NCBI GenBank assembly: GCA_905233945.1
Contig: CAJOFY010000022.1
Span: forward strand, 1,490 to 65,489
DNA: 64,000 nucleotides
Direction of reading: 5' to 3'
DNA from: an uncultured bacterium
GTDB lineage: Bacteria > UBP6 > UBA1177
Below are positions 1 to 64,000 of the stretch, one piece after another. Each line of letters starts with the position of its first letter. Within the stretch, counting starts at the first letter, position 1. Position numbers and translations under genes: made by a program. The notes below the pieces were generated by a model. It worked only from the letters and a program-made list of their open reading frames with translations, did not search any database and was not told the origin of the DNA.

Positions 1-103
1 CCGCTCCAAACCCATTATTTAGTTACACAAGAGTGCCATTTTTATTGAAAAAAAGTGAAAAAATTTCAAAAAAAATAAAGTTTTCGAAAAAGTATCAATA
101 AAA

Positions 104-1720
104 TCAGCCATTTTTCCCTTTAAAAAAAGTAGAGGAAAATAAGAGCACGGACATGCAGAACACAACAATATCTGCCGCAAGGAGATTTCCGGCCATAAAA
201 TTTCCGGCAATCAGAGTCCCGGTCATCAGAAATGCGGAACTCATGCGTGTTATCATTTTTGACACAAATCTCCTCTCCGAAGTATTTAAAATAACCATCA
301 TTCTGTGCTGAATGGTACCGTTTTCCAGTTTTTCAGTGATGTTCGTTATCGAATCGGGCATGGCATGAATCGTATCCACGATTTTTTCGACCGCGCTCGT
401 CGCTTCGGCAGCGATGTTTTCAGGAGTGAATTTCTGCAGCATGACCTCTTTTGCAAGTTTCCCTGCAACGGTCATCAACTCGAAATCGGGGTCAAGTTTT
501 CTGCAAAGTCCTTCAATCATTGAGAAACTTTTTATAAGCTGGGTAAGTTCATGCGGAATTTTCAGTTTGTATTTAAAGATAACGACCGAAATTTTGCTGA
601 CGAGCTCTGCAGTGTTTATCTCGGCTAAATTATCAGGCAGATCCTGAAAAATATTGCTTAAATCGCGGACAAAAAGCTCTTTGTCGGGAATTTCCTCGCC
701 TTCGTTGAGCTCAAGGCAGATTCTTGCCGTTCTTTCCCAGTCTTTAGCGACAAAAGCAATAAAAAGATCAGCCAGCTTGTTGCGCATATACTTGTCGACA
801 TATCCGCACATTCCGGTATCTATAATAGCTATCTTGTTGTTTTTCTTAAAGAAAATATTGCCTTCGTGCAAGTCTGCGTGGAAAAATCCGTCGTTGAGAA
901 TCATTTTCATCAGAACATCCGCTCCGCGTTCGGCAATAATCCTTCTGTCAAAAAGCTCTTCGTTTTCCGGAAGTATCACTTCATCCAGCTTCATTGCGAA
1001 AATTCTTTCCATTACAAGCATGGCGCCGGTACAGTACTCGCTGTACATTTTAGGGAACTGAAGCCAGCTCCACTTAGGAGAACTGAAATTTCTGATGAAT
1101 TTTTCGTTGTTCGACTTTTCTATAAGCAGATTGAGCTCTGTGTTCATTGTCTGGAAAAACTCATCGGCTATGGCTTCAAAATCTATATTCTGCGAATAGG
1201 ATGTTTTGTTTATGTAGTGCGCAATCGTCAAAATGAGCCCCATGTCGTCACGGATTGTCTCTGTGATCCCCGGTTTTCTTACCTTTACAACAACTTTTTC
1301 GCCCGTTTCCTTCAAAGTCGCGCCGTAAACCTGCGAAATCGAGGCCGAAGCAATCGGATTTTCGTCAAATTCAGAGAAAACATCCTCTATTTTTGCACAC
1401 AATTCACTTTCAATTATCGGTTTCATCAGGTCGAATCCGATAGGTTTCACGTTGTCGGTCAGCTTTTTGAACTCTTCAGCCATCGTGGCCGGAATAATAT
1501 CGCTTCTGAGCGACATCATCTGCCCTAATTTTATAAAGGTCGTGCCGAGTTCCTCGAACGCCTCGCGGATATTTTTCTCAAGCCTGCCGTCGGTTTCCTC
1601 TTCCGAAGGTTTTTTGATTCCGAACTTTTTGAAAAGTGCCTGAGGAAGATACTTGCCGAGCCCGTGCTTGTTGAGAACGGCAATGATTTCCCTGGTTCTT
1701 TTAAATTTGTTAAGATCCAT
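104..1720 (-). CDS. ABC1/UbiB-family atypical protein kinase
   Basis: 538-aa ORF with N-terminal KxGQ-type ABC1 kinase motifs (…FIKLGQMMSLRSD…, HADLHEGNIFF, DTGMCG); full-length family architecture. Confidence 0.8.
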   Translation of the reverse strand: MDLNKFKRTREIIAVLNKHGLGKYLPQALFKKFGIKKPSEEETDGRLEKNIREAFEELGTTFIKLGQMMSLRSDIIPATMAEEFKKLTDNVKPIGFDLMKPIIESELCAKIEDVFSEFDENPIASASISQVYGATLKETGEKVVVKVRKPGITETIRDDMGLILTIAHYINKTSYSQNIDFEAIADEFFQTMNTELNLLIEKSNNEKFIRNFSSPKWSWLQFPKMYSEYCTGAMLVMERIFAMKLDEVILPENEELFDRRIIAERGADVLMKMILNDGFFHADLHEGNIFFKKNNKIAIIDTGMCGYVDKYMRNKLADLFIAFVAKDWERTARICLELNEGEEIPDKELFVRDLSNIFQDLPDNLAEINTAELVSKISVVIFKYKLKIPHELTQLIKSFSMIEGLCRKLDPDFELMTVAGKLAKEVMLQKFTPENIAAEATSAVEKIVDTIHAMPDSITNITEKLENGTIQHRMMVILNTSERRFVSKMITRMSSAFLMTGTLIAGNFMAGNLLAADIVVFCMSVLLFSSTFFKGKNG

Positions 1721-1728
1721 CTTTCACC

Positions 1729-2448
1729 TTACAGATAAGTTCTGACAAATATTTTGTCACGTTTCGTGATGCGCCTCATTTCCATCGCCATTCTTTCAAG
1801 CTGCTCCGTTGAATAGCTTTCCGATGCCTTCGCCTCAGCCGAATAAGCGTTGTCACAGATAAATTTCTGTAGATAATAAACAGCGTTTTCCGGAATAAAA
1901 TCAGCCATTTTGCAAAGACGCTCGTAACTTTCCACAAGTTTCGGATACATCGTCGTGCGGTATTCGACTTTAGAATTCGTCTGCTTTTCCAGAAGCTCTT
2001 TTGTGGCAAGAAGTTTCTGCTCGACCTCTTTTTTCGGAAGTTTGCAGCCGAGTTCGCCGTAAAGGTCGGGAGTCGTTTTTATGTCGATCGCGATATACGA
2101 AAGATAAGGCAAAATTTTTTCAATAAATTCAGGCTTTAATCCGTTTGAATCGATCTTCACGTCGATACCGAAACGCTCTTTTATCTCTTTCACAAGGTCG
2201 ATAAGTTCATCGTAAAGCGAAGTCTCTCCGCCAGAAAACGAAACACCGTCGATGAATTTCAGCCTTTTCTGGATATCGGAAATTATATAATCCCTCGAAA
2301 GCCATTTTTCCTGCGGCGGAACCTCGAAAAGCGAGGAATTATGGCAGTAAGGACAGCGGAGATTACAGCCCGAAAAGAAAAAAAGAGTCGCAATTTTTTC
2401 CGGAAAATCGACTAACGAAGTCTGGACCTGACCGGTTATCGGAAGCAT
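1729..2448 (-). CDS. radical SAM activating enzyme (anaerobic RNR / PFL-activase family)
   Basis: CNLRCPYCHN CxxxCxxC cluster near N-terminus, GGE motif (SFSGGETSL), ~239 aa typical of glycyl-radical enzyme activases. Confidence 0.65.
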   Translation of the reverse strand: MLPITGQVQTSLVDFPEKIATLFFFSGCNLRCPYCHNSSLFEVPPQEKWLSRDYIISDIQKRLKFIDGVSFSGGETSLYDELIDLVKEIKERFGIDVKIDSNGLKPEFIEKILPYLSYIAIDIKTTPDLYGELGCKLPKKEVEQKLLATKELLEKQTNSKVEYRTTMYPKLVESYERLCKMADFIPENAVYYLQKFICDNAYSAEAKASESYSTEQLERMAMEMRRITKRDKIFVRTYL

Positions 2449-2663
2449 TTTTCCCTCCTGAAAAACAAAAAACGCAGGATACTACCACAAAAGAGCAAAA
2501 AGGACAATTCTTTCAATACCCGAAAGCGATACGAAGCACGGATTTCAGCAATCAATCTCAAGAGAATTAAGCGGAAGTTTTTGTTAGCAAACCTTTCGAT
2601 TTGATTCCATCGAATGGGGGCATTGGGGAAGCTCTAAGCTGTTATTCTATCAATTTTTTGTCT

Positions 2664-3356
2664 CTAATCAGCTCTTCTGACACAACGGACACTGATACCA
2701 TTATCATCCACGCGGGTCATCCCCACCGAACCGGACATGAAATCCACAAAATAATGATAGGAACTGTCAGTGAAATTATCAAGGGCAGATGAAGACCACA
2801 GAGTAGTTTCCCTCGTCTCTCCAATATCCAATTTGCTGTATTGACCAGGATTGTCGAAATCGGAAGGGCAGCCGGAGCAGGCATCATTTCTGCAGTCAGA
2901 ATAAACCAGACAGTTGTTGGTAACTCCGCATTCTCCGCCAGTCTGTGTTGCAGGACAGTTCTTGATAAGAGAACGAAGCTCGTCGATAGTCGGCAAACGC
3001 CAGTTTGAATAACCGCATGCAGTCAGATTATCGCAGCCTGAGAAGGCATCATACCAACTATGGGAGTGCCACACTTCTGACCATATTCTGCCGTTTTCCT
3101 GAATGCATGAACCAGAATCAATGTCGTCGTTGTCATTTACAGAATCATCAGAGGAATCGCCGGAAAGCGAACCCGTTTCTCCCACGGAATCGCTGCCGTT
3201 ATCGGCTGTTTTTCCGGAATTGCCGCTGCCTCCGCAGCCAAAAATAACAAGCGACACGCAAAAAAGCCCTAAAACAATGATTTTCTTCATGAAACCCTCG
3301 AAATGAAAAGTGCATAAAATCAACGCAAAGCATAAAGAAAGTATGGATTTTTTCAA
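2664..3356 (-). CDS. secreted lipoprotein with Fib_succ_major/DUF1566 (Lcl C-terminal-like) domain
   Basis: Signal peptide plus lipobox (…VIFGCGGS), Ser/Asp-rich linker, conserved YSNWRLPTIDELRSL motif characteristic of Fibrobacter major paralogous domain. Confidence 0.7.
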   Translation of the reverse strand: MKKSILSLCFALILCTFHFEGFMKKIIVLGLFCVSLVIFGCGGSGNSGKTADNGSDSVGETGSLSGDSSDDSVNDNDDIDSGSCIQENGRIWSEVWHSHSWYDAFSGCDNLTACGYSNWRLPTIDELRSLIKNCPATQTGGECGVTNNCLVYSDCRNDACSGCPSDFDNPGQYSKLDIGETRETTLWSSSALDNFTDSSYHYFVDFMSGSVGMTRVDDNGISVRCVRRAD

Positions 3357-4130
3357 TTACGCTTTTCTGTTCACCAGATGATAGTCTCTCTGCGCTGTCG
3401 GATAAATTATCATGTCTGAAACATTGACGTGCGGAGGTCTTGTGACAACATAAAGAACCGCGTCGGCGATGTCTTCTGCGTGGAGCGGCTCGTAACCTTC
3501 GTAAACTTTGTCGGAGCGGGCCTGATCACCTTCAAATCTGACCATGCTGAACTCTGTTTCGACTGCGCCGGGATCGATCGTGGTCACGCGCAGCGATGTT
3601 TTGAGAAGATCTTTTCTGAGACCGTTCGTTATCGCGTTGACGGCATGTTTTGTAGCGCAATAGACCGTGCCGCCGGGATATGTTCCGCGTCCTGCGGTCG
3701 AACCGATGTTTACGATGTGACCTTTGTCGCGTTTTACCATTCCTGGAAGGACGGCTTTCGTGACATAAAGCAGACCTTTGACGTTCGTGTCGATCATCTG
3801 CTCCCAATCGGAAATTTTGTTGTCGTAAAGCGGCGTCATGTCTTTTGCAAGGCCGGCGTTATTTACCAGAATCTCAATATTTTTAAATGCTTTTGGAAGT
3901 TTCGCGAAAAATTTTTCGACATCTTTCTGGTTTCTGACATCAAGAACTCCGCCGAAGCATTTGATTCCGTATTTTTCAGTCAGATACTCCGCGAAATCTT
4001 TGATTTTATCCTCTCTTCTCGCCGAAATTACAAGGTTGCAGCCAGCTTCCGCCAGAGCTTCGGCAGTTGCCGCGCCTATTCCCGAACTTGCACCCGTCAC
4101 ACATGCGGTTTTTCCAGAAATATCGAACAT
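3357..4130 (-). CDS. short-chain dehydrogenase/reductase (NADP-dependent, YdfG-like)
   Basis: TGASSGIGAATA Rossmann motif; NNAG; YxxxK catalytic region (YCATKHAV). Confidence 0.8.
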   Translation of the reverse strand: MFDISGKTACVTGASSGIGAATAEALAEAGCNLVISARREDKIKDFAEYLTEKYGIKCFGGVLDVRNQKDVEKFFAKLPKAFKNIEILVNNAGLAKDMTPLYDNKISDWEQMIDTNVKGLLYVTKAVLPGMVKRDKGHIVNIGSTAGRGTYPGGTVYCATKHAVNAITNGLRKDLLKTSLRVTTIDPGAVETEFSMVRFEGDQARSDKVYEGYEPLHAEDIADAVLYVVTRPPHVNVSDMIIYPTAQRDYHLVNRKA

Positions 4131-4207
4131 TTTCCACCTCGAAAAAGTTTATAAACAACAAAAACGGGGCAATTATACTCAAAATTTCAGAAATTTCGAC
4201 AGAAAAC

Positions 4208-5602
4208 TTATTTTTTATCAGATTTGAGAAGTTCTTCGTACGCACCGGTAAGATTTTTTCCGCTGCGCGATGATTCAAGGAGAAATTTTTCGAGCGGAGC
4301 ACGCCAGCTCACGGTTGTCGTAACACCTTGGGAATCTGTAAAGCGGTAGCCGTCTCCTCCTTTGTAGATAAAGTCGGTCGTAACGACCCTATAAGTTTTT
4401 TCAGCGTCGATTTTTTCAATATTTTTAAGACAGTAGGCATTTTCAGAAAGTGATATATTGTAAATCAGGTCCTCGCCTTTGATCGTTGCGGCAACGATGA
4501 AATTGTCGAAAGGAAAAATCGAAAGAATGTCGCTTTTTTTGACATCACCCGCCTTTATCGAGTCCCTGAAACCGCCGGGATTGCTGAGCGCAGCATCGTA
4601 ATCGGGAAATGATTCAAGCATCGAACAGACGAAAAGTTTCTGCAAAACCGGCGTGTCAAGCGGTTTGTCGGCAAAAATAAGTTTCGCGCCGGCTGTTTTT
4701 TCAAGCTGCACAAGATATTTGTCGAGAGTTTTTTTGACTTCGAGCGAACCTTTTGATTTCAGCGATATTTCCCTTTTCAGAGGAACGATTTCCGCTTTGA
4801 CGACTTTCGAATTTTCACCTTTTTTTTCAATCATAACCTTCGCATAGCTCTTGAGATAGCCTGCGTTCTGGACAAAAAAGACACCCTTGATCTGTTCAAC
4901 TGCCTCTTTATGGTCGTGGCCGGTAAAGACGACAAGCGGCTTTTGCCTGAGATTTTCGACCCACTTTTCCGCATCTTTGTACGATTCATGCGCAATAACG
5001 ATATTGACAGGAGCTTTTTCCTTTGCTATCGCCCGCGACACCGGAGCAGCAGGGTTTGTCAGCAGCGATTCCATGAAAACCTCAGCTGTCGTTATCCGTT
5101 TCGTCTCTTCGGTTATTGTTGCGACAAAAAGCATTTTCGTATTTCCGGCATAGTGTACAAAATACGGTTCCAGCACAGTTTTCATATCTTTTGAGACAAG
5201 GTTTGAAGATATATAGGGCATTTTTGCCAGACGGCTGTTGTCCGCCAGCGCAGTTTTGCCGAAATCAAAATCGTGGTTGCCTAAAGCTGAAACTTTGTAG
5301 CCCAAAAGTCCCATTGTTTCAGCCATTGATGCCCCTCTAAAAAATGTCGAAACGGCTGTTCCGGTATAGCTGTCTCCGCCCGAAATCTTGACAATCGAGC
5401 AGTTTTTGCAGTTTTCCGCCTCTTCCTCCCACATTTCGTAAAGAGCGACACCTTTGTACCAGCCGTCGTTTTCGTAGATGTGGCCGTGTTCGTCATTGGT
5501 GTAGAGCAGAAGAATCGTCTCAGTTTTTTCTTCGCCGAAGAAGCTGCATCCGCTCAGGAGAAAAATTAAAAAAACTATCAAAAACCGGCTGTTCATTTTC
5601 AC
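4208..5602 (-). CDS. lipoprotein 5'-nucleotidase / calcineurin-like metallophosphoesterase
   Basis: Lipobox LLSGCSFF; metallophosphatase motifs NDEHGH, GGDSYTG, GNHDFD; C-terminal 5'-nucleotidase-like domain. Confidence 0.75.
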   Translation of the reverse strand: MKMNSRFLIVFLIFLLSGCSFFGEEKTETILLLYTNDEHGHIYENDGWYKGVALYEMWEEEAENCKNCSIVKISGGDSYTGTAVSTFFRGASMAETMGLLGYKVSALGNHDFDFGKTALADNSRLAKMPYISSNLVSKDMKTVLEPYFVHYAGNTKMLFVATITEETKRITTAEVFMESLLTNPAAPVSRAIAKEKAPVNIVIAHESYKDAEKWVENLRQKPLVVFTGHDHKEAVEQIKGVFFVQNAGYLKSYAKVMIEKKGENSKVVKAEIVPLKREISLKSKGSLEVKKTLDKYLVQLEKTAGAKLIFADKPLDTPVLQKLFVCSMLESFPDYDAALSNPGGFRDSIKAGDVKKSDILSIFPFDNFIVAATIKGEDLIYNISLSENAYCLKNIEKIDAEKTYRVVTTDFIYKGGDGYRFTDSQGVTTTVSWRAPLEKFLLESSRSGKNLTGAYEELLKSDKK

Positions 5603-5614
5603 CTCAAAAATCTG

Positions 5615-8422
5615 TTAAATCCCTACATTGAAATAAAAACTGACATCGTGTGTATCGGTTAGTCCGTATCCTGTTCCGAAAATGAACATCACGGGAGCAC
5701 GGTAGACAATGTATGTCAGAAGCCTGATTTCAAAGCCTGTTGAAGCAGAAAAATGACCGTTGAAAACTGAAACATCGTCAAAAACCGTTCCTGCATCGAA
5801 GAAAACAGCTCCCTGAATGTTTCTGAACATGAGCGGAAACGCGCCAAGGTTGCTTTCAAGCGAAACGATGTGGAACTGAAGCTCATTCCTTGACAAAAAA
5901 GCGTGATGACCTTCAGCCACGGTTCCGTTGAAGCCGCGCATAAGAAGCGAATATGAATTCCGGCCGATAAAATCGTTCAAATCGGTGATTCTTCTCTCTT
6001 CTTCCGCGCCGGTCACAGAAATTTCCTCATCCGAAAGGAATTCCATATAAAACGAATTTTTTGTAACAAATCCCAGCTTTCCGCTTTTTGAAAGGAGAAA
6101 ACTCAAAGTTATCTGCGGCGCGAATGTCAGTTCCTCGTTTTTAGTGAGGAAAAGTTTTGAAAAAACAACCGGGGCTGAAAACGAGAAATTGTTCATCGGC
6201 TCGCTCAAAAAACGGCTCGACGAATTAAAATTGAGGTTGAAAGTATAATTCAAGCCGAAACTCAAAATCACGTCGTCTTCGTCTTTCGCCCTCTCCTGTT
6301 GCGGCTTTCGCGGTTCTTTGACATCCATCGTGACTCCGCCGATCCCGGCACTCCAGCCTAAAGAATGACCGACTGAAACGACGTCGGAAAGCGCGCCTGC
6401 CGCCGGATGGCTGAAAACGCCTGTAGATGCAGCGCCGAGCATAAAACGGTTCGTCAGAACGCGGGAAACATCGGGATCATCAACATTTTCAGTCTGATTT
6501 GAATAGTTGAAAAACGCGCGGAATGAAGGGAGGACCGCATCATCGTAATAGTTGAGAAGCACATAGTGACGGCCGCTCCCGCCGAAAGTTTTTGTGTAAG
6601 TTATATCGTAGGAGCGCATCTGGTCATTCGATTTTCCCATTACAGTCGCACCGACAAGCCAGACATCGAAATTGGTCGAAAACTGCGGATACCAGAGCGA
6701 TGGAAACATTCCTTCGTAAAATTTTGCTTTCGAAAGTTCGTGCTTCAGCTCATCCTTTTTCCCTTTTTCAACCGTAGTGACACTTGCCTGCAAAGTTTCC
6801 GCGCCGTTTTCATCGATCTCGCAGGAATCGGGATAGAATCCGTCGTTATCGAAAGTGAGAAAATATACTTTTTTGTCAAAAACTTTCGGAAAAATTGCTG
6901 TTTCAGACAATGTACAGAGCTGAACCGCCTCGTTTTTTTCCAAATTCAGGCGCATCGGAACTATTTTTGCCCCTTTTTCGCTTGAAAACACCAGGGTTTT
7001 GTCATTCTCGAAGTGGACGCTGTACTGCTCGCCGGGAATGTCGATTTCCTTGAGTTCGCCGCTTTCGATATCAAAAAGGAAAATGTTCTTCTCGCTTTCA
7101 AAGCGGTTTCCGCTGAAGGCCATGATTTTTCCGTCTTCCGAAAAAGTTAGGCTGTAGATCGAATCGATTTTCGGAAATTCCCATTCTTTCAGAACTTTGC
7201 CGCTGTAATCGATTTGCGTTATGCGGTTTATTCCGTCACGGAAAGATGTGAAAAATATGTCATCGTTTTTACCGAAAAAGGCTTCGAGAACGCTTCCGTT
7301 TTCGGTGAGCTGACGAATCTGCGAATTTTTTTCCTTCAAAAAGAGTTCGGATCTCGAGAACCTGCCGCCGTTCTGCACTGTCTGAGTGAAAATAGTGATT
7401 TCATCCTTTTCAGCAAACGAATCGACGCGGCTCATAAGCCCCAGCTTATTCATTTTTCTGCCGTCAAAACTAAAAAGCGCACGTTCCGACTGGTTTGCGG
7501 CAAAAAAGCGGTAATCAGTGGAGTCAAGATCGGCGTAAACTGTCGAAAAACGTTCTTCCGTCCAGGGTTTTGCGGCTTTTTTTGACTCATTCAGAACCCG
7601 TTCGCGGTTTCCACGGATAAAATCTTTGTAAAGCCCGTAGATCGACTTGTGGAAAGCCATTTTTCCGGCACGCGTCATGAGAAACGGGAAAAAGTCGTCG
7701 CTCAGTTCCTCGAAAAAGCGTTTCATCCCGTCGGCACCGACCTTTTCAACAAGATAGCTGTAGAAAAAAGTGCCGTAAAGATAAGGGAGATTGCCGCCGA
7801 GCCAGTGGTCAGTGACACCCGAAAGCTCGCCTAACTTCAACTCAGTTCCCGCCTTGAAAAATGAGTCGAGATAACTTTTGTAAAGCGGACTGTTGAGACG
7901 CCCCTTCCCTTCCGAAATGCTTTCGCTGTAAACCGCCGCACCTTCGATCATCCAGGTCGGAACCGTTCCGCCGATGAAGTAGAAATCACCGAAAATGAGG
8001 TTCATCACTCTCGGAAATCCGCGCGCCTGCCCGATCTGCGTCGAATGGGTGTATTCGTGGACATGCAGACCGAATTCCCAGTTTTTGTAACTTGAAAGCG
8101 TGGAATATCTTTCCGGAGGATAAATATAGAGAAATATTGAGTTTTTCATAAAAGCATTAGACCAGCCGTTCGCCGTGTCGGTCTCTCTGTCGTAAACCAC
8201 GGCAATCTTTTTTTTCGGAGTCCAGCCATAAAGTTCTTTTATGAACTCTTCGGAACGCTCGGCATCAGCGATGAGCCTGTCAATGACCGACGGATCAAGA
8301 TTCGATGAAAAATAAAGGATCTGGTGCTCAGTCTCATACTTTGAAAATGAGACAGCTTCTTCAGCAAAAAGGGTGAAAGAGAAAAGAAACGTTAAAAGTG
8401 AGATTAGAAGTAATTTTTTCAA
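5615..8422 (-). CDS. large secreted protein with HExxH zinc-metallopeptidase motif and beta-propeller (TolB/WD40-like) region
   Basis: Signal peptide; HEYTHS (HExxH) at ~aa 120; repeated beta-strand-rich propeller-like segments; aromatic-rich C-terminus. Confidence 0.45.
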   Translation of the reverse strand: MKKLLLISLLTFLFSFTLFAEEAVSFSKYETEHQILYFSSNLDPSVIDRLIADAERSEEFIKELYGWTPKKKIAVVYDRETDTANGWSNAFMKNSIFLYIYPPERYSTLSSYKNWEFGLHVHEYTHSTQIGQARGFPRVMNLIFGDFYFIGGTVPTWMIEGAAVYSESISEGKGRLNSPLYKSYLDSFFKAGTELKLGELSGVTDHWLGGNLPYLYGTFFYSYLVEKVGADGMKRFFEELSDDFFPFLMTRAGKMAFHKSIYGLYKDFIRGNRERVLNESKKAAKPWTEERFSTVYADLDSTDYRFFAANQSERALFSFDGRKMNKLGLMSRVDSFAEKDEITIFTQTVQNGGRFSRSELFLKEKNSQIRQLTENGSVLEAFFGKNDDIFFTSFRDGINRITQIDYSGKVLKEWEFPKIDSIYSLTFSEDGKIMAFSGNRFESEKNIFLFDIESGELKEIDIPGEQYSVHFENDKTLVFSSEKGAKIVPMRLNLEKNEAVQLCTLSETAIFPKVFDKKVYFLTFDNDGFYPDSCEIDENGAETLQASVTTVEKGKKDELKHELSKAKFYEGMFPSLWYPQFSTNFDVWLVGATVMGKSNDQMRSYDITYTKTFGGSGRHYVLLNYYDDAVLPSFRAFFNYSNQTENVDDPDVSRVLTNRFMLGAASTGVFSHPAAGALSDVVSVGHSLGWSAGIGGVTMDVKEPRKPQQERAKDEDDVILSFGLNYTFNLNFNSSSRFLSEPMNNFSFSAPVVFSKLFLTKNEELTFAPQITLSFLLSKSGKLGFVTKNSFYMEFLSDEEISVTGAEEERRITDLNDFIGRNSYSLLMRGFNGTVAEGHHAFLSRNELQFHIVSLESNLGAFPLMFRNIQGAVFFDAGTVFDDVSVFNGHFSASTGFEIRLLTYIVYRAPVMFIFGTGYGLTDTHDVSFYFNVGI

Positions 8423-8434
8423 GGGAGATAAAAT

Positions 8435-8662
8435 TTATGCAACCTTACGATAATCGATTACCGAGATTTCCTGCATTATCTTTTTTGCGGCATCCACAAG
8501 TTGTTCCAAGCGTTCCGCTGTTTCTTCGGAATAATACTTTTCACCGCACTGGCTGCATTCCTCGCACGGAACATTCTTAATGATGATCACGCAATTGTTA
8601 TAGTTGACAACATGCGTCGTGGTCGAAGCCTTTAATTCAGAATTTTTGCAATACATACACAT
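8435..8662 (-). CDS. YgiT-type zinc-finger protein (MqsA-like antitoxin N-domain, no HTH)
   Basis: 75 aa with CxxC…CxxC (YCKNSE…CEECSQCGEKYYSEE) matching the YgiT/MqsA zinc-ribbon pattern; immediately downstream of and adjoining the DUF4258 ORF. Confidence 0.5.
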   Translation of the reverse strand: MCMYCKNSELKASTTTHVVNYNNCVIIIKNVPCEECSQCGEKYYSEETAERLEQLVDAAKKIMQEISVIDYRKVA

Positions 8663-8974
8663 TTATTTTGTCCTCCGTGTCTTTAAATCGCTTTCAAATT
8701 TATCCTTATCGGGAAAATATGCGGTCACAATATGTAAAAACTGTCCGTCGGTTCCACAAACTGTATGCAGAACGCGACCTTCCACATTGTGTCCGAATAC
8801 CAATGTACTCGGAATCGGGAAATCATTCGGATATTCCTCAATTATTTCACCGTTCATTATGCAGTTTTTAACGTCAGCTATCGAAATATTCCGTTCCTGC
8901 ATCCGCTCTAACCCGTGTTTTGTCCATTTTATTTTAGATGCTGAACACAATTTTTTTAGTGTTTCGATTTCCAT
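8663..8974 (-). CDS. DUF4258-family small protein (putative toxin of a TA-like pair)
   Basis: 103-aa ORF; KWTKHGLERMQERNIS motif typical of DUF4258; stop adjoins the start codon of the Zn-finger ORF (no spacer), toxin-first order as in MqsRA. Confidence 0.5.
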   Translation of the reverse strand: MEIETLKKLCSASKIKWTKHGLERMQERNISIADVKNCIMNGEIIEEYPNDFPIPSTLVFGHNVEGRVLHTVCGTDGQFLHIVTAYFPDKDKFESDLKTRRTK

Positions 8975-9100
8975 ACGAAGCTCCTGAAAACGAGACGTGT
9001 CAGGTCACGTCTCTACCACAAAAACCGCTGTATTATACTGAATTTTCCTAAAAATGCGAGTCTTTATTTCGTTGTATTTCCGGGAATTATTGCGATTTCG

Positions 9101-9137
9101 TTCAGTTCCCGTCAGTCAAATCGATCACTTGCGGTCT
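9101..9137. repeat. 37-bp direct repeat, copy 1 (TTCAGTTCCCGTCAGTCAAATCGATCACTTGCGGTC); forms the 3' coding end of ORF 9102..9671
   Basis: 34/37 identity with copy at 12681-12717, same orientation. Confidence 0.8.
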
Positions 9138-9671
9138 ATTCATTCTTTCTTCAATGAAATTCTTTATGCATAGCAGATCTTCCTTGTCTCCTTTTAGATA
9201 GAATGTCGCGATGTTGTCTGCTCCGCTTTTTGAGATTTCATTGTAGTTTACCTGTAAAATTTCTTCCCAAAGGACTTTTTTCATTGTTATGGAATTTATA
9301 TCTTTTATTCCGATTTCCAATGCTTTCTCAGTCACTAATCCTATACGGTCATGAAAAAGCAGAACATTGCATAGGGAAACGTTGATTCTTCCTCCAAGAA
9401 CAGCTGCGCGTGCTGAATGCTCATCATTATATCCGAAAAAAATTTTGCAATATTCTAAAATTTTTACCGGCTTTTCTTTTGCCTGAAGTTCTTTAGTTTT
9501 CGTATTCTGTTTTTTACGGGACCAAATTTCAGCCACAATAACAAGTACGAAAAAAATACCAGGAATAATTGTCCGAAATATGAGATCTGATGTCGAATGG
9601 GGTCTCGATTCAGCTTTTCCGAAAACGCTGAAACAAAAAAGAAAAATTGTTGAAAATATTATGCTTTTCAT
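9102..9671 (-). CDS. hypothetical membrane-anchored protein (possible bacterial PH-like domain)
   Basis: N-terminal signal/TM segments; C-terminal 37 nt are duplicated at 12681-12717. Confidence 0.4.
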   Translation of the reverse strand: MKSIIFSTIFLFCFSVFGKAESRPHSTSDLIFRTIIPGIFFVLVIVAEIWSRKKQNTKTKELQAKEKPVKILEYCKIFFGYNDEHSARAAVLGGRINVSLCNVLLFHDRIGLVTEKALEIGIKDINSITMKKVLWEEILQVNYNEISKSGADNIATFYLKGDKEDLLCIKNFIEERMNRPQVIDLTDGN

Positions 9672-9768
9672 TCGTATTTGTCGTTTGGTTCACAAACTTG
9701 TTCGTAAATTATTTTACAATTAAGTTTGTCATACATCACATATTCTCTGTATTTTTCGTTCATAAAAC

Positions 9769-10479
9769 CTACGATGAAATTAATCCCAACCAGTACTTCA
9801 TCTCCAAGTCACCGTTGCTTTTAAGCTCATAAACTACCAAATCGGAACTTGCACACAATACGCCGCAATACATAAACTTATAAACAAAAACAAGATTCGT
9901 TGCTGGATCCAAAACAGGAACGGAGAAAGAGATTTCTGTGTTTCCGCATTTTCCGCTTTTTTTAACCAATTGTCCGTCAATTTGTTTCACACACTCAGCA
10001 TCACTAATAAAACCATCTTTTTCGCAGGAAGATTTTTCCAATCCCCGGATATCCATAGACTCAATGTTTTCTGCGAAAAACCGTTTGGTAACCTCTTCAG
10101 TTCGACCGTTCTTGCTTATTTCAGGTATAGACCCTATACACTGTTTCACATACTCGATAATAGAAAAACCTTCCTCTTCCTCATCTTCTTCCGGAGAATC
10201 TGTTTCACTGCTTTTATTTGTCATTTCCTGCCGTATCTCATCTCGGAAAGATTCTGTCTTAATTTTTACCATCGGGCATTTATCAGTATAATATTTACTG
10301 GTCATATCACGGATGATTTTCAGCAGAAGTTCTTGTTTTTTCTCTTCATCTTCTTTTGTTCTTCCGATTTCGCTGCTCTTTTTGATCACTTTTTCAGGAG
10401 TTTCATCGTTCCTTACAGTGCAGGAAACCAAAAACGACATTAAAATTATTGAAATTATTAGGTTTTTAAAAAAACTCAT
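9769..10479 (-). CDS. hypothetical acidic lipoprotein
   Basis: Signal peptide plus lipobox (FLVSCTV); no recognisable catalytic motif. Confidence 0.4.
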   Translation of the reverse strand: MSFFKNLIISIILMSFLVSCTVRNDETPEKVIKKSSEIGRTKEDEEKKQELLLKIIRDMTSKYYTDKCPMVKIKTESFRDEIRQEMTNKSSETDSPEEDEEEEGFSIIEYVKQCIGSIPEISKNGRTEEVTKRFFAENIESMDIRGLEKSSCEKDGFISDAECVKQIDGQLVKKSGKCGNTEISFSVPVLDPATNLVFVYKFMYCGVLCASSDLVVYELKSNGDLEMKYWLGLISS

Positions 10480-11153
10480 ATCATATTTTCCGTATTCACA
10501 ACTTTCTCAATCTCTTTTATTGCATTGCTCAGGTTAATAACTTCAAAAATAAGAAAAGCGATAGTCATTCCAAGAAAAAGAAAGCCTCTTAAAACAGAAT
10601 TTATAACAACAATCAGTGCCCACGGGACAATAAACATAGGCCAGCTTCTTAAAAAAAAGTTTTTCTGATAATGCTTGAATTTGAACTTTGTCGCATCAAA
10701 ATCAGGATAAAATGAAAGTTTTTTCAGATTTTCTATCACAATCATCTGTTTTTTCGTGCGCCATCTTCTGAAAACATCATTCACAATCAGCAAAACAACA
10801 TAAATAAACACAATCACTTGCCAGTGTTCTTTAAAAATATAGAGCATAAACGCCGATTGAATGAAGAGATACCAGTTTCTGTCAAAAAAAGACTCCGGAT
10901 AGAAAGAAAAAAAGCGGGAGAGTTTAAATTCCGAAAATAACAGATCAATCATCGCTGCCAGAAAAACAAAATACGGAAGCATTTCATAGTAATTCGCCAC
11001 AATCCTAAACAGGACAAGTTGATAGCCGTCGATATAATTTTTGCCTATTACTTCCACAAGAAAAAATATGCATATCGAACACATAAACCAGCCGAAACGA
11101 TTCAAGGCATTCATAACAAACTTTATTCTCTCTTTCAAGCACAAAAAACTCAA
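10476..11153 (-). CDS. hypothetical integral membrane protein
   Basis: Multiple hydrophobic segments; 4-bp overlap with the downstream ORF suggests translational coupling. Confidence 0.4.
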   Translation of the reverse strand: MSFLCLKERIKFVMNALNRFGWFMCSICIFFLVEVIGKNYIDGYQLVLFRIVANYYEMLPYFVFLAAMIDLLFSEFKLSRFFSFYPESFFDRNWYLFIQSAFMLYIFKEHWQVIVFIYVVLLIVNDVFRRWRTKKQMIVIENLKKLSFYPDFDATKFKFKHYQKNFFLRSWPMFIVPWALIVVINSVLRGFLFLGMTIAFLIFEVINLSNAIKEIEKVVNTENMI

Positions 11154-11185
11154 TTATTGTAGGGATTTCGGCTTAAATGGCAAGG

Positions 11186-11302
11186 AAAGCGGATTTTTGC
11201 GCCGCATCAGCACAAATTTTGCGGATTTCCGCAGATTTGAACAAAAAAATTTTGCGGATTTCCGCGGATTTGATCAAAAAAATTTTGCGATTTTCCGCAA
11301 AC
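11186..11302. repeat. 2.6 tandem copies of a 33-34-bp unit (AAATTTTGCGGATTTCCGCRGATTTGAWCAAAAA), each with a GCGG-ATTT-CCGC mini-hairpin
   Basis: Read directly from the divergent intergenic region between the 10476..11153 (-) and 11350..12675 (+) genes. Confidence 0.8.
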
Positions 11303-11349
11303 ATGTTATAAGATGCTGTTTTTGTTAGAAATTTAAAAACGAGGTTTTC

Positions 11350-12675
11350 ATGATTTTTAAAAGGAAACTTTACGACAAAATGCTCAGGTGGAAAGAGGAA
11401 CGGAAAGGCACTTCCGCACTGTTGCTGAAAGGGGCAAGACGTGTCGGAAAATCCACGCTTGTCGAGCAGTTCGCAAAAAATGAGTATAAATCCTATATTC
11501 TTATTGATTTCGCTCATGTTCCCAAAAAAATCAATGCACTCTTTGACGATATGAGTGATCTGAATTTCTTCTTTATGCACCTTCAGATTGAAACCGGCAT
11601 CACTCTCTACGAACGCGACTCTGCAATCATTTTCGACGAGGTGCAGCTTCAGCCGCTGGCACGGCAGGCGATAAAATATCTGGTAAAAGACGGCAGATAC
11701 GACTACATCGAAACGGGCTCGCTGCTCTCGATCAAAAAGAATGTTCGTGACATCGTAATTCCTTCTGAAGAAACCAGAATGACACTTTATCCTATGGATT
11801 TTGAGGAATTTTACCGGGCTTTAGGGAACGAGAGCACTTTTGAAATTCTACGAAAGTTCTGGGATATGAAGAAACCGCTCGAAAGTTCACACCGCAAACT
11901 GATGCGCGATCTGCGCCTTTATATGCTTGTCGGAGGTATGCCGCAGGCTGTTGACACATACCTTCAAACCAACAATTTGCAGGCTGTGGATGAAAAAAAA
12001 CGCGAAATAATCGAACTTTACAAGGATGATTTCAACAAAATAGACGGAAGCGGCAGGGCTTCGCAGCTTTTCGATGCAATTCCTTCACAGCTGACAGGCA
12101 ATGCCGGACGCTATCAGATTTCAAGCGTGCTGCCGAATCAGGATGCCATGCGTGTCGCAGAAATTGTGGCTGACATGGCTGACAGCATGACAGTTTCTCT
12201 GGCATATCATGTCAACGACCCTGTCATTGGAATGCCGATGACAAAAAACATCTACCGTTACAAAATGTTTGTCGCGGACACCGGGCTTTTTGTGACCCTT
12301 GCCTTCCGTGACAAGTCTTTTACCGAAAACACGATTTACAGCAGACTGCTAAGCGATAAACTTGAAGCTAATTTAGGCTATATCTATGAAAATTTAGTCG
12401 CTCAGATGCTGCGAAGCGGCGGAAACGAGCTTTTTTACTACACTTTCCCGACCGAGAGCAACCACAATTACGAAATAGATTTTCTGCTTTCCAGAGGCAA
12501 TAAGCTCTGTCCGATAGAAGTCAAGTCATCAGGATACAAAACACACAAATCACTTGATGCTTTCTGCGAAAAGTTTTCGTCGCGTGTCGGTGAAAGATAC
12601 CTGATTTACACAAAAGATTTCCACAAAGATGGCGAAACTACCTGCCTTCCGGCATATATGACACCATTTTTATAG
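11350..12675 (+). CDS. AAA+ ATPase of the AAA_14/DUF4143 family
   Basis: Walker A GARRVGKST; DxxxxIFDEVQ Walker B; C-terminal DUF4143-like region. Confidence 0.75.
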   Translation: MIFKRKLYDKMLRWKEERKGTSALLLKGARRVGKSTLVEQFAKNEYKSYILIDFAHVPKKINALFDDMSDLNFFFMHLQIETGITLYERDSAIIFDEVQLQPLARQAIKYLVKDGRYDYIETGSLLSIKKNVRDIVIPSEETRMTLYPMDFEEFYRALGNESTFEILRKFWDMKKPLESSHRKLMRDLRLYMLVGGMPQAVDTYLQTNNLQAVDEKKREIIELYKDDFNKIDGSGRASQLFDAIPSQLTGNAGRYQISSVLPNQDAMRVAEIVADMADSMTVSLAYHVNDPVIGMPMTKNIYRYKMFVADTGLFVTLAFRDKSFTENTIYSRLLSDKLEANLGYIYENLVAQMLRSGGNELFYYTFPTESNHNYEIDFLLSRGNKLCPIEVKSSGYKTHKSLDAFCEKFSSRVGERYLIYTKDFHKDGETTCLPAYMTPFL

Positions 12676-12680
12676 TCTCT

Positions 12681-12717
12681 TTCAGTTCCCGTCAGTCAAA
12701 TCAATTATTTGCGGTCG
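12681..12717. repeat. 37-bp direct repeat, copy 2; on the minus strand encodes …FRPQIIDLTDGN*, a 3' remnant of a paralog of ORF 9102..9671
   Basis: Minus-strand translation of the copy gives an intact C-terminal peptide plus stop but no upstream ORF body. Confidence 0.75.
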
Positions 12718-12792
12718 AAATGGCAAGAAAACTTTATCAACTCCATCCATACAAATTCGGAGTTTTCATATGACTTTTGCAAGTGCTTCGGT

Positions 12793-13370
12793 TTATATCG
12801 CTTCAAGCAGGAAGTAGTGGATTTCCCAGCAGTCGGCGATCTGTTTTTTTTCCCACTTGGTTTTTATGGGTCTGTCGTCGCCGCCGTAAGGAAGACGCTT
12901 GAAAAACGCGCCGGTGAGTGCGATTTCTTTTTCCATAAATTCGGCGTATTCGGGATGGTCGGTCGCGATAAAGAGTTTTCCCCCTTTTTTGAGGCGGTTC
13001 CTGAGCATGATGAGGTTTTCGAAGCGGACCGTCCTGAATTTGTGGTGTTTTTTCTTGGGCCACGGATCGGGAAAGTAGATATGGATCGCGTCAAGCGATG
13101 CGAACGGGACAAGTTCGCGCATCACGGCGATCGCTTCGAAACAGACGATGCGGACGTTATCCTGATTGAGTCTTCTTTTCAGATTCTTTTCTCCGCGCAG
13201 AAAGAATTTGCGGCTGTATTCAATTCCTAAAAAGCCGGTATCGGGCTTTGAATTTGCGTATTCGCTTAAAAAGTGACCGCTGCAGAAACCGATTTCAGCT
13301 TCAACACGCTCTTTGCCGAAAAGTTCAAGGCAAACTTCTCAAGCGGAATCTCTATTTCGGAGCTAATCAT
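12793..13370 (-). CDS. trmB: tRNA (guanine46-N7)-methyltransferase TrmB, apparently frameshifted near 13330-13340
   Basis: Catalytic frame encodes LELFGKERVEAEIGFCSG…YFPDPWPKKKHHKFR. The ATG at 13370 is 2 nt after the hpt stop and opens a different frame (MISSEIEIPLEKFA…) that stops after 34 codons. A 1-nt indel in a T-run (aagTTTgcc) reconciles the two frames. Confidence 0.6.
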
Positions 13371-13887
13371 TTTTGTCGCTCTCTTCGTAGATTTCGATGT
13401 CGGGAAGGTTTCTGTATTTCTGATCAAGATCAAGTCCGTAGCCGACAATGAATTCGTTTCTTATGTCAAAACCGAGGTAATCGACCTTGACTCTGCCTTT
13501 ATTCACCTCTTTTTTCTCAAAAAGAGAGCAGATCTTCACCGATTCAGGATGAACTTTTTCAAGTTCCTTGAGGAAAAACGAAAGAGTCGTTCCAGTATCG
13601 ACGATGTCTTCAACGATGAGCAGGTTTCTTCCTTCGAAACGTTTGAGCTCGCCCTGATCCATCGAGACGCTCCCGGTGCTTTTCGTCCCGTGATAGCTTG
13701 AAAGCCTGATGCAGTCGAGCTCGACGCGGTGAGACTTTATCTCTCTGAAAAGATCGGCACCGAAAAGAGTGCTCCCTTTCAGAATGATGAGAAATGTAAA
13801 ATCCTTTCCTGCATAATCTTCGGTAATCTGTTTTCCGAGTTCCTGGACTCTTTTCTTGAGTTCTTCCGCACTGATAAGCGTTCTCAT
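13363..13887 (-). CDS. hpt: hypoxanthine phosphoribosyltransferase
   Basis: 174 aa; PRPP-binding LIVEDIVDTGTTL motif; typical Hpt length. Confidence 0.85.
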   Translation of the reverse strand: MRTLISAEELKKRVQELGKQITEDYAGKDFTFLIILKGSTLFGADLFREIKSHRVELDCIRLSSYHGTKSTGSVSMDQGELKRFEGRNLLIVEDIVDTGTTLSFFLKELEKVHPESVKICSLFEKKEVNKGRVKVDYLGFDIRNEFIVGYGLDLDQKYRNLPDIEIYEESDKND

Positions 13888-15044
13888 ATCAAACCCCGAT
13901 AGTAAATGAATATTATAATTGCGGCTGCTATTGCAAGAAGCAGTACAAAAAGTACGATTTTGCCCGATTTTTTCGGAGCAGGTTCCTCAAAAGAAATTTC
14001 TTCTGCCGGTTCAGTCTTTTCCTTGGTTTTGTCTATGTTTTTTTCTGTATTTTCAACAGTTTCGATGCTGTTTTCCGGTGATTTTTTTTCATTTGTGTTT
14101 TTTAAAGTTACTACGGAAAGATTGAAAAGCTGTTTCAGATAAGCCGCTGTTTTCTTTCTGTCCCCGCCGCATGAATCAATTATTTCACTTATTCTGTTTC
14201 CCGATTCGGAAATATTTCTGATGACAGCATCAATATCGTCTGGCAGTTTGTTCAGATTTTCTACAAATTCGTTGAAATCAAGGTGTATCATCGTGTCTGC
14301 CGGCGGCAGCGAGCGCAGCAGAGCCGAATATTCCTTAAACCATTCCACCGCTCTTTCAATTATTTTCTTCTGCGGCAGACAAATATTCCTCTCGACCTCT
14401 ATATCACCGTAATTCACCGAAAAAGTTCCGTCAGACCATGAAAGAATCTTGTAGAGTTCCTCCATTCCGTCCTTGTTGTCGCCATCATTAGTCTCTGCGC
14501 GGACGACATTTCCTTCATCGCAGAAAATCGCCCCTTTTTTATCTGATGAAGAAGAAAATTCGACCTCTCCCGATGACTTGTTTTCAAGAAGAATACTCAG
14601 AATATTCAGCACTGAAATATCGGAAATATCACCTTCAGGCATGGTTTCAGCAGCTTCCGAGCCACTTTTAAGCTCGTATTCGCCAAGAATTTCCTTAATG
14701 TTTTTCAACAAATCGTTAATAAAAAGAGGTTTGGCAAAAACAGCTACTGCTCCCATGTCGAGAGCCAGGATCTTGTTTTCGACATCGCGCGACGACGAAA
14801 GAAAAACGAACGGGATATGCATCGTTCCGGGGTTCATTTTGACCCTTTTCATAAAGTCGATACCACTCATTTTCGGCAGGATCATCTCTGAAACAATGAG
14901 ATCAGGCTTGAAATCCGGAATAATTCTGAGTGCATCGGCTGAAGTCCCGGCAGACTCTGCCTCAAAACCATCCTGTTTCAGCTTCAAAGTAAGAATTGAA
15001 GCGACTTGTTCATCCGAATCGACAACGAGAATCCTTTTCACCAA
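13884..15044 (-). CDS. response regulator receiver protein with DUF4388-like domain and C-terminal TM anchor
   Basis: CheY-like receiver (VVDSDE…phospho-acceptor D in LIVSEM…K); central DUF4388-like segment; hydrophobic C-terminus. Confidence 0.6.
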   Translation of the reverse strand: MVKRILVVDSDEQVASILTLKLKQDGFEAESAGTSADALRIIPDFKPDLIVSEMILPKMSGIDFMKRVKMNPGTMHIPFVFLSSSRDVENKILALDMGAVAVFAKPLFINDLLKNIKEILGEYELKSGSEAAETMPEGDISDISVLNILSILLENKSSGEVEFSSSSDKKGAIFCDEGNVVRAETNDGDNKDGMEELYKILSWSDGTFSVNYGDIEVERNICLPQKKIIERAVEWFKEYSALLRSLPPADTMIHLDFNEFVENLNKLPDDIDAVIRNISESGNRISEIIDSCGGDRKKTAAYLKQLFNLSVVTLKNTNEKKSPENSIETVENTEKNIDKTKEKTEPAEEISFEEPAPKKSGKIVLFVLLLAIAAAIIIFIYYRGLI

Positions 15045-15173
15045 TGCCCCCGGGAAGCAAAAATCCGTACTATTTTAATTGTAGAAAACACTTTGTCAAA
15101 AGAAGTGAAAATATTGCCTCAAAACACAAAAAATGTAAGATTCCGCGTTTTTTTGATTTTTAAGGAGCGGAAA

Positions 15174-16889
15174 ATGGAACTTTTGAGAATCAGGCTCGAA
15201 AAACTTTTAAAAGAAGCTGTAAAAACAATAGAACCAGACTTTGAAGACTGGGGACGGCTCGTTCTTCAGCCTGCGACCGATGAAAAATTCGGCGATTACC
15301 AGACTAATTTCGCGATGACGGCTTCAAAAATATTCAGGCAACCGCCTAAAATAATTGCAGAAAGCATAATTACGGCAATTCCTGCGAACGATATTCTGGA
15401 AAAAGCTGAAGTTGCCGGGCCGGGTTTCATAAACTTCTTTCTGAAAAACAGTTTTGTCGCAGAAACGGTCAGAAAAACATTCAGTGAAAAGTGGGATTTT
15501 TCGCACATAAATACCGAAGGAACTGTTGTTATCGACTACTCTTCGCCCAATATCGCAAAACCGATGCACGTCGGACACCTGCGTACAACAATTATCGGCG
15601 ATAGCATAAAAAGAATAATGAAATTCATTGGTTACAATGTAATTGCCGACAACCATTTAGGCGACTGGGGAACTCAGTTCGGAAAACTTATCGTGGCTTA
15701 CAACAGATGGCTTGATAAAGAAAATTTCGAAAAAGATCCGATCTCGGAACTTGAAAGGCTCTACATAAAATTCGGTGACGAAGCCGAAAAAGACCCTGAC
15801 CTTGACGAACTTGCGAGAGCGGAACTCAAAAAAGTTCAGGACGGCGACGAGGCAAATCTCGCTCTCTGGAAAAAATTTGTCGAGATAACGCTTAGTGAAT
15901 GCAAAAAGATTTACGAATATTTGGGAATAAAATTCGATACTTACTATGGAGAATCGTTCTATCACAAACTTATGCCCAAAGTCATTGACGAGCTTGTCGA
16001 AAAAGGGCTTGCAGTTGAAAGCGAAGGGGCTTTAGTCGTATTTTTTGACGAGAAAGAAAACCTCCATCCATGCATCGTAAGGAAGAAAGACGGCGCGTTT
16101 TTATATGCCACGAGCGATCTCGCCACGATAAAATTCAAATACGAAAACTACAAAATGAACAAGGCGCTCTATGTTACCGACGATCGGCAGGCGGTTCATT
16201 TCAAGCAGATATTCAACATCGCAGAGCGCGCCGGCTGGAAAATGGAATTCGTCCACATCCCGTTCGGAGTCCTCTCCTTCAACGGTGAGATCCTGAAGAC
16301 ACGCGCCGGAAACACGATAAAACTTGCAGACCTTTTCAAAGAGGCTGAAAGCAAGGGTGAGAGCGTCGTTGAAGAGAAAAATCCCGAACTTCCCGAAGAC
16401 GAAAAGAAAAAAATCGCCAAGGCTGTCGGCATCGGAGCTCTCAAATACTCCGACCTTTCCCAGAACAGAACGAGCAACATCGACTTTTCGTGGGAAAAAG
16501 CACTCAGTTTCGACGGTAACACCGCGCCATATCTTCAGTACTCTTACGCAAGGGTCCAGTCGATCAAGCGCAAAGCCGCGGAAAAGGGTATAACTCTTGA
16601 TTTTAATTCGGAAATCAAAATTGAAAGCGATATCGAAAGAAGTATCGCGGCAAGTATCGCGAAATTCCCGGAATGTGTCGAAAAAGCGGCGGAACTCTAC
16701 AAACCCAACTTCATCGCCGATCACATTTTTGATCTGGTTCAGAAATTCGGCACTTTCTACAACTCGACTCCGATCCTCAAAGCGGAACCTGAACAAATGC
16801 AGTCGCGCATTCTTCTTGCCGAAGCAGTTGCACAGACTGTCAGAACCGGCTTGGATCTGCTTGGAATTGAAACGCCGGAGAAAATGTAG
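15174..16889 (+). CDS. argS: arginyl-tRNA synthetase
   Basis: Class I HIGH (PMHVGHLR) and KMSK-like motifs; AGGAG RBS 7 nt upstream of ATG 15174; the longer ORF from 15006 is unlikely. Confidence 0.9.
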   Translation: MELLRIRLEKLLKEAVKTIEPDFEDWGRLVLQPATDEKFGDYQTNFAMTASKIFRQPPKIIAESIITAIPANDILEKAEVAGPGFINFFLKNSFVAETVRKTFSEKWDFSHINTEGTVVIDYSSPNIAKPMHVGHLRTTIIGDSIKRIMKFIGYNVIADNHLGDWGTQFGKLIVAYNRWLDKENFEKDPISELERLYIKFGDEAEKDPDLDELARAELKKVQDGDEANLALWKKFVEITLSECKKIYEYLGIKFDTYYGESFYHKLMPKVIDELVEKGLAVESEGALVVFFDEKENLHPCIVRKKDGAFLYATSDLATIKFKYENYKMNKALYVTDDRQAVHFKQIFNIAERAGWKMEFVHIPFGVLSFNGEILKTRAGNTIKLADLFKEAESKGESVVEEKNPELPEDEKKKIAKAVGIGALKYSDLSQNRTSNIDFSWEKALSFDGNTAPYLQYSYARVQSIKRKAAEKGITLDFNSEIKIESDIERSIAASIAKFPECVEKAAELYKPNFIADHIFDLVQKFGTFYNSTPILKAEPEQMQSRILLAEAVAQTVRTGLDLLGIETPEKM

Positions 16890-16978
16890 TAATTTCAGCA
16901 ATTTGCACATGCAAATCGCTGAAATTAAACAAAAAACTTGATTTTTCAAAAAATATTCGTAGTATGCGTCCGCCTTTC

Positions 16979-17056
<78 letters not shown>

Positions 17057-17088
17057 GCAGTTCTTTGGCTGCCGGATGCTTTGAGTGT

Positions 17089-17165
<77 letters not shown>

Positions 17166-17197
17166 TTTTTGATGTTCTTTTTAATTTGAAGATACGT

Positions 17198-17273
17198 GGT
17201 GGGTGTAGTTCAATGGTAGAGCACCGGATTGTGGATCCGGGCGTTGTGGGTTCGAGCCCCACCTCCCACCCCA
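17198..17273 (+). tRNA. tRNA-His (anticodon GTG) with G-1
   Basis: Extra 5' G pairing with discriminator C; anticodon loop TTGTGGA; GGTTCGAGCCC T-arm. Confidence 0.75.
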
Positions 17274-17286
17274 TTACGCAGAATGT

Positions 17287-17362
17287 GGGCCCTTAGCTCA
17301 GCTGGTAGAGCAACTGACTCTTAATCAGTGGGTCGAAGGTTCGAATCCTTTAGGGCCTACCA
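17287..17362 (+). tRNA. tRNA-Lys (anticodon CTT)
   Basis: GGGCCCTTAGCTCAGCTGGTAGAGC…; anticodon loop CTCTTAA. Confidence 0.8.
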
Positions 17363-17431
17363 TCTTTTTTCTACTTTGAACATCCTCACACAGTTTTTAA
17401 GACTTTTAAAAAAGGATAAAATTCTATCCTT

Positions 17432-17514
17432 GCGAAAGTGGCGGAATTGGCAGACGCACCAGACTTAGGATCTGGCGGGAAACCGTGGGGGTTCGAGTCC
17501 CCCCCTTCGCACCA
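17432..17514 (+). tRNA. tRNA-Leu (anticodon TAG), type II with long variable arm
   Basis: GCGAAAGTGGCGGAATTGGCAGACGC…; anticodon loop CTTAGGA; long extra arm CGGGAAACCGTG. Confidence 0.75.
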
Positions 17515-17569
17515 AGTTGCTATTAAGACTGGGTTTTTAATATAAACAAGTTTTAAACGGAGAAAAAAC

Positions 17570-18871
17570 ATGGATTACAAAATCAATCATCTCAGCACAG
17601 TGGAAAAAGAGATCGAAGTCAGCTTTTCTGCTGAAGAGGTTCAGGCTCAGTTCAAACAGGAATACTCACAGCTTTCACACTCGGTAAACATCAAAGGTTT
17701 CAGGCCGGGCAAAGCTCCGCTCAACGTTCTGAAACAGTTCTACGGCAAAAACGTAAAAGCTGATGTAGAGCATCACTTCATTTCCGAAGGTATGCAGGAA
17801 GCAGTTCTCAAGGAAAAACTCAGACTTGCAACAAATCCCGAGATTTTTGACGAAACTGAACTTACCGAAACCGGCGCTTTCACTTTCAAACTCAAAGCTG
17901 AAGTTTTCCCCGAAATCGACATCGAACTCAAACCTTTCGAGCACGATTTCACTCCGATAAAATACGACGATACCATGCTTGAGAACGAACTTGAAGCAAT
18001 CAAGGCGAAGTTCATAGAATACAAAGAGAGCGAAGACGCGCTTTCGGCTGAAAAAGACAGACTCGTTATCTCCTTCGTCGGAAAAATCGACGGCAAAGAA
18101 GTCGAGAACACAGCTGGAAAAGACGTAACAGTCATTGTCGGTGATGGCAAATTCGTTCCCGATTTTGAGAAAGCGCTTTACGGCCACAAGAAAGGTGATT
18201 CCTTCACTGCCGACGTCAAATTCCCCGAAGATTACAGGTCAAAAGAACTTGCAGGAAAGACAGTTCAGTTCACAATTGACGTGACAAAAGTCGAAAAATG
18301 CGAGAACGCTCCTGAACTTACCGACGAATTCCTTGCAGGAAAAGAAGGTTATCCGGACACTGTTGCAGAACTGAAAGAGCAGATTAAGAAAAATATTGAG
18401 AACTATCTTAACGACATTTCGATGCAGGGCAAAAAGAGCATCGCTATCGAAACTTACGTCAAAGAATACGAGTTCGAAGTTCCGCCGTCATTCATGCTGA
18501 ACGAGAAAAACGCAAGAATCGATGACTACAAAAGAGAGTTTAAGGCTGAAGAAGTTCCTGCTGAAGAGCTTGCAAAGATCGAAGACGACGCAAAATTTGC
18601 AATCAAGAGATACATCATCCTCAACACTCTCGCCGACAAACTTGACATCACCGTAACCGATAAAGATGTTGACATAGCATTTGCACAGGAAGCTATGCAG
18701 TACGGCCTTCCGGCTGAATTTGCGAACAAACTCCGCGAATATGCGGGCGAAGAGAGAATCAATGCAAAGAAATATGAAATAAAAGAGCAGAAAGTTCTCG
18801 ACAAAATGGTTGAAAAGATGATTTTCACCGAAAAAGCTCCTGAAAAAGCTGACGATAAGAAAGCTGAATAA
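17570..18871 (+). CDS. tig: trigger factor
   Basis: 433 aa; N-terminal ribosome-binding GFRPGKAP signature; central PPIase-like and C-terminal domains. Confidence 0.9.
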   Translation: MDYKINHLSTVEKEIEVSFSAEEVQAQFKQEYSQLSHSVNIKGFRPGKAPLNVLKQFYGKNVKADVEHHFISEGMQEAVLKEKLRLATNPEIFDETELTETGAFTFKLKAEVFPEIDIELKPFEHDFTPIKYDDTMLENELEAIKAKFIEYKESEDALSAEKDRLVISFVGKIDGKEVENTAGKDVTVIVGDGKFVPDFEKALYGHKKGDSFTADVKFPEDYRSKELAGKTVQFTIDVTKVEKCENAPELTDEFLAGKEGYPDTVAELKEQIKKNIENYLNDISMQGKKSIAIETYVKEYEFEVPPSFMLNEKNARIDDYKREFKAEEVPAEELAKIEDDAKFAIKRYIILNTLADKLDITVTDKDVDIAFAQEAMQYGLPAEFANKLREYAGEERINAKKYEIKEQKVLDKMVEKMIFTEKAPEKADDKKAE

Positions 18872-18880
18872 TCCAATTAT

Positions 18881-19387
18881 ATGAAAAAAATCCCCTTTCT
18901 ATTTCTTTTAATTCCTTTGTTTCTCTGCGTCTCGTGCTTTGACGAATGGTCTGATGCCGCGCCCGATCCAATGACCTGGGATGAAGCGGTGAAATACTGC
19001 GAAGAGCTTGAGAACAAAGGCTACGACGACTGGTATCTGCCGACAATAGACGAGCTCAGGAGTCGGATCACAAACTGTCCGGCGACCGAGCCGGGCGGCT
19101 CCTGCCCTGTTTCAAGGGTCAACCAGCATCTTACATGGGACGACCTAAAAGAAGAGTTCGGCTGCGGAGGCTGCGATGACGGCGAAAATCACAGCCCTGA
19201 CGGCAAAGATTCAGGCTGGTACTGGTCATCCTCGACACGTTCGAAACACGCAATCGTCGCATTCCGCGTAAATTTCGACACAGGTGCAGTCGGCAACTAC
19301 AACAAAGACCACAAATTCAATGTCCGCTGTTTCAGAGACAACTCCCATGATCTGGATTGGGGTTGGGACGACAACGACGACGAGTAA
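18881..19387 (+). CDS. lipoprotein with Fib_succ_major/DUF1566 domain
   Basis: Lipobox LCVSCF; DDWYLPTIDELRSRITNC motif; paralog of 2664..3356. Confidence 0.7.
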   Translation: MKKIPFLFLLIPLFLCVSCFDEWSDAAPDPMTWDEAVKYCEELENKGYDDWYLPTIDELRSRITNCPATEPGGSCPVSRVNQHLTWDDLKEEFGCGGCDDGENHSPDGKDSGWYWSSSTRSKHAIVAFRVNFDTGAVGNYNKDHKFNVRCFRDNSHDLDWGWDDNDDE

Positions 19388-19396
19388 ATCTAAGAA

Positions 19397-20287
19397 CTAT
19401 CCTTTTACACCGCCGGCAGTAAGACCGCCGATGAGACTTTTCTGGAGAATGAAAAAAAGAATCATAACGGGAAGTGAAACGATTATCGCGCCTGCTGCAA
19501 AGTGTCCCCACTCTGTCGAATAGCTTCCGACATAGTGCTGGAGCGTGACGGGAAGCGTGAAAGCCCTTTCGTCGCCCAGGAAAGTTGCAGCTAAAATGAA
19601 TTCGTTCCAAGCAGTCATGAAACTGAAAAGTGCCGTGACGACTATCGCCGGCTTCGCCAAAGGCATTACAATTTTTATAAAAATAGTCCACTGCGAAGCG
19701 CCGTCCATGATCGCGGCTTCCTCAAGATCCTTAGGGATCGTGTCAAAATAACCTTTCAGCATCCAGACGCAGAAGGGGATAGCAGTTGTCGAATAAACGA
19801 GAACGAGCCCTGCCATGCTGTTGAGAAGTCCCAGCTTGTCAAGCAGGATGTAAAGCGGAATCGCCATGACGACACCCGGAAACATCTGGCTTACGAGAAA
19901 CATTTTCATTCCGAAATTCTTGCCCGGGAATTCAAAACGCGAAAACGCGTAACCCGCCGTAGTTGCAAGGGTTATGCCGAGAAGTGTCGTCGCCGCAGAA
20001 ATTACGACGCTGTTTAAAAACTGCCTTCCGAAAAGCCAGCTTCCGTTTGAATCTGTCGTAAAAATGACGTCTTTGAAGTTGCTCAAAGTAAACTCTGTCG
20101 GAATCGGATTTGCAGAAAGCGAGAAACCCTGGCCGCTGGAAAGAGCCATTTTTATGACCCACAGCACTGGATAAATCACTATTGCGCATATCAGAATCAA
20201 CGAAAGATGCATTAAAATCATCTTTCCGGTACTGACCTCTTTTTTTGCCATGAAACACCTCCAAAACAAACGCGGTATTTTACTCAA
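19397..20287 (-). CDS. carbohydrate ABC-transporter permease (MalG/AraQ-like); start possibly at the internal Met (MAKKEV…)
   Basis: Six TM segments; EAAxxDGA signature loop (EEAAIMDGAS); no cognate ATPase, second permease or binding protein adjacent. Confidence 0.7.
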   Translation of the reverse strand: MSKIPRLFWRCFMAKKEVSTGKMILMHLSLILICAIVIYPVLWVIKMALSSGQGFSLSANPIPTEFTLSNFKDVIFTTDSNGSWLFGRQFLNSVVISAATTLLGITLATTAGYAFSRFEFPGKNFGMKMFLVSQMFPGVVMAIPLYILLDKLGLLNSMAGLVLVYSTTAIPFCVWMLKGYFDTIPKDLEEAAIMDGASQWTIFIKIVMPLAKPAIVVTALFSFMTAWNEFILAATFLGDERAFTLPVTLQHYVGSYSTEWGHFAAGAIIVSLPVMILFFILQKSLIGGLTAGGVKG

Positions 20288-20469
20288 AAAATAAAAAATA
20301 GACAGATTTCAGCCGAAAAAAACGGCTCTCCGGCAGAACGCAGCGCAATTTATCCAATAAAATCAATAAATTATAAAATAAAACCTGTAAAAGTTTGACA
20401 TATTTAGAGTTTTCACTATTATACCGCCGTTTTTCTGGTTCGTTACAGAAACGATTTCTTGAGTTGAAT

Positions 20470-20545
20470 GGGTCGGTAGCTCAGATGGAAGAGCATCTGA
20501 CTTTTAATCAGGGGGTCGCGGGTCCGAGTCCCGCCCGACCCACCA
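20470..20545 (+). tRNA. tRNA-Lys (anticodon TTT)
   Basis: GGGTCGGTAGCTCAGATGG…; anticodon loop CTTTTAA; CCA encoded. Confidence 0.8.
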
Positions 20546-20565
20546 TTCGCTCTCACTTTTTTGGT

Positions 20566-20640
20566 GACCTTTTCGTCTAGTGGTTAGGACATCGGCCTTT
20601 CACGCCGGTAACGGGGGTTCGAGTCCCCCAAAGGTCGCCA
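20566..20640 (+). tRNA. tRNA-Glu (anticodon TTC)
   Basis: GACCTTTTCGTCTAGTGGTTAGGAC…; anticodon loop CTTTCAC; architecture parallels E. coli tRNA-Glu. Confidence 0.75.
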
Positions 20641-20784
20641 TTTTTTTTGCCCTGAAACGGCGCTTTTCAGTCAAAAAACTTCTGCAAAATTAAAAATAAA
20701 GGTCGAATTTTTTTTAATATTTGTTATAATGCCCCGCTTTTTTGGTTTGTGTTGCAGATTTTAACCGATAAATCGGAGGCAAAA

Positions 20785-22035
20785 ATGTCAAAGGCACTTG
20801 TAATGATTCTCGCAGGCGGTCAGGGAAAAAGGCTTGCTCCGCTTACTTCCGACAGGGCGAAACCAGCGGTTCCGTTCGGCGGTTCCTACCGCATCATCGA
20901 CTTTGTTCTGAGTAATTTCGTCAATTCCGGCTTTATGCAGATCAAGGTTCTGACGCAGTTTATGAGCGACTCCTTAATCCAGCACATTTCGAGAAACTGG
21001 GGACTTTCGCCGCGTTTCAACCAGTATGTTGACTCAGTTCCTGCTCAGATGCGTACCGGCGACAACTGGTATCTTGGCAGTGCCGACGCGATTTATCAGA
21101 ATCTGAATCTTATCAGGGACGAGTCTCCGAAGAATGTTTTTGTTTTCAGCGGCGATCATATCTATAAAATGGATATTTCGCAGATGTACACATACCACAA
21201 CATCAAAAACGCCGACATGACGATTGCGGCTCTGCCCGTTCCGATCAAAGAGGCGAGCGCTTTCGGCGTTATCGAGATAGATGAGGATTACCGTATGATC
21301 GGATTTGAGGAAAAACCGAAAAATCCGAAACCAATTCCTGGGAAACCTGATTACGCGCTTGTCAGTATGGGAAACTATCTTTTCTCGCGGGAAGTTCTTG
21401 TAAATGCGGTTACGAATGATGCTAAAGATCCGATGAGTGAACACGATTTCGGCAAAAATGTCATTCCTGCGCTTTATCCCTACAAACGGGTCTACGTTTA
21501 CGATTTCCTCAAAAACACGATTTATATGCCGGACGAAAACGAGTACGAAAAACCTTACTGGCGCGATGTCGGAACGATAAAAAGCTACTTTGAGGCACAC
21601 ATGGATCTTGTTTCGGTCTCACCGGCAATCAACCTCTACAACCGCCACTGGCCGATTTTCGGTTTTCCGGAAGTTAATATGCCGCCGGCGAAATTCGTTT
21701 TTGCCGACAAGGAGCACAAAAGGCTCGGAATCGCGACCGATTCGCTTGTTTCGGAAGGGTGTATCATAAGCGGCGGCAGCGTAAACCGCTCAGTCCTTTC
21801 GCCCGGAGTCAGGGTAAACAGTTACAGCCAGCTTGACCAGTGCGTAATTCTGAACAATGTTAAAATTGGGCGTTATTGCAAGCTCAAAAACGTCATCGTC
21901 GATAAAAATGTCGTCATTCCTCCCGACACGACAATCGGTTACGACCTCAAGAAAGACGCTGAGCGCGGTTTCACCGTAACAGAAGAGGGGATCGTTGTTG
22001 TTCCGAAAGGTTACAACTTTCAGGAGGACAGATAG
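20785..22035 (+). CDS. glgC: glucose-1-phosphate adenylyltransferase
   Basis: ILAGGQGKRL nucleotide-binding motif; GGAGG RBS before ATG 20785; C-terminal left-handed beta-helix hexapeptide repeats. Confidence 0.9.
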   Translation: MSKALVMILAGGQGKRLAPLTSDRAKPAVPFGGSYRIIDFVLSNFVNSGFMQIKVLTQFMSDSLIQHISRNWGLSPRFNQYVDSVPAQMRTGDNWYLGSADAIYQNLNLIRDESPKNVFVFSGDHIYKMDISQMYTYHNIKNADMTIAALPVPIKEASAFGVIEIDEDYRMIGFEEKPKNPKPIPGKPDYALVSMGNYLFSREVLVNAVTNDAKDPMSEHDFGKNVIPALYPYKRVYVYDFLKNTIYMPDENEYEKPYWRDVGTIKSYFEAHMDLVSVSPAINLYNRHWPIFGFPEVNMPPAKFVFADKEHKRLGIATDSLVSEGCIISGGSVNRSVLSPGVRVNSYSQLDQCVILNNVKIGRYCKLKNVIVDKNVVIPPDTTIGYDLKKDAERGFTVTEEGIVVVPKGYNFQEDR

Positions 22036-22038
22036 TCC

Positions 22039-24210
22039 ATGACCGAACTCGTTTTTCTGTGGCATATGCACCAGCCTTTTTACAAAGACTGCATCAGAAA
22101 CAAATATCTGATGCCGTGGGTCAGGCTTCATGCGCTGAAAGGCTACTACGATCTTCCCCTCGCGATGGAAAAATACGGTGTCCGCGGAGTCGTCAACGTT
22201 GTTCCGTCACTTATTGAGCAGCTCAAAGACTACGCCGAGAACAGCGTTTCTGATGCATGGCTCGAGCATACTCTTCTTGATCCCGCCGAAATGAAAGAGG
22301 AACAGAAAGCGTTTGTCGTAAAAAACTTTTTCATGCTGAACTGGGACAGATTGGTCAGAACTTCACCGCGTTACAACGAGCTCTTGGGCAAAAGGCTCCG
22401 TTACGAAAAAAAGCTTGACTGGGTAGAAACTGCGAAACTTTTTTCGGATGAAGAAATTCTTGATCTTCAGGTGCTTTTCAACCTGAAATGGTTCGGTTTC
22501 ATGGCAAGAGAGAAGTTCGAAAAACTTGTCGAACTTGACAGAAAAGACTGCGGTTTCACGAAGAACGACAAAGAGGATCTGCTTGAAATCCAGCGGAAAG
22601 TCCTGCGCGAGATAATTCCGCTTTACAGGCGTCTTGCCGAAGAAAAAGTGATTGAAATTTCCTTCACCCCTTTCTATCACCCGATTTTTCCGCTCGTTTA
22701 CGATACCGACATCGCGAAAAGATGCATGGATTCTCCGCTTCCTGCAAAATATTCTTATCCCGAGGATGCAAAATGGCACCTTGAAGAGGGAAAACGTTAC
22801 AGCGAGGAAACATGGGGAAAAAATATCGATGGAATGTGGCCGGCTGAAGGTTCCGTATCGCCTGAAATAATCGAAGCCGCTGCAAATGCAGGGGTAAAAT
22901 GGCTCGCGACTGACGAAACGATACTTATGAAATCGCTCGGAAATTCCGACAAGGCAAAAGTGCTTTACACGCCTTATCTTCTGAAATCGGAGAAAAATCA
23001 GAGCGTTGCCGCTTTTTTCCGTGACAAATATCTTTCCGATCTGCTGGGATTCTCGTTTTCGCAGATGAAGCCGGAACAGGCTGCCGATATTTTTGTAAAC
23101 TATGTGAAAAACGCGGCGGCGAATTTTCACGGCAGCAGAGAAGCTGTCGTTTCAGTCATTATGGACGGCGAGAACGCATGGGAATCTTATCCTGACAACG
23201 GCGAGCATTTCTTAAAAGAGCTCTTTACAAGACTGAAAAACGATTCAGAAATAAAAACGACAACTTTCGGTGATATAGTTTCGCGGGGAACGGACAAATT
23301 TCCTATTGTTGACAATTTATATTCCGGTTCGTGGATCAACGGAAACTACGAAATTTGGATCGGAAACGAAGAGGACAATTCGGCATGGGGTTATCTCAAG
23401 CGTGTCCGCGATTTCTATACGAAATACAGCCTTAACCACGTTGTCGAGCCGCAGATTCACAATGAAGTCATGCGATGCTTCTACCGTGCTGAGGGAAGCG
23501 ACTGGTTCTGGTGGTACGGTCCGCAGTTTTCAACTGAAAACGACTGGCTTTTCGACCGTCTTTTCAGGCGGCACCTGCGCAGAGTCTACAATCTGCTCGG
23601 GATGAACTACCCGACATTCCTTGATATTCCTATTTCGTCAAATTCGGAAACAAGCCTTTTTGTAGATCCGACGACCGAGATAAACCCGATAATTTCGGGC
23701 AGAAATAACGGCTATTACGAATGGGCCGGAGCGGGATTTTTCGAAAATTCGCGGAAAGCGGGCGGCGCGATGTACAATTCGATAAAACTTGTTGACAAAA
23801 TTCTTTACGGATTCAACCGCGAAAAACTGTTTTTCAGAATCCAGCTTACGAATCCGATGCATTTCTACGAACACAAAAAATACTTTATCAAAGGATTTTT
23901 GATGGATCACCAGAACATCGATTTTGCCCTTCCGATGGTCCGTATCGAAAAAACGCCTTTCCTTATCCACTGCAGCAACGAATCCGGCAGAGTCGCGGAT
24001 ATGGTCGGTGCAGGCGAGGCCGCTTTCGACGAAGTGATGGAATTTTCGCTTTATTCCAAAAAAATCGGTCTCAAAGCGGGCGAAAAAGCGAAAGTCTACT
24101 TCAAAATCCTCTCAAACGAAGGAATCGAACTCGAAAGAATCCCCGGAAACGGTTCTATTGAAGTAACTGTTCCCGATGATGCAGCCCTTTTCAAACTCTG
24201 GGACGTGTAG
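22039..24210 (+). CDS. glycoside hydrolase family 57 alpha-glucan enzyme (amylase/branching/glucanotransferase type)
   Basis: N-terminal WHMHQPFY GH57 signature; 723 aa; RBS overlaps the glgC stop. Confidence 0.75.
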   Translation: MTELVFLWHMHQPFYKDCIRNKYLMPWVRLHALKGYYDLPLAMEKYGVRGVVNVVPSLIEQLKDYAENSVSDAWLEHTLLDPAEMKEEQKAFVVKNFFMLNWDRLVRTSPRYNELLGKRLRYEKKLDWVETAKLFSDEEILDLQVLFNLKWFGFMAREKFEKLVELDRKDCGFTKNDKEDLLEIQRKVLREIIPLYRRLAEEKVIEISFTPFYHPIFPLVYDTDIAKRCMDSPLPAKYSYPEDAKWHLEEGKRYSEETWGKNIDGMWPAEGSVSPEIIEAAANAGVKWLATDETILMKSLGNSDKAKVLYTPYLLKSEKNQSVAAFFRDKYLSDLLGFSFSQMKPEQAADIFVNYVKNAAANFHGSREAVVSVIMDGENAWESYPDNGEHFLKELFTRLKNDSEIKTTTFGDIVSRGTDKFPIVDNLYSGSWINGNYEIWIGNEEDNSAWGYLKRVRDFYTKYSLNHVVEPQIHNEVMRCFYRAEGSDWFWWYGPQFSTENDWLFDRLFRRHLRRVYNLLGMNYPTFLDIPISSNSETSLFVDPTTEINPIISGRNNGYYEWAGAGFFENSRKAGGAMYNSIKLVDKILYGFNREKLFFRIQLTNPMHFYEHKKYFIKGFLMDHQNIDFALPMVRIEKTPFLIHCSNESGRVADMVGAGEAAFDEVMEFSLYSKKIGLKAGEKAKVYFKILSNEGIELERIPGNGSIEVTVPDDAALFKLWDV

Positions 24211-24217
24211 GAGAGAT

Positions 24218-25390
24218 ATGGAACTTAGAAACAAACTTGAAAAGAATTTTCTGAAATTCCCTTTTGAGCTTTTTGATGCGATTTTTTCGCAGAAAAGTTT
24301 CATCGACATAGAAAGGCTTAATGTCCACGACAGGGAATCTGGGCTTCTTTTCATAAAAAATTACGGCTACGACATAACTGATCCTGAGATTGCGGAGACG
24401 GTTTCATCGATTCTTAGCGAGGCCAAAACTTTTATTCAGAGCTATCTTTCGGAAGATCCAGAGGGAAAAACGGAAACTTTGATAATTCCGCCCGATATTC
24501 TGTGCGACGACGATATAGTGAGTCTTCTGATAAAGGCTTCGGAAAAGGAAAAAACGCTTGAGCAGGCCTGGGCATGCGCTGTTCTCCGGGTTGCCCACAC
24601 GATAACGCATGTCGAAAACGACCTCGCGAAAAGTTTTATGCCGGGGATCAGAAACCAGATTTACAAACGGTTCAGCTCGCACTTGAACGGCAACGCTGCG
24701 GGAGGATATTTTCTCGGAACCGGTGATGACGCAATAAAACTTAAACTTTTCGAGATAAAGAACGACAAGTCGCGTGACAGCCTGATTCTGAAACTTCTCC
24801 ACAAAAAGGAGAATGTCACTGCCGACATTTTCGACCGCGTCGGAGTCAGGATCGTAACCTATACAAAACTCGACATCATCCTTGTCCTCAGGTATTTCGC
24901 GACGAACCATGTCATTTCGTTCGCCAACATCAAGCCGAGCAGGACGAAAAACAACGTCGTCAACATTCCGCGTTTCATCGAAGGCGTCGAAGAACTGAAA
25001 TCGCACGACCTTTCGTCGTGGTCACAGGAAGACGTTGCCGAATTTCTTGAAAAATATCTCGAGATTCCGCCCGAGGAAAAGGAGGAAATTACAAAAAGAA
25101 ACATTGAGGAGACAAACCTCTATTCTTCGACTTCATACTCTTCGATCCAGCTTACGAGCCGACTTCTCATAACTATGGAAGATCCGATAAATCCTGCAAA
25201 ACCGACTTACCGCTTTTTCTTCCCTTTCGAAGTACAGATTCTGGACGAGGAGAGTTTTATCGAAAGCCGCTCGGGACGCGCAAACCATGAAGAATACAAG
25301 AAAAATCAGCTCGTAGCCGCGAGAAAGCGCGTTTTGACAAATGTTCTACGCTATCAGAGACAGCATCCATGGGAAACGGAAATAAAATAA
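24218..25390 (+). CDS. RelA/SpoT-domain nucleotidyltransferase-like protein with ~200-aa N-terminal extension
   Basis: Motifs resembling the (p)ppGpp synthetase fold: DIFDRVGVRIV (cf. DhxGxRhh), SYSSIQLT (cf. GYRSLH), FEVQILDEE (cf. EVQIRT); AGGAGAG RBS before ATG 24218. Confidence 0.45.
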   Translation: MELRNKLEKNFLKFPFELFDAIFSQKSFIDIERLNVHDRESGLLFIKNYGYDITDPEIAETVSSILSEAKTFIQSYLSEDPEGKTETLIIPPDILCDDDIVSLLIKASEKEKTLEQAWACAVLRVAHTITHVENDLAKSFMPGIRNQIYKRFSSHLNGNAAGGYFLGTGDDAIKLKLFEIKNDKSRDSLILKLLHKKENVTADIFDRVGVRIVTYTKLDIILVLRYFATNHVISFANIKPSRTKNNVVNIPRFIEGVEELKSHDLSSWSQEDVAEFLEKYLEIPPEEKEEITKRNIEETNLYSSTSYSSIQLTSRLLITMEDPINPAKPTYRFFFPFEVQILDEESFIESRSGRANHEEYKKNQLVAARKRVLTNVLRYQRQHPWETEIK

Positions 25391-25404
25391 TTTTGGAGGT
25401 TATT

Positions 25405-25941
25405 ATGAAGAAATTTTTCATGTTTTTTGCAATTTTGCTTGTTTCGTCGCTGGTTTTCGCACAGAATGCGACGATAACTCTCAAAAACGGCAAAACAATT
25501 TCGGGAAAAATCGTAAAAATCGAGGCAGCTCAGCTCAGCAACACCAAGTCGCTTGCCGAAACGACAACTGTTATGGCGGCTCAGGGTGTGAACGAGCTCA
25601 TGCTCAAATTCGCCGACATCAAAGAGATCGATTTCAAAAGCAGTGACGATGTTTCCTGCTTTGAGGACGGCAGATTCGTTCCTGTGAGAAAATTCTGCTC
25701 AATGAAGTCGCTCTACCAGATTGTTCCGAAAGTCAAAGGCGAAAGCAAGGAAGCTATCGAAATCGAGGACGACAAGGTTTTCTTTTTCCACATCGAGGGT
25801 GAAAAATTGCCGGTTGCCGCGTTTTTCTACAAAATTCAAGTCAGCAACGAAGGAAACGAGAGCAAAAAAGACTATCCCGACCTTGAAAGGGAAGTCCTTT
25901 CACTCAGCAAAAACGGCGTTAAGAAAATAGTTTTCAATTAG
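25405..25941 (+). CDS. hypothetical secreted protein
   Basis: Signal peptide MKKFFMFFAILLVSSLVFA; no recognisable catalytic motif. Confidence 0.4.
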   Translation: MKKFFMFFAILLVSSLVFAQNATITLKNGKTISGKIVKIEAAQLSNTKSLAETTTVMAAQGVNELMLKFADIKEIDFKSSDDVSCFEDGRFVPVRKFCSMKSLYQIVPKVKGESKEAIEIEDDKVFFFHIEGEKLPVAAFFYKIQVSNEGNESKKDYPDLEREVLSLSKNGVKKIVFN

Positions 25942-25949
25942 GAGGAACA

Positions 25950-26273
25950 ATGCTTATCCACGCAAACGAAGAGACTTTCCAGGCTGAAGTTATCGATTTC
26001 AAAGGTGTCGCAATCGTCGATTTCTGGGCGCAGTGGTGCGGACCGTGCAAAATGCTGGGACCAATTTTTGAAGAGCTTTCAAACGACTACGCAGACAATG
26101 CGAATGTCAAATTTGTAAAGGTCGATACGGACGAAAACATGGAACTTTCGTTCAAATACAGAATCCGCGGAATTCCCTGCATCAAAGTTTTCAAAAACGG
26201 CGAAGAAGTTGAAACTTCGGTTGGTCTTGTTCCGAAAGAGGAACTGGAAGATTTAGTTAAAAGGAATCTGTGA
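25950..26273 (+). CDS. trxA: thioredoxin
   Basis: 107 aa; WCGPC active site. Confidence 0.9.
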   Translation: MLIHANEETFQAEVIDFKGVAIVDFWAQWCGPCKMLGPIFEELSNDYADNANVKFVKVDTDENMELSFKYRIRGIPCIKVFKNGEEVETSVGLVPKEELEDLVKRNL

Positions 26274-26277
26274 AGAT

Positions 26278-26420
26278 CGTTATTATCGAAAAGACGAAAA
26301 TAACGATTCGCGCCATGTCGTTTTTGTCGACGCCGCCAACATTTTGTCGTTATAACGTTATTCCGGTATAACGGGATACCGACACAGGGCGGCGAATCGA
26401 TAATAACGAAAAGAACGAAT
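26278..26420. repeat. ~143-bp palindromic intergenic element, copy A (paired inverted arms CGTTATTATCG…ACGATTCGCGCC / GGCGGCGAATCGATAATAACG; terminal TCGAWAAGAACG direct repeats)
   Basis: Homologous element at 50664-50783; lies between convergent trxA and beta-lactamase-family gene ends. Confidence 0.7.
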
Positions 26421-28271
26421 TTAATCGTTGTCCGGGATTTCATCATCGTCACCGGTTTCTTCCTGTTCTTCAGACTCTTCTTTCGGTGGATATTCGTCTT
26501 TTTCGGTGCATTCACGTTCCGCTCCGACAGTTCCATTTTGTCCTTTTTTGTGGCAGTGGCAGCCGGTGAGGTTCACGCTCGCATCCATCTTTGCGGTACC
26601 CCAGAGATGGTAGAATTCGGTTTTTGAGGGATTGGTGTCTTTTGCTATCCTGATGGATTTGTCGGTTCCGGTATCTTCAAGGTAATAGCAGAATTTATAG
26701 ACATATTCGTTCTCAAGATCGTAGAAATAGTCGTATTTTGTTACTACAAATTCTGTTATCGGCTGTCCGGTTCTTACCGCTTTGCGGAAATCGTCAAGAT
26801 AAATATCAATATCCGTGCGCTGCACCTTAAAAGGGCCGACATAATATTCTTTCGGCTCGATACATTCCTGTGCGATCTTTATAACGGTTCCTTCTGTTGT
26901 TGTCGGATATCTGAAGATATACTGGTTGCAGTAATAGTTGATATACGTATCTTCCGGATACGCAAAGTAGCCGATACCGTAATCCAGATTGTACACCGGC
27001 CAGTCGGTCATTATCGAATAAAGGGCAAAAATCTGGGTTTTGTCGCCGTCGTCAACAAGTTCGTTCCATGCAGGAAAATCGCTTTTCTTTTCTGCGGCAA
27101 TTCCGTCCATGAGAACATATTCCATTTCATCATTCAGGACATACATATCCTTGCTGTCGTTGAAATTGTTGAGGATTATATGGATTTCACCCGTTTCAGG
27201 ATAGTAGTAAAGCATTGAGTGTGAGGAAAAAACGTCGCCGCCGTGACCGTAGAATTTGCTGTGGGAACCCTGCCCCAGCTGTGTTCCGAGTCCGTAAACC
27301 GGCTCGCCTAAAAGTTCTGCCATATCAAGCATCTGGTTCATGCTGTCTTCGGAAAGAATCTCGCCGTTGAAAAGCGCGTGACCGTATTTGAAAAGGTCTT
27401 CGACATTGGAAATAAGAGAACCTGCAGTCCATGCTTTGTGCGGATATTTGTAAGGAACAAGATTTCCATAAGCATCATAGGCATGACCGTCAGCTTTTGC
27501 CGCTTCAGGACGGTCTTCCTCAAAACCTCCCATATAAGTATTTGTCAGCCCGAGCGGATTTATGATTTTCTCGCGGATGACTTCGTGCGCCGGCTTTCCG
27601 GCAACTTCACTCATGATAAGTCCGGCAAGAACATAGTTCGCGTTGATGTAAGTCCATGAGGTTCCCGGTTCGAAATCGAATCTGCCGTTGACATCTTCGA
27701 CGACATCCTCAGGATTCATGATATCCGACATCTCCATAATGCCCGAAGTGTGGTTGAGAAGCATTCTTACGGTGATAATCTCTCCTTTTTCAAAATCCGG
27801 GAACCATTTGTCTATTGTCTGGTCAAGGTCGATTTTCCCCTCTTCCTGCAAAAGAAGCATCGTGACAGCCGTGAAATTCTTGGTTATGCTGCCGACTTCA
27901 AAAAGATCGTCGGGCTGAAGCGGATCTTTCGTCTCGCTGTTGCGCACACCCAAAGCGAAAGAGGTGAGTTCGTCTGTTCCATATCCTACAACGGCACCTG
28001 TTCCGTGGGCAAAATTAAGATATTCTTCTGCCAGATTTCTGATGCTTTCGAGTTTTTCTTCTTCGGTGAGAGGCCGGTTTTCATTGCCTGAGTCACTGTC
28101 ATCTTCCGGTTCCTCTTCGTCGGTTTCCTCGGCATCGTTTCCTTCACTGTCCTGATCTTCCGAAACTTCGCCGGAATCAGGCTGTTCTTCGTTGTTCTTT
28201 GAGGAATTTCCGCAGCTTACACTGAAAAAAAACATCAAAAAAACGATGAACGCTGTCAGCAGTTTTTTCAT
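26421..28271 (-). CDS. beta-lactamase-family serine hydrolase lipoprotein with acidic N-terminal linker
   Basis: Lipobox SVSCG; D/E-rich linker; SxxK (GSITK) active-site motif; start set at the Met preceded by an AGGAG RBS (28271). Confidence 0.7.
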   Translation of the reverse strand: MKKLLTAFIVFLMFFFSVSCGNSSKNNEEQPDSGEVSEDQDSEGNDAEETDEEEPEDDSDSGNENRPLTEEEKLESIRNLAEEYLNFAHGTGAVVGYGTDELTSFALGVRNSETKDPLQPDDLFEVGSITKNFTAVTMLLLQEEGKIDLDQTIDKWFPDFEKGEIITVRMLLNHTSGIMEMSDIMNPEDVVEDVNGRFDFEPGTSWTYINANYVLAGLIMSEVAGKPAHEVIREKIINPLGLTNTYMGGFEEDRPEAAKADGHAYDAYGNLVPYKYPHKAWTAGSLISNVEDLFKYGHALFNGEILSEDSMNQMLDMAELLGEPVYGLGTQLGQGSHSKFYGHGGDVFSSHSMLYYYPETGEIHIILNNFNDSKDMYVLNDEMEYVLMDGIAAEKKSDFPAWNELVDDGDKTQIFALYSIMTDWPVYNLDYGIGYFAYPEDTYINYYCNQYIFRYPTTTEGTVIKIAQECIEPKEYYVGPFKVQRTDIDIYLDDFRKAVRTGQPITEFVVTKYDYFYDLENEYVYKFCYYLEDTGTDKSIRIAKDTNPSKTEFYHLWGTAKMDASVNLTGCHCHKKGQNGTVGAERECTEKDEYPPKEESEEQEETGDDDEIPDND

Positions 28272-28290
28272 GTCACTCTCCTGAATCTTT

Positions 28291-30039
28291 TTATAATAAT
28301 GTCGGGAAATTCGGAACAATACTTTCATTTTCCGTGGTTTCACCGTCTTCTTCACATTCGGTTTCCGTTCCGTCCTCGTTGTAGCACTCGCAGCCGGTCG
28401 CTCTTCTGCTTTCAGCCATTTTCGATCTGCCCCATACGCTGTAATACTCAGTTCCGGAAGGATGCTGACCGCCTGAAATCATCATATATTTGTCGGGATC
28501 GCTTTCTTCAAGATAGTAGCATACTTTGGAGAGGAAATCTGTCTCGATATCGTAATAATAATCATATTTCGTGATGTAAAAATTCTTCGTGGGTTCACCC
28601 GATTTGGCCGATGCTTCAAAACTGCCGGCATACATATCGATGTCCGTTCTTCCGACTTTTATAACGCCTTCGTAATATCTCTCTGGTTCTATGCACTGCT
28701 GCATGATTTTCACATACCCCTGGGATTTGAACACATAATGCGAGCAGTAAAAGTCGGGAATGTAGTCTTCAGGATAAATGAAGTATCCTATAGATTCGTT
28801 CAGCTCTTCGGACTCGTAATCCGTGAGAGGTGCGTAAACGGAAAAAATCTGAGTGTCGTCCTCGTTGTCGATAAGTTCTTCCCAATCAGGGAAAACCGTA
28901 CCTTTTTCTGCCTGAATACCGTCCGTAAGAACATACTCCATCCAGTCGTTGAGAATGCTGAGCGTGCTGGAACTGCCGCCGAAGTTGTTGAACAGCACAT
29001 GTATTTCGCCGGTTTCAGGGTAGAAAGCAATCAGAGCTGAAGTTACAATAACGTCGCCGCCGTGGTAGTAAAATTTACCGTGATGTCCGTTTCCGTACAT
29101 CATTCCGAGTCCGTAAACCGGTATTCCGGAAACTTTAACAAAATCAAGCATCTCCTTCATGCTTTCTTCGGAAAGAAGCTCTCCGTTGAAAAGTGCGTGA
29201 GCGTATCTGAACATATCTTCGGCATTTGAAACGATCCCGCCGGCAGTCCAGAAACGTTCGTTGAGTTCATAAGGAACAATGTTTCCGTACTCGTCGAAAG
29301 TGTGTCCGTGAGCTTTGTCATCCAACGGATACTCTTCAAAATTTTTCATAAAAGTGTGAGTCATTCCGAGCGGATCAAGTATTTTTTCGCGGATAACTTC
29401 AACCGCATCCTTTCCGGCAATTTTGTTTATGATAAGCCCTGCCAGAATAAAGTTTGTGTTGCTGTACGACCAGTCGCTTCCCGGCTCGAAGTTGAATTTT
29501 CCGTTGACCTTTTCAACGATAGCTTCCAGATCATCGTATTCGTTCCACTCAAGAATGCCCGAAGTGTGGTTGAGAAGCATTCTGACAGTGATTCTGTCAC
29601 CTTTTTCAAAATCGGGAAACCACTTGTCTATCGTCTGGTCGAGATCGACTTTGCCTTCTTCCTGCAAAAGCAGCATCGTAACGGCGGTGAAGTTTTTGGT
29701 GATGCTTCCGATGTCAAAAAGATCGTCTGTCGAAAGCGGTTCCTGCGTTTCGCTGTTGCGCACGCCGTAAGCAATGGAAGTGAGTTCATCCTTTCCGTAA
29801 CCTATCACGACACCTGTTCCGTGAGCGGAATTGACGTATTCTTCTGCAAGATTCCTGATGCTTTCCAGTTTTGCCTCATCATCTGCGGAGATTTCGTCCG
29901 TATCGGGCACTTCACCGTCGGTTTCTTCGGAAACAGTGTCCTCGTCCGGTGTCACCGTTTCATTTTTTGAGGAACTGCCGCAGCCTGAACCGAAAAAAAG
30001 CATCGAAAAAACGATTAACGCTGTCAGCAGTTTTTTCAT
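28291..30039 (-). CDS. beta-lactamase-family serine hydrolase lipoprotein (tandem paralog)
   Basis: Clear paralog of the upstream gene across the SITK-containing N-domain (e.g. LFDIGSITKNFTAVTMLLLQEEGKVDLDQTIDKWFPDFEKG vs LFEVGSITKNFTAVTMLLLQEEGKIDLDQTIDKWFPDFEKG). Confidence 0.7.
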   Translation of the reverse strand: MKKLLTALIVFSMLFFGSGCGSSSKNETVTPDEDTVSEETDGEVPDTDEISADDEAKLESIRNLAEEYVNSAHGTGVVIGYGKDELTSIAYGVRNSETQEPLSTDDLFDIGSITKNFTAVTMLLLQEEGKVDLDQTIDKWFPDFEKGDRITVRMLLNHTSGILEWNEYDDLEAIVEKVNGKFNFEPGSDWSYSNTNFILAGLIINKIAGKDAVEVIREKILDPLGMTHTFMKNFEEYPLDDKAHGHTFDEYGNIVPYELNERFWTAGGIVSNAEDMFRYAHALFNGELLSEESMKEMLDFVKVSGIPVYGLGMMYGNGHHGKFYYHGGDVIVTSALIAFYPETGEIHVLFNNFGGSSSTLSILNDWMEYVLTDGIQAEKGTVFPDWEELIDNEDDTQIFSVYAPLTDYESEELNESIGYFIYPEDYIPDFYCSHYVFKSQGYVKIMQQCIEPERYYEGVIKVGRTDIDMYAGSFEASAKSGEPTKNFYITKYDYYYDIETDFLSKVCYYLEESDPDKYMMISGGQHPSGTEYYSVWGRSKMAESRRATGCECYNEDGTETECEEDGETTENESIVPNFPTLL

Positions 30040-30054
30040 CTTCGCCTCCGGAAA

Positions 30055-31653
30055 TTAAAAAATTTCAGCCGGTGTCAGAACAGTGTCTTTCGCCTCATCG
30101 AGCATTTTTGGATAGTCGATGTTGAAGTGGAGGCCGCGGCTTTCCTTGCGTTTCATTGCGCTTTTGATGATGAGTTCAGCGACGAGAGTAAGGTTCCTGA
30201 GTTCGAGAAGGTCTCTCGACACCTTGAAATTCCAGTAGTATTCGTTGATTTCGTGTTTCATAAGTTCCAGTCTCGCCAGAGCGCGTTCCAGACGCTTGTT
30301 GCTGCGGACAATACCGACATAGTTCCACATGATGCGGCGGACCTCGTCCCAGTTCTGTTTGATAATGATTTTTTCGTCCTCGTCTTCGGCATCACCCGGA
30401 TTCCATGCGGGCGGTTCGGGGCATTCTCCGGTGTACCCCGCGATGTAGGAAACAATTTCCTTGGCGACATATTTGCCCATGACGGCAGCTTCGAGAAGCG
30501 AGTTCGAAGCAAGTCTGTTAGCGCCGTGAAGCCCTGTGTGTGCAACTTCGCCGCTGACAAAAAGCCCCGGAATAGAAGTCTTTCCCGTCGGTTCGCTCTG
30601 AAGGCCGCCGCATGAATAGTGGGCTGCCGGAACGACAGGGATCGGCATTGTCCGCATATCGATTCCTGCATCGAGACAGATTCTGAAAATATTCGGGAAC
30701 CTCTGCTGAAGGAAGTGTCCGTCGAGCTTTGTCATGTCGAGGAAAACGCAGTCGTCGCCGCTCATTTTCATTTCGTGGTCGATTGCACGGGCAACGATGT
30801 CACGCGGAGCCAGAGATTTGAGCGGATGATATTTTTCCATAAAGGTTTCGCCTTTTTTGTTGATGAGGACGCCGCCTTCACCGCGCAGAGCCTCCGAAAT
30901 AAGCATCGACTTGATTTTTTCGTGGTAAAGAATCGTCGGATGGAACTGGATCATCTCCATATTTACAACCGGAACACCCGCACGGAATCCGATTGCAACG
31001 CCGTCACCGGTCGTAACGTCGGGATTTGACGTGTAGAGATAAACTTTCCCGCATCCGCCAGTCGCAAGAAGTACTGTTTTCGCCGTAATCGTGAGAATTT
31101 CGCCGTTTCTGCCGAGAACGTAGGCGCCGATAATCCTGTTGCTTTCGCTGCTCATGAACTTTGACTCAGTTATGACATCAATTGCAGTGTGGTTTTCCAG
31201 AACAGTGATGTTAGAGTGCAGCAGAACTGCCTTTTTAACGACTTTTATGAGCTCGAAACCTGTTATGTCACCTGCGTGGACGACTCTGCGCTCGGAGTGA
31301 CCGCCTTCCCTGCCGAGATCGAGTTTGCCTTCTTCGTTTTCGGTGAAGTGGCAGCCCAGTTTTTCAAAATATTTGATTGCATCGGGGCCGTTTTCGACAA
31401 AAAAGCGGACTGCCTTTTCGTTGTTGAGTCCGACACCTGCCGTGATCGTGTCCTTGATGTGTTTTTCGAACGAATCGACGTTGAAATCGGTAACGGTCGC
31501 GATTCCGCCCTGGGCGTTTGCGCTGTTCGAAACATCGATCGCCTCTTTCGTTACAACAACGGTTTTAAGCCCTTTTTCGGCCAGGCTCAAAGCGGTCGAA
31601 AGCCCTGAAAGTCCGCTTCCTATAATGAGTACATCTGCATAAATACGTTCCAT
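30055..31653 (-). CDS. nadB: L-aspartate oxidase
   Basis: FAD GxGxxG (IGSGLSGL); 532 aa, fumarate reductase/succinate dehydrogenase flavoprotein-like without extra C-terminal domain. Confidence 0.75.
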   Translation of the reverse strand: MERIYADVLIIGSGLSGLSTALSLAEKGLKTVVVTKEAIDVSNSANAQGGIATVTDFNVDSFEKHIKDTITAGVGLNNEKAVRFFVENGPDAIKYFEKLGCHFTENEEGKLDLGREGGHSERRVVHAGDITGFELIKVVKKAVLLHSNITVLENHTAIDVITESKFMSSESNRIIGAYVLGRNGEILTITAKTVLLATGGCGKVYLYTSNPDVTTGDGVAIGFRAGVPVVNMEMIQFHPTILYHEKIKSMLISEALRGEGGVLINKKGETFMEKYHPLKSLAPRDIVARAIDHEMKMSGDDCVFLDMTKLDGHFLQQRFPNIFRICLDAGIDMRTMPIPVVPAAHYSCGGLQSEPTGKTSIPGLFVSGEVAHTGLHGANRLASNSLLEAAVMGKYVAKEIVSYIAGYTGECPEPPAWNPGDAEDEDEKIIIKQNWDEVRRIMWNYVGIVRSNKRLERALARLELMKHEINEYYWNFKVSRDLLELRNLTLVAELIIKSAMKRKESRGLHFNIDYPKMLDEAKDTVLTPAEIF

Positions 31654-31675
31654 TTTTCAACCTGTTAGCTGTATA

Positions 31676-32092
31676 CTAAAATACTTCGTCTTTAAGTTCT
31701 TTCATCGCTTTCGTGATGACTTTTTTATCTGTTTCCGACATGTTCACAAATTTAGTGCTGAGTCCGATCATCGGCTCTTCCGGCGTGCATTTGAGAACTT
31801 CGGCACCGCATTTGATGATATAGTCGGTTCCTGGAACCTGAAATTCGATATCAATAAGCGTTCCGGTCGAATACGGGTTCGGAGAAAGAATATACATCCC
31901 GTCCGCACTCAAGTTGCCGGTCTGCTGGAAATAGTCGGCGTCGCCCTCGATATTGCGCACCCACATTTTTACCGGAATACGTTCCTGGGCACGTCTGTCC
32001 CCGAGTCTTCTGTCGCTGTTGCTGCGCTCGTCATCAGCGATTTTGAACTGCAAATCGTCTCTACGGTCCTTGTTTTGTCTCCTGTCTTCCAT
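31676..32092 (-). CDS. PilZ-domain protein (putative c-di-GMP receptor)
   Basis: RxxxR (RRAQER) and DxSxxG (NLSADG) PilZ signatures; GGAGAG RBS before the internal Met at 32092. Confidence 0.6.
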   Translation of the reverse strand: MEDRRQNKDRRDDLQFKIADDERSNSDRRLGDRRAQERIPVKMWVRNIEGDADYFQQTGNLSADGMYILSPNPYSTGTLIDIEFQVPGTDYIIKCGAEVLKCTPEEPMIGLSTKFVNMSETDKKVITKAMKELKDEVF

Positions 32093-32247
32093 TTTTCTCT
32101 CCTGAAAAAACACAAAAGCAAACAACAGAATATAATTCAGCTGAATTTAAAGTCCACTAAATGATTCAGAGGCTTGATTATCTTTCAATTTTTGACTTAG
32201 CACATCTTTGTGCTATATTCGCGCGCTAATTTTTTTGGGAGGCCAAA

Positions 32248-33105
32248 ATGAAAGGACTTACCTTTCAGGAAATGATCGTTCGACTTGAAAAATTCTGGAT
32301 GGAACGCGGCTGCATACTGGTTCAGCCGTGGGATTTGGAAATGGGTGCCGGAACATTCCACCCGGCGACGTTTTTTTACGCGCTGAATCCGGCGAATATA
32401 AGCTCTGTCTATGTCCAGCCGTCGCGCAGACCGACTGACGGCAGATACGGCGAAAGCCCGAACAGAATGCAGAGGTTCTACCAGCTTCAGGTTCTCATAA
32501 AACCGAGCCCGAAAGACGCTCAGCAGCTTTATCTCGAAAGCCTCAAAGTCATAGGGATCGACCCGGCGGAGCACGATATCCGCTTTGTCGAGGACGACTG
32601 GGAAAGCCCGACTCTGGGAGCATGGGGTCTCGGATGGGAAGTATGGCTTGACGGAATGGAGATCAGCCAGTTCACATACTTCCAGCAGGTAGGCGGAATC
32701 GACCTCAAACCGGTTCCAGTAGAACTTACCTACGGCCTGGAAAGGATCTGCATGTACCTGCAGGGAGTCGAAAACGTTTACGACCTGCAGTGGAACGACA
32801 AAGTCAAATACGGCACAGTCCACAAGGCTGACGAAGTCGAATTTTCGACTTTCAACTTCAAAGAGGCGCCTGTTGAAGATTTCTTCGCGTTTTTCGACAA
32901 ATACGAGAAAATTTCGAAAGAACTTATCGAAAAATCGCTTCCTCGCCCCGCTTATGAATTCTGCATCAAGGCAAGCCACGCGTTCAATATTCTCGATGCC
33001 CGTGGCGCGATCTCGGTCACCGAAAGGCAGAGATACATCATGCGCATCAGAGACCTTGCCTGCGCCGCTGCAAAAAAATACGCTGAAAGTTTTAAGGAGG
33101 AATAA
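32248..33105 (+). CDS. glyQ: glycyl-tRNA synthetase alpha subunit
   Basis: Highly conserved GlyQ N-terminus (TFQEMI…LEKFW…GC). Confidence 0.9.
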
Positions 33106-35151
33106 ATGTCGGATTTTATTTTTGAAATCGGTTATGAAGAATTCCCAGCAAGTTTTATTCTTCCTTTTGTTTCGCAGCTTAAGGAAAAAATACTTTCCGA
33201 GCTTGAAAAACAGCGCGTAACTGTCGGAAACTGCAAGGAATTCTCGACTTGTTCGAGAACTGCTCTCATCTGCACGGGACTTCCCGAAAAACAGCCCGAC
33301 ATCCGCGAAAAAGTCACAGGCGCGCCGAAAAAAGTCGCGCTGAATGCTGACGGGACCCTTTCAAAAGCTGGCGAAGCGTTCCTTGCAAAGAACAAAATCA
33401 CCGAATATTTTTTTGAAAACAGCGAAAAAGGCGAAGTGATCGCCGGCTTTGTCGAAGAAAAGGGAAAAACTCTTGAAGAAGTCATCGCTCCTGTCGTAAA
33501 AGCTGCTCTCCACGCAGCAAACTTCAAAAAAAGCATGCGCTGGGCGGAGAACACTTTTGCGTTTGCAAGACCGATCAGATGGATCCTTCTTTCGATCGAC
33601 GGAAAACCGGTAGAAGACGATTTTGAAGGAATAAAATTCGCGAAAACTTCTTTCGGACACCGCTTCCTTTCAAACGGAGCACTTGATATAAACGCTTCGA
33701 ATTACTACGAAATTCTTACGGCTCACTATATCATGGTCGATAGAGCTGAAAGAAAGGAATTCATCCGTTCCGAAGTCGCGAAAAAGGCCGAAGAACTCGG
33801 ACTTATCGCAAATATCGACGAAAATCTTCTCGATGAAGTCACAGACATGGTCGAATATCCGCATGTCGTCATCGGAAATATTCCCGAAAAATACAAAAAC
33901 CTGCCGGTAGAACTCGTTGTTAAAGTCCTCAAAAAAGACCAGAGATACTTTACTCTGAGCGACAAAAATTCGCAGGTCATCAAGTTTGCAAGCGTTCTCA
34001 ACAACATTCCTCGCAACGATTCGCTTGTAATCGAAGGAAATGAGAAAGTTGTCGCAGCACGTCTTTCCGATGCGGCCTTCTACTTCAACGACGACCTTGC
34101 AAAGGACTTCGCAGCCCTTTACGAAAGGCTCAAAGGTGTCCTTTTCCAGAAGGATCTCGGAACTTACAGCGAAAAAGTCGAAAGAATCTGCAAAATCGCC
34201 GCTTTCATCGCCGAAAAATACTTCACGCTTGACGATGCGGCGAAAAAACGCCTCCAGACCGCGGGCGAAATGATCAAAAACGACCTCGTAACGGGTGTAG
34301 TTTTCGAATTTCCCGATCTGCAGGGGATCATGGGCCGTTACTACGCGCTTCACGCAGGATTCGAGAAAGATATCTGCGAAGCGATGTACGAGCACTATCT
34401 CCCGATAAACGCAGGCGATGCGCTTCCAGCGACCGAGATCGGAACGATCCTCAGCATGTCCGATAAGATCGACACGATCGTAGGCGGATTCATGGCAGGA
34501 ATGAAGCCCTCTGGCTCCAAAGACAAGTTCGCGATCCGCAGAAACGCGATCGGTTTCCTCACAGTCGCGCAGAATTACAGCCTCGACATCAAGGAAGTCG
34601 TCGAATTCGCATGGAACCTCATCGTTCCGCGCATCAAAAACGCGAAAGATGAGATGAAGCAGGAAATAATCGACTTCATAGTCGCAAGATACAACGGCGT
34701 TTTGAGCTTCGACACCCCTGTAATCCAGGCTGCGACGGCACGCGACGCCGAATTTCCGAAAGTCGTCGCAAAACGGGCTGAAACGATTTCTCGCCTTCTC
34801 AAAGAAAGCGGGATCTCCGAGTTGGTACAGCTTTACAAACGCGGCTGCAACATCCTGAAAAAGCAGGAATTTACGGTTGGAACAATCAACGAAGCGCTTT
34901 TCGAGCAGGATGAAGAGAAGAATCTTTTCACTGAAGTTGTCAAAGTCGAAAACGAAATCAAAACAATGCATGACAACTTCGAGATCGCGATGAAGATCCT
35001 CTCGCTCAAACCAGCACTTGACGCGTTCTTCGACGCTGTTTTCGTAATGCACGACAACGCCGGAATCAGAACGAACAGAATGAACCTCATCGGTAAAGTT
35101 ACCAGCTTGGTAGCGGAAAATATCGGTGAAATCAGTTTCTTGAATATTTAA
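33106..35151 (+). CDS. glyS: glycyl-tRNA synthetase beta subunit
   Basis: 681 aa; starts 1 nt after the glyQ stop; characteristic FEIGxEExP N-terminus. Confidence 0.9.
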   Translation: MSDFIFEIGYEEFPASFILPFVSQLKEKILSELEKQRVTVGNCKEFSTCSRTALICTGLPEKQPDIREKVTGAPKKVALNADGTLSKAGEAFLAKNKITEYFFENSEKGEVIAGFVEEKGKTLEEVIAPVVKAALHAANFKKSMRWAENTFAFARPIRWILLSIDGKPVEDDFEGIKFAKTSFGHRFLSNGALDINASNYYEILTAHYIMVDRAERKEFIRSEVAKKAEELGLIANIDENLLDEVTDMVEYPHVVIGNIPEKYKNLPVELVVKVLKKDQRYFTLSDKNSQVIKFASVLNNIPRNDSLVIEGNEKVVAARLSDAAFYFNDDLAKDFAALYERLKGVLFQKDLGTYSEKVERICKIAAFIAEKYFTLDDAAKKRLQTAGEMIKNDLVTGVVFEFPDLQGIMGRYYALHAGFEKDICEAMYEHYLPINAGDALPATEIGTILSMSDKIDTIVGGFMAGMKPSGSKDKFAIRRNAIGFLTVAQNYSLDIKEVVEFAWNLIVPRIKNAKDEMKQEIIDFIVARYNGVLSFDTPVIQAATARDAEFPKVVAKRAETISRLLKESGISELVQLYKRGCNILKKQEFTVGTINEALFEQDEEKNLFTEVVKVENEIKTMHDNFEIAMKILSLKPALDAFFDAVFVMHDNAGIRTNRMNLIGKVTSLVAENIGEISFLNI

Positions 35152-36695
35152 TGGAGAAAAAAATGGCTGAAAACAAAGCTCAGGAACCAAAAACCGTTCC
35201 GCAGATGGACGAAAACGAGATTATCGCCCGCAAAAAAGAGAAAGTTAAAATGCTGCGCGAAGAGGGGATCCACCCTTACGCAAATAGTTTCGCTCCCGAT
35301 TCGACGGTAGAAAAGGTCGTTGAATACTGCAAGACCCAGACGAAGGAAGAACTTGAACAGACGGGGAAACCGCTTGAATTCGCAGTTGCAGGCAGGATCA
35401 TGTTCCTCCGCATCATGGGAAAACTCGCTTTCGCAAACCTCAAGGACGAGACGGGTTCGATCCAGATCCTTTTCGCAAAAGACTTCCTCGGCGAAGATTT
35501 CGCGAAGTTCAAAAAGGCTTTTGATGTCGGCGATATAGTATGGGTAAAAGGCGAAGTTTTCGTTACGAGAACCGGCGAATACTCAATCCTTGCTCACAAA
35601 ACCGAGCTTCTCACCAAAAACATCCGTCCGCTTCCCGAAAAATTCCACGGACTTACCGACAAAGAGCTTCGTTACAGACAGCGTTACCTCGACCTCATCA
35701 TGAACGATGACGTCAGAGAGACTTTCAAAAAGAGAGTAAAGATCATAAATTTCATCAGAAACTACATGAACAATGCAGGTTTCATGGAAGTCGAGACTCC
35801 GATGATGCACCCGCTCGTCAGCGGCGCAGCTGCGAAACCTTTCATCACGCACCACAACGCGCTCGACATTCCGCTTTACATGAGGATCGCGCCCGAGTGC
35901 TACCTCAAAAGGCTTCTCGTCGGCGGACTCGGCAAAGTTTACGAGATCAACCGCAGCTTCAGAAACGAGGGCATGGACCTCAAACACAACCCCGAATTCA
36001 CAATGATGGAATTCTACTGGCCGTATGCGACCTACGAAGACCAGATCCGCTTCACGCAGGAGATGATCAGCAAGCTCTGCATCGAGATCAACGGAACGAC
36101 CGAAGTCGAATACGACGGAATGAAGATCGATTTCAAAGCTCCGTGGAACAGAATGACGGTCGAAGAAAGTATAGTAAAATCAGGCGTATGCACCGAAGAA
36201 GACCTCGAAGACAGAGAAAAACTCATTGAGATCGGTGTTAAAAACGGTCTCGACAAGGCAACGCTTGAAGGAATGTCCCGCTACAAGATCATCATGGAAT
36301 TCTTTGACAACTTTGTCGAAGAACACCTGATCCAGCCGACATTCATCACAAAATATCCGACCGAAGTGAGCCCGCTCGCACGCAGAAACGACGAAAACCC
36401 AGAATATACAGACAGATTTGAGCTTTTTGTCGCAGGAAGAGAGCTTTCCAACGCGTTTAGCGAACTCAATGACCCGAAACAGCAGTATGATTCTTTCGCG
36501 GCTCAGGTCGAAGCTAAAAAAGCAGGCGATGACGAAACGATCGACATGGACAGCGACTACATCCGCGCCCTTGAATACGGAATGCCGCCGGCAGCAGGAC
36601 AGGGAATCGGCATCGACAGACTTGTCATGCTCATGACCAATTCACCCAGCATCCGCGATGTAATACTTTTCCCCACGATGAAACCGGAAAAGTAA
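35151..36695 (+). CDS. lysS: lysyl-tRNA synthetase (class II)
   Basis: Class II motifs (FRNEG motif 2, GxGxGxDR motif 3: GIGIDRLVM); start overlaps the glyS stop. Confidence 0.9.
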   Translation: MEKKMAENKAQEPKTVPQMDENEIIARKKEKVKMLREEGIHPYANSFAPDSTVEKVVEYCKTQTKEELEQTGKPLEFAVAGRIMFLRIMGKLAFANLKDETGSIQILFAKDFLGEDFAKFKKAFDVGDIVWVKGEVFVTRTGEYSILAHKTELLTKNIRPLPEKFHGLTDKELRYRQRYLDLIMNDDVRETFKKRVKIINFIRNYMNNAGFMEVETPMMHPLVSGAAAKPFITHHNALDIPLYMRIAPECYLKRLLVGGLGKVYEINRSFRNEGMDLKHNPEFTMMEFYWPYATYEDQIRFTQEMISKLCIEINGTTEVEYDGMKIDFKAPWNRMTVEESIVKSGVCTEEDLEDREKLIEIGVKNGLDKATLEGMSRYKIIMEFFDNFVEEHLIQPTFITKYPTEVSPLARRNDENPEYTDRFELFVAGRELSNAFSELNDPKQQYDSFAAQVEAKKAGDDETIDMDSDYIRALEYGMPPAAGQGIGIDRLVMLMTNSPSIRDVILFPTMKPEK

Positions 36696-36778
36696 CGCGT
36701 AAAAACTTCTGAAGTAACAAAAAAATCGGAAACAATTTTTTTTCTGCTAAAATATGCCGCTTTTTAAAGGAGGATCTC

Positions 36779-37624
36779 ATGGTTAAATTCATCGGCGCCC
36801 ACATTTCGGCGGCGGGCGGAGTCGAAAACGCTCCGAAAAACGCGGCTGAAATCAACGCTACGGCTTTCGCTCTCTTCACGAAAAATCAGAAACAGTGGTT
36901 CGCTCCGGCGCTTTCCGCTGCTTCAATCGAGGCTTTCAAAGAAAAATGTGCTGAACTTCATTTTGCCGCACATGCGATCCTTCCGCATGACAGCTATCTC
37001 ATAAATCTCGGGCATCCGGCTGATGAAGGGCTTCAGAAATCACGGAATTCCTTTACTGACGAGATGAAACGCTGCGAAATTTTAGGGCTCGACAGGCTCA
37101 ACTTTCACCCCGGAAGCCATCTTCGTGAAATCACCGAAAGCGAGTGCCTTTCAAAAATCGCAGAATCGATAAATATCGCGCTCGATAAGACAAAAGGGGT
37201 CACCGCAGTCATCGAAAACACGGCGGGACAAGGCTCAAATGTAGGATACAGATTTGAACATCTTGCCGAAATTATTGACAAAATTGAAGATAAATCGCGA
37301 GTCGGGATCTGCATCGACACCTGCCACGCCTTTGCCGCGGGATACGACCTTACGACACCTGTTGCCTGTGAAAAAACTTTCAGCGAACTCGATAAAACTG
37401 TGGGACTCAAATATCTTCGCGGAATGCACTTCAACGATGCGAAAAAAATGCTCGGAAGCAAGGTCGACAGGCATGAAACTCTCGGTAACGGCGCGATCGG
37501 AATAGAGTGCTTCAAATGGCTCGTTGAACAGCCTTTCACCGACAATATTCCGTTGATTTTAGAGACTCCGGAGCCCGAAAAGTGGCCGAAGGAAATAGAA
37601 CTGCTCAAAAGTTTTGTAAAATAG
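36779..37624 (+). CDS. nfo: endonuclease IV (AP endonuclease)
   Basis: [12 protein letters not shown]-terminus; TIM-barrel AP endonuclease 2 metal-ligand pattern. Confidence 0.85.
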
Positions 37625-37632
37625 GAGGCCAA

Positions 37633-39231
37633 ATGAAACTTCTTGTAACGATCCTTTCGCGTCAGACAGTCGTTCAGGCGTCGCTTATCCGCGAAGCTGC
37701 TCCCGATGTCATAATTTTTGTCTCGACCGTGATGGCGCAGGAGAACGACTGGCACAAAAACATTCCGGTTTTAGTAAAGCGCGCTGACGGCGAAGACATT
37801 AAGTATATTAATGTTTTTATTGAAAAAAATATGAATCTGGGTGAAATCATCGAGATGCTCAAAAGGCGTGTCAGAAGCGTTTTCGATGAATACGGGATCA
37901 CCGAGATCTACTGCGACGCCTCCTGCGGAAAAGGGATCCACAGGATCGTTTTCGCCGAGTATCTCAAGCGTTTTTCCGAAAAGCAGGACCTCGGTTTTTT
38001 CCTCGTCTATTTCGATCTCGATACGCGTCAGATCAATAAAATCGCGATAAAGGAGCAGTCTTTCCACGAATACAAATCCTCGGTTTCGATCGACTGGCAC
38101 TTGAAGGAGCGTCTTACCCTTTACGGAGCTGAACTTACTGATTTTCTTACGATTTATGACGGAAAAACGAATTATTTCGCAGAAAACGGAGAGCAGTTTG
38201 AGGAACTTTACACAAACCTCTGCAACTCCATGAATCTGCGGGCTTTTTTCTCGTCCTACGACAACATGAAAACGATCATCGACCTCAAAGGGGAACTTCA
38301 CGATTTCATGGTGAAAAACTTCCGCGACGAGCAGATCGACAAGTTTTTGCAGAGGATTTTCGGCGTAATGCCGCACCTTCGCCCCGAAATAAACGAAGCT
38401 AAAAACGAAATCAGGGTAAAACTTACCGATTTCTTTAACGAAATGAGCCACAGAAGAGAACTTCAGACTTTTTCTGATTCTTTTGATTTCAGGACGACTC
38501 TCGCAAGCTGTCAGAAAAAGTTCAACGCCGAAATGCCGGATGCAGTCATAAGAAAGATCCTTCCGCTCGCCGGAGAAGTCGACAAAGCCGACCTCAGAAG
38601 CGATGTCCAGCACTTTTTAGATGTTCTTTTTTCCAAAATTTCGGAAAAAACGAACTCTCTCGCCGATGTCAAAAGCATAGATGTCACTGCGGCCGTTTTC
38701 AACCGCTTCAAACAGAAATATGTGAAAGAAATCGAGCGCGAAAGCACCCTCAACACACGCTCGCAAATATCTGTGATCTTTGAAAAAATCATAAGTTACG
38801 CCGTGTGCCGCGCAATGGAGAAGTATCCGCTTCTGAAAGAGTCGATCGCATCGGTTTTCCAGAACGTGAAACTGAGCGGAAAAGCAAGTTCGCTCATTGA
38901 AATCGACACGCTCGTCGTCTTCAAAAACGGATACCTCCACATCCTTGAGGCAAAAAGCTCGCATGTTTCCAACAAAGACCTCAATTCGCGGATCTTAGTC
39001 ATGAAAAAATATCTCGGAGAAAGCGTAGGAATGGATATCGTCTTCCCCTTCACGGCGCACGACATCCGGATGTTCATGGAAAAAAACGATCCCTTTATCC
39101 GCAAATTCTACAGCAAAGGCTTGAAATCGGCGGCAGGCTGGGGCACATTCTTCGCTACAACTGACAAAACAGTCACCCCGATCGACAGGATCGCCGAAAG
39201 GCTCCGCGACCTCGCGATGATGTACAGCTGA
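37633..39231 (+). CDS. Card1/Can2-like protein: N-terminal CARF-like Rossmann domain fused to a C-terminal PD-(D/E)xK (restriction-endonuclease-like) nuclease domain
   Basis: N-terminus LLVTILSRQT… (beta1 plus S/Q loop) and DASCGKG motif at ~aa 110, consistent with CARF. C-terminus …IEID-x14-LEAK… (D…ExK), the same Asp-to-Glu spacing I recall for Card1's catalytic D/E/K. AGGAGG RBS 4 nt before ATG; 8 nt after the nfo stop. Confidence 0.5.
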   Translation: MKLLVTILSRQTVVQASLIREAAPDVIIFVSTVMAQENDWHKNIPVLVKRADGEDIKYINVFIEKNMNLGEIIEMLKRRVRSVFDEYGITEIYCDASCGKGIHRIVFAEYLKRFSEKQDLGFFLVYFDLDTRQINKIAIKEQSFHEYKSSVSIDWHLKERLTLYGAELTDFLTIYDGKTNYFAENGEQFEELYTNLCNSMNLRAFFSSYDNMKTIIDLKGELHDFMVKNFRDEQIDKFLQRIFGVMPHLRPEINEAKNEIRVKLTDFFNEMSHRRELQTFSDSFDFRTTLASCQKKFNAEMPDAVIRKILPLAGEVDKADLRSDVQHFLDVLFSKISEKTNSLADVKSIDVTAAVFNRFKQKYVKEIERESTLNTRSQISVIFEKIISYAVCRAMEKYPLLKESIASVFQNVKLSGKASSLIEIDTLVVFKNGYLHILEAKSSHVSNKDLNSRILVMKKYLGESVGMDIVFPFTAHDIRMFMEKNDPFIRKFYSKGLKSAAGWGTFFATTDKTVTPIDRIAERLRDLAMMYS

Positions 39232-39235
39232 TTTT

Positions 39236-41692
39236 TTAGTCCAGAATCCCGGTTTCTTTCAGCAGATTTTCCGTGTCGTATTCCGCAAGTTCTTTGCGGT
39301 AGCCGTTTTTGATTATGTGGTATTCGCCGGTGAAGGCGTCGAATTTCTTCATTACGCTTCCGAGTTCTGTGTAATGGCGGATCGTCATTTCAAGAGTTTT
39401 GTCATTAAAATCAACGACTTCCAGGATCTCTGTTGCTGAATCGTAGTCTGATTTTTCGAAAAATTTCACGCGGTATGTGCTTGAAGGAAGGGTGCGGAGG
39501 ATCTTTTCCGCTTTTTTGATCTTTTCGCGGTCGCAGAAGGCAAAAGTGAGGAATTTTATTCCGGAATTTTCAAGAATCGAGTTGAGCTTCTCCAGAGTTT
39601 CAGCTTCGTTGACTTCCTCGGTGAGCCATACCGTGCCGAATTCCTCGTCGACTTCGACTCCGACCGGTGCGGGAAACGCCAGATTGAAGCGCGGCATGGG
39701 GTGAAAACCGTCGGAATAGAGGATCTTGAGGTCGCTCAGAGTGAGAGCTTTGAAGAGAAATGAAACAAGGTCAAGGTGTCCTACACTTATCGAATTTCCG
39801 TGTTTCGAAAGCGAGAAAATGTATGGAAAAGAGTTGTTTTTATTGCTTTTTTCGGGAATTTCAAAAGTCTCGTTCTCGTCAAGCGCCTTTCCGGTGAACT
39901 TCAGCGGCCTGATCTCCTTGAAGTCGCACGCGCCACACTTGTTGCAGATACCCGTTTTCGCGCAGTCGGGCGTTTCCTGAAAATTGAACGCTTTTTCGCG
40001 CTCTTTCAGAAGAAATCTGCGATCGATCCTGAGATCTATATGCTCGTAGGGAAGAGGCTTATCCAGCGGTTTTTCAAGGTAAGTGCTTTCCGGGTCTATC
40101 CCTGCATAAGCCAAACCTTCGTCCCAGAGAGCAGGATCAAAACTTTCGTCTTCCGTCTGGAGGCCTTTCATATTTTTCGCAACAAATTCAATGACTTTGC
40201 CGTATTCACGTCCTGCACGGCTGAGGTATCCTTCGACTGTGCTGATCTCCTGATCGTGCCATGCGAGTTTCAGATTTCTTATGCCGCGGAGGTTTTCGAT
40301 TATGATTTTCTGCTTTGCCTTGATTTCGGCAGGGCTCGACATCTTTTCCCACTGGAAAGGGGTGAAAGGCTGCGGCACAAAAGTCGAGAAACTTGCACTA
40401 AGCATAGCCTTTTTACCGAATCTTTTCACGTAGTTGCACATCTTTTTGACGAGTTCTACCGTCTCAAAAAGATCCTCCTCCTCTTCATGCGGAAGGCCGA
40501 GCATAAAGTAGAGTTTGACCGCCTGCCAGCCGTTTGAAAATATCGTGTTGAGAGCGTTCAGCAGGTCTTCGACGCTGTTGCCCTTGTTTATCATTTTGCG
40601 AAGCCTGTCGCTTCCAGATTCGACCGCGAGAGTGAAACCGACTTTGCGCCCTTTTCTTATCGCGTGGGTGATTTTCGGTGTGATCGTCTCAGTCCTGAGG
40701 CTCGGAAGCGAAACCGAGATCCGGCGGCTGTAACGGCTGTATGAGCGGACCAAAATATCCTCGATCTCGCTGTGGTCGGCAGCCGAAAGCGAGAGAAAAC
40801 CCGCCTCGTCGTAGCCCGAAGTTCTGACTACTCTGTCAAGAATTTCGCAAATATTTTCAGCACTTTTCTCTCTGTGCGGGCGGTAGAACATACCCGCCAT
40901 GCAAAATCTGCACCCTCTCGTGCAGCCGCGCATTATTTCAATCGTGAAGCGGTCGTGGATCGTCCTCATCGCAAATATCGGAGCGTCAAAAAGCGAGTCG
41001 GGATCGTAGTTGAGATCCTTTAGGACCGCTCTTCTCGCTTCAAAACCCGAAAGCGAGCCGTCGGGATTGATTTTGACAGAGTTTTCATCGTGCTTCGACG
41101 GAATATAGATTGCCGGAATTTTGGAAAAAGCCTCGATCCTCTTCTGTTTTTCTTTAATATTTTCAAGAATATCCATAAATTCTTCGGCGTAAGGCTCAAA
41201 CTCGCCGATCGAAACCATATCAATGAAATCAGCCATCGGCTCAGGATTGCACATGACAGGCCCGCCAGACCAGATTATCGGATAATCACTTGAATTTATT
41301 CTATCTTTTGAATGGATCGGAATGCCTGCGATATCCATGATCTTAAGAAAATCAGGATATTGCAGCTGATACTGGAAAGAAACTGCAATGATATCGAAAT
41401 CACGGTAATTCACCCCGTGCATCATCGAAGTGAGCCCGCCGCTCGCCTTTGCCTCCTCAAACACATCCTTCTGCGGCGAAAAACCGAAATCTACCAGAAA
41501 TCCTCGGCGGTTAAAGAGCGAATAGAGTATCTTCACCCCCGTGTGGCTTTGCGCCATCTCGAAAAGATCAGGAAAAAGTATCAGTATTTTCGGCTTATTA
41601 GGATCAGTTTTCACCTTTACAGGCTCGATAAACGGAGCAAAATAACGCCCGGGCTTTTCGATCCTGCGCAGAAAAGAAGTTATGAGTTTCAA
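39236..41692 (-). CDS. B12-binding-domain radical SAM protein fused to DUF2344-like C-terminal region
   Basis: 818 aa; N-terminal B12-binding-like region, CTRGCRFCMAG rSAM cluster, long C-terminal extension; widespread conserved protein of unknown function. Confidence 0.7.
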   Translation of the reverse strand: MKLITSFLRRIEKPGRYFAPFIEPVKVKTDPNKPKILILFPDLFEMAQSHTGVKILYSLFNRRGFLVDFGFSPQKDVFEEAKASGGLTSMMHGVNYRDFDIIAVSFQYQLQYPDFLKIMDIAGIPIHSKDRINSSDYPIIWSGGPVMCNPEPMADFIDMVSIGEFEPYAEEFMDILENIKEKQKRIEAFSKIPAIYIPSKHDENSVKINPDGSLSGFEARRAVLKDLNYDPDSLFDAPIFAMRTIHDRFTIEIMRGCTRGCRFCMAGMFYRPHREKSAENICEILDRVVRTSGYDEAGFLSLSAADHSEIEDILVRSYSRYSRRISVSLPSLRTETITPKITHAIRKGRKVGFTLAVESGSDRLRKMINKGNSVEDLLNALNTIFSNGWQAVKLYFMLGLPHEEEEDLFETVELVKKMCNYVKRFGKKAMLSASFSTFVPQPFTPFQWEKMSSPAEIKAKQKIIIENLRGIRNLKLAWHDQEISTVEGYLSRAGREYGKVIEFVAKNMKGLQTEDESFDPALWDEGLAYAGIDPESTYLEKPLDKPLPYEHIDLRIDRRFLLKEREKAFNFQETPDCAKTGICNKCGACDFKEIRPLKFTGKALDENETFEIPEKSNKNNSFPYIFSLSKHGNSISVGHLDLVSFLFKALTLSDLKILYSDGFHPMPRFNLAFPAPVGVEVDEEFGTVWLTEEVNEAETLEKLNSILENSGIKFLTFAFCDREKIKKAEKILRTLPSSTYRVKFFEKSDYDSATEILEVVDFNDKTLEMTIRHYTELGSVMKKFDAFTGEYHIIKNGYRKELAEYDTENLLKETGILD

Positions 41693-41897
41693 AATATTCT
41701 CCTAAAACATGAATGTTTTCAGCAATTTACTCAATTTATTCAATTAAAAGAACTCTTGTCAAAAAACGGCAACACTTTAAGGGAAATTGCAGAAAATGCA
41801 AGAGTTTGCGGGCGAGCAGGCCACATTCAGCTCAACGAATACGAACACTCATTTTGCGGTCAAAAATTTTGACCGTAGAAAAGCGCGTTATTCAGCA

Positions 41898-41944
41898 GTT
41901 AAAACGGCAAATTTTGTAATTTTGTAAAAAGTTTACGGTTTAAC
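41898..41944. repeat. islet boundary repeat, copy a (GTTAAAACGGCAAATTTTGTAATTTTGTAAAAAGTTTACGGTTTAAC)
   Basis: Two further copies at 43116-43162 and 45716-45753 (consensus TTAAAGCGGTARATTTTGTGATTTTGTAAAAAGTCTACGGTTTAAC). Confidence 0.8.
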
Positions 41945-41970
41945 TTGAGAACAACGGATAATTTTTGGTT

Positions 41971-42118
41971 TACCACGGAACCGAGATAAGTCCGGAAAAA
42001 CCCATGAATGCAAGTGAGAGAAGACATGCTGTGACGAGCGCAGTCGCCTTGCCTCAAAACCATTCCCCGGAAATCCCGTTGCAGGCTTTTTTCAAGAGTT
42101 CAATGCCGGATTTTTACT
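41971..42118 (-). pseudogene. diverged duplicate of the rnfA 3' end (encodes …ALVTACLLSLAFMGFSGLISVPW* on the minus strand) plus shared downstream sequence
   Basis: Minus-strand translation matches the RnfA C-terminus (…[25 protein letters not shown]) with an in-frame stop just upstream; ~85% nt identity to the authentic 46502-46580. Confidence 0.75.
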
Positions 42119-42719
42119 GTTTTTTCCCGATCTCGCGGACTTTCCCAATGATTTCATTGATTTTGTCAAGCGTCATATCCGCGATACTGTTTTCTTCCGC
42201 GGTTTTCCTCATGTTTTCAACTGCGGAAACTACATTGTCATATTGAATGTATATTTTTTCCAGCAATTTTATATCACAGCATCTTTGTTTTATTCTGATT
42301 TCGTAATCTGCGAGTTCGCTGTCATCAGAAAACAGCAATTCCCTAAGTAAATTAGCAGTTTTTTGTATTTGAATCGTGTCGCTGCGGATAGCTTTGTATT
42401 GATTCTGCAAAAGACGACGGTATTTGTCATCGCCGATTTTCTCTATTTCAATAAGGATTAAAGCCGAATCTGTTACCGGAATCATATTGCTAAAATTGAT
42501 CGCTCCATACAAACCGGCAGATATTTTCCTGAAATCAATAGTATTTTTCATAGTTTTGTGCTTTGGCTTGGGTGAAGAGAACGGCGCATAATATTTAACA
42601 GAACCTATTTCAAGAACGATTCCGACATAAGGTCTTGTTTCGTGCTTGTTGTCGGCGACTTTAGCGTCATATTTCCTAAGAAAGTCTATGTAATCGTCTT
42701 TCACATGATAGAATCTCAT
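42114..42719 (-). CDS. ToxN/AbiQ-family endoribonuclease toxin (type III toxin-antitoxin)
   Basis: 201 aa; N-terminus MRFYHVKDDYIDFLRKYDAKV…YVGIVLEIGSVKYYAPFSSPKPKH closely parallels ToxN (MKFYTISSKYIEYLKEFDDKV…FIGIVLEIQGHKYLAPLTSPK). Confidence 0.8.
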   Translation of the reverse strand: MRFYHVKDDYIDFLRKYDAKVADNKHETRPYVGIVLEIGSVKYYAPFSSPKPKHKTMKNTIDFRKISAGLYGAINFSNMIPVTDSALILIEIEKIGDDKYRRLLQNQYKAIRSDTIQIQKTANLLRELLFSDDSELADYEIRIKQRCCDIKLLEKIYIQYDNVVSAVENMRKTAEENSIADMTLDKINEIIGKVREIGKKQ

Positions 42720-42730
42720 TTTTCCCCCTA

Positions 42731-42764
42731 AAAAAACAAAGGGCGGATAAACCGCCCTTTTTTA
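42731..42764 (-). terminator. intrinsic terminator between the toxI-like repeats and toxN (GGGCGG-UUUAU-CCGCCC plus U-run on the minus-strand transcript)
   Basis: 6-bp GC stem followed by UUUGUUUUUUU; same position as the attenuating terminator of characterised ToxIN loci. Confidence 0.65.
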
Positions 42765-42765
42765 A

Positions 42766-42900
42766 GTCCTCTGTTGTGGTCGAGGCTCACCGCTTTTTTA
42801 AGATTTCACTTAATGGTAGAAACTCACCGCTTTTTTCGGTTTCCAATTAAGGTCGGAACTTACCTGCGTCAAAAACTTTAGTCACTTTTTATTTAAAGTC
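42766..42900 (-). ncRNA. candidate ToxI-like antitoxin RNA: ~2.5 tandem 37-nt repeats (plus-strand units CTCACCGCTTTTTT-N23 at 42786-42822 and 42823-42859, partial unit 42766-42785)
   Basis: Direct tandem repeats immediately upstream (minus strand) of toxN and separated from it by a terminator; canonical type III TA arrangement. Confidence 0.65.
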
Positions 42901-42956
42901 AATAGATTTTTACAATAAATTAGAAATTTCTAAAGAATCTGTGAAGATTTTTAGTC

Positions 42957-43100
42957 TACCACGGAACCGTGATAAGTCCGGTGAAACCCATGAACGCAAG
43001 TGAAAGAAGGCCGGCGGTGACAAGCGCGATCGGCTAGCCTCAAAACCATTCCCCGGAAATCCCGATGCAGGCTTTTTTCAAGAGTTCAATGCCGGATTTT
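42957..43100 (-). pseudogene. second diverged duplicate of the rnfA 3' end (encodes [25 protein letters not shown])
   Basis: 26 codons identical or conservative to the RnfA C-terminus with many synonymous nt changes; upstream in-frame stop marks the crossover point. Confidence 0.75.
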
Positions 43101-43115
43101 CGACAGATCATGCCG

Positions 43116-43162
43116 CTTAAAGCGGTAAATTTTGTGATTTTGTAAAAAGTCTACGGTTTAAC
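43116..43162. repeat. islet boundary repeat, copy b
   Basis: See copy a. Confidence 0.8.
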
Positions 43163-43192
43163 CTAAAATTTTTGGATATTACAAAAACTAGG

Positions 43193-43621
43193 TTAAATGA
43201 AGACCTTCTCTATTTCTTCGAAGTTTTCATGTTTATATTTTTCAAACTCTTTCCTAAGACGGCTCTCTTTGGAAATATACAAATATTGGTTATTACTCTG
43301 TTTCCTCTTTCTGTAAACTGTTTGTTTCTGAGCTTTCAGCTGCCGTTCGACATCCCGCTTTGTTAAAAACAAATAAGCGGGTTCACTATCTTTTGTTTCA
43401 AGCACCTCTATCACAAAAAAATCGTTCTTGTCTTTAATCACTATAGAATTGTTTATGCTACGATTATCCATAGTTACAATATTTACTTGGATCCTTTTCA
43501 GTTTGTTTTCAGGCATAATCACAAGAATTTCGCGTTCTTTTCTGGTGGTACACGCAGAATAAAAAACTTCTCCACAACTGCTTAAGCCCTTAAGTATCAA
43601 TTTATAATTATTTTTTGACAT
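43193..43621 (-). CDS. hypothetical basic protein (142 aa) encoded downstream of the rSAM maturase
   Basis: GGAGAA RBS before ATG 43621; Lys/Arg-rich C-terminal half; no confident family assignment (weak, unconvincing GIY-YIG-like spacing). Confidence 0.4.
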   Translation of the reverse strand: MSKNNYKLILKGLSSCGEVFYSACTTRKEREILVIMPENKLKRIQVNIVTMDNRSINNSIVIKDKNDFFVIEVLETKDSEPAYLFLTKRDVERQLKAQKQTVYRKRKQSNNQYLYISKESRLRKEFEKYKHENFEEIEKVFI

Positions 43622-43651
43622 ATTTTTCTCCACTACAATTGATAAGAATTT

Positions 43652-44923
43652 TCAAACTGAGAGATTGGCTCTCTCTTCCAACTCACGAAGAGCCATTTCT
43701 TTTGTAAAATTACACAATTCAGCAAAATCTTTATCCGAGTAGGCAAGCTTATTACTGCAGCATTGGCTGTTGCAGTGATACTTCATAAAACAAGTTTCGC
43801 ATTCCTTAACCCTTTTTCTCTCATATAAATCACTAATACTTTTCATTTTATTTTCATCTACTAGCACAGCGTCGTTGCTTACGACACCATATTTCAACTG
43901 TTCAAATGCCAGAGCTCTGTTGTTGGAATTCCTGTGGCATGCGACAATGTCTCCTGACGGAGTAACACAAAATTCTCCACCACAAAAACGATTCCTGATA
44001 GATTGCAATGAATTTATTACGGAATTTCTCAAATAAATATTTTTGGTTTTTGCAACAGCCTTGGCTTTAAAAAAATAATTCATAAAATCATGATAATAAT
44101 TTTCCCATGTCAATCCTGGCATAGACACAAGTTCTAAATGAATTTTTCTGATTTTCGGATAATTTTCCGATACATACTCAACCATTTCCGGCATTTTTTC
44201 TACAGCTGTCTGCGTAATTGTAGTTCTAAAACCGAAATCAACTCCATTTTCAGCTAATAAGTCTATTGAATTTTTCACATCAACAAAACTTCCTTTTCCG
44301 GAAGGATAAGGGCGTTGTATGTTTTGAATTTCAGGGAGAATGTCGAAAGAACATCCAATATGAACCTGATTTTTCACAAGCCACTGTATTCGTTCAGCAT
44401 TCAGCAAAGTCGTGTTGGTCGTCAAACTTATACTTACTTTTTGATCTTTCTGCAGTTTTCTTATGTATTCAACAGCCCAAACAAACAACTCCCATTTTAC
44501 ACAAGGTTCTCCGCCGCCGATAAAAGAAAAATGCTTGCCTTTTGTTCTGCTGCTAAAAATAAAATCTATCGTGTTTTTCAGTTTATCTTTTGTCAGAGTC
44601 TCTGCAGAATGTTGTTCATGCGCATAACAATAAGTGCAAGCAAGATTACAAGCCTCCGTCAATATAAATACCGTATGTCTTTTCTTCATGCCGAATCCGT
44701 AATATTTATGGACTGTTGCATCTTGAGTTGACATAAGATCTGAAATTCTCTCATCCAAATCTGTATCGCAGCATCCACCATTTTTGAAAGATTTTTCTAT
44801 TTCGACAGCCTCGACATCTTTTGTGTAAAAAAGCCGCCTTTTCAACGGAGCATAAACTATATGCGTATTTTTTAAATGAGACTCCAACAAAAAAATTTCA
44901 TCCCCAAGACTCAGATATTTCAT
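43652..44923 (-). CDS. radical SAM / SPASM-domain peptide maturase with probable N-terminal RRE-like region
   Basis: CNLACTYCYA CxxxCxxC; GGGEP; C-terminal auxiliary-cluster cysteines (CGGEFCVTPSGDIVAC…CETCFMKYHCNSQCC) typical of SPASM/twitch RiPP maturases. Confidence 0.75.
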   Translation of the reverse strand: MKYLSLGDEIFLLESHLKNTHIVYAPLKRRLFYTKDVEAVEIEKSFKNGGCCDTDLDERISDLMSTQDATVHKYYGFGMKKRHTVFILTEACNLACTYCYAHEQHSAETLTKDKLKNTIDFIFSSRTKGKHFSFIGGGEPCVKWELFVWAVEYIRKLQKDQKVSISLTTNTTLLNAERIQWLVKNQVHIGCSFDILPEIQNIQRPYPSGKGSFVDVKNSIDLLAENGVDFGFRTTITQTAVEKMPEMVEYVSENYPKIRKIHLELVSMPGLTWENYYHDFMNYFFKAKAVAKTKNIYLRNSVINSLQSIRNRFCGGEFCVTPSGDIVACHRNSNNRALAFEQLKYGVVSNDAVLVDENKMKSISDLYERKRVKECETCFMKYHCNSQCCSNKLAYSDKDFAELCNFTKEMALRELEERANLSV

Positions 44924-44949
44924 CTGAAATTTTTCCTCACCCTAAATCA

Positions 44950-45129
44950 TTAATCAAAGCAATCATTATCATTGCAGTGATAATCCATACCGCAACCATT
45001 ATCATCACAGTCAAACGAACAAACATCGCATTTGTCATCACACATACAATCACACCAATCAACATTGCAAAAGTTGGAATTTTTGCTTGCACTCGCTTCT
45101 TCCAAACTGATCAAATCTGAAATAATCAT
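44950..45129 (-). CDS. candidate RiPP precursor peptide: 20-aa leader plus 39-aa core with 10 Cys and 13 Asp (CNVDWCDCMCDDKCDVCSFDCDDNGCGMDYHCNDNDCFD)
   Basis: GGAGAG RBS 6 nt before ATG 45129; 26 nt upstream of the rSAM-SPASM gene; recurring Cys-x(1-3)-Asp spacing as in freyrasin-type ranthipeptides. Confidence 0.6.
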   Translation of the reverse strand: MIISDLISLEEASASKNSNFCNVDWCDCMCDDKCDVCSFDCDDNGCGMDYHCNDNDCFD

Positions 45130-45352
45130 TTTTCTCTCCACGAAAAAATTAATAAAAAATACTATCTGAAACGGGACTCCCGAAACAGTCTTTTTTGAAA
45201 AATCATAATAACTTACCCCCCTCCCGACTACGGAAACGCAGGATTCCGGCAATATTTTAACGTTTTATTTACTATTAGTCAACACAATATTTACCAATAG
45301 TCAAAAAATATTTTCTGTATGTGCTATATTGAAAAAAGGAGGTGGTTTGAGT

Positions 45353-45664
45353 ATGGATGGCAAAACACTTGGCAAGCGGGTGAAAGCATTAAGGCGTAAA
45401 GCCGGAATAACGCAGCTTGATCTCGCGTGCCGGGTAAATATCAGCGAAAGCTACATCGCGTTGATAGAAGCCGACAAACGAAAACCTGGAATGGATATAA
45501 TCTCTACTTTGGCAAACGAATTTCATGTCTCTGTTGACTATCTTTTAAGCGGCAAAATATCAGAAGAAGACAACCTCATGCTCAAAGAATGGACATCTCT
45601 TATAAAGGAAAGACCTCTTAAAATCGTCCGCACTTTTTTTGAATGTGTGGACAGCAAAAAATAA
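45353..45664 (+). CDS. XRE-family helix-turn-helix transcriptional regulator
   Basis: HTH_3 signature (ITQLDLACRVNISESYIALIE); divergent from the precursor peptide gene; AGGAGG RBS. Confidence 0.75.
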   Translation: MDGKTLGKRVKALRRKAGITQLDLACRVNISESYIALIEADKRKPGMDIISTLANEFHVSVDYLLSGKISEEDNLMLKEWTSLIKERPLKIVRTFFECVDSKK

Positions 45665-45715
45665 TTTTCATTTTTGCGATCGGATTTTCGACCGCAGAAA
45701 CTCGCGTTTTTTGCC

Positions 45716-45753
45716 GTTTAAAGCGGTAGATTTTGTGATTTTGTAAAAAGTCT
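45716..45753. repeat. islet boundary repeat, copy d (truncated)
   Basis: GTTTAAAGCGGTAGATTTTGTGATTTTGTAAAAAGTCT; abuts the 3' end of the PIN gene. Confidence 0.75.
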
Positions 45754-45760
45754 GGAGATA

Positions 45761-46174
45761 TCAAAGTTTTTTCAGTGCTTCATCAACGCTGATTGCCGGA
45801 ATTTTAGAGTTTTTGAAATCTTTGAGATTTTCGGTAACGATGTAATCAAGATCGGCGTTCTCGGCACATTTCATCTGTAATCCGTCTTCGAGATCGAAAA
45901 AATCAGGATCGTTAAGAACTTCAAAAAAATCTTCCTGATATTCAGCAATTACTTGAAAGTTTGAAACTATCAAAAGTAAAAACTCTCTTCTGTCTGCAAC
46001 CGAAAAAAACTTTCTCGTGATATAAAAAATATCTGTCAGCGAGTGTGCGGAAACAAAACCGTTAAGTTTTTTGGCAAGACACTTTTTTACAAGCAGCGAA
46101 GCTTTCTCGTGAAACGGATTATTCGGCGTGAGATAATAAAGAATAATATTCGTATCAACAAAGATATTCTTCAT
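45761..46174 (-). CDS. PIN-domain (VapC-like) toxin
   Basis: 137 aa; N-terminal IFVDTNI with conserved acidic PIN residues; 4-bp overlap with upstream antitoxin gene. Confidence 0.7.
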   Translation of the reverse strand: MKNIFVDTNIILYYLTPNNPFHEKASLLVKKCLAKKLNGFVSAHSLTDIFYITRKFFSVADRREFLLLIVSNFQVIAEYQEDFFEVLNDPDFFDLEDGLQMKCAENADLDYIVTENLKDFKNSKIPAISVDEALKKL

Positions 46175-46413
46175 ACCCCATACCTCTCGTCAAGGTATTC
46201 AAGATATTCCTGCCGTGCATCGATCTGTTTGTCACTTTTGATGCAACCATTGAATTTTTCGAACAATCTCATTGTTTCTTCCTTAGACATTCCGCCTTTT
46301 TCTTCATGCTTTTTTTCATTCATGTTTCCGAGCGAAACGACTAAATTGTAGATTATCGTCTGCTGCTCAGTTGTAAGTGCGCTCAACGCTTTTTCGAAAA
46401 CTTCGAAGCTCAT
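46171..46413 (-). CDS. small antitoxin-like protein of the PIN TA pair
   Basis: 80 aa, precedes and overlaps the PIN gene; GGAGG RBS before ATG 46413. Confidence 0.55.
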   Translation of the reverse strand: MSFEVFEKALSALTTEQQTIIYNLVVSLGNMNEKKHEEKGGMSKEETMRLFEKFNGCIKSDKQIDARQEYLEYLDERYGV

Positions 46414-46501
46414 TTTAACCTCCATTCCGCAAAAACTCTTCTATTATACTCAATTTTTTTAGAAATGCGAGAGGAAATTATCAGGAATCAATGATGTGAA
46501 T

Positions 46502-47089
46502 CTACCACGGCACGGCGATGAGTCCTGTGAAACCCATGAACGCAAGTGCGAGAAGACCTGCGGTGACAAGTGCGATCGGTGCGCCTTTCATAGCTTCGGG
46601 GATTTCGTAAAGCTCAAGGCGTTCCCTGATTCCTGCAAAAATTACGAGTGCCAAGAAGAAGCCGAGAGCGGTCGCGATCGTGTAAACTACGCTCTGGAGA
46701 AGTTCGTAGTTTTTCTGCGTTACGAGTATCGCAACACCGAGAACGGCGCAGTTCGTCGTGATGAGCGGAAGGAATACGCCGAGAGCCTGATAAAGCGGCC
46801 GTGACACTTTTTTCAGAATGATTTCAACCATTTGTACAAGTGCAGCGATGACAAGGATGTATGCGACCGTCTGCATAAATTCGATGTGAAGCTTTGTCAG
46901 AACAGCCTTGTAGAGAATGTGCGTAACTGTCGTAGCCAAGGTCATGACGAAAAGGACAGCCGCGCCCATTCCGACCGAAGTCGAAACTTTGTTCGAAACA
47001 CCGAGGAAGGGGCAGATTCCCAAAAACTGCGCGAAAACGATGTTGTTTACGAGGATCGCGCTGATGAAAACAAGAATATATCCGGTCAT
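46502..47089 (-). CDS. rnfA: Rnf electron-transport complex subunit A
   Basis: 195-aa polytopic membrane protein; conserved RnfA/NqrE-family sequence. Confidence 0.85.
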
Positions 47090-47098
47090 TTTCCCCTC

Positions 47099-47695
47099 CT
47101 ACGCTGCTTTTCTGTTTTTGATGTGGTTTACGAGTGCTATCAGGAAACCGAGGGCGATGAAAGCTCCGGGCGGCATGATGAAAAGAAGGACTTTATCAAT
47201 GTTTTCAGGGATAAACTGGAATCCGAAAACAGAGCCGTTGCCGAGGATCTCTCTTACCGAGCCCAGGATCGTGAGCGACATCGTGAAACCGAGACCGATC
47301 CCGAGGCCATCCGCAATCGAAAGGAGAACGCCGTTTTTCGAAGCAAAAGCCTCGGCGCGACCCAGAATGATGCAGTTTACGACGATAAGCGGGATGAAAA
47401 GTCCCAGTGTTTCATACAGATCGGGGAGATATGCCTGCATCGAAAGGTCTACGACCGTAACGAAACTTGCGATTACAACGATGAATCCCGGAATTCTGAC
47501 TTTGTCGGGAATGACGTTTTTCAGCAGTGAAATTACGGCGTTGGAGCAGATGAGTACGACTGTCGCCGCGAGACCCATGCTCATTCCGTTGATCGCGCTC
47601 GTCGTCGTTCCCAAAGTCGGGCACATACCGAGAAGAAGGACAAAAGTGGGGTTTTCTTTGATGAAACCTTTTATAAATTCATTCCATACTCTCAT
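47099..47695 (-). CDS. rnfE: Rnf complex subunit E
   Basis: LLLGMCPTLG motif; RnfE/NqrD family. Confidence 0.85.
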   Translation of the reverse strand: MRVWNEFIKGFIKENPTFVLLLGMCPTLGTTTSAINGMSMGLAATVVLICSNAVISLLKNVIPDKVRIPGFIVVIASFVTVVDLSMQAYLPDLYETLGLFIPLIVVNCIILGRAEAFASKNGVLLSIADGLGIGLGFTMSLTILGSVREILGNGSVFGFQFIPENIDKVLLFIMPPGAFIALGFLIALVNHIKNRKAA

Positions 47696-47704
47696 TTCCG
47701 CCTC

Positions 47705-48268
47705 CTAATTGCTGCCTTTTTTGTAGGCTTCGACCGCTTTGCCGACCGCATCAAGAAAAGCTCTTGAGGAGATCGTCGCCGCAGTTATCGCATCGACATC
47801 GCCGCCGTCCTTTTTGACGGAAAGCTTGAATTCAGCCGGATCTTTGCCGTTTACCTGGTCTTTGAACTTCGGATTTGTCATGTTGCTGCCGAGTCCGGGA
47901 GTTTCTTTGATCGAAAGGACCGCAGTATTGTGGATCTTTCCTTCGGCATCAAAACCGACAAGAAGCTGGACGTCGCCGCCGAAACCTTTGTGCGAAACGG
48001 TCTCAACCGCTGTTCCGGCAACTTCTTCGCCTTTGTACGCGGTGTAGAGAACACATTCATCGACTTCTTTTTTCTCGCCGAGTTTGTCGAATTCCGGAAC
48101 GACCTGCTTTATAGCTTTTTCGAAATTCTCTTGCTTGATCGCGTCAGCCGCCGGCTTCGTTTTTGTATAGGTAAAACCTATCGCAAGCGCGCTGACAAGC
48201 GAGATTGCGAGCAGCACGACGAACATGTTGAGGAAGGTGCTTTCGAGTTTTTTCTTCTTATCCGACAT
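47705..48268 (-). CDS. rnfG: Rnf complex subunit G (FMN-binding)
   Basis: Single N-terminal TM plus FMN-binding domain (SHKGFGGDVQLLVG…). Confidence 0.8.
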   Translation of the reverse strand: MSDKKKKLESTFLNMFVVLLAISLVSALAIGFTYTKTKPAADAIKQENFEKAIKQVVPEFDKLGEKKEVDECVLYTAYKGEEVAGTAVETVSHKGFGGDVQLLVGFDAEGKIHNTAVLSIKETPGLGSNMTNPKFKDQVNGKDPAEFKLSVKKDGGDVDAITAATISSRAFLDAVGKAVEAYKKGSN

Positions 48269-49235
48269 AGTTCACCTCCTTTCCGAATCTCTTCGGCTTG
48301 ATGTATTTGTCGATGAGAGGAACGAACGCGTTCATAATGAGGATCGAGAACATGCAGCCTTCGGGATATGCGCCGAAAAGCCTGATGCACGAGCAGATGA
48401 CACCTGCACCGACCGCGAAAACGATCTGGCCTTTCGGATTCATCGGGCTTGTGACCATATCAGTCAGCATGAAGAACGCTCCAAGCATTACGCCGCCGCC
48501 CAGAATGTGATAAAGCGGATTTACGAACTGCTCGGGGTCGATAAACCATGCGATCCCTGTGAAAACAAAGATCGTAGCAAGGAAAAATACCGGAATATGC
48601 CATGAAATGATCTTTTTATACATCAGAAAGAGTCCGCCCAGAAGGATCGCAAGAGCGCTTGTCTCGCCGAGCGAACCGCCGACCGTTCCGATGAAAAGAT
48701 CCCAGTAGTCGGGAAGTTTCTCGAAAGCGTGAAGCTTGATGTTGCCGAGCGGAGTCGCGGCAGTCATCGCATCGATATTCCATACGAATCTTGTTGCGCC
48801 CGGGACCGGCCAGGTCGTCATCGTGACAGGGAAGCTGATGAGAAGGAAAGCCCTGCCGACAAGCGCCGGATTGAACGGGTTTTTGCCAAGTCCGCCGAAA
48901 GCCATTTTCGCGATGCCGATAGCGACCAGAGCACCGATGAAAAGCTGCCAGAGCGGGATCGAACTCGGCATGTTGAAGGCGAGAAGAAGCCCTGTTACCG
49001 CGGCTGAACCGTCGCAGACAGTGACTTTTGTTTTCAGAACGAACTTCTGAATCAGGTATTCAAGTCCGACACAGAAAACAAGCGACGCAACGACAACGAC
49101 CAGAGCTCTTATTCCGAAGTTGAAAAGAGCCGAAACGAGGGCCGGCAGCATAGCCGCGCAGACCAGCCACATGACTTTGTTCGTTGTAAGCCGCCCTTTC
49201 TCGTGCGGGGAAAGCGAAACTTTTAAATTATCCAT
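48258..49235 (-). CDS. rnfD: Rnf complex subunit D
   Basis: NqrB/RnfD family polytopic protein; conserved covalent-FMN Thr region (…GGVMLGAFFMLTDMVTSP…). Confidence 0.85.
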   Translation of the reverse strand: MDNLKVSLSPHEKGRLTTNKVMWLVCAAMLPALVSALFNFGIRALVVVVASLVFCVGLEYLIQKFVLKTKVTVCDGSAAVTGLLLAFNMPSSIPLWQLFIGALVAIGIAKMAFGGLGKNPFNPALVGRAFLLISFPVTMTTWPVPGATRFVWNIDAMTAATPLGNIKLHAFEKLPDYWDLFIGTVGGSLGETSALAILLGGLFLMYKKIISWHIPVFFLATIFVFTGIAWFIDPEQFVNPLYHILGGGVMLGAFFMLTDMVTSPMNPKGQIVFAVGAGVICSCIRLFGAYPEGCMFSILIMNAFVPLIDKYIKPKRFGKEVNYVG

Positions 49236-49244
49236 TTTTCACTC

Positions 49245-50603
49245 CTATTTTTTAGCAGCTCTTTCTCTTCTGATTCTTCCGACATTTGCCTTTGCGAGCC
49301 TGATGTAGTCGAGCAGCGGACGCGCACTCGGGCATGTGTAGCTGCAGCAGCCGCATTCGATGCAGTCGGTTACGTTGAGGACATCGAGATCGTCCCATCT
49401 TCCTTTCTCTGCCAGTTTTTCGTAGAGGAAAGGCTCAAGTCCCATCGGACATGCCGCGACACATTTAGCGCAGCGGATGCAGTTCTGAACTTCGTGCCTT
49501 TTTGCCTCGCTTTCGTCAAGCAGAAGAACGCCGCTCGTCCCTTTCGTGACCGGGAATTCGGCTGAAACGGCTGCTTTTCCCATCATCGGACCGCCGGATA
49601 TGATTTTTGCGGTCCCTTCAGGTATCCCGCCCGATTTTTCTATGAGAACGCTCGCCGGAATGCCTATTCTGACAAGGTAGTTCGCAGGTTTCGCGAGTTT
49701 TTTGCCCGTGACGGTGACAACTCTTTCGAAAAGCGGTTTGTGTTTCTGGACTGCCTCGTAGATTGCGAGAGCCGTTCCGACGTTGTCGACTACGCAGCCG
49801 ACATCGAGCGGAAGTTTGCCGGATGGAACTTCGCGGTTGCGGATAGCTTTGATAAGCTGTTTTTCTGCGCCCTGCGGATATTTCAGAAGGAGCGGCTGAA
49901 CTGTCGTTCCCGGGAAATTTGCAGCAGCTTTCGTCATTTTTTCGATCGCGTCGGGTTTGTTTGCCTCGATTCCGATGACGGCAGTGTCGATCTTGAGCGC
50001 TTTTTTCATAACTTCGACGCCGACAAAGATCTCTTCCGTCCTTTCGAGCATGACTCTGTGGTCAGCCGTGAGGTAAGGCTCGCACTCGACCGCGTTGATG
50101 ATGAGCGTGTCAGCTTTTTTGCCTTCCGGGATCGTGTATTTGACGTGGGTCGGGAAACACGCGCCGCCCATTCCGACGATGCCCGCCGACTTCATCGTAG
50201 CGACAATTTCCTCAGGTGTAGCCGTGATCTCGCGGATAAGTTCGGGAGTTCTGATGATGCTTTCCTCCCACTCGTCAGCCTCGTCAACATCGATGATGAC
50301 CGCTTTGACAGCGAATCCTGCTGGATCTTTGATCGTGTCGATCGCCGCAACGGTTCCACTTACCGAAGAATGGATGTTTACCGAAACAAAACCGCCTGCC
50401 TCGCCGATAAGCGTGCCGACTTTGACCTTGTCGCCTTTCTGCACAACGGGCACTGCCGGCGCGCCGATGTGCTGCGAAAGCGGGATCATCACCCGTTTCG
50501 GAAGCTCGACAGCCTCGATGGGTGTTCCCGCGCTTATTTTGTTCTCAGGCGGATGAACGCCGCCGATTTTAAACGTCTTAAAATTCAAACTTGCCTCCCC
50601 CAA
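49245..50603 (-). CDS. rnfC: Rnf complex subunit C
   Basis: Two CxxCxxCxxxCP ferredoxin motifs (CIRCAKCVAACP, CIECGCCSYTCP); NADH-binding-like domain. Confidence 0.85.
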   Translation of the reverse strand: MGEASLNFKTFKIGGVHPPENKISAGTPIEAVELPKRVMIPLSQHIGAPAVPVVQKGDKVKVGTLIGEAGGFVSVNIHSSVSGTVAAIDTIKDPAGFAVKAVIIDVDEADEWEESIIRTPELIREITATPEEIVATMKSAGIVGMGGACFPTHVKYTIPEGKKADTLIINAVECEPYLTADHRVMLERTEEIFVGVEVMKKALKIDTAVIGIEANKPDAIEKMTKAAANFPGTTVQPLLLKYPQGAEKQLIKAIRNREVPSGKLPLDVGCVVDNVGTALAIYEAVQKHKPLFERVVTVTGKKLAKPANYLVRIGIPASVLIEKSGGIPEGTAKIISGGPMMGKAAVSAEFPVTKGTSGVLLLDESEAKRHEVQNCIRCAKCVAACPMGLEPFLYEKLAEKGRWDDLDVLNVTDCIECGCCSYTCPSARPLLDYIRLAKANVGRIRRERAAKK

Positions 50604-50663
50604 AAATTGTCAACATGACTTAAAGCCGGATTTTTTTATTCTTTTCTTAATTTAATGCAAGAA

Positions 50664-50783
50664 AATCGATAAGAACGTTATTATCGTTATTACGATTCGC
50701 GCCGTCAGAATAACGTTATAACGGTATCACGTGATAACGATCCTGACTTTCGGCGCGTCGATCCTAATCGAAAAGAACGATCG
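50664..50783. repeat. palindromic intergenic element, copy B (homolog of 26278-26420) in the rnfC upstream leader region
   Basis: Shares CGTTATTATCG, ACGATTCGCGCC, AACGTTATAACGGTAT and terminal TCGAAAAGAACGA blocks in the same order and orientation as copy A. Confidence 0.7.
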
Positions 50784-50871
50784 ATCGGCCCGTCACGCAA
50801 TATTCCTCTTTACTTTATTTTGTTTCCGCCTAAAATATTACGGTTTTTAGTTGTTTAATATGAGGTGCGCA

Positions 50872-52734
50872 ATGAAAAAACTCTTTTTCTTATCTTTTTT
50901 TCTGTTTATTTCCTTTTTCTGCATAAGTTGCGGCGGCTCGGAAAAAAAGCCGGTCAGACCGGCAGAACCGTCTGATACAGAAGCAGTTGACACAGACACA
51001 GTTCCAGACACTGATCAGACTGACCCTGATTCAACTTCCAATTGCGGCAATAAAGAGATTGAAGAAGGTGAAATATGCGACGGCACTGCAATGGAATGCA
51101 GCGAAATCAATCCCGAATACTCTGGCGGAATCGCTTTGTGCAAAGCTGACTGCACAGGCTGGGACGAAAGCACATGCAAGACTGCCGATCCTGATGATCC
51201 GGGCGATGATATCGACACCAGCTCAGTTTTTTCCTTCGGTCCTTATCAGGTGAACCCAATTGATGTTAAATCCGGCGATGGCAGCGCGCCGAGAGATTTT
51301 AAAATCTACGAGCCGACAGGCGCTGAAGGAAACATTCCCGTCGTTCACTTTCTTCACGGTTTCATGTATAAAATCGCCTACTACGATGATTTCCTGACTC
51401 AGCTTGCCTCTCACGGATTCGTCGTTGTTTCAAGCCAGTCAGACCATGCGATGATAAACGGTGACACGACAATTGTCGAAGCTGAGAAACTCGCAACATT
51501 CCTTAATTGGCTCAAACAGAATCTTCAGTCGAAAGTTTCCGTAACAGTCGATGTCGAACATTTCGGCATTTCGGGACACAGCCGCGGCGGAAAAGTTACA
51601 AACCGCCTTCTCAACAGCGATCCATCAATGGCAACCAGTTTCTTCGGTGTCGACCCCGTTGACTCCGCTCCGCCCTTCAGCGGTTTTGTAGGCGCTTCAG
51701 ATCCCGAGAGCCTTTCGGATATGGTTCAGTTCAAAGGCGAATCAATGTTTTTGGGCACAGAATTCGGTCCTCAGAAAAAATTAGGAACTTCTTGTGCTCC
51801 GGACGGAGACAACAGCGCCCATTTCTATTCAAGCTATCCGGCTCCGAGCCGCCACATCATTGCTGCCGGCGTGGGTCATGCCGACATGGTCGATCCTGCC
51901 GACGTAAACTCTTGCGGCATGTACTGCTCAAGTTGCGCAAGCAGCGGCAATACAGAGCTCAACCAGCAGTTTATCGCCTATATCGGCGGACTTATGACCG
52001 CTTTCTTCAACGCGACTCTCAAAGGTCAGACGCAGTATGAAGCGCTTCTTGACGATGTTTCAAAACATCCTTTCCAAACAACTCTTGCAGACCACAAAAG
52101 CTACGAAGAGGCCATAGAAATAGGCGATCCGCTTGGCGAAGTCACTGTTTCCGACAAACCGAGCGGATTTGACGGGATCTTTTTCGACGGTCCCGGTGAA
52201 GATGAAGCAATAATTTTCTATCCCGGTGCAAGCATTGAACCTGCGGCCTACTCTTCAATCATGACAATGCTCGCCGAAAGGGGAATTGACGGATTCATCA
52301 TCAAAATGCCGGTGGATATGGCTGTTCTGGGGCAGAGCAAAGCCGACGACATCTACAAAAAATATCCTTCCTACAAAAAATATTACTTGTCCGGCCACTC
52401 GATGGGAGGTGCGATGATCGCGAACTACGCAGCAAAAACTTCCAACAAGGTGAACGGTCTTTTCATGCTGGCTGCATATCCGACAGAAAATCTCACTGCT
52501 GCCGATTATCCGATACTTTTCATATACGGAAGCGAAGACGGCGTCCTCAACAGAGACAAGCTCGCAACCGGACTAACACTTACCCCGGCAAGCGCTGTAA
52601 ACTACGAAATTCCCGGCGGAAACCACGCGTATTTCGGCAATTACGGCGAGCAGGACGGTGACGGGAAGGCGACAATTTCCCCAATAACCCAGCAGAAAAT
52701 CACCGTTCGTGAAATTCTTAATCTCATAAGATAA
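50872..52734 (+). CDS. secreted lipoprotein with Cys-rich module and two alpha/beta-hydrolase domains (N-terminal chlorophyllase-like)
   Basis: Lipobox FCISCGG; Cys-rich CGNKEIEEGEICDG…CKADCTGWDESTC; chlorophyllase-like HGF…ASHGFVVV…GHSRGG; second GxSxG (SGHSMGG). Confidence 0.65.
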   Translation: MKKLFFLSFFLFISFFCISCGGSEKKPVRPAEPSDTEAVDTDTVPDTDQTDPDSTSNCGNKEIEEGEICDGTAMECSEINPEYSGGIALCKADCTGWDESTCKTADPDDPGDDIDTSSVFSFGPYQVNPIDVKSGDGSAPRDFKIYEPTGAEGNIPVVHFLHGFMYKIAYYDDFLTQLASHGFVVVSSQSDHAMINGDTTIVEAEKLATFLNWLKQNLQSKVSVTVDVEHFGISGHSRGGKVTNRLLNSDPSMATSFFGVDPVDSAPPFSGFVGASDPESLSDMVQFKGESMFLGTEFGPQKKLGTSCAPDGDNSAHFYSSYPAPSRHIIAAGVGHADMVDPADVNSCGMYCSSCASSGNTELNQQFIAYIGGLMTAFFNATLKGQTQYEALLDDVSKHPFQTTLADHKSYEEAIEIGDPLGEVTVSDKPSGFDGIFFDGPGEDEAIIFYPGASIEPAAYSSIMTMLAERGIDGFIIKMPVDMAVLGQSKADDIYKKYPSYKKYYLSGHSMGGAMIANYAAKTSNKVNGLFMLAAYPTENLTAADYPILFIYGSEDGVLNRDKLATGLTLTPASAVNYEIPGGNHAYFGNYGEQDGDGKATISPITQQKITVREILNLIR

Positions 52735-52745
52735 GGGGATTAAAA

Positions 52746-54329
52746 ATGAAAAAATTCCTTCTGATTCTGTTTCTGGCACTGATTTTTCTGCTTGCCGGCT
52801 GCAGCGGCAAAAAAGCTTCGGACCTGACTGATTCTCCCGACACTGATTCGTCCGACACCGGAATTACTGAGCAGGACGATTCAACCGATACCCTTGACAA
52901 CGATCCCGCCGACAATGAAACTCCGGACAATAGTGAAACACAGGACTCAGAAAAACCTGGCACAGAGACTCCCGACACGGAAGCAACGGATACCGAAACT
53001 CAGGACAACGAAGTTTCCGATACTGACACTCTGGACAATGGTCCGTCCGATGACAACAATTCAGACAGCGGCGCAACCGATAACGACGCCTCGGATCCGG
53101 ACACTCAGAATGACGATTCTGCCGATAATGACGCACCTGACGGTGACACCTCAGATTCCGACAATGATGACATTGCTGATGCCGATATTCCAGACAATGA
53201 AAATCAGGATAGTGAGGCTTCGGATCCCGATACATCAGATGATGATATTCAGGATAACGATACTGCCGGCAACGATTCAGACGACGAAACTCCGGATGCC
53301 GATGTTCCGGCAACTGAAGATTTAGCCGATGTTTTTAATCTTGGTCCTTACGAAGTAAAAATAACCGATATCGCTTCCGGAACTGACGGCGCTCCGAGAG
53401 ATTTCAGAATCTATGAACCGAAAAATGCTTCTGGCAACATTCCGGTCGTTCACTTCCAGCACGATTTCCTTTATAAAAAAGATTATTACGACGGCATGCT
53501 CACGCACCTTGCATCACACGGTTTCATCGTAGTTTCAGGGCAGTCGGACCACGCGAAAATCAACGGAGAATCTTCGATAAAGGAAGCCGGAAAAGTCGTC
53601 ACTTTCATTTCATGGCTCAAGGAAAATATCCAGTCAAAAGTTTCGGTCACTGCAGACATTGAACACTTCGGCGTTGCCGGGCACGGACGCGGAGGAAAAG
53701 TCACAAGCCGCGTTACAAATTACGATGAAATGATGATGCTGAAAGGTTTCTTCGGCGTTGATCCTGTCGATGCGCAGTCATTATCCGATCCCGGCACAGT
53801 AGCCGAGATCACGACCGGAGCGATTTCAAAAAAAGAACAGTGTCTGGCTCTCGGCGGAACATGGTCATTGGCTTCATGCAAAAATGTAACGATAGATTCT
53901 CAGGAAGAATGCGAGATTTTGGGCGGCCACTACTTCAACGGCAGCAAATGCTACAACAACCGCGCGACACTTCCTTCCATGTTTCTGGGAACCGAAAAAG
54001 GACGCAGCGGCTCGTCAGCATGCGCTCCGGCAGGCGAAAACAGCACCGATTTCTACGCAAGCTATCCGTCACCGAGTCACCACATCATCGCAGCAGGCGT
54101 AGGTCATGCCGACATGGTTGACCCTGAAGATCTTTCGTCCTGCGGCAGTACCTGCTCGGGATGCACCGGCAGCGGCAACACAGAGTTGAACCAGAAGTTC
54201 GTTGCCTACACCGGCGGACTTATGGTTGCTTTCTTCAATACAACACTCAAAGACAAAACTCAGTATGAAGCACTTCTTAATGACGTTTCTACTCATCCGT
54301 TCCTGACAACTGCTGCTGAGCACAAATAA
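52746..54329 (+). CDS. secreted lipoprotein: long Asp/Thr/Ser-rich acidic repeat linker plus chlorophyllase-like alpha/beta hydrolase
   Basis: Lipobox LLAGCSG; ~190 aa of D/T/S/N low-complexity repeats; hydrolase domain paralogous to the previous gene (VVHFQHDF…ASHGFIVV…GHGRGG). Confidence 0.65.
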   Translation: MKKFLLILFLALIFLLAGCSGKKASDLTDSPDTDSSDTGITEQDDSTDTLDNDPADNETPDNSETQDSEKPGTETPDTEATDTETQDNEVSDTDTLDNGPSDDNNSDSGATDNDASDPDTQNDDSADNDAPDGDTSDSDNDDIADADIPDNENQDSEASDPDTSDDDIQDNDTAGNDSDDETPDADVPATEDLADVFNLGPYEVKITDIASGTDGAPRDFRIYEPKNASGNIPVVHFQHDFLYKKDYYDGMLTHLASHGFIVVSGQSDHAKINGESSIKEAGKVVTFISWLKENIQSKVSVTADIEHFGVAGHGRGGKVTSRVTNYDEMMMLKGFFGVDPVDAQSLSDPGTVAEITTGAISKKEQCLALGGTWSLASCKNVTIDSQEECEILGGHYFNGSKCYNNRATLPSMFLGTEKGRSGSSACAPAGENSTDFYASYPSPSHHIIAAGVGHADMVDPEDLSSCGSTCSGCTGSGNTELNQKFVAYTGGLMVAFFNTTLKDKTQYEALLNDVSTHPFLTTAAEHK

Positions 54330-54463
54330 CCATCTCATAAGATTTTTTCAAAAAAACATTTTGATTTTTTACTTGCTTTTACTTTTTCACCCTTTACAAT
54401 CGCCGCGACTTGTTTGTTTTTGATACCAATGTGTTTTTTTGTCTTTCATTTTGGAGGTTTAAA

Positions 54464-56074
54464 ATGAAAAAAACTTTCTGGACTGTGCCGCTCCTGGTGC
54501 TGGCACTCTTGTTTCTGGTAAGCTGCGGAGATTCAAAGGATGAAACTCCTTCAGAAACTGACACTACCGACAACGAACCGACGGAAGAAACCGACAAGGA
54601 TTCAACAGAACCGGCAGAGACAAATGCCGACTGCGGCAACGGCATGATTGATGAAGGTGAAAGCTGCGACGGCAATGCTCAGGACTGCAGCGCAATCGAC
54701 CCCAATTACACCGGCGGAATAGCAGTATGCAAAAATGACTGCACATGGGACACAACAAACTGCCAGGGAGCACAGCAGCCTGATCCGGCTGATACTGATT
54801 CAAACGACACGGCTCCTGATAACGACCCGGATACAGGCGACACAACTCCCGGTCCTGTCAGCAGTATTGAATTTGAAAGATTCGTTGCCGACGACAATCC
54901 CAACAAACCGGCATTCGTAACAGTTGACGACCTTGACGAAGACGGTCACCTTGACATGATCGTCGCTCAGTACGGCCCAATGTTGTCAGGAAACTATGAT
55001 ATTTACTGGGGAACCGGAAAACTTGACCAGTGGACAAAAGAGACTCTGAATATCGGCGGCGACAACGGAATCAGCTTCCCTCACCCCGTAAAAGTTCTTG
55101 ATGTCAACGGCGACGGCATAAAGGACATCGTTTCTCCAAGCGGATTCCTTGCATGTCTGACAAACTGCGGGAACATTTTCTGGCTTGAAGGAACAGGCGA
55201 AAGAAACAAATGGACAAAACACGAAATCATAAAGAACAACGATCATTTCTTCTTCGACGTTTCACTTGTTGATGTCGACGGCGATGGAATTGACGACATC
55301 CTTACAAACGCAAGCCAGAAGAAAACCCTTGGCGGACAGGACGAACGCCTCATGTGGTTAAAAGGCAACGACACTGATGACAGATTTGAAAAAACTGCAA
55401 GAGTTATCTCAAGCGGAAACGGCGGACCTTTCCCGAGATTTATAGACCTCAACGGCGACGGCAAAAAAGACATTGCGCTCGCACAGTTTTTCAATTCTGA
55501 CATCTCGAAAAACGGCAGCTTCATTTGGTTCGAGCAGATTGATACCGAAAACTGGACAAAACACATTATCGACAACGAATCAGGCGAAAGCTTCATGCTT
55601 GAAATCATCGACAATCTTTACGGCGACGGCGTAAGAAGAGCAGTCGGCGTAAACCATGTCAACTCCGCGAGCAAACCCAACGGGCCGAAAGAAGGCGTCT
55701 TCATTTTCGATATTCCCGAAGATCCGACCCAGAAATGGCCCAAGAAAAACATTGCGACCGATATCCAGTCGAGGAACCTGTCAAATCAGGCTGCACCCGG
55801 TCTCTTCGGCTACGGCGACATAACAGGCAACGGCCTTATTGACCTCGTTGTCAGCGGCGACGGCGATTCCCGCGTATTCTGGTTTGAGCAGAACCCTGCA
55901 GGAACTTTCACCCAGCACACGCTTGACGGTGTTGCTGGAGCATCGATGGGAGCAGGTTCTTTCGGTCAGGCAGGCGGAATGCAGATCGTTGACCTTGACG
56001 GCGACGGAGCAAACGAAATCATCGTAACTCTTTACGAAGACAACAAAATCTATATCTACAAAGTCAAAAAATAA
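54464..56074 (+). CDS. secreted lipoprotein with the same Cys-rich module plus FG-GAP/VCBS beta-propeller repeats
   Basis: Lipobox FLVSCGD; CGNGMIDEGESCDG…CKNDCTWDTTNC; five DxDGDGxxD calcium-binding-type repeats (VDDLDEDGHLD, LDVNGDGIKD, VDVDGDGIDD, IDLNGDGKKD, VDLDGDGANE). Confidence 0.65.
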   Translation: MKKTFWTVPLLVLALLFLVSCGDSKDETPSETDTTDNEPTEETDKDSTEPAETNADCGNGMIDEGESCDGNAQDCSAIDPNYTGGIAVCKNDCTWDTTNCQGAQQPDPADTDSNDTAPDNDPDTGDTTPGPVSSIEFERFVADDNPNKPAFVTVDDLDEDGHLDMIVAQYGPMLSGNYDIYWGTGKLDQWTKETLNIGGDNGISFPHPVKVLDVNGDGIKDIVSPSGFLACLTNCGNIFWLEGTGERNKWTKHEIIKNNDHFFFDVSLVDVDGDGIDDILTNASQKKTLGGQDERLMWLKGNDTDDRFEKTARVISSGNGGPFPRFIDLNGDGKKDIALAQFFNSDISKNGSFIWFEQIDTENWTKHIIDNESGESFMLEIIDNLYGDGVRRAVGVNHVNSASKPNGPKEGVFIFDIPEDPTQKWPKKNIATDIQSRNLSNQAAPGLFGYGDITGNGLIDLVVSGDGDSRVFWFEQNPAGTFTQHTLDGVAGASMGAGSFGQAGGMQIVDLDGDGANEIIVTLYEDNKIYIYKVKK

Positions 56075-56088
56075 GTTTTATCGACTGA

Positions 56089-57363
56089 TTATTTTCCTTC
56101 ACGCATATCAAGCGTGCCAGACACCAAGTATGTGACGGTAAAAGTCAATGTGCAGCTCAGTATGACCAGCATGAAAAATCCGCCGTATCCGCATATTTCC
56201 TGAAGATAACCGGCGACTGATCCCGGCAGTATGGCCGAAAGCGCCATAAATCCGGTACATACGGCATAATGCGACGTTTTAAGCGGACCATCGGCAAATC
56301 TCATCATGTAGGCAATGTATGCAGTGAAACCGAAACCGTAGCCGAACTGATCCAATGCGATGCAGGAACCTACTATCCAGAGTGATTCAGGGTGAATAAA
56401 GGCCAGGAAAGGATATACTATGCACGGCAGTGTCAGACTCAAAGCCATCACAGGAAGGGAGCGCCTCAATCCATGCCTTGAAATGTAGATTCCGCCGAAA
56501 ATTCCGCCCGTAAGGAGTGCTGCAACTCCGGCTGAACCGCATATCAGACCGTAAGCCTCCTTGCCGAGCCCCAGTCCGCCGGAAGATGACGGATCGCTGA
56601 AAAAAGGATAGAGCATCTTCATCAGCAGCGCCTCGGGGAAACGGTAGAAAAGCATGAAAAGTACGGCGGCAAAGCATCCTTTCTTTGTGAAAAACGAGGC
56701 GAAAGCCTTTACAAAATTCTTTAACAATCCGCCGCTTCCGCCTGTTTCTGCATCCGGTTTTGACTCAGCCTGCGGCAGAACCGAAGAGTGATAGAAAGTG
56801 AGTGCAGCAAGCACAAATGCGGTAAAAATAAGAGTGATTCGCCATGCCGAAGCAGAGTTTTCAGTATATTTTTCAACCGCTCCGGCAAGAAACACAAGCA
56901 CACCCTGCCCGAAAATCATAGCGATGCGGTAAAACGTGTTTCTGATGCCGATAAAAGCCGACTGACGCCTTTCGTCAAGAGCTATCATGTAGAATCCGTC
57001 AGTCGAAATATCATGCGTGGCAGACGCGAACGCAGTAATAGCAAAGAGAAAAATGGTAACAAAAAGAGATAAACCTGAGAGCGTGAGCGCTATAAAAGCA
57101 ACTGACAAAGCGATTGTCAGCTGAGTCGCGATTATCCACCACCGCTTGCTTTTTATTGTATCCACGAACGGGCTCCACAGCGGCTTGAAAAGCCATGGCA
57201 GAGAAAGGAAACTTGTCAGTGCGGCCAGCCGCCCGTTGCTTGTTCCGAGATCTTTAAGCATCACCAGAGATACGGTGTTCACAATGAAATACGGCAGACC
57301 TTCTGTAAAATAGAGTGTCGGAACCCAGAACCAAGGTGATTTGCTCAATTTTTTCCGGAACAA
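56089..57363 (-). CDS. MFS transporter, AmpG/muropeptide-permease-like
   Basis: 12 predicted TM segments; AmpG-like N-terminus (PWFWVPTLYFTEGLPYFIVNTVS…). Confidence 0.65.
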   Translation of the reverse strand: MFRKKLSKSPWFWVPTLYFTEGLPYFIVNTVSLVMLKDLGTSNGRLAALTSFLSLPWLFKPLWSPFVDTIKSKRWWIIATQLTIALSVAFIALTLSGLSLFVTIFLFAITAFASATHDISTDGFYMIALDERRQSAFIGIRNTFYRIAMIFGQGVLVFLAGAVEKYTENSASAWRITLIFTAFVLAALTFYHSSVLPQAESKPDAETGGSGGLLKNFVKAFASFFTKKGCFAAVLFMLFYRFPEALLMKMLYPFFSDPSSSGGLGLGKEAYGLICGSAGVAALLTGGIFGGIYISRHGLRRSLPVMALSLTLPCIVYPFLAFIHPESLWIVGSCIALDQFGYGFGFTAYIAYMMRFADGPLKTSHYAVCTGFMALSAILPGSVAGYLQEICGYGGFFMLVILSCTLTFTVTYLVSGTLDMREGK

Positions 57364-57365
57364 TC

Positions 57366-59234
57366 TTAGAAAACCACTCCTAAATAAACATTCAGATAGT
57401 GGAAAAGTGATGTGTCGTGCTCGTCTGTGTCAAGCCCCGAGAACGGAACGCCGATCTGATACCTGAGTCCTGTGCGCATTCCGCTTTTGTTCGAGTAATC
57501 AATTCCGATGAAAGGTTCAATTGCATTCGGAAGCCCTTTGCCGCCGAGTGAATTGTTTTCTTTGAGAGCCATCGAATATGTTGTACCGACATAGCCTTTC
57601 AAATCATCAAGAAAGAAATATGTCAAGGTCAAACTTGCGTAGTAGCCGGCTGTAAAGCGGCCAAGGAACTGATTCCACAAAGCAGAGTTGAAGTTGTAAT
57701 CCTTGTTGAAACGGAAGTTCTCGACTGTGCGGTCACCCTTTGTCGAAGAGTTGTTGACCGAATTTCCCGGAGTGTTCCACGAATCACCCTGAACGTAGTC
57801 CGCGTCATCCGGCGAAGCGATACCGGTGAGAAGACCGATGTGGAATTTCTTAGGAATTACGCGGAATCCCAGATCTGCCGCCCATCCTACCATCTGCGTT
57901 TTGACCGATTTGTCCCTGCCGTCTTCGAGGCGGATCTTTCCGAGGCTTCCTGTAAGGAAAGCGAGTTCGGTTTTGAAAGCAAAGAACTTGTAGTAAAGAT
58001 TGAGCCATGCATCGAGTTTCCAGAGTTTTGCGCTCTGTCCGGTGTAGGCATAGACTTTGTCAGGATCAACAAAATGGTCTCCTGTCGGCTCGACTGTGCC
58101 GTCCTTTTCGTCCGATTTAACCCATTCGCCGGAGGTGTCGCCTTTCCACGAGAACATAACCATCGCACCTACTTCGACAACTGTCTTTTCATTCAGAATC
58201 TTGTTTTCAAGAACCGCCGGATCGTCCTCCTGCATCGTGAACATGAGGCTGACATTGAAGCCGTCGTCCTTCTGCGAAGCGTCAATAAAGTAGTCGTGGT
58301 ATTTGTCGAGAAGTCCCGTCGAAGCGAGATCGAAAGCGGGGATGATCTTGAATCCCATGATCGGAATCGTGAGCTGAAGCCTGTCAAGATAGTTGCCGCT
58401 CGAAAGAGTGTTGAACTTGTTTCCGTCGTTGTAAAGGATTCCAAGGCCCCAGTTGAACGGCATTCTTCCGACTTTGAGCTGACCGATAGGAGTATCGAAA
58501 ACGCCCCACAGACCTTCAAAAACTATGCTTGCCGAATTTGAAAGCTGAGCATCGCGCAAAAGTCCATTTTCCTTCTTGTCGAACTCGTAGTTGTCGGCCC
58601 CCATCGCGGTGTTGCCGAAAATCGAAAGTTTCGTGTGGATTTCCATGGTTTCGGCAATATTGATGACCGGTTCCAGATGAAGTTTCATCCACGCCCAGTT
58701 GAGAACGTGCTCGTTGGTCTTGCTCGTGACCCTTTCACCGGTCGTCGAGTCGTTGGAAACATTGTTTATGGTGTTTCTCGAAGCCATATACGGGTTGTTG
58801 CCGCTCAGTTTCATGTTGTAGGAAAAAGTGTTCGCAACATTGAAATATCCGTAAAGTTCGAAATATTTCACTGGTTTACCCTGCTGGATCTTGACAAGCG
58901 GAGCATCTGTAAGCGGTTCTTCGTCAGCAACAAACTCCTGCCCGTCCTGCAGTTCTTCATCTTTTTCAGTGGTTTCAGCGTTTTCAGCAGGTGTTTCCGG
59001 AGTCTCGTTCTGCTCAGGCTCAGGCTCCGGCTCAGCCGGTTCTTCCGCCTTTTCAGTTTCTGCCGGCACCTGTTCTTCCGCTGGAGCTTCCTCTACTTTT
59101 TTATCCTCTGCCGACGGTTCTGAAGCCGGTTCTTCCGACGCTTTGTTGGGTTCTGCACCTTCCGCCGGCGCTTCCTGCGGCAGAAGCGGGAAACTGAAAA
59201 CGAAAATCATTAGAAACAAAAATATTTTAGGCAT
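57366..59234 (-). CDS. outer-membrane beta-barrel protein with Ala/Glu/Pro-rich N-terminal extension
   Basis: Signal peptide; ~90-aa acidic PAE-rich low-complexity region; alternating amphipathic strands; C-terminal …YLGVVF ending in Phe. Confidence 0.55.
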   Translation of the reverse strand: MPKIFLFLMIFVFSFPLLPQEAPAEGAEPNKASEEPASEPSAEDKKVEEAPAEEQVPAETEKAEEPAEPEPEPEQNETPETPAENAETTEKDEELQDGQEFVADEEPLTDAPLVKIQQGKPVKYFELYGYFNVANTFSYNMKLSGNNPYMASRNTINNVSNDSTTGERVTSKTNEHVLNWAWMKLHLEPVINIAETMEIHTKLSIFGNTAMGADNYEFDKKENGLLRDAQLSNSASIVFEGLWGVFDTPIGQLKVGRMPFNWGLGILYNDGNKFNTLSSGNYLDRLQLTIPIMGFKIIPAFDLASTGLLDKYHDYFIDASQKDDGFNVSLMFTMQEDDPAVLENKILNEKTVVEVGAMVMFSWKGDTSGEWVKSDEKDGTVEPTGDHFVDPDKVYAYTGQSAKLWKLDAWLNLYYKFFAFKTELAFLTGSLGKIRLEDGRDKSVKTQMVGWAADLGFRVIPKKFHIGLLTGIASPDDADYVQGDSWNTPGNSVNNSSTKGDRTVENFRFNKDYNFNSALWNQFLGRFTAGYYASLTLTYFFLDDLKGYVGTTYSMALKENNSLGGKGLPNAIEPFIGIDYSNKSGMRTGLRYQIGVPFSGLDTDEHDTSLFHYLNVYLGVVF

Positions 59235-59243
59235 AAAACCCTC

Positions 59244-59669
59244 CTATTTATCAAGATCCTCAAGGGTTACGATTTTTATTTTGTTCTTGAGAAGAATATC
59301 TTCCGTTGCAGTCATATCCCAGGTTTTTATCGCAATCAGAGCAGTCTTTTTTCCCGATGCCAGCGTGTAGATATAGTCAATATTTATGTTGTTTTCACTC
59401 AGCAGGCGCGCAATTTCCAGAAGTTTTCCGGGTTTATCCTCAATATCCACAACAATAATCTTCACGACATTGTGCGACAGATCCATTTTTTTAAGGATTT
59501 CGCGGGTTTTTTTCGTGTCGCTGACTACAAGTCTAAGCTCGCCCAAAGCCGCCGTTTCGTTGATGGTAAGCCCTATAATATTGATGTTGCCGTCACTTAT
59601 CGATTCAAGGATTTTCTTCAAGACACCGGGTTCGTTTCTTAAAAGCACCGAAATCTGCTCAACTCTCAT
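59244..59669 (-). CDS. tandem ACT-domain protein
   Basis: Two ACT-like beta-alpha-beta-beta-alpha-beta modules; GGAGGT RBS before ATG 59669. Confidence 0.6.
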   Translation of the reverse strand: MRVEQISVLLRNEPGVLKKILESISDGNINIIGLTINETAALGELRLVVSDTKKTREILKKMDLSHNVVKIIVVDIEDKPGKLLEIARLLSENNINIDYIYTLASGKKTALIAIKTWDMTATEDILLKNKIKIVTLEDLDK

Positions 59670-59813
59670 TTTTACCTCCAAACATAAAAAAACCTGAAAA
59701 ACATATCATCTAAAAATCATCGATGTCAAAATATATTGCAGTAAGAGTAAGATTTTTTTGCCGAAAGCGCATTTTTTCCTAAAATACGGCGTTTTTTTGT
59801 TGGAGAAGTAGAA

Positions 59814-60209
59814 ATGGAAGTCAGTTTCAGTGAAAAATGTTTTGTCTGCGGAAAAAACAATCCCGACGGTCTTCATCTCGACATACACCGCGACAACGAA
59901 AAAAAAGCGGCGTGGGCTGAGATCTCGGTTCCCGATAAATTCTGCGGATGGGAAGGAATAATCCACGGCGGAATAATCTCGACTCTGCTTGATGAAATCA
60001 TGGCATATTCGGCTTTCACTCACGACGAGAAAGGTGTCACGGGCGAAATCAGCGTCCGCTTCAGAAAACCGATGCCGTCGAATAAAACGGTGAGAGTCGA
60101 AGGCTGCGTCGAATCCGAGAAAGGGCGAGTCCTCTGCACTACCGGAAAAATCACGCTCGGTGAAGTGCTGATTGCCGAAGCGACAGCAAAGATGGTCAGA
60201 CTGGATTAG
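59814..60209 (+). CDS. PaaI-family hotdog-fold thioesterase
   Basis: 131 aa; HGG (IIHGGII) motif of PaaI/YbgC thioesterases; N-terminal Zn-ribbon-like CxxC. Confidence 0.7.
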
Positions 60210-60219
60210 AGAGAAAATC

Positions 60220-61158
60220 ATGGTAAAGAAAACTGTTTTAGTCACAGGCGGAGCCGGTTTCGTAGGTTCCCACCTCTGCAAAGCGCTGCTTGACCGGGGA
60301 AATCACGTTGTCTGCATCGACAACTTCATCAGCGGAAGACTTACAAACATCGAGCCGCTCAAAAAAAATCCCGAATTCGACCTTCTGATACACGATGTGA
60401 CCGAGCCTTACAATTTTTACGTTGACGAAATTTTCAACTTAGCCTGTCCGGCAAGTCCGATTTTCTATCAGCGCGATCCCATAGCGACTTATAAAACGAC
60501 GGTTCTCGGCGCGATAAACGCTCTCGATCTCGCTCTCAGATGGAACGCGAAGATTTTTCAGGCTTCCACGAGCGAAGTTTACGGCGACGCTCTGGTTCAT
60601 CCTCAGCCCGAAAGTTACTGGGGAAACGTCAATCCGCACGGCGTCAGAAGCTGCTACGACGAGGGAAAGCGCGGGGCGGAATCTCTCTTTTTCGATTACT
60701 TCCGCAAGCACCATATGCGCATTAAAGTCGCAAGAATATTCAACACTTACGGCCCAAACATGAATGTCGATGACGGCAGAGTCGTAAGCAATTTCATCAT
60801 CCAGGCTCTCCAGAACCGCGACATCACGGTTTACGGCGACGGAAAGCAGACCCGCAGTTTCTGCTACGTCGACGACCTTATCCGCGGAATGCTCGCGCTC
60901 ATGGATTCCGATGATTCGGTCACAGGACCTGTAAACCTCGGAAATCCCGGCGAATTTACGATGCTTGAACTTGCAGACAAAGTCCTTGCGCAGACAGGAA
61001 GCAAATCAAAACTTGTGTTCATGCCGCTTCCCGGCGACGATCCGCGTGTCCGCAGACCCGACATAACCCTTGCCGGAAAACTTCTCGGCTGGAAACCGGA
61101 AATACCTCTCGACGAAGGTCTGAGAAGAACTATCGAATATTTCAAGGGAATACTCTGA
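60220..61158 (+). CDS. UDP-glucuronate decarboxylase (UDP-xylose synthase) / NAD-dependent epimerase-dehydratase family
   Basis: [12 protein letters not shown] Rossmann motif; YDEGKR catalytic YxxxK; strong similarity pattern to UXS/ArnA decarboxylase domain. Confidence 0.8.
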
Positions 61159-61170
61159 TTAAACACAAAT

Positions 61171-61205
61171 AAAAAAGGCCGGACGAATCCGGCCGAATTT
61201 TCTTG
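61171..61205. terminator. bidirectional intrinsic terminator (GGCCGGA-CGAA-TCCGGCC flanked by A-run and T-run)
   Basis: Between convergent 60220..61158 (+) and 61222..61497 (-). Confidence 0.65.
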
Positions 61206-61221
61206 GCAAAGATGAAAAAGA

Positions 61222-61497
61222 TTACTTTTTGCTTTTTTTGCCGGTTTTTTCCTTCTTTTCCTGGGAGCATACTTTACAGAATTTGTAACCGTTTTCCAAC
61301 GCTTCCTCTTCCGAAGCGAAAACTTTCGTGCAGCCTTTGCAGTTGTAGTAGCGGCAGTCGGACTTGTGGCATGTTTTTGTGTCAGGATTACAATGAATTT
61401 CGCCTGCAAAAACAAAAGCGAAAGAAAACAATACTGCTGCAAAAACAAAAACCTTCAAAAAATTTCTTTTCATAAAATCACCTCTCAAAACAAACAA
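61222..61497 (-). CDS. small secreted Cys-rich, Lys-rich protein
   Basis: Signal peptide then 8 Cys in ~55 aa (CNPDTKTCHKSDCRYYNCKGC…CKVC); no family recognised. Confidence 0.4.
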   Translation of the reverse strand: MFVLRGDFMKRNFLKVFVFAAVLFSFAFVFAGEIHCNPDTKTCHKSDCRYYNCKGCTKVFASEEEALENGYKFCKVCSQEKKEKTGKKSKK

Positions 61498-61685
61498 TAA
61501 AATAACACCTGTTTATTTAATTATAATTTCTATTTTGTCAATAAATTTTTAACAAAAATTAGAAAAATTTCTTTAAATATCAGAAAATATTAGAAATAAA
61601 AAGTTGAAAATTTGTTGAGGAAAGCGTTTTGGATTTAATTGAATATTTAGATTTTCTGCTAAAAAATTACGATTTTTGCAGCAAG

Positions 61686-63039
61686 TTATTTGTTAAATTC
61701 GTTAAGTTTGTCTTCTAGAAGTTTTTTGATCTCGGCCATTCTTTCAGGTGTTTCGGCTTCGACTCTCATGACGATGACATTCTGCGTGTTGCTCGGTCTC
61801 ATAAGTCCCCAGCCGTCTTTGAAAGTGACTCTGACACCATCGATGTCGTTGACTTCGTAACCACCGTTTTTGAAGAAATTGACAACGTTTTCAACTATCT
61901 GGAACTTTTTCGTCTCGTCGACTTCGATCCTGAGTTCGGGTGTCGAGAATGTTTCGGGGATCCCTTCAAGAAGTTTGTCGAAATCTGCTCCGTGTTTTCC
62001 GATTATCTCAAGCATTCTGAAAGCGGAATAGATCGCGCAGTCATATCCGAAGAAGCGCTGTTTGAAGAAAACGTGTCCGCTCATTTCGCCGCCGAAAGCA
62101 GCTCCTATCTCTTTCATTTTCGCTTTTATCAGCGAATGTCCCGCCTTCCACATTACAGGTTTGCCGCCGTGAGCCGCGATGTCGTCGTAAAGAGTCTTGC
62201 TGCACTTTACATCGCCGACGATCGCCGCGCCGGGAACTTCTTCGAGGACACTTCTTGCAAAAATATTGAGGATCTTGTCGCCCCAGATGATCTTTCCGTT
62301 TCTGTCAACGATTCCTATTCTGTCCGCGTCGCCGTCAAAACCGATGCCAAGATCGGCTTTGTTCTCTTTTACCGCCGCGATCATCTTCTGGATATAAGCC
62401 TCGACCGTCGGATCGGGGTGATGGTTCGGGAACCTGCCGTCCGGCTCTTCGAAAATGCTGATGACGTTGAGTCCCATTTTGCGCATGATCGGAACCGCAA
62501 CAAAGCCGCCGACGCCGTTTCCTGCATCGACAACGAGCTTGATTTTTTCTGGATGTTCGATGTGTATCGTCTTGAAAATGAACTTTTCGAAGTCAGGAAT
62601 TATGTTGTATGTGCTGTTTGTTCCCTTTTTCTCCGGGTTGAGGAAGTCATCAGCCTCCGATCCCGTCACCGTAAACCGGCAGATCGATGAGGTTGACCTT
62701 GAAGCCGTTGTATTCAGGCGGATTGTGGCTTCCGGTAATCATGACCGCGCCCTGAACATCGATGTTGAACATCGAAAAATAGCAGAGTCCCGTCGGGATC
62801 ATGCCGAGAAAAATCGTGTCGATTCCGCTGTCGTTGAAACCTTTTATCATAGCCTGTGCAAATGACGGCGAACTCAGTCTCGCGTCGTGACCGATCGAAA
62901 CTGTCTTGAAAGAAGGAAGTTTTTTCTTGTAGAAACTTGCGCACCCCCGTGCCAGATTGTAGGCGAAATCGTCAGTTAAATCGACATTTACATAGCCTCT
63001 GACATCGTACTGCCTGAAAATTGTTCTGTTGATTTTCAT
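61686..63039 (-). pseudogene. phosphomannomutase/phosphoglucomutase-family gene split by an apparent frameshift at ~62650-62670
   Basis: N-terminal ORF (62650..63039) carries the TGSHNPPEYNGFK active-site loop and stops after …VYGDGIGG*. The C-terminal ORF (61686..62669) continues in the -1 frame with canonical domains II-IV (GFDGDADR metal loop). A 1-nt indel in GGAGG joins them. Confidence 0.6.
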
Positions 63040-63183
63040 CTTTTTCTCCGCAAAAAGTCTTTAAAAAAACCGCAGTATTTTAGCAGAAATTATTTTTTTG
63101 TAAAAAAGACATTACACAATTTTTCTTGATTTAACTCGCTCCGGCAGCATAATTAGATGTTTTTTGATGTTTAAAGGTGTGAT

Positions 63184-64000
63184 TTGGCTGAAAATTTCAA
63201 AAATATTCTTGTTTTCGACGCTTCTTCCTCAAACATTTTTTTCGGCGGCGGGTGCGGCGGCAAAACTGTTTTCATGGCGGAAAATTTCGAGAAATCGAAA
63301 CTCAGCCGCTACCTTCCGGAAAAATTTGAAAAAACTGCAGAAACACTTGATTTTACGGAACTTCCGCGCGTCATCATCGGCAACGGGCCCGGCGCTTTCA
63401 CGGGGATAAAAACGGGAACGGCGTTTTTTCTCGCATATATCTATTCAATCGGAATAAAAACTGTCGAAACAGTCAGTTCGTTCTCTTTCATTTCGGCTCT
63501 TTCCGGCGAGTGTGCCGCTGAAATCAGAATCGTTCTGATTCCTTTCAACAAAGGCGAATATTTTGCGGCGGTTCTCGACAAGAACAATAAAATTCTGCTC
63601 GGCGATATTTTCATAAAACCGCCTTACGACAATATTTCTTCTTTTTTCAGCGGTTTTGCCGGCAGAAAAGCGGAAATTGTCGCTCCTCTAGAGTGCGGAA
63701 ACGAAATTCTTCCCGAACTTGAGAAGATTTTTTCAGTCAGAAATGTCCGTTTTGACGGTTTTTCTTTTGACAGAGACATTTTCAATGCGATTCCGGATAC
63801 AAAAAAAATTGATGTAACGGCGGAACCTTACATAGTCAACCACGTGATAATGCCTGCAAATCTCAATAGCAACGGCAATTTCTATGTTGAAACCCCGCTT
63901 CAGGAGGCCAAAATGACTCAGGACAGTTTTTCGCGCGAGGAAATTCTCGAAAAGTTGAAACAACTCAAGGAAGAACATTCAAAACTGAACGAAAAAACAA
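63184..64000 (+). CDS. tsaB: tRNA threonylcarbamoyladenosine biosynthesis protein TsaB (YeaZ); TTG start; no stop before window end
   Basis: ILVFDASS…; GNGPGAFTGIKTG signature. In-frame sequence runs without a stop into an AGGAGG-preceded ATG (MTQDSFSRE… at ~63913) that may be a separate downstream gene. Confidence 0.6.
   Translation, partial: MAENFKNILVFDASSSNIFFGGGCGGKTVFMAENFEKSKLSRYLPEKFEKTAETLDFTELPRVIIGNGPGAFTGIKTGTAFFLAYIYSIGIKTVETVSSFSFISALSGECAAEIRIVLIPFNKGEYFAAVLDKNNKILLGDIFIKPPYDNISSFFSGFAGRKAEIVAPLECGNEILPELEKIFSVRNVRFDGFSFDRDIFNAIPDTKKIDVTAEPYIVNHVIMPANLNSNGNFYVETPLQEAKMTQDSFSREEILEKLKQLKEEHSKLNEKT

Follow-up and report, generated by a model that had tools for sequence, protein, structure and literature searches.

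An orphan CARF nuclease of the Can2/Card1 type paired with nfo in uncultured bacteria

The 64-kb stretch of DNA analysed here, which we call the window, encodes a 532-residue protein that combines an N-terminal CARF domain with a C-terminal PD-(D/E)xK nuclease domain. Our analysis shows that its fold and homology place it with Can2 and Card1, that its catalytic and pocket residues are conserved, that the gene is under purifying selection, and that it occupies an orphan context in which it is coupled to nfo. CARF effectors are normally seen as slaves of the Cas10 cyclase of type III CRISPR systems. We propose that this protein is a ligand-gated, probably cyclic-oligoadenylate-gated, nuclease whose signal comes from an unlinked or a new source, a reading that we hold to be probable on balance. 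The protein is a divergent relative of Can2 and Card1.

Domain architecture and family placement

The gene lies in an open reading frame at 37582-39231 on the forward strand, in which the ATG at 37633 yields a protein of 532 residues with the N-terminus MKLLVTIL; the start falls at the identical position in 15 of 15 full-length homologs in our alignment. The features of the coding sequence, with the basis for each, are as follows.

37633..39231, + strand: coding sequence of the CARF-helical-PD-(D/E)xK nuclease, 532 aa, with its stop codon at 39229-39231 (open reading frame and homolog starts)
37633..38082, + strand: CARF domain, residues 1-150 (AF2 model, Foldseek, family profile, Can2 contact mapping)
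37915..37944, + strand: loop motif D95-A-S-C/S-G-K-G-I-H-R after strand 4 (clade alignment)
38083..38757, + strand: linker with a small beta hairpin and an all-helical insert, residues 151-375 (predicted secondary structure)
38758..39228, + strand: PD-(D/E)xK nuclease domain, residues 376-532 (AF2 model, Foldseek, profile alignment)
38782..38787, + strand: E384-K385, the F-E motif on the first core helix (invariant in the clade)
38899..38907, + strand: E423-I-D425, predicted catalytic acidic pair (invariant; aligned to Card1/Can2)
38947..38955, + strand: E439-A-K441, the ExK motif (invariant in the clade)

An AF2 model, built on a shallow alignment of 16 sequences, has pLDDT values of 83-94 over residues 1-150. 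When it was searched against the PDB with Foldseek, the 18 best matches were Can2, VC1899, Card1 and Cdn1 (E 5e-11 to 3e-6); Csm6, Csx1, Can1 and Cam1 came next, and PADLOC returned a CARF4--CARF_PDDEXK match at 1e-8. PDB sequence searches with the single protein or with a profile of its clade (A1) found nothing relevant. A wider-family profile (A2) matched Can2 (8e-15), Cdn1 (9e-11), Card1 (4e-10) and VC1899 (7e-10) over both domains with the catalytic motifs in register, and recovered the Can2 CARF domain with an i-E of 2.8e-9. Fold, profiles and motif register all agree with the Card1/Can2-like CARF nuclease proposed in the earlier note, which had considered that the N-terminal domain might prove to be a non-CARF Rossmann fold or that the C-terminal acidic and lysine residues might vary; fold and profile both identify the former as CARF, and the latter are invariant in orthologs. 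In Pfam, the CARF_Card1 model (PF23400) matched at E=3e-4 and 21.2 bits, below its gathering cut-off of 24.6, and the Card1/DUF1887 endonuclease model gave no match to the 532-residue protein, nor did NCBIfam give a meaningful one. Among 58 wider relatives, PF23400 matches just 6 at E < 1e-3. A weak Pfam NERD match at residues 402-442 (E=0.035) would fit a PD-(D/E)xK core, and weak matches to ComFB, UCH, TPR_Trm732_C and ATG8 were treated as noise.

In the nuclease domain, the clade alignment shows no variation in E384, E423-x-D425 and E439-x-K441 down to 35% identity, and the wider-family profile aligns these motifs to FE, ELD and ECK of Card1. E384-K385 lines up with Card1 WFEE and Can2 WFEH, and E384 is nearly invariant in a 58-sequence superfamily alignment, in which E423-I-D425 is fully invariant as well. 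The putative acidic pair E423/D425 corresponds to E276/D278 of Can2 (PMC7969007), and D425 to the Asp replaced in the D294N mutant of Card1 (entry 6xl1). E439-A-K441 aligns with E-C-K of Card1 and Can2, with K441 nearly invariant across the same 58 sequences. The D-x14-ExK spacing reported earlier does equal that of Card1, but the figure is an offset of 14 and corresponds to 13 intervening residues.

The closest characterized proteins by fold and profile, SthCan2 (7BDV), TbrCan2 (8Q3Y) and Card1 (6WXW), have the same order of an N-terminal CARF and a C-terminal PD-(D/E)xK domain, with FE, ExD and ExK in register and the same D-to-E spacing. They differ from the window protein in that identity is 9-14%, with the latter under Pfam thresholds; in its additional helical module of ~120 residues; in a loop that reads S-S/C-G-K-G in the window protein and T-G-G-T-K in theirs; and in genomic setting, since the window gene has no type III CRISPR-Cas linkage in the window or in ~45 related loci and is coupled to, and probably co-transcribed with, nfo. 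Can1 (6SCE) and Cdn1 (8Z4I/9U49), which also gave significant fold or profile matches, belong to the same structural class of CARF-gated effectors. Can1, a PD-(D/E)xK nuclease, is monomeric and carries a pair of CARF domains along with a nuclease-like domain that is degenerate, and Cdn1 is described as a CRISPR-associated ribonuclease of ~400 aa activated by several cAn species (PMC12825302).

The region between the two domains spans ~225 residues. Since the YG and FE motifs lie 219 aa apart in the window protein and 101 aa apart in Card1, the net excess is only ~120 aa, about half of the ~250-aa insertion described earlier; nor is it special to this gene, being a trait of the whole long-form subfamily, CRISPR-linked members included. 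The core of the insert, about residues 218-340, is cleanly missing from the natural short forms P0019/P0020, and to judge by these deletion variants it is dispensable. Modelled alone (pLDDT 78), the insert had no fold relative in the PDB by structure search (best E 0.25), and for this reason no function can be assigned to it; its top structural matches were generic coiled coils and helical bundles.

We define the long-form subfamily as proteins of ~510-610 aa that contain CARF, helical and nuclease modules and can be recognised by a loop of the form D-x-(T/S)-(T/S)-G-x-G and by a Trp that is conserved just behind strand 2. It is small and unnamed, with ~75 representatives among 1.84 billion proteins, and has been overlooked by current Pfam and NCBIfam models despite the presence of members in type III loci. 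The profile of the window clade matches P0024-P0031 as one continuous alignment (E 1e-42 to 2.5e-29). Of the five informative contexts of distant long-form members, four place the gene within a type III CRISPR-Cas locus; P0027 and P0038, on contigs that are short or break off close to the gene, are not counted. The loci of P0025, P0026, P0030 and P0031 contain a Cas10 palm domain, RAMPs, Cas6, (RT-)Cas1, Cas2 and CRISPR arrays, and in the case of P0024 a CARF-GGDEF protein is encoded two genes away. These four CRISPR-linked proteins (529-574 aa) have the same three-part architecture, helical insert included, align to the A1 profile in one stretch over residues about 2-526, and have in common with the window protein W40, the D-x-(T/S)-(T/S)-G-x-G loop (in their case D-C-T-T-G-x-G-(I/L)-(F/Y)-(R/H)), FE, ExD and ExK. 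They differ in overall identity (~19-23%) and in loop 1, where they read S-(R/G)-D-x-I-V-L and the window protein S-R-Q-T-V-V-Q.

The predicted ligand pocket

Mapping onto the cA4 contacts of Can2 places S9, R10, Q11, T12, Q15, T32, W40, D95-R104 and Y126-R132 in the predicted pocket. The contacts common to Can1 and Can2 are Ser19, Thr42, Lys99 and Tyr118 of Can2 (PMC7969007). By sequence alignment only, S19, T42 and Y118 have S9, T32 and Y126 as their counterparts, so that three of the four shared contacts are retained, and the phosphate-contacting K99 falls opposite Gly101, with an invariant Lys100 one position earlier; the Ser, Thr and Tyr contacts would then be common to the window protein and Can2/Card1. 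T32 and Y126 are conserved across the clade, and the S9 position is occupied by S, A or T. The loop D95-R104 takes the place of N-(I/V)-T-G-G-T-K in Card1/Can2, with the Lys moved by one position. Within the clade, 8 of its 10 residues never vary, A96 hardly does, and position 98 holds Cys or Ser. The first pocket motif aligns as S-R-Q-T, compared with S-E-Q-T in Card1 and T-G-Q-T in Cdn1.

Conservation within the CARF domain is focused on this pocket: 18 of the 34 positions in four pocket loops are invariant versus 12 of 116 elsewhere (p=5e-7), and in the clade alignment no polar or basic pocket residue varies over a range of 35-98% identity, apart from the S9 position (S/A/T). Relative to the CRISPR-linked long forms, the clade has fixed four pocket substitutions (D to Q11, Q/R to K100, F/Y to H103 and C to F127), which could mean that the ligand is altered.

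Genomic context, descent and selection

The gene directly upstream was identified as nfo by the NF002199 equivalog (478.7 bits, cut-off 315), TIGR00587 (2e-106) and Pfam AP_endonuc_2 (2e-61).

36716..36778, + strand: conserved region upstream of nfo, A/T-rich, with a TAAAAT box and the ribosome-binding site AAAGGAGG
36779..37624, + strand: nfo, deoxyribonuclease IV (AP endonuclease), 281 aa, the first gene of the pair (NCBIfam/Pfam profiles)
37624..37628, + strand: GGAGG Shine-Dalgarno sequence, overlapping the nfo stop codon and 4 nt before the ATG of the CARF-nuclease gene

As reported earlier, the two genes in the window are separated by 8 nt; the spacing in other loci is 8-9 nt or an overlap. 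No terminator-like site is present in the sequence between them, and the overlap of GGAGG with the nfo stop codon indicates, on sequence grounds, that they are translationally coupled. The adjacency proved to be conserved, with nfo immediately upstream in 23 of 23 loci whose CARF nuclease is at least 61% identical; members at 57% identity or less have other neighbours. Homology to all related loci begins at 36716-36720, in the lysS-nfo spacer, and ends at ~39232, and the conserved unit is therefore nfo plus the CARF-nuclease gene with their own upstream region. It is likely that 36716..36778 serves as promoter and leader of this two-gene unit; a consensus scan called no full sigma-70 site there. 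The operon with glyQS-lysS-nfo suggested in the earlier note had to be given up, as its flanks are common to none of the ~45 related loci: the glyQS-lysS adjacency is specific to this genome, only nfo is kept, and the lysS junction fits a ~21.6-kb inversion relative to L003/L036. We also considered that nfo and the CARF-nuclease gene form a mobile cassette, since homology breaks sharply at both borders, and rejected this because most related loci are mutually syntenic, the arrangement relative to L003/L036 fits a simple inversion, and there were no matches in viral, plasmid and phage collections (IMG/VR, PLSDB, INPHARED).

The pair is kept despite at least five different outer contexts. Other sub-branches of the clade adjoin DNA-precursor genes, namely a convergent thyX, NrdD 4-8 kb upstream, and a pyrimidine-nucleoside phosphorylase gene two genes downstream, and three sub-branches have stable, housekeeping contexts. 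A ToxN/RiPP islet lies ~3 kb downstream in the window and is not conserved with the CARF-nuclease gene.

The 64-kb window contains no CRISPR array and no gene for a Cas protein (Cas10 included), a GGDEF protein or a CD-NTase, in keeping with the earlier description of the gene as stand-alone with no CRISPR-Cas nearby, and cas genes, cyclases and arrays are likewise absent from ~720 kb of redundant DNA around the gene at ~45 related loci. A k-mer scan of 721 kb of orphan-clade loci found no CRISPR arrays; the same scan detected arrays in L027, L028 and L031 and none in the comparison loci L023, L025 and L032. Searching 460 kb of orphan-clade DNA by tblastn with 22 cas, cyclase and accessory proteins taken from the loci of CRISPR-linked relatives also gave no matches, a weak test because such proteins diverge fast.

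The window clade comprises ~25 uncultured "UBP6"-type genomes from rumen, gut and sediment, and in the loci examined its members never lie beside cas genes. In an NJ tree without support values it is monophyletic and nested among the CRISPR-linked long forms, and its profile scores at least 748 bits inside the clade and at most 163 bits to all else, except for a 132-aa N-terminal fragment (P0023). Across this deep clade the gene is kept at 35-98% identity, and no locus examined has a broken reading frame. Over 66 pairs, dN/dS has a median of 0.08, with values of 0.03-0.12 for CARF, 0.04-0.13 for the helical insert and 0.005-0.08 for the nuclease, similar to those of nfo, so that the two genes evolve about equally slowly. 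Purifying selection on the orphan CARF nuclease is strong. Defence effectors tend to be patchy in distribution and linked to their loci; the CARF-nuclease gene does not display the traits of a mobile defence island, namely patchy spread, mobile carriage and defence neighbours.

Proposed mechanism and alternatives

We propose that the protein is a Can2/Card1-type effector in which an N-terminal CARF sensor would control a metal-dependent PD-(D/E)xK nuclease. Elsewhere, the long-form subfamily appears to serve as an ancillary effector of type III CRISPR-Cas; one branch would have left the CRISPR locus long ago and is now probably inherited vertically as an ordinary chromosomal gene, and in its rumen sub-branch the gene would have joined nfo in a self-contained unit of two genes linked by translational coupling. 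By analogy with Can2 and Card1, the protein may dimerise through its CARF domains and bind a cyclic-oligoadenylate-like ligand, most likely cA4, in a pocket formed by S9/R10/Q11/T12, T32, G99-K100-G101/H103/R104 and Y126. Binding would reposition the two nuclease domains, allowing the E384/E423/D425/E439/K441 site to cut DNA and/or RNA. The ligand might be made by an unlinked type III system or by a Cas10-palm/GGDEF-type mini-cyclase elsewhere in the genome, or it might be a different nucleotide. Minimal Cas10-palm cyclases of the mCpol/Panoptes type are a possible CRISPR-independent source of cyclic oligonucleotides (PMC12657218, PMC12657230), and the CARF-GGDEF gene near the distant relative P0024 suggests a likeness, although the link is hypothetical and no gene for such a cyclase occurs in the window or in the orphan-clade locus DNA examined. 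Several observations count against the proposed mechanism. No cas gene, cyclase or array accompanies the gene in the window or at the ~45 related loci; the pocket has four substitutions fixed in the clade and Gly opposite the phosphate-contacting Lys of Can2; and the Card1 models of Pfam are missed or matched below the cut-off. The gene also behaves unlike the usual defence effectors, in its deep-clade retention, its housekeeping contexts and its nfo-like rate of evolution.

A second, rather unlikely reading is that of a domesticated housekeeping nuclease whose CARF domain, after departure from CRISPR, has been retuned to a non-CRISPR nucleotide signal, for instance a nucleotide or oligonucleotide arising from damage or stress, and which cooperates with Nfo in repairing DNA or in nucleic-acid quality control. 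Such a role is suggested by adjacency to nfo in all 23 of the 23 closer loci across changing outer contexts, with sharp breakpoints at the borders of the pair; by the predicted translational coupling; by clade-wide vertical inheritance, with dN/dS like that of nfo and no viral, plasmid or phage matches; by sub-branches that lie beside thyX, NrdD and pyrimidine-nucleoside phosphorylase genes; and by the fixed, clade-specific pocket substitutions. There is also a precedent in RtcR, whose CARF domain responds to signals of RNA damage and regulates the RtcBA RNA-repair operon outside CRISPR (PMC7790460, PMC9650030). The likeness is drawn at the CARF fold only, as RtcR is a sigma-54 transcription activator and not a nuclease, and its CARF domain mostly lacks a basic residue after strand 4 (PMC4012209). 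The nfo linkage, however, is confined to one sub-branch, with other neighbours at 57% identity or less, and adjacency alone does not prove a shared function, because the 8-nt gap and a shared promoter would keep any selected downstream gene in place. The convergent orientation of thyX means that it is not co-transcribed with the CARF-nuclease gene. The pocket, with S-R-Q-T and with T32 and Y126 retained, still resembles that of a cA4 binder. Moreover, PD-(D/E)xK cleavage yields 3'-OH ends, and such products need no Nfo.

A broader form of this idea, to which we give slightly less weight again, is lineage-wide domestication of a CARF nuclease that has become deaf to Cas10, answers an endogenous or infection-derived nucleotide and works with Nfo as a regulated nuclease for DNA damage or nucleic-acid quality control, or else serves as a stand-alone sensor of foreign cyclic oligonucleotides. 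If true, either version would be a second RtcR-like recruitment of CARF, and the first with a CARF nuclease. The question of which signal activates the protein, raised in the earlier note, is a legitimate one that the pocket and context data have sharpened to two outcomes: stable, lineage-wide signalling from an unlinked type III system or mini-cyclase, or a CARF nuclease with a CRISPR-independent signal.

It is improbable, in our view, that the nuclease is ligand-independent, with CARF serving only as a dimerisation scaffold and activity being constitutive or regulated through expression. No signal generator was found nearby in the window or the loci examined, Gly occupies the canonical Lys position, and VC1899 provides a precedent of weak, cA4-independent activity (PMC7969007), but a mere scaffold does not fit with CARF conservation focused on the pocket loops (p=5e-7) or with polar and basic residues, S9 position excepted, that are invariant from 35 to 98% identity, and a constitutive, non-specific nuclease of the Can2 kind would be toxic. 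The last alternative, a decaying relic of a lost CRISPR system with no current function, as proposed for VC1899 (PMC7969007) and as orphan status might suggest, is so improbable as to be effectively refuted by the selection analysis, given dN/dS of 0.02-0.12 in all three regions, intact frames, deep-clade retention, invariant catalytic residues and a pocket free of VC1899-type degeneration.

VC1899 of Vibrio cholerae (1XMX), a short form of ~385 aa, is the known orphan of the Can2 family. In structural comparison its pocket is acidic and hydrophobic, with D/D/R/V at the four contact positions; it is not activated by cA4, its activity is weak and cA4-independent, and it was proposed to have been 'cast adrift' from a lost CRISPR system (PMC7969007). 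In our own alignment the four positions read D/G/R/V. The window protein has neither such a degenerate pocket nor relaxed constraint: by alignment it retains the Ser, Thr and Tyr along with a Lys close by, and no other part of its CARF domain is as conserved as the pocket loops. Thus, whereas the orphan studied so far looks like a dead relic, the window clade keeps both a conserved pocket and an active site.

Identity and fold of the CARF nuclease

Our analysis shows that the target protein is homologous to Can2 and Card1 but too divergent for curated models. It is encoded directly after nfo, from a start codon whose position is common to every full-length homolog in the alignment:

36779-37624: nfo, deoxyribonuclease IV, upstream of the target (NCBIfam equivalog NF002199, 479 bits; cut-off 315)
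37582-39231, + strand: target ORF, with an ATG at 37633 that gives a 532-aa protein starting MKLLVTIL

Searched as a single sequence, the protein matched Pfam CARF_Card1 over residues 4-142 (E=3e-4, 21.2 bits; gathering score 24.6) with no match to the Card1 endonuclease model, NCBIfam returned nothing meaningful, and the PADLOC model CARF4--CARF_PDDEXK matched at 1e-8. An AlphaFold2 model built on 16 homologs (mean pLDDT 80.8) comprises an alpha/beta domain (1-150), a small beta hairpin (~165-180), an all-helical region (186-400) and an alpha/beta core (405-470) followed by helices. With this model as query, the top 18 Foldseek matches in the PDB were Can2, VC1899, Card1 and Cdn1 (E 5e-11 to 3e-6), followed by Csx1, Csm6, Can1 and Cam1. 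Among 1.84 billion cluster representatives, a profile search recovered only 75 relatives at E<1e-3, and a profile of 58 of them matched Can2 (8e-15), Cdn1 (9e-11), Card1 (4e-10) and VC1899 (7e-10) across both domains. It also placed the nuclease motifs in register with those of Card1: F-E384 aligns with WFEE, E423-x-D425 aligns with Card1 E-L-D, whose Asp is the one named in the D294N entry, and E439-x-K441 aligns with E-C-K. E384, E423, D425, E439 and K441 are invariant down to 35% identity. The earlier note's identification of a Card1/Can2-like CARF domain joined to a PD-(D/E)xK nuclease is thus borne out; since the catalytic residues are invariant and the fold and profile matches agree, neither a non-CARF N-terminal domain nor unconserved D/E/K residues, the two outcomes it had named as arguing against that identity, was found.

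The insertion between the domains, put at ~250 aa in the same note, is smaller than claimed. Between the F-E helix and the conserved YG motif that follows the CARF domain lie 219 aa in the target and 101 aa in Card1, a net excess of ~120 aa. The module is all-helical in AlphaFold2 models, and no PDB entry is related to it in fold (best E 0.25). A profile of the clade to which the target belongs, an orphan branch of proteins with this module, aligns unbroken over residues 2-526 of distant relatives of 529-609 aa, and the module is not peculiar to the target gene. Two proteins within the clade, P0019 and P0020 (408 and 410 aa), found on several contigs, cleanly lack residues ~218-340 while retaining every CARF and nuclease motif. 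The module is thus an accessory that members of this distinct long-form subfamily can do without. In these short forms (loci L019 and L045) the ExK motif reads E-T-K, not E-A-K.

Linkage to nfo and distribution of the clade

The equivalog match and a match to Pfam AP_endonuc_2 (2e-61) indicate that the upstream gene is a genuine deoxyribonuclease IV, lying directly 5′ of the target as the note had it. The measured gap is 8 nt, a GGAGG Shine-Dalgarno sequence overlaps the nfo stop codon 4 nt 5′ of the target ATG, and a scan of the intergenic region found no terminator-like site. On the 3′ side lies a convergent TIGR03960-type B12/radical-SAM gene, whose end is 4 nt past the stop codon of the target.

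The proposed operon with glyQS-lysS-nfo stands for nfo and falls for the synthetase genes. The nucleotide homology that each related locus shares with the window begins at 36716-36720, in the lysS-nfo spacer, and ends at ~39232; glyQ, glyS and lysS occur in 0 of ~45 related loci. By contrast, nfo is immediately 5′ of the target in all 23 loci of at least 61% identity with upstream sequence present, across at least five outer contexts. These borders and this adjacency point to a conserved unit of nfo and the target with ~60 nt of its own upstream sequence. In the closest genomes (L003 and L036), argS-tRNAs-tig lies directly upstream of nfo, inverted, and the same genes occupy 15-19 kb (15112-18868) in the window; this difference fits a single inversion of ~21.6 kb (15112-36715) with one breakpoint in the lysS-nfo spacer. 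Most other loci are syntenic with one another and not with the window. Because an 8-nt gap and a shared promoter would keep any selected downstream gene attached, the adjacency is best read as co-expression, not necessarily common function.

The clade is isolated by a score gap (at least 748 bits inside, at most 163 outside, one 132-aa N-terminal fragment excepted), and in a neighbour-joining tree without support values it forms one branch nested among CRISPR-linked forms. It is present in ~19 species-representative genomes, which are labelled UBP6 or are unclassified rumen/gut MAGs apart from a few sediment MAGs under the labels Sumerlaeota or Spirochaetales, and in 13 metagenome contigs; no relatives were found in IMG/VR, PLSDB or INPHARED. 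It splits into three sub-branches that differ in their housekeeping context, which is stable within each, and none has cas genes within 10 kb:

Sub-branch (i), 61-98% identity: nfo, then the target
Sub-branch (ii), 51-57% identity: divergent MCP chemoreceptor gene, then the target, with convergent thyX in most loci examined
Sub-branch (iii), 35-37% identity: Peptidase_S15 gene, then the target

DNA-precursor genes recur in different sub-branches: thyX, convergent and immediately downstream (L002, L046, L047); nrdD, for anaerobic ribonucleotide reductase, 4-8 kb upstream (L001, L046); and a thymidine/pyrimidine-nucleoside phosphorylase gene two genes downstream (L029). This recurrence could be chance or inherited synteny.

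Proposed ligand sensing and possible signal sources

We favour, with moderate confidence, a reading by analogy in which the target would act as a dimeric PD-(D/E)xK nuclease switched by a ligand, as in Can2 and Card1; the most likely ligand would be cA4 or a cyclic oligoadenylate related to it, with an unlinked type III system or some other cyclase of the Cas10-palm type as its source. The absence of CRISPR-Cas near the target is confirmed across the 64-kb window, where ORF annotation and a PADLOC screen of 44 ORFs found no cas, Cas10, GGDEF or CD-NTase genes and repeat scans found no CRISPR array. The most likely explanation is a mundane one, that the genome carries a type III system at another site. 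VC1899 of Vibrio cholerae is a studied orphan CARF protein and, such proteins being documented, a stand-alone Can2-like gene is unsurprising in itself. Every CARF family has members unlinked to CRISPR (Makarova et al. 2014, PMC4012209), and mini-Cas10 cyclases independent of CRISPR are now known (PMC12657218, PMC12657230).

Four of the five informative contexts of distant long-form relatives are type III CRISPR-Cas loci, in which the genes of P0025, P0026, P0030 and P0031 adjoin Cas10-palm and RAMP genes, with Cas6, Cas1 or RT-Cas1, and Cas2 in varying sets, and with arrays of 44 repeats beside P0031 and 7 beside P0030. The fifth, that of P0024, bears on the ligand source through a neighbouring CARF-GGDEF gene, with no cas genes within the 12 kb examined; this may be a CRISPR-independent cyclic-nucleotide module. 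RNA-polymerase-like genes, unusual companions for a CRISPR ancillary nuclease, also occur near the effector in two type III or cyclase-linked loci:

L023 2913-3803 and L024 2840-3798: CARF(Cas_APE2256)-GGDEF fusion two genes downstream of P0024, called as two separate genes in L024
L031 2451-5639: 1062-aa single-subunit RNA_pol (PF00940), immediately downstream of the effector
L023 8245-11466: 1073-aa protein with weak Rpb2/Rpb1 domain matches, ~6 kb downstream of the effector

The main rival, possible but in our judgement unlikely, is a domesticated gene, with a CARF domain readjusted to sense a nucleotide unrelated to CRISPR and a nuclease that works with Nfo. That a CARF domain can serve a repair circuit has its precedent in RtcR (PMC7790460, PMC9650030), and several features of the clade gene speak for this rival: inheritance that is deep and vertical, housekeeping contexts, coupling to nfo, and the recurrence of DNA-precursor genes nearby. 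The pocket bears on this rival and on the ligand-gated reading alike. Can1 and Can2 share the cA4 contacts Ser19, Thr42, Lys99 and Tyr118 (Can2 numbering; PMC7969007). In a MAFFT alignment including PDB sequences, target S9, T32 and Y126 occupy three of these four positions; Lys99 aligns to Gly101, immediately after an invariant Lys100. The CRISPR-linked long forms share this Gly, which therefore characterises the subfamily. The first pocket loop, S-R-Q-T, is akin to S-E-Q-T in Card1 and T-G-Q-T in Cdn1. Clade-specific fixed substitutions (Q11, K100, H103, F127) leave room for an altered ligand.

A ligand-independent nuclease, which we consider improbable, is at odds with the way conservation clusters in the pocket: of the 30 invariant CARF positions, 18 fall in four pocket loops that make up 34 of 150 residues (Fisher p=5e-7). 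Constraint on the sensor domain is thus strongest at the pocket, the reverse of what VC1899 shows. A decaying relic is highly implausible, being contradicted by a median pairwise dN/dS of 0.08 (66 pairs; CARF 0.03-0.12, insert 0.04-0.13, nuclease 0.005-0.08), similar to the ~0.06 of nfo.

What is new here is a long-form subfamily that escapes curated models despite its presence in type III loci; a non-degenerate, strongly conserved, vertically inherited and non-mobile orphan branch; and, in the rumen members of that branch, a translational coupling to nfo that is fixed. The target is a clean, testable lead on CARF signalling independent of CRISPR.

Other features of the window

Nearly every ORF of 150 aa or more in the window was annotated; the products include an ABC1 kinase, ArgRS, trigger factor, GlgC, a GH57 enzyme, beta-lactamase-fold proteins, NadB, a PilZ protein, GlyQS, LysS, the Rnf complex, hydrolases and sugar enzymes. 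Two small low-GC islets are present. A type III toxin-antitoxin module spans 42114-42850 (- strand), its tandem repeat being a likely ToxI-like antitoxin RNA, and a RiPP-like cluster, which also holds a 146-aa ORF of unknown function, lies in a low-GC islet at 43193-46174 (GC 0.36-0.38). In a low-GC block at 5615-13230, - strand ORFs without any family (935, 189, 236 and 225 aa) precede an ATPase gene.

11214-11299: 33-nt x2.6 tandem repeat, just upstream of the ATPase gene
11350-12675, + strand: AAA_14/DUF4143 ATPase, PADLOC candidate defence family PDC-S01 (2e-94)
16978-17511 and 20470-20637: tRNA clusters of five and two genes, flanking the trigger-factor region
24176-25390, + strand: TIGR04552-family protein of unknown function (1.5e-95), directly after glgC and the GH57 gene
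42114-42719, - strand: ToxN/AbiQ toxin (Pfam ToxN_toxin 8e-50; PADLOC AbiQ 7e-41)
42777-42850: 37-nt x2 tandem repeat, just upstream of the toxin start
43652-44923, - strand: radical-SAM/SPASM peptide maturase, best match a PapB-type ranthipeptide maturase (6e-40, below cut-off)
44950-45252, - strand: Cys-rich 100-aa ORF of the RiPP-like cluster
45266-45313: 22-nt x2.2 repeat in the RiPP-like islet
45329-45664, + strand: XRE-type HTH gene, after the 22-nt repeat
45761-46174, - strand: PIN-domain gene, after the HTH gene

The TIGR04552-family protein gives a weak, sub-threshold RelA_SpoT nucleotidyltransferase-like signal (4.7e-4), and in L029 a homolog of it is ~8 kb away from nfo and the target.

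Follow-up and report, generated by a model that had tools for sequence, protein, structure and literature searches.

The locus analysed here belongs to a 64,000-nt stretch of DNA from an uncultured bacterium (the window), and it raises the question of how three accessory cassettes came to lie between rnfA and a gene for a B12-binding radical SAM protein, together with two extra copies of the rnfA 3' end. These copies, which we call stubs, are each fused to a 60-nt segment that we call 'shared', and a further repeat of ~46–47 nt, called R, also occurs three times in the array. Reading from rnfA to lower coordinates, the features are as follows.

46502–47089, minus strand: rnfA, full length (195 aa) and functional, within the rnfCDGEA operon (PF02508, E 2.5e-60)
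46502–46586, minus strand: functional rnfA tail, the last 85 nt including the stop codon; left direct repeat of the newest unit
43041–46586, minus strand: unit 2, the newest (3,546 nt, the spacing of the tail copies), in the order tail, PIN toxin–antitoxin pair, R3, HTH gene, RiPP-like cluster, 146-aa ORF, R2, B-tail, 'shared'
45761–46425, minus strand: type II PIN toxin–antitoxin pair, with an 84-aa putative antitoxin (46171–46425) and the PIN toxin (45761–46174)
45686–45763, no strand assigned: R3, an R copy without the left arm, and an A-like tail with a hairpin
45329–45664, plus strand: XRE-family HTH regulator (PF12844, PF01381), divergent from the RiPP-like operon
43652–45129, minus strand: RiPP-like pair, with a Cys/Asp-rich 59-aa ORF (44950–45129) and a radical SAM/SPASM maturase-like gene (43652–44923)
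43193–43633, minus strand: 146-aa ORF with no assigned family
43041–43162, no strand assigned: right end of unit 2, with R2 (43117–43162), B-tail (43101–43116) and 'shared' (43041–43100)
42956–43040, minus strand: rnfA stub 2 (p2), once the 3' end of rnfA and now displaced, stop codon included
42055–43040, minus strand: unit 1 (986 nt, the spacing of the tail repeat and of the tail-'shared' repeat), in the order tail, toxI-like repeats, terminator, ToxN, 'shared'
42114–42890, minus strand: type III toxin–antitoxin system (toxIN), with toxI-like repeats (42777–42850), a terminator (42738–42760) and ToxN (42114–42719)
41970–42114, minus strand: 'shared' copy 1 (42055–42114) fused to stub 1 (p1, 41970–42054)
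41801–41969, no strand assigned: native-type downstream region, with a 25-nt spacer, R1 (41899–41944) and an A-tail with a hairpin
39236–41692, minus strand: B12-binding radical SAM gene (TIGR03960 and TIGR03936), the conserved right flank

The repeats, the two stubs and the three cassettes, all reported by an earlier sequence-only reading, are real, and independent assemblies agree on them. The whole array was found again at 99.7% identity in the independent scaffold ERZ28573570 and was recovered as two overlapping pieces in ERZ27234821, and dozens of assemblies (ENA, JGI, NCBI and Logan) contain related arrays. The source is metagenomic and assemblers can be misled by repeats of 50–150 nt, but with these recoveries it is hardly credible that the stubs and repeats are assembly chimeras. 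We compared the window (WIN) with related loci from rumen genomes, given here as L-numbers, covering ~10 kb around each locus.

The rnfA 3' end (its last ~85 nt) is present three times (about 46501–46586, 42955–43040 and 41969–42054); for a 20-mer taken from it, 0.01 occurrences are expected in the window and three are seen. At the nucleotide level the extra copies share 85% and 83% identity with the genuine tail, and both have in-frame stops upstream, in line with the ~85% identity and preceding stops given by the sequence-only reading. That reading also had both stubs encoding the same 26-residue C-terminus, which does not hold: stub 2 differs from the real RnfA C-terminus at 2 of 24 residues and stub 1 at 7 of 26, with the nucleotide alignment of stub 1 indicating a two-codon deletion. 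Stub 1 is the oldest and most decayed stub; near-identical copies occur at L005, L010, L091–96, L107 and L110. The divergence that had been described as 'protein-conserving' does not point to selection on the stubs. It reflects their descent from rnfA alleles that were functional in related lineages; stub 2 is 91–93% identical to the rnfA tail of L006. The fusion of 'shared' to each stub, which makes a 154-nt repeat that is 89% identical, had been absent from the earlier description.

The contents of the cassettes are as described before. The PIN toxin, downstream of the 84-aa ORF, matches PF13470 (E 3e-12), and in other genomes this pair lies directly between rnfA and the radical SAM gene (L102). 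The HTH regulator is a conserved anchor that adjoins different operons across related arrays. In the RiPP-like cluster, the radical SAM/SPASM gene matches PF04055, and its top NCBIfam match is the PapB ranthipeptide maturase at 137 bits, below the cutoff. The 146-aa ORF has no match in Pfam or NCBIfam and is missing from L089 and L090, which are otherwise collinear, indicating an indel. ToxN matches PF13958 (E 2e-50); the toxI-like repeats upstream are 37 nt long, two to three in number with the third degenerate, and are followed by an intrinsic terminator, and TRF reported no tandem array at this position. Unit 1 is 99.6% identical to the corresponding unit in L005.

The interval between rnfA and the B12-binding radical SAM gene is a real insertion hotspot. 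Rather than one identical array, we found ~21 architectures at loci where RnfA is 94–100% identical (83% in one lineage), with gaps from 43 nt to 8,486 nt (~8.5 kb) and with the radical SAM gene as the right flank at every locus long enough to reach it. Empty sites, which the sequence-only reading had suggested looking for, exist: L103 is a virgin site with 43 nt between the two genes, and L009 and L116 have a 278-nt gap holding only R. The native-type region of the window is collinear with L009, where it lies directly 3' of rnfA. Intermediates were also found. In L098, the 986-nt toxIN unit stands alone behind a full rnfA, which occupies the position of stub 2, and is followed by the L009-type spacer and R; this is the state before unit 2 was added. 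L101 differs from L102 by an additional Lcl_C unit of 588 nt ahead of the PIN pair, and 86-nt tail repeats flank both this unit and the L098 toxIN unit. In L100 the order is toxIN, 'shared', tail and then the PIN pair, the reverse of that in the window. Because there are empty sites, single-unit intermediates and a reversed module order, serial addition of modules beside rnfA with older tails pushed outward, as had been proposed from the window, is supported.

Several features of these loci bear on how the modules were joined. Stub alleles go with their downstream neighbour, and the PIN pair is preceded by one tail allele in WIN, L004, L090, L100, L101 and L108. The L098 stub is chimeric, with 57 nt of p1 type followed by 29 nt and the spacer of L009 type. 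In L114, whose RnfA is 83% identical, the stubs carry the window-type allele and not that of its own rnfA; therefore stubs travel with modules, and they do so between lineages. Mosaic blocks of 98–100% identity lie amid core genes that are 85–93% identical, including inside rnfE and rnfA. These variable stub ends (given below), the linkage of allele to neighbour and the chimeric and travelling stubs fit 3'-end displacement by homologous and illegitimate recombination with no dedicated integrase, which is the best explanation and to which we give a probability of roughly 0.6.

In such a displacement, a new module would be joined in a way that leaves rnfA complete, and the previous tail and whatever stood behind it would be pushed outward as a stub. 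At least two additions would have occurred in the window, first the 986-nt toxIN unit and then the 3.5-kb unit that brought the PIN pair, the HTH gene, the RiPP-like cluster, R and 'shared'. Illegitimate recombination of the microhomology type, with rnfA homology as the anchor, may have formed the first joint between a cargo and an rnfA fragment, and the AGGCG at the end of 'shared', which matches rnfA at –86, speaks for this. Afterwards, ordinary homologous recombination could spread, swap and reorder modules between genomes, with the rnfA tails, R, the HTH gene and the flanking core genes as portable homology. The architecture, the empty sites, the intermediates, the reversed order and the transfer across lineages are seen directly, whereas the absence of a dedicated integrase and the nature of the joining enzymes are what we infer here. 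Against this explanation, an 86-nt tail at 85–97% identity is a poor RecA substrate, and single toxin–antitoxin cassettes flanked by R (RelBE in L085, MNT/HepT in L106 and L114) hint at a second, possibly site-specific process.

The sequence-only reading preferred serial integration into the rnfA 3' end, with the recombinase in trans or with the elements being decayed or mobilisable islets. In such a model the units would be integrase-less, CIME-like or satellite-like elements with 'shared' plus the rnfA tail as attP, and a tyrosine or serine recombinase encoded elsewhere in the genome would cross them over near –86 (AGGC) or at the stop codon. The 86-nt direct repeats, the single-copy empty sites and the fact that rnfA is always restored agree with this. 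Joints to rnfA at exactly –86 (AGGC) are made both by 'shared' and, in L101, by the unrelated end of the Lcl_C gene (161 aa), and they occur with three tail alleles. The chance of one such coincidence among ~10 junction types is estimated at roughly 25%; therefore this shared junction is suggestive, not significant. There is also a sharp identity boundary between L004 and L089: identity is 100% across the PIN cassette, beginning no more than 9 nt from the stop codon of rnfA, whereas 11 positions differ between the tails. A fixed crossover point would look like this, but general mosaicism could produce it. Lastly, the right end of ~135 nt made of R, B-tail and 'shared' is conserved behind at least five different cargoes in L006, L008 and L010, and the direct ACAAAAT repeats within it could be arm-type sites. 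By contrast, no integrase, transposase, resolvase or other recombinase was found in the 64-kb window, as noted before, or in any of the ~21 arrays (~10 kb per locus), and the 'shared' and R motifs do not occur in IMG/VR. Stub 5' ends fall at about ten positions (~–147, ~–104 to –125, –86, –70, –65, –37, –35 and –26 among them), and some stubs are longer than 86 nt, therefore later deletion is no explanation for those boundaries. The apparent crossovers are scattered (–86 in L100, ~–30 in L098, the stop codon in L004 versus L089), and the left junctions vary (+1, +9, +25), with a 175-aa cassette keeping ~25 nt of virgin spacer and the L104 cassette 9 nt. We see no sign of a site-specific recombinase in this and consider such integration unlikely. 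Less likely still is one tandem duplication or amplification from rnfA –86 to the end of 'shared' with later cargo replacement in each copy. It would account for the identical junction of 'shared' and tail in WIN (twice), L005, L008, L010, L098, L100 and L110 and for the microhomology there, as 'shared' ends in AGGCG, matching rnfA at –86, even without a tail behind it. However, it leaves unexplained the other junctions (Lcl_C at –86, AAA_14 at –70, and those at –65, –37, –147 and ~–104 to –125) and the finding that, in different backgrounds, single units are cleanly inserted when the loci are compared with empty sites. It overlaps with 3'-end displacement as one possible route to the first joint.

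The R repeat had been taken to separate the three cassettes and delimit the units. Its copies (at 41899, 43117 and 45718) are 72–91% identical, and the 64 kb hold just three occurrences of its core, with 0 expected. Not all three cassettes are separated by R; the R1 copy stands between stub 1 and the radical SAM gene. The direct repeats that flank the units are the rnfA tails. R is wholly absent from several arrays and, as a search beyond the locus found, present at other loci; on the plus strand, R3 scores as a weak terminator 3' of the HTH gene. An integron-like cassette array (CALIN) with R as attC would agree with R standing at cassette 3' ends always in the orientation of the genes, with the single R-flanked cassettes, with a cargo rich in toxin–antitoxin systems as is typical of sedentary integrons, and with the short imperfect terminal inverted repeats of R (GTTAAAC...TTTAAAC). 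Like integrons and CALINs, including the chromosomal integrons of Treponema (PMC3607928), the arrays have small cassettes, often toxin–antitoxin systems, in one orientation, with a conserved repeat at each 3' end and the newest cassette nearest the fixed end. However, there is no intI gene, many cassettes are multigene with their own regulators and promoters, and gene-tail stubs are no feature of integrons. Genuine attC sites form stable hairpins that carry R and L boxes as well as AAC/GTT triplets (PMC3607928), whereas our R lacks the R''/R' architecture and as single-stranded DNA does not fold (–1 to –6.5 kcal/mol; z-scores –1.2 to +0.9 versus shuffles); nor does the tail-plus-'shared' repeat. 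R is a separate module-end repeat that is not attC-like, and the integron reading is close to refuted.

Arrays made by 3'-end displacement are known from rhs, cdiA and T6SS loci (Jackson et al. 2009; Kirchberger et al. [quoted passage not shown] As there, a full-length gene is followed by orphaned 3' fragments, each attached to its former downstream partners, the newest module adjoins the intact gene, no integrase is present and homologous recombination makes the array mosaic. The displaced tips of those systems encode different toxins with matching immunity, and selection acts on that diversity. By contrast, the host gene here is a housekeeping Rnf membrane subunit, all tails encode essentially the same C-terminus, and the cargo (toxin–antitoxin systems, Abi, a RiPP cluster, small secreted proteins) is unrelated to rnfA.

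ICEs, IMEs and CIMEs also accrete at gene 3' ends, for example at fda in Streptococcus thermophilus, and SCC composite islands do so at rlmH. These resemble our arrays in the tandem, recombinase-less islets behind a core gene, the 3' end duplicated at each boundary, the intact target gene and the empty sites in relatives. In those systems the att core is fixed, and one or more elements of the array or genome supply a known integrase (Int or Ccr), whereas here stub boundaries range from –147 to –26 with no recombinase found. The 'minimal mobile elements' of Neisseria are recombination-driven hotspots between core genes, and hotspots of this kind were reportedly described by Oliveira and colleagues in 2017. 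They share with our locus the turnover of accessory genes between two core genes by homologous recombination in the flanks with no mobile-element machinery. However, those models replace content and predict neither retained stubs of a flanking gene nor a dispersed repeat like R.

Together, these data indicate that in a group of rumen bacteria the interval behind rnfA changes fast and collects small defence and toxin–antitoxin modules; with every module added, a stub of the former rnfA end is left behind, apparently without a dedicated integrase.

Next to rnfA the window carries an array of gene modules, two extra copies of the rnfA 3' end (stubs p2 and p1) and three copies of a 46-nt repeat, R. 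The principal features are as follows.

46502-47089, minus strand: rnfA, final gene of the rnfCDGEA operon
46501-46586: functional rnfA tail (last ~85 nt), the reference copy for the stub identities
42955-43040: stub p2, 85% identical to the functional tail
41969-42054: stub p1, 83% identical to the functional tail
45718, 43117 and 41899: R3, R2 and R1, with no further copy of R within 64 kb
42738-42760: terminator of the toxIN module

Read in the direction of rnfA, the array consists of rnfA, an antitoxin-PIN pair, R3, an HTH gene on the reverse strand, a Cys/Asp-rich small ORF, an rSAM/SPASM maturase-like gene, a 146-aa ORF, R2, the B-tail that adjoins it, a segment designated 'shared', p2, toxI-like repeats, the terminator, ToxN, a second 'shared', p1, a 25-nt spacer, R1 with its A-tail and, lastly, the B12-binding radical SAM (B12-rSAM) gene. 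A 20-mer from the tail is found three times in the window, where 0.01 copies would be expected, and with three copies each of the tail and of R, both repeats described in the sequence-only reading are real. The 60-nt 'shared' is joined to the upstream side (in the sense of rnfA) of each stub, giving a repeat of 154 nt that is 89% identical. As had been described, an in-frame stop precedes each stub. The stubs were also said to encode the same C-terminus as RnfA, but the encoded residues are similar rather than identical: 2 of 24 differ in p2 and 7 of 26 in p1, which according to the nucleotide alignment has lost two codons. The array was recovered in independent assemblies and is therefore no assembly artefact, an objection that had been anticipated.

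ToxN matches PF13958 (E 2e-50) and has tandem toxI-like repeats and a terminator upstream, which is the layout of a toxIN type III toxin-antitoxin (TA) module. The repeats comprise two of 37 nt at 78% identity and a degenerate third; TRF reported no repeat array for them and Rfam gave no match.

Several other observations concern the window itself. The 146-aa ORF (43193-43633) is an additional gene relative to L089 and L090, two otherwise collinear loci among the relatives we compared (L codes); it lies between the stop of the rSAM/SPASM gene and R2, and its borders carry no repeat. A 22-24-nt stretch of 'shared' (42078-42101, 43066-43087) is the inverted complement (77-79%) of 41750-41773, a stretch that lies within the native promoter region of the B12-rSAM gene. 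The far side of this gene is a second synteny breakpoint (window 104-4130 and 37582-39231 versus L091, L107, L108 and L110). Several relatives have an SDR, an rSAM activase and a UbiB kinase after the B12-rSAM gene; in the window those genes are ~35 kb distant, and their place is taken by a 549-aa ORF that matches nothing in Pfam or NCBIfam. A phosphoglucomutase/phosphomannomutase gene (61686-63039, minus strand) is broken into two overlapping ORFs of 129 aa and 327 aa, reflecting either a frameshift or pseudogene or else a sequencing error.

For comparison we used seven MAGs from rumen and gut whose RnfA is 94-95% identical, obtained from an RnfA search with one genome per species, and some twenty-five further contigs from exact-protein look-ups with ToxN and an RnfA homologue. 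Samples with such arrays include ERZ28573570, ERZ27234821 and SRR17418321. The same kind of look-up with the PIN protein returned the window's own strain only. Between the stop of rnfA and the start of the rSAM gene lies anything from 43 nt (L103) to 8,486 nt (L010), and we counted about 21 distinct architectures within this interval. An array of the same kind is also present in a lineage with just 83% RnfA identity (L114, L115). The TA and abortive-infection cargo of these arrays includes PIN, RelBE, HigBA (Gp49/HTH), MNT/HepT, AbiEi/Eii, ToxIN and Abi_2. Other cargo consists of AAA_14/DUF4143 ATPases, SLFN/AlbA_2, DUF1016 nucleases, RhuM, DUF3791/DUF3990, two kinds of rSAM/SPASM clusters and many small secreted Lcl_C-domain proteins. 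A divergent XRE HTH gene and its promoter region are conserved beside very different operons (L004:4170-8200, L105, L110; L010:12571-14426; window 43652-45664), among them rSAM/SPASM peptide clusters of two kinds and sets of three small secreted Lcl_C proteins, as if the HTH regulator and R were a reusable frame with exchangeable cargo.

The history of the arrays can be read from their simplest forms. In L103 the 43-nt gap is a virgin site without R or stub, in L009 and L116 the gap is 278 nt and holds a spacer, R and the A-tail, and in L102 it is 898 nt and holds PIN-TA alone; the rnfA tail is single-copy in all four. The toxIN unit (986 nt) and a unit with a 161-aa Lcl_C gene (588 nt) are both bounded by 86-nt direct repeats of the rnfA tail, and L101 equals L102 plus the 588-nt unit between two such tails. 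In L098, full-length rnfA and its stop codon are followed by the toxIN unit, 'shared', a stub and then a spacer and R of the L009 type. Stub p2 in the window occupies the exact place of the functional tail in L098, and therefore the 3,546-nt unit from tail to 'shared', which contains PIN-TA, HTH and the RiPP-like cluster, came later. The order in L100 (ToxN, 'shared', tail, PIN-TA) is the reverse of that in the window. These empty sites and intermediates, which the sequence-only reading had suggested looking for, support successive additions beside rnfA with outward displacement of earlier units, as it had proposed. In L110 (8858-8961), a 104-nt stub has its stop codon altered to CAG; behind it the expected toxIN genes are deleted and ~255 nt remain before the next 'shared'-plus-stub, which illustrates the decay of an older unit.

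The junctions are less regular than the order of the units. Across all loci, stub 5' ends fall at multiple positions between about -147 and -26 relative to the rnfA 3' end: about -147 in L114, about -104 to -125 in L110 (with a deleted form in L004), -86 where 'shared' is joined to three different tail alleles and at the end of the Lcl_C161 gene in L101, -70 behind an AAA_14 gene in L006 and L104, -65 and -37 in L108 and L109, -35 in L114 and -26 in the L005 type. Two unrelated partners share position -86; besides it there are some eight further stub boundaries, and the left junctions vary. On the left, a 175-aa cassette keeps ~25 nt of virgin spacer and the L104 cassette keeps 9 nt, which weakens the idea of the stop codon as a fixed insertion point. 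The sequence AGGCG terminates 'shared' even where no tail follows (L006, L010) and constitutes a 5-nt microhomology to rnfA at -86, the joint with known donor sequences. A reading of 'shared' as a 23-aa small ORF was dropped because inspection by eye showed that the L010 copy does not preserve the frame.

Stub alleles track the cassette downstream of them and not the sequence upstream. PIN-TA always has the same tail allele in front, whether as full rnfA or as a stub of 86 nt or 37 nt, and L006 and L114 carry the tail that precedes 'atccacatt' and Abi_2 in versions truncated at -70 and -35, respectively. In L098 the stub is chimeric, combining p1-type with L009-type sequence. Stubs in L114 are of the window-type allele even though the tail of its own rnfA is quite different, and therefore stubs and downstream cargo travel with modules between lineages. 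Blocks at 98-100% identity occur between genomes with core genes 85-93% identical, including PIN, R and HTH (L004 versus L089) and R and RelB (L088 versus L089); the toxIN block of the window and L005 is 99.6% identical over about 1,045 nt and ends within R1. Mosaic tracts are present within rnfE and rnfA, and L004 versus L089 has one sharp boundary at the stop codon. The idea of a foreign functional tail was rejected, the identities of rnfA body and tail being not significantly discordant.

R was earlier taken to delimit the cassettes. The tail-flanked units do not have R as their boundary, and R is absent from arrays L101-L103, L105 and L108. Its 27-nt core (ACAAAATCACAAAATTTACCGCTTTAA) shows 93-100% conservation over more than 25 copies, even across lineages at 83% RnfA identity; R is invariably oriented like the cassette genes, sits at the 3' ends of modules and is a recombination junction in several pairwise comparisons. 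Copies also exist away from rnfA: two direct repeats around a RelBE cassette upstream of the mraZ/dcw cluster (L085:8800-9730), one copy near murJ (L087:12503-12529) and another in L084 (688-721). Direct repeats of R flank MNT/HepT in two lineages whose RnfA is 83% identical (L114:12328-13388, L106:10607-11640), and the core is 96-100% conserved at these sites and at the non-rnfA loci. At rnfA, R is followed in L004, L088, L089 and L090 by a RelB(E) cassette 81-88% identical to that of the mraZ locus. As single-stranded DNA, R folds no better than its shuffles (z -1.2 to +0.9), and the same applies to the 148-nt tail-plus-'shared' repeat. R has no Rfam match, and Rfam gave chance matches only for structured RNA in the region. 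The antisense strand of R has a weak intrinsic terminator score, R3 lying directly after the HTH gene. Comparisons by eye with dif/Xer-like, Tn7-end-like and Bacteroidetes-promoter-like sequences gave no convincing match, and a phage or plasmid origin was rejected because the R and 'shared' motifs are missing from IMG/VR.

We favour, at a probability of about 0.6, a 3'-end displacement that needs no integrase. A new 3' module would join the conserved rnfA and push the former 3' end downstream together with the genes attached to it; the addition step would be homology-facilitated illegitimate recombination and later exchange ordinary homologous recombination, and it is the enzymes behind the joining that we infer. 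No integrase, transposase or resolvase came up when the cassette genes and the otherwise unidentified window ORFs were scanned against Pfam and NCBIfam, in agreement with the sequence-only reading, and the remaining window ORFs, judged from their translations, are housekeeping genes. There was likewise no recombinase among 34 cassette protein families of seven related loci or in the Pfam annotation of about 25 further loci, and neither PF00589 nor any other recombinase was present in the window region or about 21 related arrays. The integrase mechanism first proposed, with a site-specific recombinase encoded in trans, is disfavoured and seems to us unlikely: stub 5' ends and left junctions vary in position, which speaks against a fixed att site, and the L098 stub is chimeric. 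Its best points are the sharp stop-codon boundary (L004 versus L089) and the double use of -86, neither statistically compelling. Rather doubtful, too, is the idea that an undescribed cassette recombination system, encoded in trans and not of the integron type, uses R and rnfA -86 as its sites and carries TA and defence cassettes from hotspot to hotspot (rnfA, upstream of mraZ, near murJ) and across species. We give small weights to a founding tandem duplication, an artefact and an integron-like system.

An integron has an IntI tyrosine recombinase beside attI, and its cassettes hold one, rarely up to three, promoterless ORFs ending in a repeat. This repeat, attC, is an imperfect palindrome that forms a single-stranded hairpin with R/L boxes and AAC/GTT triplets (PMC3607928). 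Unlike an integron or CALIN, the rnfA arrays have no IntI-type recombinase, R lacks attC-type folding, several modules are multigene units that bring a divergent HTH regulator and promoter-like sites of their own, and some arrays lack R altogether.

In CIME, IME or SCC-like accretion, the target-gene 3' end is found in the flanking repeats, together with a cognate integrase, a fixed crossover core and an excised circle. Units between direct repeats of the rnfA 3' end and a single-copy empty site are shared with such elements, but no cognate integrase was found in any array examined. The anatomy matches 3'-end displacement. In this process, described for rhs, cdi and T6SS effector-immunity loci, a conserved gene acquires a fresh 3' module and its previous 3' end moves downstream along with the partner genes, homology-facilitated illegitimate recombination being proposed for the addition and homologous recombination for later exchange (PMC5361080). 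There, as at rnfA, an intact gene is followed by orphaned 3' fragments linked to former downstream genes, with variable truncation (here -147 to -26) and microhomology at the joint (here AGGCG). The tips of the rhs, cdi and T6SS genes are functionally polymorphic and have cognate immunity genes, whereas the rnfA tails all encode the conserved RnfA C-terminus, the anchor is a housekeeping gene and the defence, TA and RiPP cargo is unrelated to Rnf.

Our literature search found nothing relevant on rnfA as an integration site, in keeping with the earlier statement that its 3' end had not been described as a hotspot. As far as these searches show, rnfA is new in this role and a process of this kind is already known. 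What distinguishes this displacement array is its anchor, a housekeeping gene and not a polymorphic toxin gene, at which defence, TA and RiPP modules pile up and from which they pass between rumen species, apparently without a mobile-element enzyme. If this is true, integrase-free hotspots elsewhere could be sought via orphan 3'-end stubs of core genes, and the stubs would also document the order of acquisition. With about 21 architectures beside near-identical RnfA alleles, the rnfA locus is a good natural system for studying the rate of defence and TA turnover in gut communities.

Follow-up and report, generated by a model that had tools for sequence, protein, structure and literature searches.

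The window, a stretch of 64,000 nucleotides from an uncultured rumen spirochaete, carries on its minus strand a ToxIN type III toxin–antitoxin cassette that is ordinary for its family, an identification confirmed by sequence comparison. The layout that defines such systems, which an earlier note on this DNA had claimed, was found here as a toxin gene, a same-strand repeat array and a terminator, and it is conserved in the loci of 43 relatives. The parts of the cassette are, in order of transcription:

42875..42902, minus strand: sigma-70-like promoter of the toxI–toxN transcript, from a consensus scan (TTGACT, 16-nt spacer, TAAAGT)
42837..42870, minus strand: ToxI-like unit 0 (leader), GACGCAGGTAAGTTCCGACCTTAATTGGAAACCG, with the same core as the other units and no 5′ A-tract
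42800..42836, minus strand: ToxI-like unit 1, 37 nt, AAAAAAGCGGTGAGTTTCTACCATTAAGTGAAATCTT
42764..42799, minus strand: ToxI-like unit 2, 36 nt, AAAAAAGCGGTGAGCCTCGACCACAACAGAGGACTT
42730..42763, minus strand: intrinsic terminator with the fourth A6 tract (stem GGGCGG/CCGCCC at 42757–42741, T-run at 42740–42730)
42724..42728, minus strand: Shine–Dalgarno sequence GGGGG, read from the sequence, 4 nt before the toxN ATG
42114..42719, minus strand: toxN, 201 aa, a full-length ToxN/AbiQ-family endoribonuclease by sequence and predicted fold

The ToxN Toxin

The earlier claim of a ToxN homolog is borne out at the level of family, fold and catalytic residues. The 201-aa open reading frame matches the Pfam family PF13958 (ToxN_toxin) with an E-value of 2.1e-50 over positions 1–159 of the 159 in the model, and PADLOC labels it AbiQ (6.6e-41); a search of NCBIfam gave no match. 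Among sequences in the PDB it matches ToxN_Pa (2xd0, 2.9e-16), ToxN_Ec (7d8o, 8.5e-16), ToxN_Bt (4ato, 2e-12) and AbiQ (4glk, 1e-8). The AF2 model of the protein (pLDDT 86.3) has the predicted fold of ToxN, with target-normalised Foldseek TM scores of 0.81 to ToxN_Pa, 0.79 to ToxN_Bt, 0.80 to ToxN_Ec and 0.75 to AbiQ; its match to CptN is weak (TM 0.53, E 9e-3).

The catalytic and RNA-holding residues of the Pectobacterium and Escherichia coli toxins are K33, T52, S53 and K55, which form the active site, together with Y110 and Q117 (PMC8860590). Their equivalents in the alignment are R29, S48, S49, K51, Y100 and Q107, all of which are invariant across 20 aligned toxins except S48, which is replaced in three of them by Thr, the residue of ToxN_Pa. 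The change from K to R at position 33 is also known from E. coli clusters 4 and 5 (PMC8860590). At two further positions that hold RNA in ToxN_Pa, W57 and F88, the window toxin instead has K53 and N78, so it may contact RNA differently and cleave with another specificity than ToxN_Pa. The conserved domain comprises residues 1–160 and is followed by a helical tail (residues ~162–201). In the 20-sequence alignment this C-terminal tail of ~40 aa is confined to relatives more than 90% identical, and the confidence of the AF2 model is low across it. The exact protein, accompanied by a near-identical array, was found on 20 metagenome contigs.

The ToxI-like Repeat Array

A repeat search upstream of toxN on the minus strand returned two 37-nt copies, at 42777–42813 and 42814–42850, which are 78% identical. 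Because the repeat is short and diverged, the array was not called by Tandem Repeats Finder at a minimum score of 30. Its periodicity score is nevertheless 14 at period 37, compared with 7.1 ± 1.1 in dinucleotide shuffles, only one of 1000 shuffles being as good, and the motif AAAAGCGGTGAGNNNCNACC occurs twice in the 64 kb, both times within the array, against an expectation of 0.03. On DNA sequence alone the repeat is weak, and the decisive support comes from comparative data on relatives.

The ~2.5 tandem 37-nt repeats reported earlier describe the DNA fairly well, but at the level of structure the array comprises three units, spaced 37 and 36 nt apart, and is better called three pseudoknot units than 2.5 repeats. 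Unit 0, which likely begins at about the transcription start, has the stems S1 GGU/ACC and S2 UUCC(G)/(U)GGAA; it gave a weak nhmmer match (−153..−118, 5.7 bits) in locus L009, whose array is identical to that of the window, and a first unit of the same form, lacking the A-tract, is present in 40 of the 43 relatives. Unit 1 consists of an A6 tract, GC, S1 GGU/ACC, the linker GA, and S2 UUUC/GAAA with a U.U closing pair. Unit 2 likewise has an A6 tract, GC and S1 GGU/ACC, and its S2 (CCUC/GAGG) differs from that of unit 1 by a compensatory change. An A6 tract thus stands at each of the three unit boundaries, a feature that is nearly universal among the relatives; the fourth tract (42763–42758), which leads into the terminator, is the predicted last cleavage site.

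Pseudoknot Structure and Conservation

Related loci in Treponema and Lachnospiraceae (43 loci) share the period of 36–38 nt. This was the best upstream period, at the same place, for some 45 of the 57 loci of relatives, and 40 of 43 arrays are made up of exactly three units, which lie 36, 37 or 38 nt apart. The distinct units, 96 in number, were used to examine covariation in the pseudoknot, defined as S1 GGU(G)/(Y)ACC and an S2 of four pairs. Pairing reached 84.6%, compared with 48–55% when the partners were slid, and there were 81 double-change cells as against 37 in shuffles, none of the 500 shuffles being as high; pair types were CG 53/UA 32 and UA 51/UG 22/CG 18. Aligned in this way, both stems covary across the related loci, which answers the earlier suggestion that single units be checked for pseudoknot potential. 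Within the window, the S2 helices of the three units (UUCC/GGAA, UUUC/GAAA and CCUC/GAGG) differ in a compensatory manner; that the differences leave both stems in place points to selection on structure. The minimum-free-energy folds of single units in ViennaRNA contain one stem at a time, and since this program does not model pseudoknots, support for the pseudoknot rests on covariation.

Alignment columns 20 and 32 also covary (U/U in 27 units, C/A in 20). They coincide with the position of a non-canonical U12–U22 pair, next to G21, in the ToxI_Ec crystal (PMC8860590), and on our revised reading, which follows from that comparison, Y20 pairs non-canonically with column 32. A fourth S1 pair, G13–Y20, was dropped because the description of the ToxI_Ec structure assigns this G to the L1 linker.

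A comparison of the repeat with known ToxI RNAs, which had also been proposed, was positive: the units align with ToxI of the Pectobacterium plasmid pECA1039 and with that of a Bacillus thuringiensis plasmid, and the alignment of unit 1 with pECA1039 ToxI runs through GGTGA..CTACC..TTAAGTG. The Rfam family ToxI (RF02519) gave no match to the array even at E ≤ 10, and Rfam searches run at the gathering score and at E ≤ 10 returned only noise in the region. This 34-nt model also misses the pECA1039 ToxI and the array of Ruminococcus torques and matches only the Bacillus array; because it misses the founding ToxI, its failure here is uninformative. The Rfam model is too narrow; the 96 units assembled here could serve as the basis of a broader covariance model.

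Promoter, Terminator, and Expression of toxN

Transcription likely starts near 42870–42867, as judged from the position of the promoter, whose −35 and −10 hexamers are conserved in all strains with an identical or 91%-identical toxin; in the relatives, a promoter-like site lies at an equal distance ahead of the first unit. The GC-rich stem and U-tract described earlier were recovered as a GGGCGG/CCGCCC hairpin followed by a T-run, ending the array ~20 nt ahead of the toxN ATG. The stem can be extended to 9 bp, and the 35-nt stretch 42730–42764 folds with −16.1 kcal/mol. By a strict stem-plus-T-run search, at least 32 of the 43 relatives have a hairpin and T-run ~20 nt ahead of the ATG, and most of the others have a bulged or mismatched hairpin that this search missed, mostly followed by a T-run. 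There is no space for a promoter of its own between the array and toxN, which suggests that toxN is expressed by read-through of the terminator, as in the ToxIN system of Pectobacterium.

The Variable Islet and its Repeats

The cassette lies in a variable islet flanked by several kinds of repeat:

41723..46501, minus strand: variable islet between the stop of rnfA (46502) and the leader of an 818-aa radical-SAM gene
42947..43100, no strand assigned: D1′, a 154-nt direct repeat just upstream of the cassette
41961..42114, no strand assigned: D1, the second 154-nt copy, 89% identical, beginning at the toxN stop codon
41899..41944, no strand assigned: D2, a 46-nt AT-rich imperfect palindrome

Besides toxIN, the islet holds an 84-aa gene with a PIN toxin, an HTH regulator, a Cys/Asp-rich peptide with a PapB-like radical-SAM maturase, and a 146-aa ORF. 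Its mobile character, suggested in the earlier note, is upheld by empty sites in sister strains, a dip in G+C and the flanking direct repeats, with no mobility gene found. The exact RnfA protein retrieved only strains with the same arrangement; empty sites came from a metagenome scan with RnfA, which found them in sister strains L095 and L094, the spacer from rnfA to the next gene being 47 nt in L095. Five strains (L001, L007, L008, L097, and L099) have a different gene content in the islet. The G+C content is 0.36–0.38 over most of 42–46 kb, compared with 0.45–0.52 in the flanking bins.

On the minus strand, D1′ begins with a ~70-nt segment, "Z"; the remainder is a pseudo-copy of the terminal ~85 nt of rnfA, whose end reads TGGTAG at 42961–42956. 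The two 154-nt copies are 986 bp apart, start to start. Further copies of D2, at 43117–43162 and about 45684–45751, mark the junctions of the islet cassettes. No recombinase or other mobility gene was seen, and the gene lists within ±6 kb contain no integrase domain.

A reading of the 154-nt and 46-nt repeats as integron attC sites was rejected. The folding of the D2+D1 regions as single-stranded DNA is not better than that of shuffles (z = 0.40 and −0.06); the outer ends of the D2 palindrome (GTT...AAC) are the reverse of those of attC; D1 is mostly a copy of the rnfA 3′ end; and the same ±6 kb gene lists hold no integrase domain that could belong to an IntI.

A 91%-identical cassette (L010) occupies an unrelated site, where its repeats are 80 nt long and duplicate the end of a DUF1566-like gene, and flanking repeats of at least 50 nt were found at nine of 43 toxIN loci compared with two of 125 control windows; compared between toxIN lineages, these repeats have no common motif. 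It is conceivable, though we consider it doubtful, that the cassettes of this subfamily are recombinase-less mobile units of ~0.85–1 kb that insert directly behind a resident gene's stop codon and come to be bracketed by direct repeats of 55–154 nt copying the 3′ end of that gene. Such insertion would use an undescribed mechanism, which may be a Campbell-type capture of ~1-kb circles, or it may depend on a recombinase that the host or a phage encodes and that acts in trans.

Proposed Mechanism and Alternatives

Very probably, the cassette works as ToxIN systems do, through a three-unit antitoxin RNA, read-through of the terminator, processing and inhibition by and of ToxN, and release of the toxin when the RNA decays. 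Within this model, the processing of the RNA and its complex with ToxN, the toxicity of ToxN, the place of cleavage and the trigger are proposed by analogy with characterized systems. The promoter at 42902–42875, which looks constitutive, would drive synthesis of a short non-coding RNA comprising three ToxI-type pseudoknots with A6 tracts between them. The terminator (42757–42730) would halt most transcripts and only the few that read through would reach toxN, so that the antitoxin RNA would be in excess over the toxin. ToxN, a presumed metal-independent endoribonuclease, would then cut the precursor within the A tracts. Known ToxN cleavage sites are A-rich, with the cut (↓) at AA↓AU, GAA↓AU or AAA↓AA (PMC8860590); the predicted cut here, AAA↓AAA, would leave a 5-nt 5′ overhang ahead of the GGU stem, as in Pectobacterium and Bacillus ToxI. 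At the three A6 tracts the cuts would then fall at 42834↓42833, 42797↓42796 and 42761↓42760. The toxin would remain on the released pseudoknots of 35–37 nt in a closed, inactive protein–RNA ring, whose stoichiometry is probably 3:3, a pure inference that fits the three units per transcript. A drop in transcription of the locus or degradation of RNA, upon phage infection or loss of the islet, would let the labile antitoxin RNA decay, and the freed ToxN would cleave A-rich cellular and phage RNAs and stop growth, resulting in abortive infection, addiction, or both.

Which of these outcomes dominates may be argued either way. It is possible, although not the reading we prefer, that a real ToxIN cassette serves here mainly for addiction, stabilizing the islet downstream of rnfA, instead of defending by abortive infection. 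The islet is absent or differently filled in other strains and holds a PIN-type toxin–antitoxin pair as well; moreover, toxIN loci are mostly located on chromosomes, and certain type III loci failed to protect against phage in tests (PMC3401426), the loci tested by Blower (2012) being others than the window locus and its close relatives (PMC3401426). On the other hand, the toxIN-family systems with a phenotype recorded in the sources consulted (ToxIN_Pa, ToxIN_Ec, and AbiQ) protect against phage, and AbiQ is the class to which PADLOC assigns this toxin. In addition, toxIN is constant among toxin-carrying strains while the other cassettes vary, and no particular cargo is obviously guarded. Addiction and phage defence are in any case not mutually exclusive.

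We regard it as very improbable that the cassette is a decaying, non-functional relic whose diverged repeats no longer neutralize or whose toxin is inactive. The identity of only 78% between units, the unusual 40-aa tail with its low model confidence and the non-conserved W57 and F88 equivalents could be taken as signs of decay, but the reading frame is intact and the catalytic residues are conserved, an identical protein is present on 20 contigs along with a conserved promoter, array and terminator, and the differences between units are compensatory and keep both stems; furthermore, the ToxI array of the B. thuringiensis plasmid, which belongs to a functional toxIN family, is equally heterogeneous. 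Least credible of all is that the repeats are a cis-acting leader or attenuator of toxN, with the true antitoxin, if any, encoded elsewhere: the array does end in a terminator directly before toxN, but its units are homologous to ToxI RNAs, whose antitoxin role is known from crystal structures and genetics, a simple attenuator needs neither a conserved pseudoknot nor A-tract punctuation, and the 842-bp cassette has no small ORF or second candidate antitoxin.

Comparison with Known Systems

The ToxIN cassette of the window is average for the toxIN family in repeat length, copy number and toxin size. In this family the mean repeat length is 38.1 nt and the mean copy number 2.8 (Blower, 2012; PMC3401426, Table 2), and the ranges are ~31–62 nt and 1.9–5.6 copies (PMC3401426, Table 2), within which the array (units 42870–42764, same strand, directly upstream) falls. 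The difference from the ToxI of 5.5 × 36 nt, to which the earlier note drew attention, is therefore true but unremarkable.

Loci of Treponema succinifaciens, R. torques ATCC 27756 and Ruminococcus sp. 5_1_39BFAA have already been catalogued as toxIN (PMC3401426, Table 1). Their toxins (for T. succinifaciens, strain DSM 2489) belong to the same ToxN subfamily, with 60–68% identity over the 160-aa domain, and their arrays also have three units with a period of 36–38 nt, the consensus AAAAAAGCGGTGAGTCTCCACCATWAAGAGAGAACCT, and a terminator in the same position. The window differs from them in the extra C-terminal helical tail of ~40 aa, in units that are more diverged from each other, and in its host, an uncultured spirochaete of the rumen, and insertion site.

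The ToxIN system of B. thuringiensis (pAW63 type; 4ato; RF02519) shares with the window an A6 tract at each unit boundary, a GGUG...UACC stem with a nested second stem, a terminator before toxN, and about three non-identical units with compensatory changes in S2. Its toxin has a fold TM of 0.79 to the window toxin, and its reported cleavage is AAA↓AA (PMC8860590). Its units measure 34 nt, whereas those of the window have 36–37 nt, the similarity between the proteins is limited to E 2e-12, and the window array goes undetected by the Rfam model derived from the B. thuringiensis system.

ToxN of Pectobacterium atrosepticum pECA1039 (2xd0/2xdb) is the best structural match (TM 0.81). In this system and that of E. 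coli (7d8o), the unit cores align with those of the window (GGTGA-TTT-CTACC-TTAAGTG), and the 5-nt overhang, the 3-bp S1, the GA linker and the S2 with its U.U closing pair agree position for position. In contrast to the three diverged units of the window, pECA1039 ToxI has 5.5 identical 36-nt repeats; the Pectobacterium system is plasmid-borne and cleaves at AA↓AU, whereas the window has an A6 tract and lacks W57 and F88. AbiQ/antiQ of Lactococcus lactis (4glk) is of the same family and layout, although AbiQ itself is more distant (E 1e-8, TM 0.75); the closest plasmid-borne relatives of the window toxin are lactococcal ToxN/AbiQ-family genes (47% identity). CptIN and TenpIN follow the same logic, with an RNA-repeat antitoxin encoded ahead of the endoribonuclease toxin, but their repeats are longer (40–48 and 39–57 nt, respectively; PMC3401426) than the 36–37 nt found here. 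Membership in either family was rejected: there was no sequence match to either one, the TM to CptN was 0.53, and the units are too short.

The locus is thus one more chromosomal ToxIN locus in a family whose structures and genetics are already well described, and it leaves the understanding of type III systems unchanged. The islet is a well-defined hot spot of insertion, with long flanking repeats and with empty sites for comparison, and could be a small natural test case for the accumulation of defence and toxin–antitoxin cassettes. The Treponema/Lachnospiraceae subfamily almost always has exactly three units, which would fit one 3:3 ring per transcript, and since its first unit lacks an A-tract and likely begins where transcription does, processing of the 5′ end would not be needed.

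Organization of the toxIN Locus

The earlier note had described about 2.5 repeats and a terminator upstream of the ToxN gene. Both the array and the terminator are present, but the repeats count as three structural units. Apart from the promoter-like site (consensus scan) and toxN (ORF listing), the elements were read directly from the sequence:

42902-42875, minus strand: promoter-like TTGACT-16-TAAAGT
42870-42837, minus strand: unit 0, a 34-nt leader with the shared core but no A tract, GACGCAGGTAAGTTCCGACCTTAATTGGAAACCG
42836-42800, minus strand: unit 1, 37 nt, AAAAAAGCGGTGAGTTTCTACCATTAAGTGAAATCTT
42799-42764, minus strand: unit 2, 36 nt, AAAAAAGCGGTGAGCCTCGACCACAACAGAGGACTT
42763-42758, minus strand: A6 tract next to the hairpin
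42757-42741, minus strand: GC-rich hairpin GGGCGG-TTTAT-CCGCCC
42740-42730, minus strand: T-run of the terminator (predicted -16.1 kcal/mol)
42728-42724, minus strand: ribosome-binding site GGGGG
42114-42719, minus strand: toxN ORF, 201 aa

A repeat search of the window, in a register different from that of the units, returned two full copies 78% identical, and TRF did not call the array in the window. In the 300-nt region upstream of toxN, the periodicity score at period 37 was 14, equalled by 1 of 1000 dinucleotide shuffles. Outside the array, the core motif is absent from the 64 kb.

The ToxN Toxin

The window protein is ToxN. Its sequence covers the entire Pfam model PF13958 (2.1e-50), PADLOC labels it AbiQ (6.6e-41), and phmmer against the PDB retrieves ToxN of P. 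atrosepticum (2.9e-16), E. coli (8.5e-16), and B. thuringiensis (2e-12), as well as AbiQ (1e-8). An AlphaFold model built from a 20-sequence alignment (mean pLDDT 86.3) superposes on the three ToxN structures and AbiQ with target-normalised TM values of 0.75-0.81, whereas CptN reaches only 0.53. The catalytic residues K33, T52, S53, and K55 and the RNA-holding Y110 and Q117 (PMC8860590) align with window R29, S48, S49, K51, Y100, and Q107, respectively. All are invariant across the subfamily alignment except S48, which is Thr in three members. At the positions of reference W57 and F88, the window protein has K53 and N78. The C-terminal tail of about 40 aa (residues ~162-201; window 42114-42236) is modeled as two helices at low confidence. 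Relatives share it only above 90% identity, and none below 90% has it; the 91%-identical ToxN of locus L010 stops at residue 163, without the tail.

ToxI Pseudoknots

The potential of the units to form pseudoknots was borne out by covariation. Ninety-six distinct units (alignment A2) were tested against an H-type pseudoknot with S1 GGU(G)/(Y)ACC and a four-pair S2 whose 5' arm lies within the S1 loop. Pseudoknot cells were paired in 84.6% of cases, vs. 48-55% with partners slid by 1-3 columns, and double-change cells numbered 81, vs. 37 ± 5 in shuffles (0 of 500 as high). Individual columns exchange pair types (CG 53/UA 32; UA 51/UG 22/CG 18; UA 78/CG 13), and the S2 differences among the three window units are themselves compensatory (UUCC/GGAA, UUUC/GAAA, CCUC/GAGG).

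The window units also align with ToxI of pECA1039 (AGGTGATTTGCTACCTTTAAGTGCAGCTAGAAATTC x 5.5) and of a B. thuringiensis plasmid (AAAAAATTGGTGTAACTCTACCGTAGTGAGTACC), both read from the plasmid sequences. Each position of unit 1 has its counterpart in the ToxI_Ec crystal numbering (PMC8860590), with a 5-nt overhang, S1 pairing of G2-G3-U4 with A13-C14-C15, a G5-A6 linker, and S2 closed by a non-canonical U.U pair beside a G. The columns of this closing pair covary (U/U in 27 units, C/A in 20). Judged from these alignments, the window repeats are ToxI homologues. If the 5-nt overhang is conserved, AAA|AAA is the predicted cleavage site, in agreement with the AAA|AA cleavage reported for ToxN_Bt (PMC8860590).

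Rfam model RF02519 (ToxI), a 34-nt Bacillus-type model, was tried on L089, L090, L026, and the window, and detects Bacillus-type arrays only. The founding ToxI of pECA1039 escapes this model, as do the R. torques and window arrays and the whole Treponema/Lachnospiraceae subfamily. Since it also fails on pECA1039 and R. torques, the missing match for the window array is uninformative.

Relatives and the toxIN Family

Twenty metagenome contigs carry an identical ToxN, and their promoter, array, and terminator are nearly the same as well. A genome scan yielded 80 loci. One, in the rumen MAG "uncultured Spirochaetales bacterium RUG11946", matches at 100%, and relatives of 60-68% identity occur in Treponema, Lachnospiraceae, Blautia, R. 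torques ATCC 27756, and Ruminococcus sp. 5_1_39BFAA. Of 57 loci checked, about 45 showed a best upstream period of 36-38 nt, located between -165 and -40 relative to the ATG. In HMM searches of the 260 nt upstream of toxN (loci L009-L054), 40 of 43 subfamily arrays had exactly three units, spaced by 36, 37, or 38 nt. An A tract is missing from the first unit in 34 of the 40, where a promoter-like site precedes that unit.

Sixty-seven toxIN loci were already listed by Blower et al. (2012), among them those of T. succinifaciens DSM 2489, T. vincentii, R. torques ATCC 27756, and Ruminococcus sp. 5_1_39BFAA, with a mean repeat length of 38.1 nt (31-62), copy number of 2.8 (1.9-5.6), and toxin size of 168 aa (70-288; PMC3401426). 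The array does differ in repeat length and number from the 5.5 x 36-nt ToxI, as the earlier note had said, but the locus is average for the family in repeat length, copy number, and toxin size. Candidate ToxI-like RNAs upstream of ToxN have also been reported in Clostridiales (Fremin and Bhatt, 2021; PMC8040213). No experimental work on Treponema/Lachnospiraceae subfamily members is apparent in the literature. ToxN identity, ToxI-homologous pseudoknot units, terminator, and conserved layout thus support the proposed type III system, which adds a member to the already known ToxIN family.

A Hot Spot at the rnfA Stop

The suggestion that toxIN sits in a mobile islet is supported: G+C falls to 0.36-0.38 over 42-46 kb, vs. 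0.45-0.52 around, direct repeats flank the cassette, and the site is empty in sister strains. These strains came to light when metagenomes were scanned with RnfA. In L095 (2700-2900), the rnfA stop lies 47 nt from the TTG at which the 818-aa radical-SAM gene starts; in L094 (6980-7300), the gap is 175 nt and contains a tiny Cys-rich hydrophobic ORF. Other strains are arranged as follows:

L008: rnfA-toxIN
L007, L097: rnfA-D2-toxIN
L001-L003, L006, L009: rnfA-175-aa ORF-toxIN
L004, L005: as in the window

From the empty sites and these differing contents, positions 41723-46501 of the window (about 4.8 kb) are inserted DNA, and the rnfA stop is a hot spot for varying cassettes, of which toxIN is one. 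The islet also carries:

43193-43633, minus strand: 146-aa ORF with the radical-SAM/SPASM gene on one side and toxIN on the other, without Pfam, NCBIfam, or PADLOC match
43652-44923, minus strand: radical-SAM/SPASM enzyme (best NCBIfam PapB ranthipeptide maturase, 6e-40, under the curated cutoff)
44950-45129, minus strand: Cys/Asp-rich peptide ORF (...CNVDWCDCMCDDKCDVCSFDCDDNGCGMDYHCNDNDCFD), adjoining the radical-SAM/SPASM gene on its 5' side
45329-45664, plus strand: divergent HTH_3/HTH_19 regulator, a further cassette
45761-46174, minus strand: PIN_3-domain toxin, with an 84-aa ORF upstream (~46171-46425), also an additional cassette

The Cys/Asp-rich peptide and the radical-SAM/SPASM enzyme are probably a RiPP pair; in sister contigs, gene callers instead chose a hydrophobic ORF of 42 aa (44937-45065) that overlaps the peptide ORF in a different frame. 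The PIN_3 toxin and the 84-aa ORF are likely a type II TA pair. Elsewhere in the window, the tRNA clusters at 16978-17514 (Pro-Arg-His-Lys-Leu) and 20470-20640 (Lys-Glu) are ordinary and unrelated to toxIN.

Two repeat types bracket toxIN. The 154-nt direct repeats D1 (41961-42114) and D1' (42947-43100), 89% identical and spaced by 986 bp, each join a ~70-nt segment to a distal ~85-nt pseudo-copy of the rnfA 3' end, TGGTAG included. Compared with the resident gene end (46503-46590; stop at 46502), the pseudo-ends are 80-89% identical, vs. up to 93.7% to rnfA ends of other strains; that of D1' matches the L096 end at 93.7% identity and the resident one at 87%. This closer match to other strains suggests import together with flanking DNA. 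D2, a 46-nt AT-rich imperfect palindrome (GTTAAAACGG...ACGGTTTAAC), lies at 41899-41944 and 43117-43162, with a third copy at ~45684-45751, each at an islet cassette junction; it also occurs in strains L007, L097, and L098. The flanking repeats do not fold as integron attC sites do, and D2 is likewise not attC-like. The ±6 kb gene lists contain no integrase, and no recombinase was seen near D1/D1'.

More generally, 9 of 43 toxIN loci are flanked by direct repeats that reach 50 nt or more, vs. 2 of 125 control windows; L010, L018, L026, L033, L041, L042, and L068 are among the loci with repeats of 55-150 nt. The 91%-identical cassette of L010, at an unrelated site, is likewise bracketed, by 80-nt repeats (1158-1236 and 2009-2088) that begin ~20 nt ahead of the upstream gene's stop codon. 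The repeat sequences show no kinship between toxIN lineages. Such bracketing of cassettes by long repeats that copy the ends of local genes is the sole thread with some potential for novelty.

Proposed Mechanism and Implications

Because the terminator lies too close to the ribosome-binding site to leave space for a promoter, toxN would be expressed by read-through only, a layout expected to give RNA excess as in known ToxIN systems. By homology, ToxN would cut the precursor RNA at A tracts, the released pseudoknots would sequester it, and loss of the RNA supply would free the nuclease. The system may serve abortive infection, addiction, or both. For the family, the 96-unit alignment could seed a broader ToxI model. 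In addition, a transcript with three units would correspond to a single triangular 3:3 ToxN-ToxI ring, in which unit 0 would need no 5' processing.
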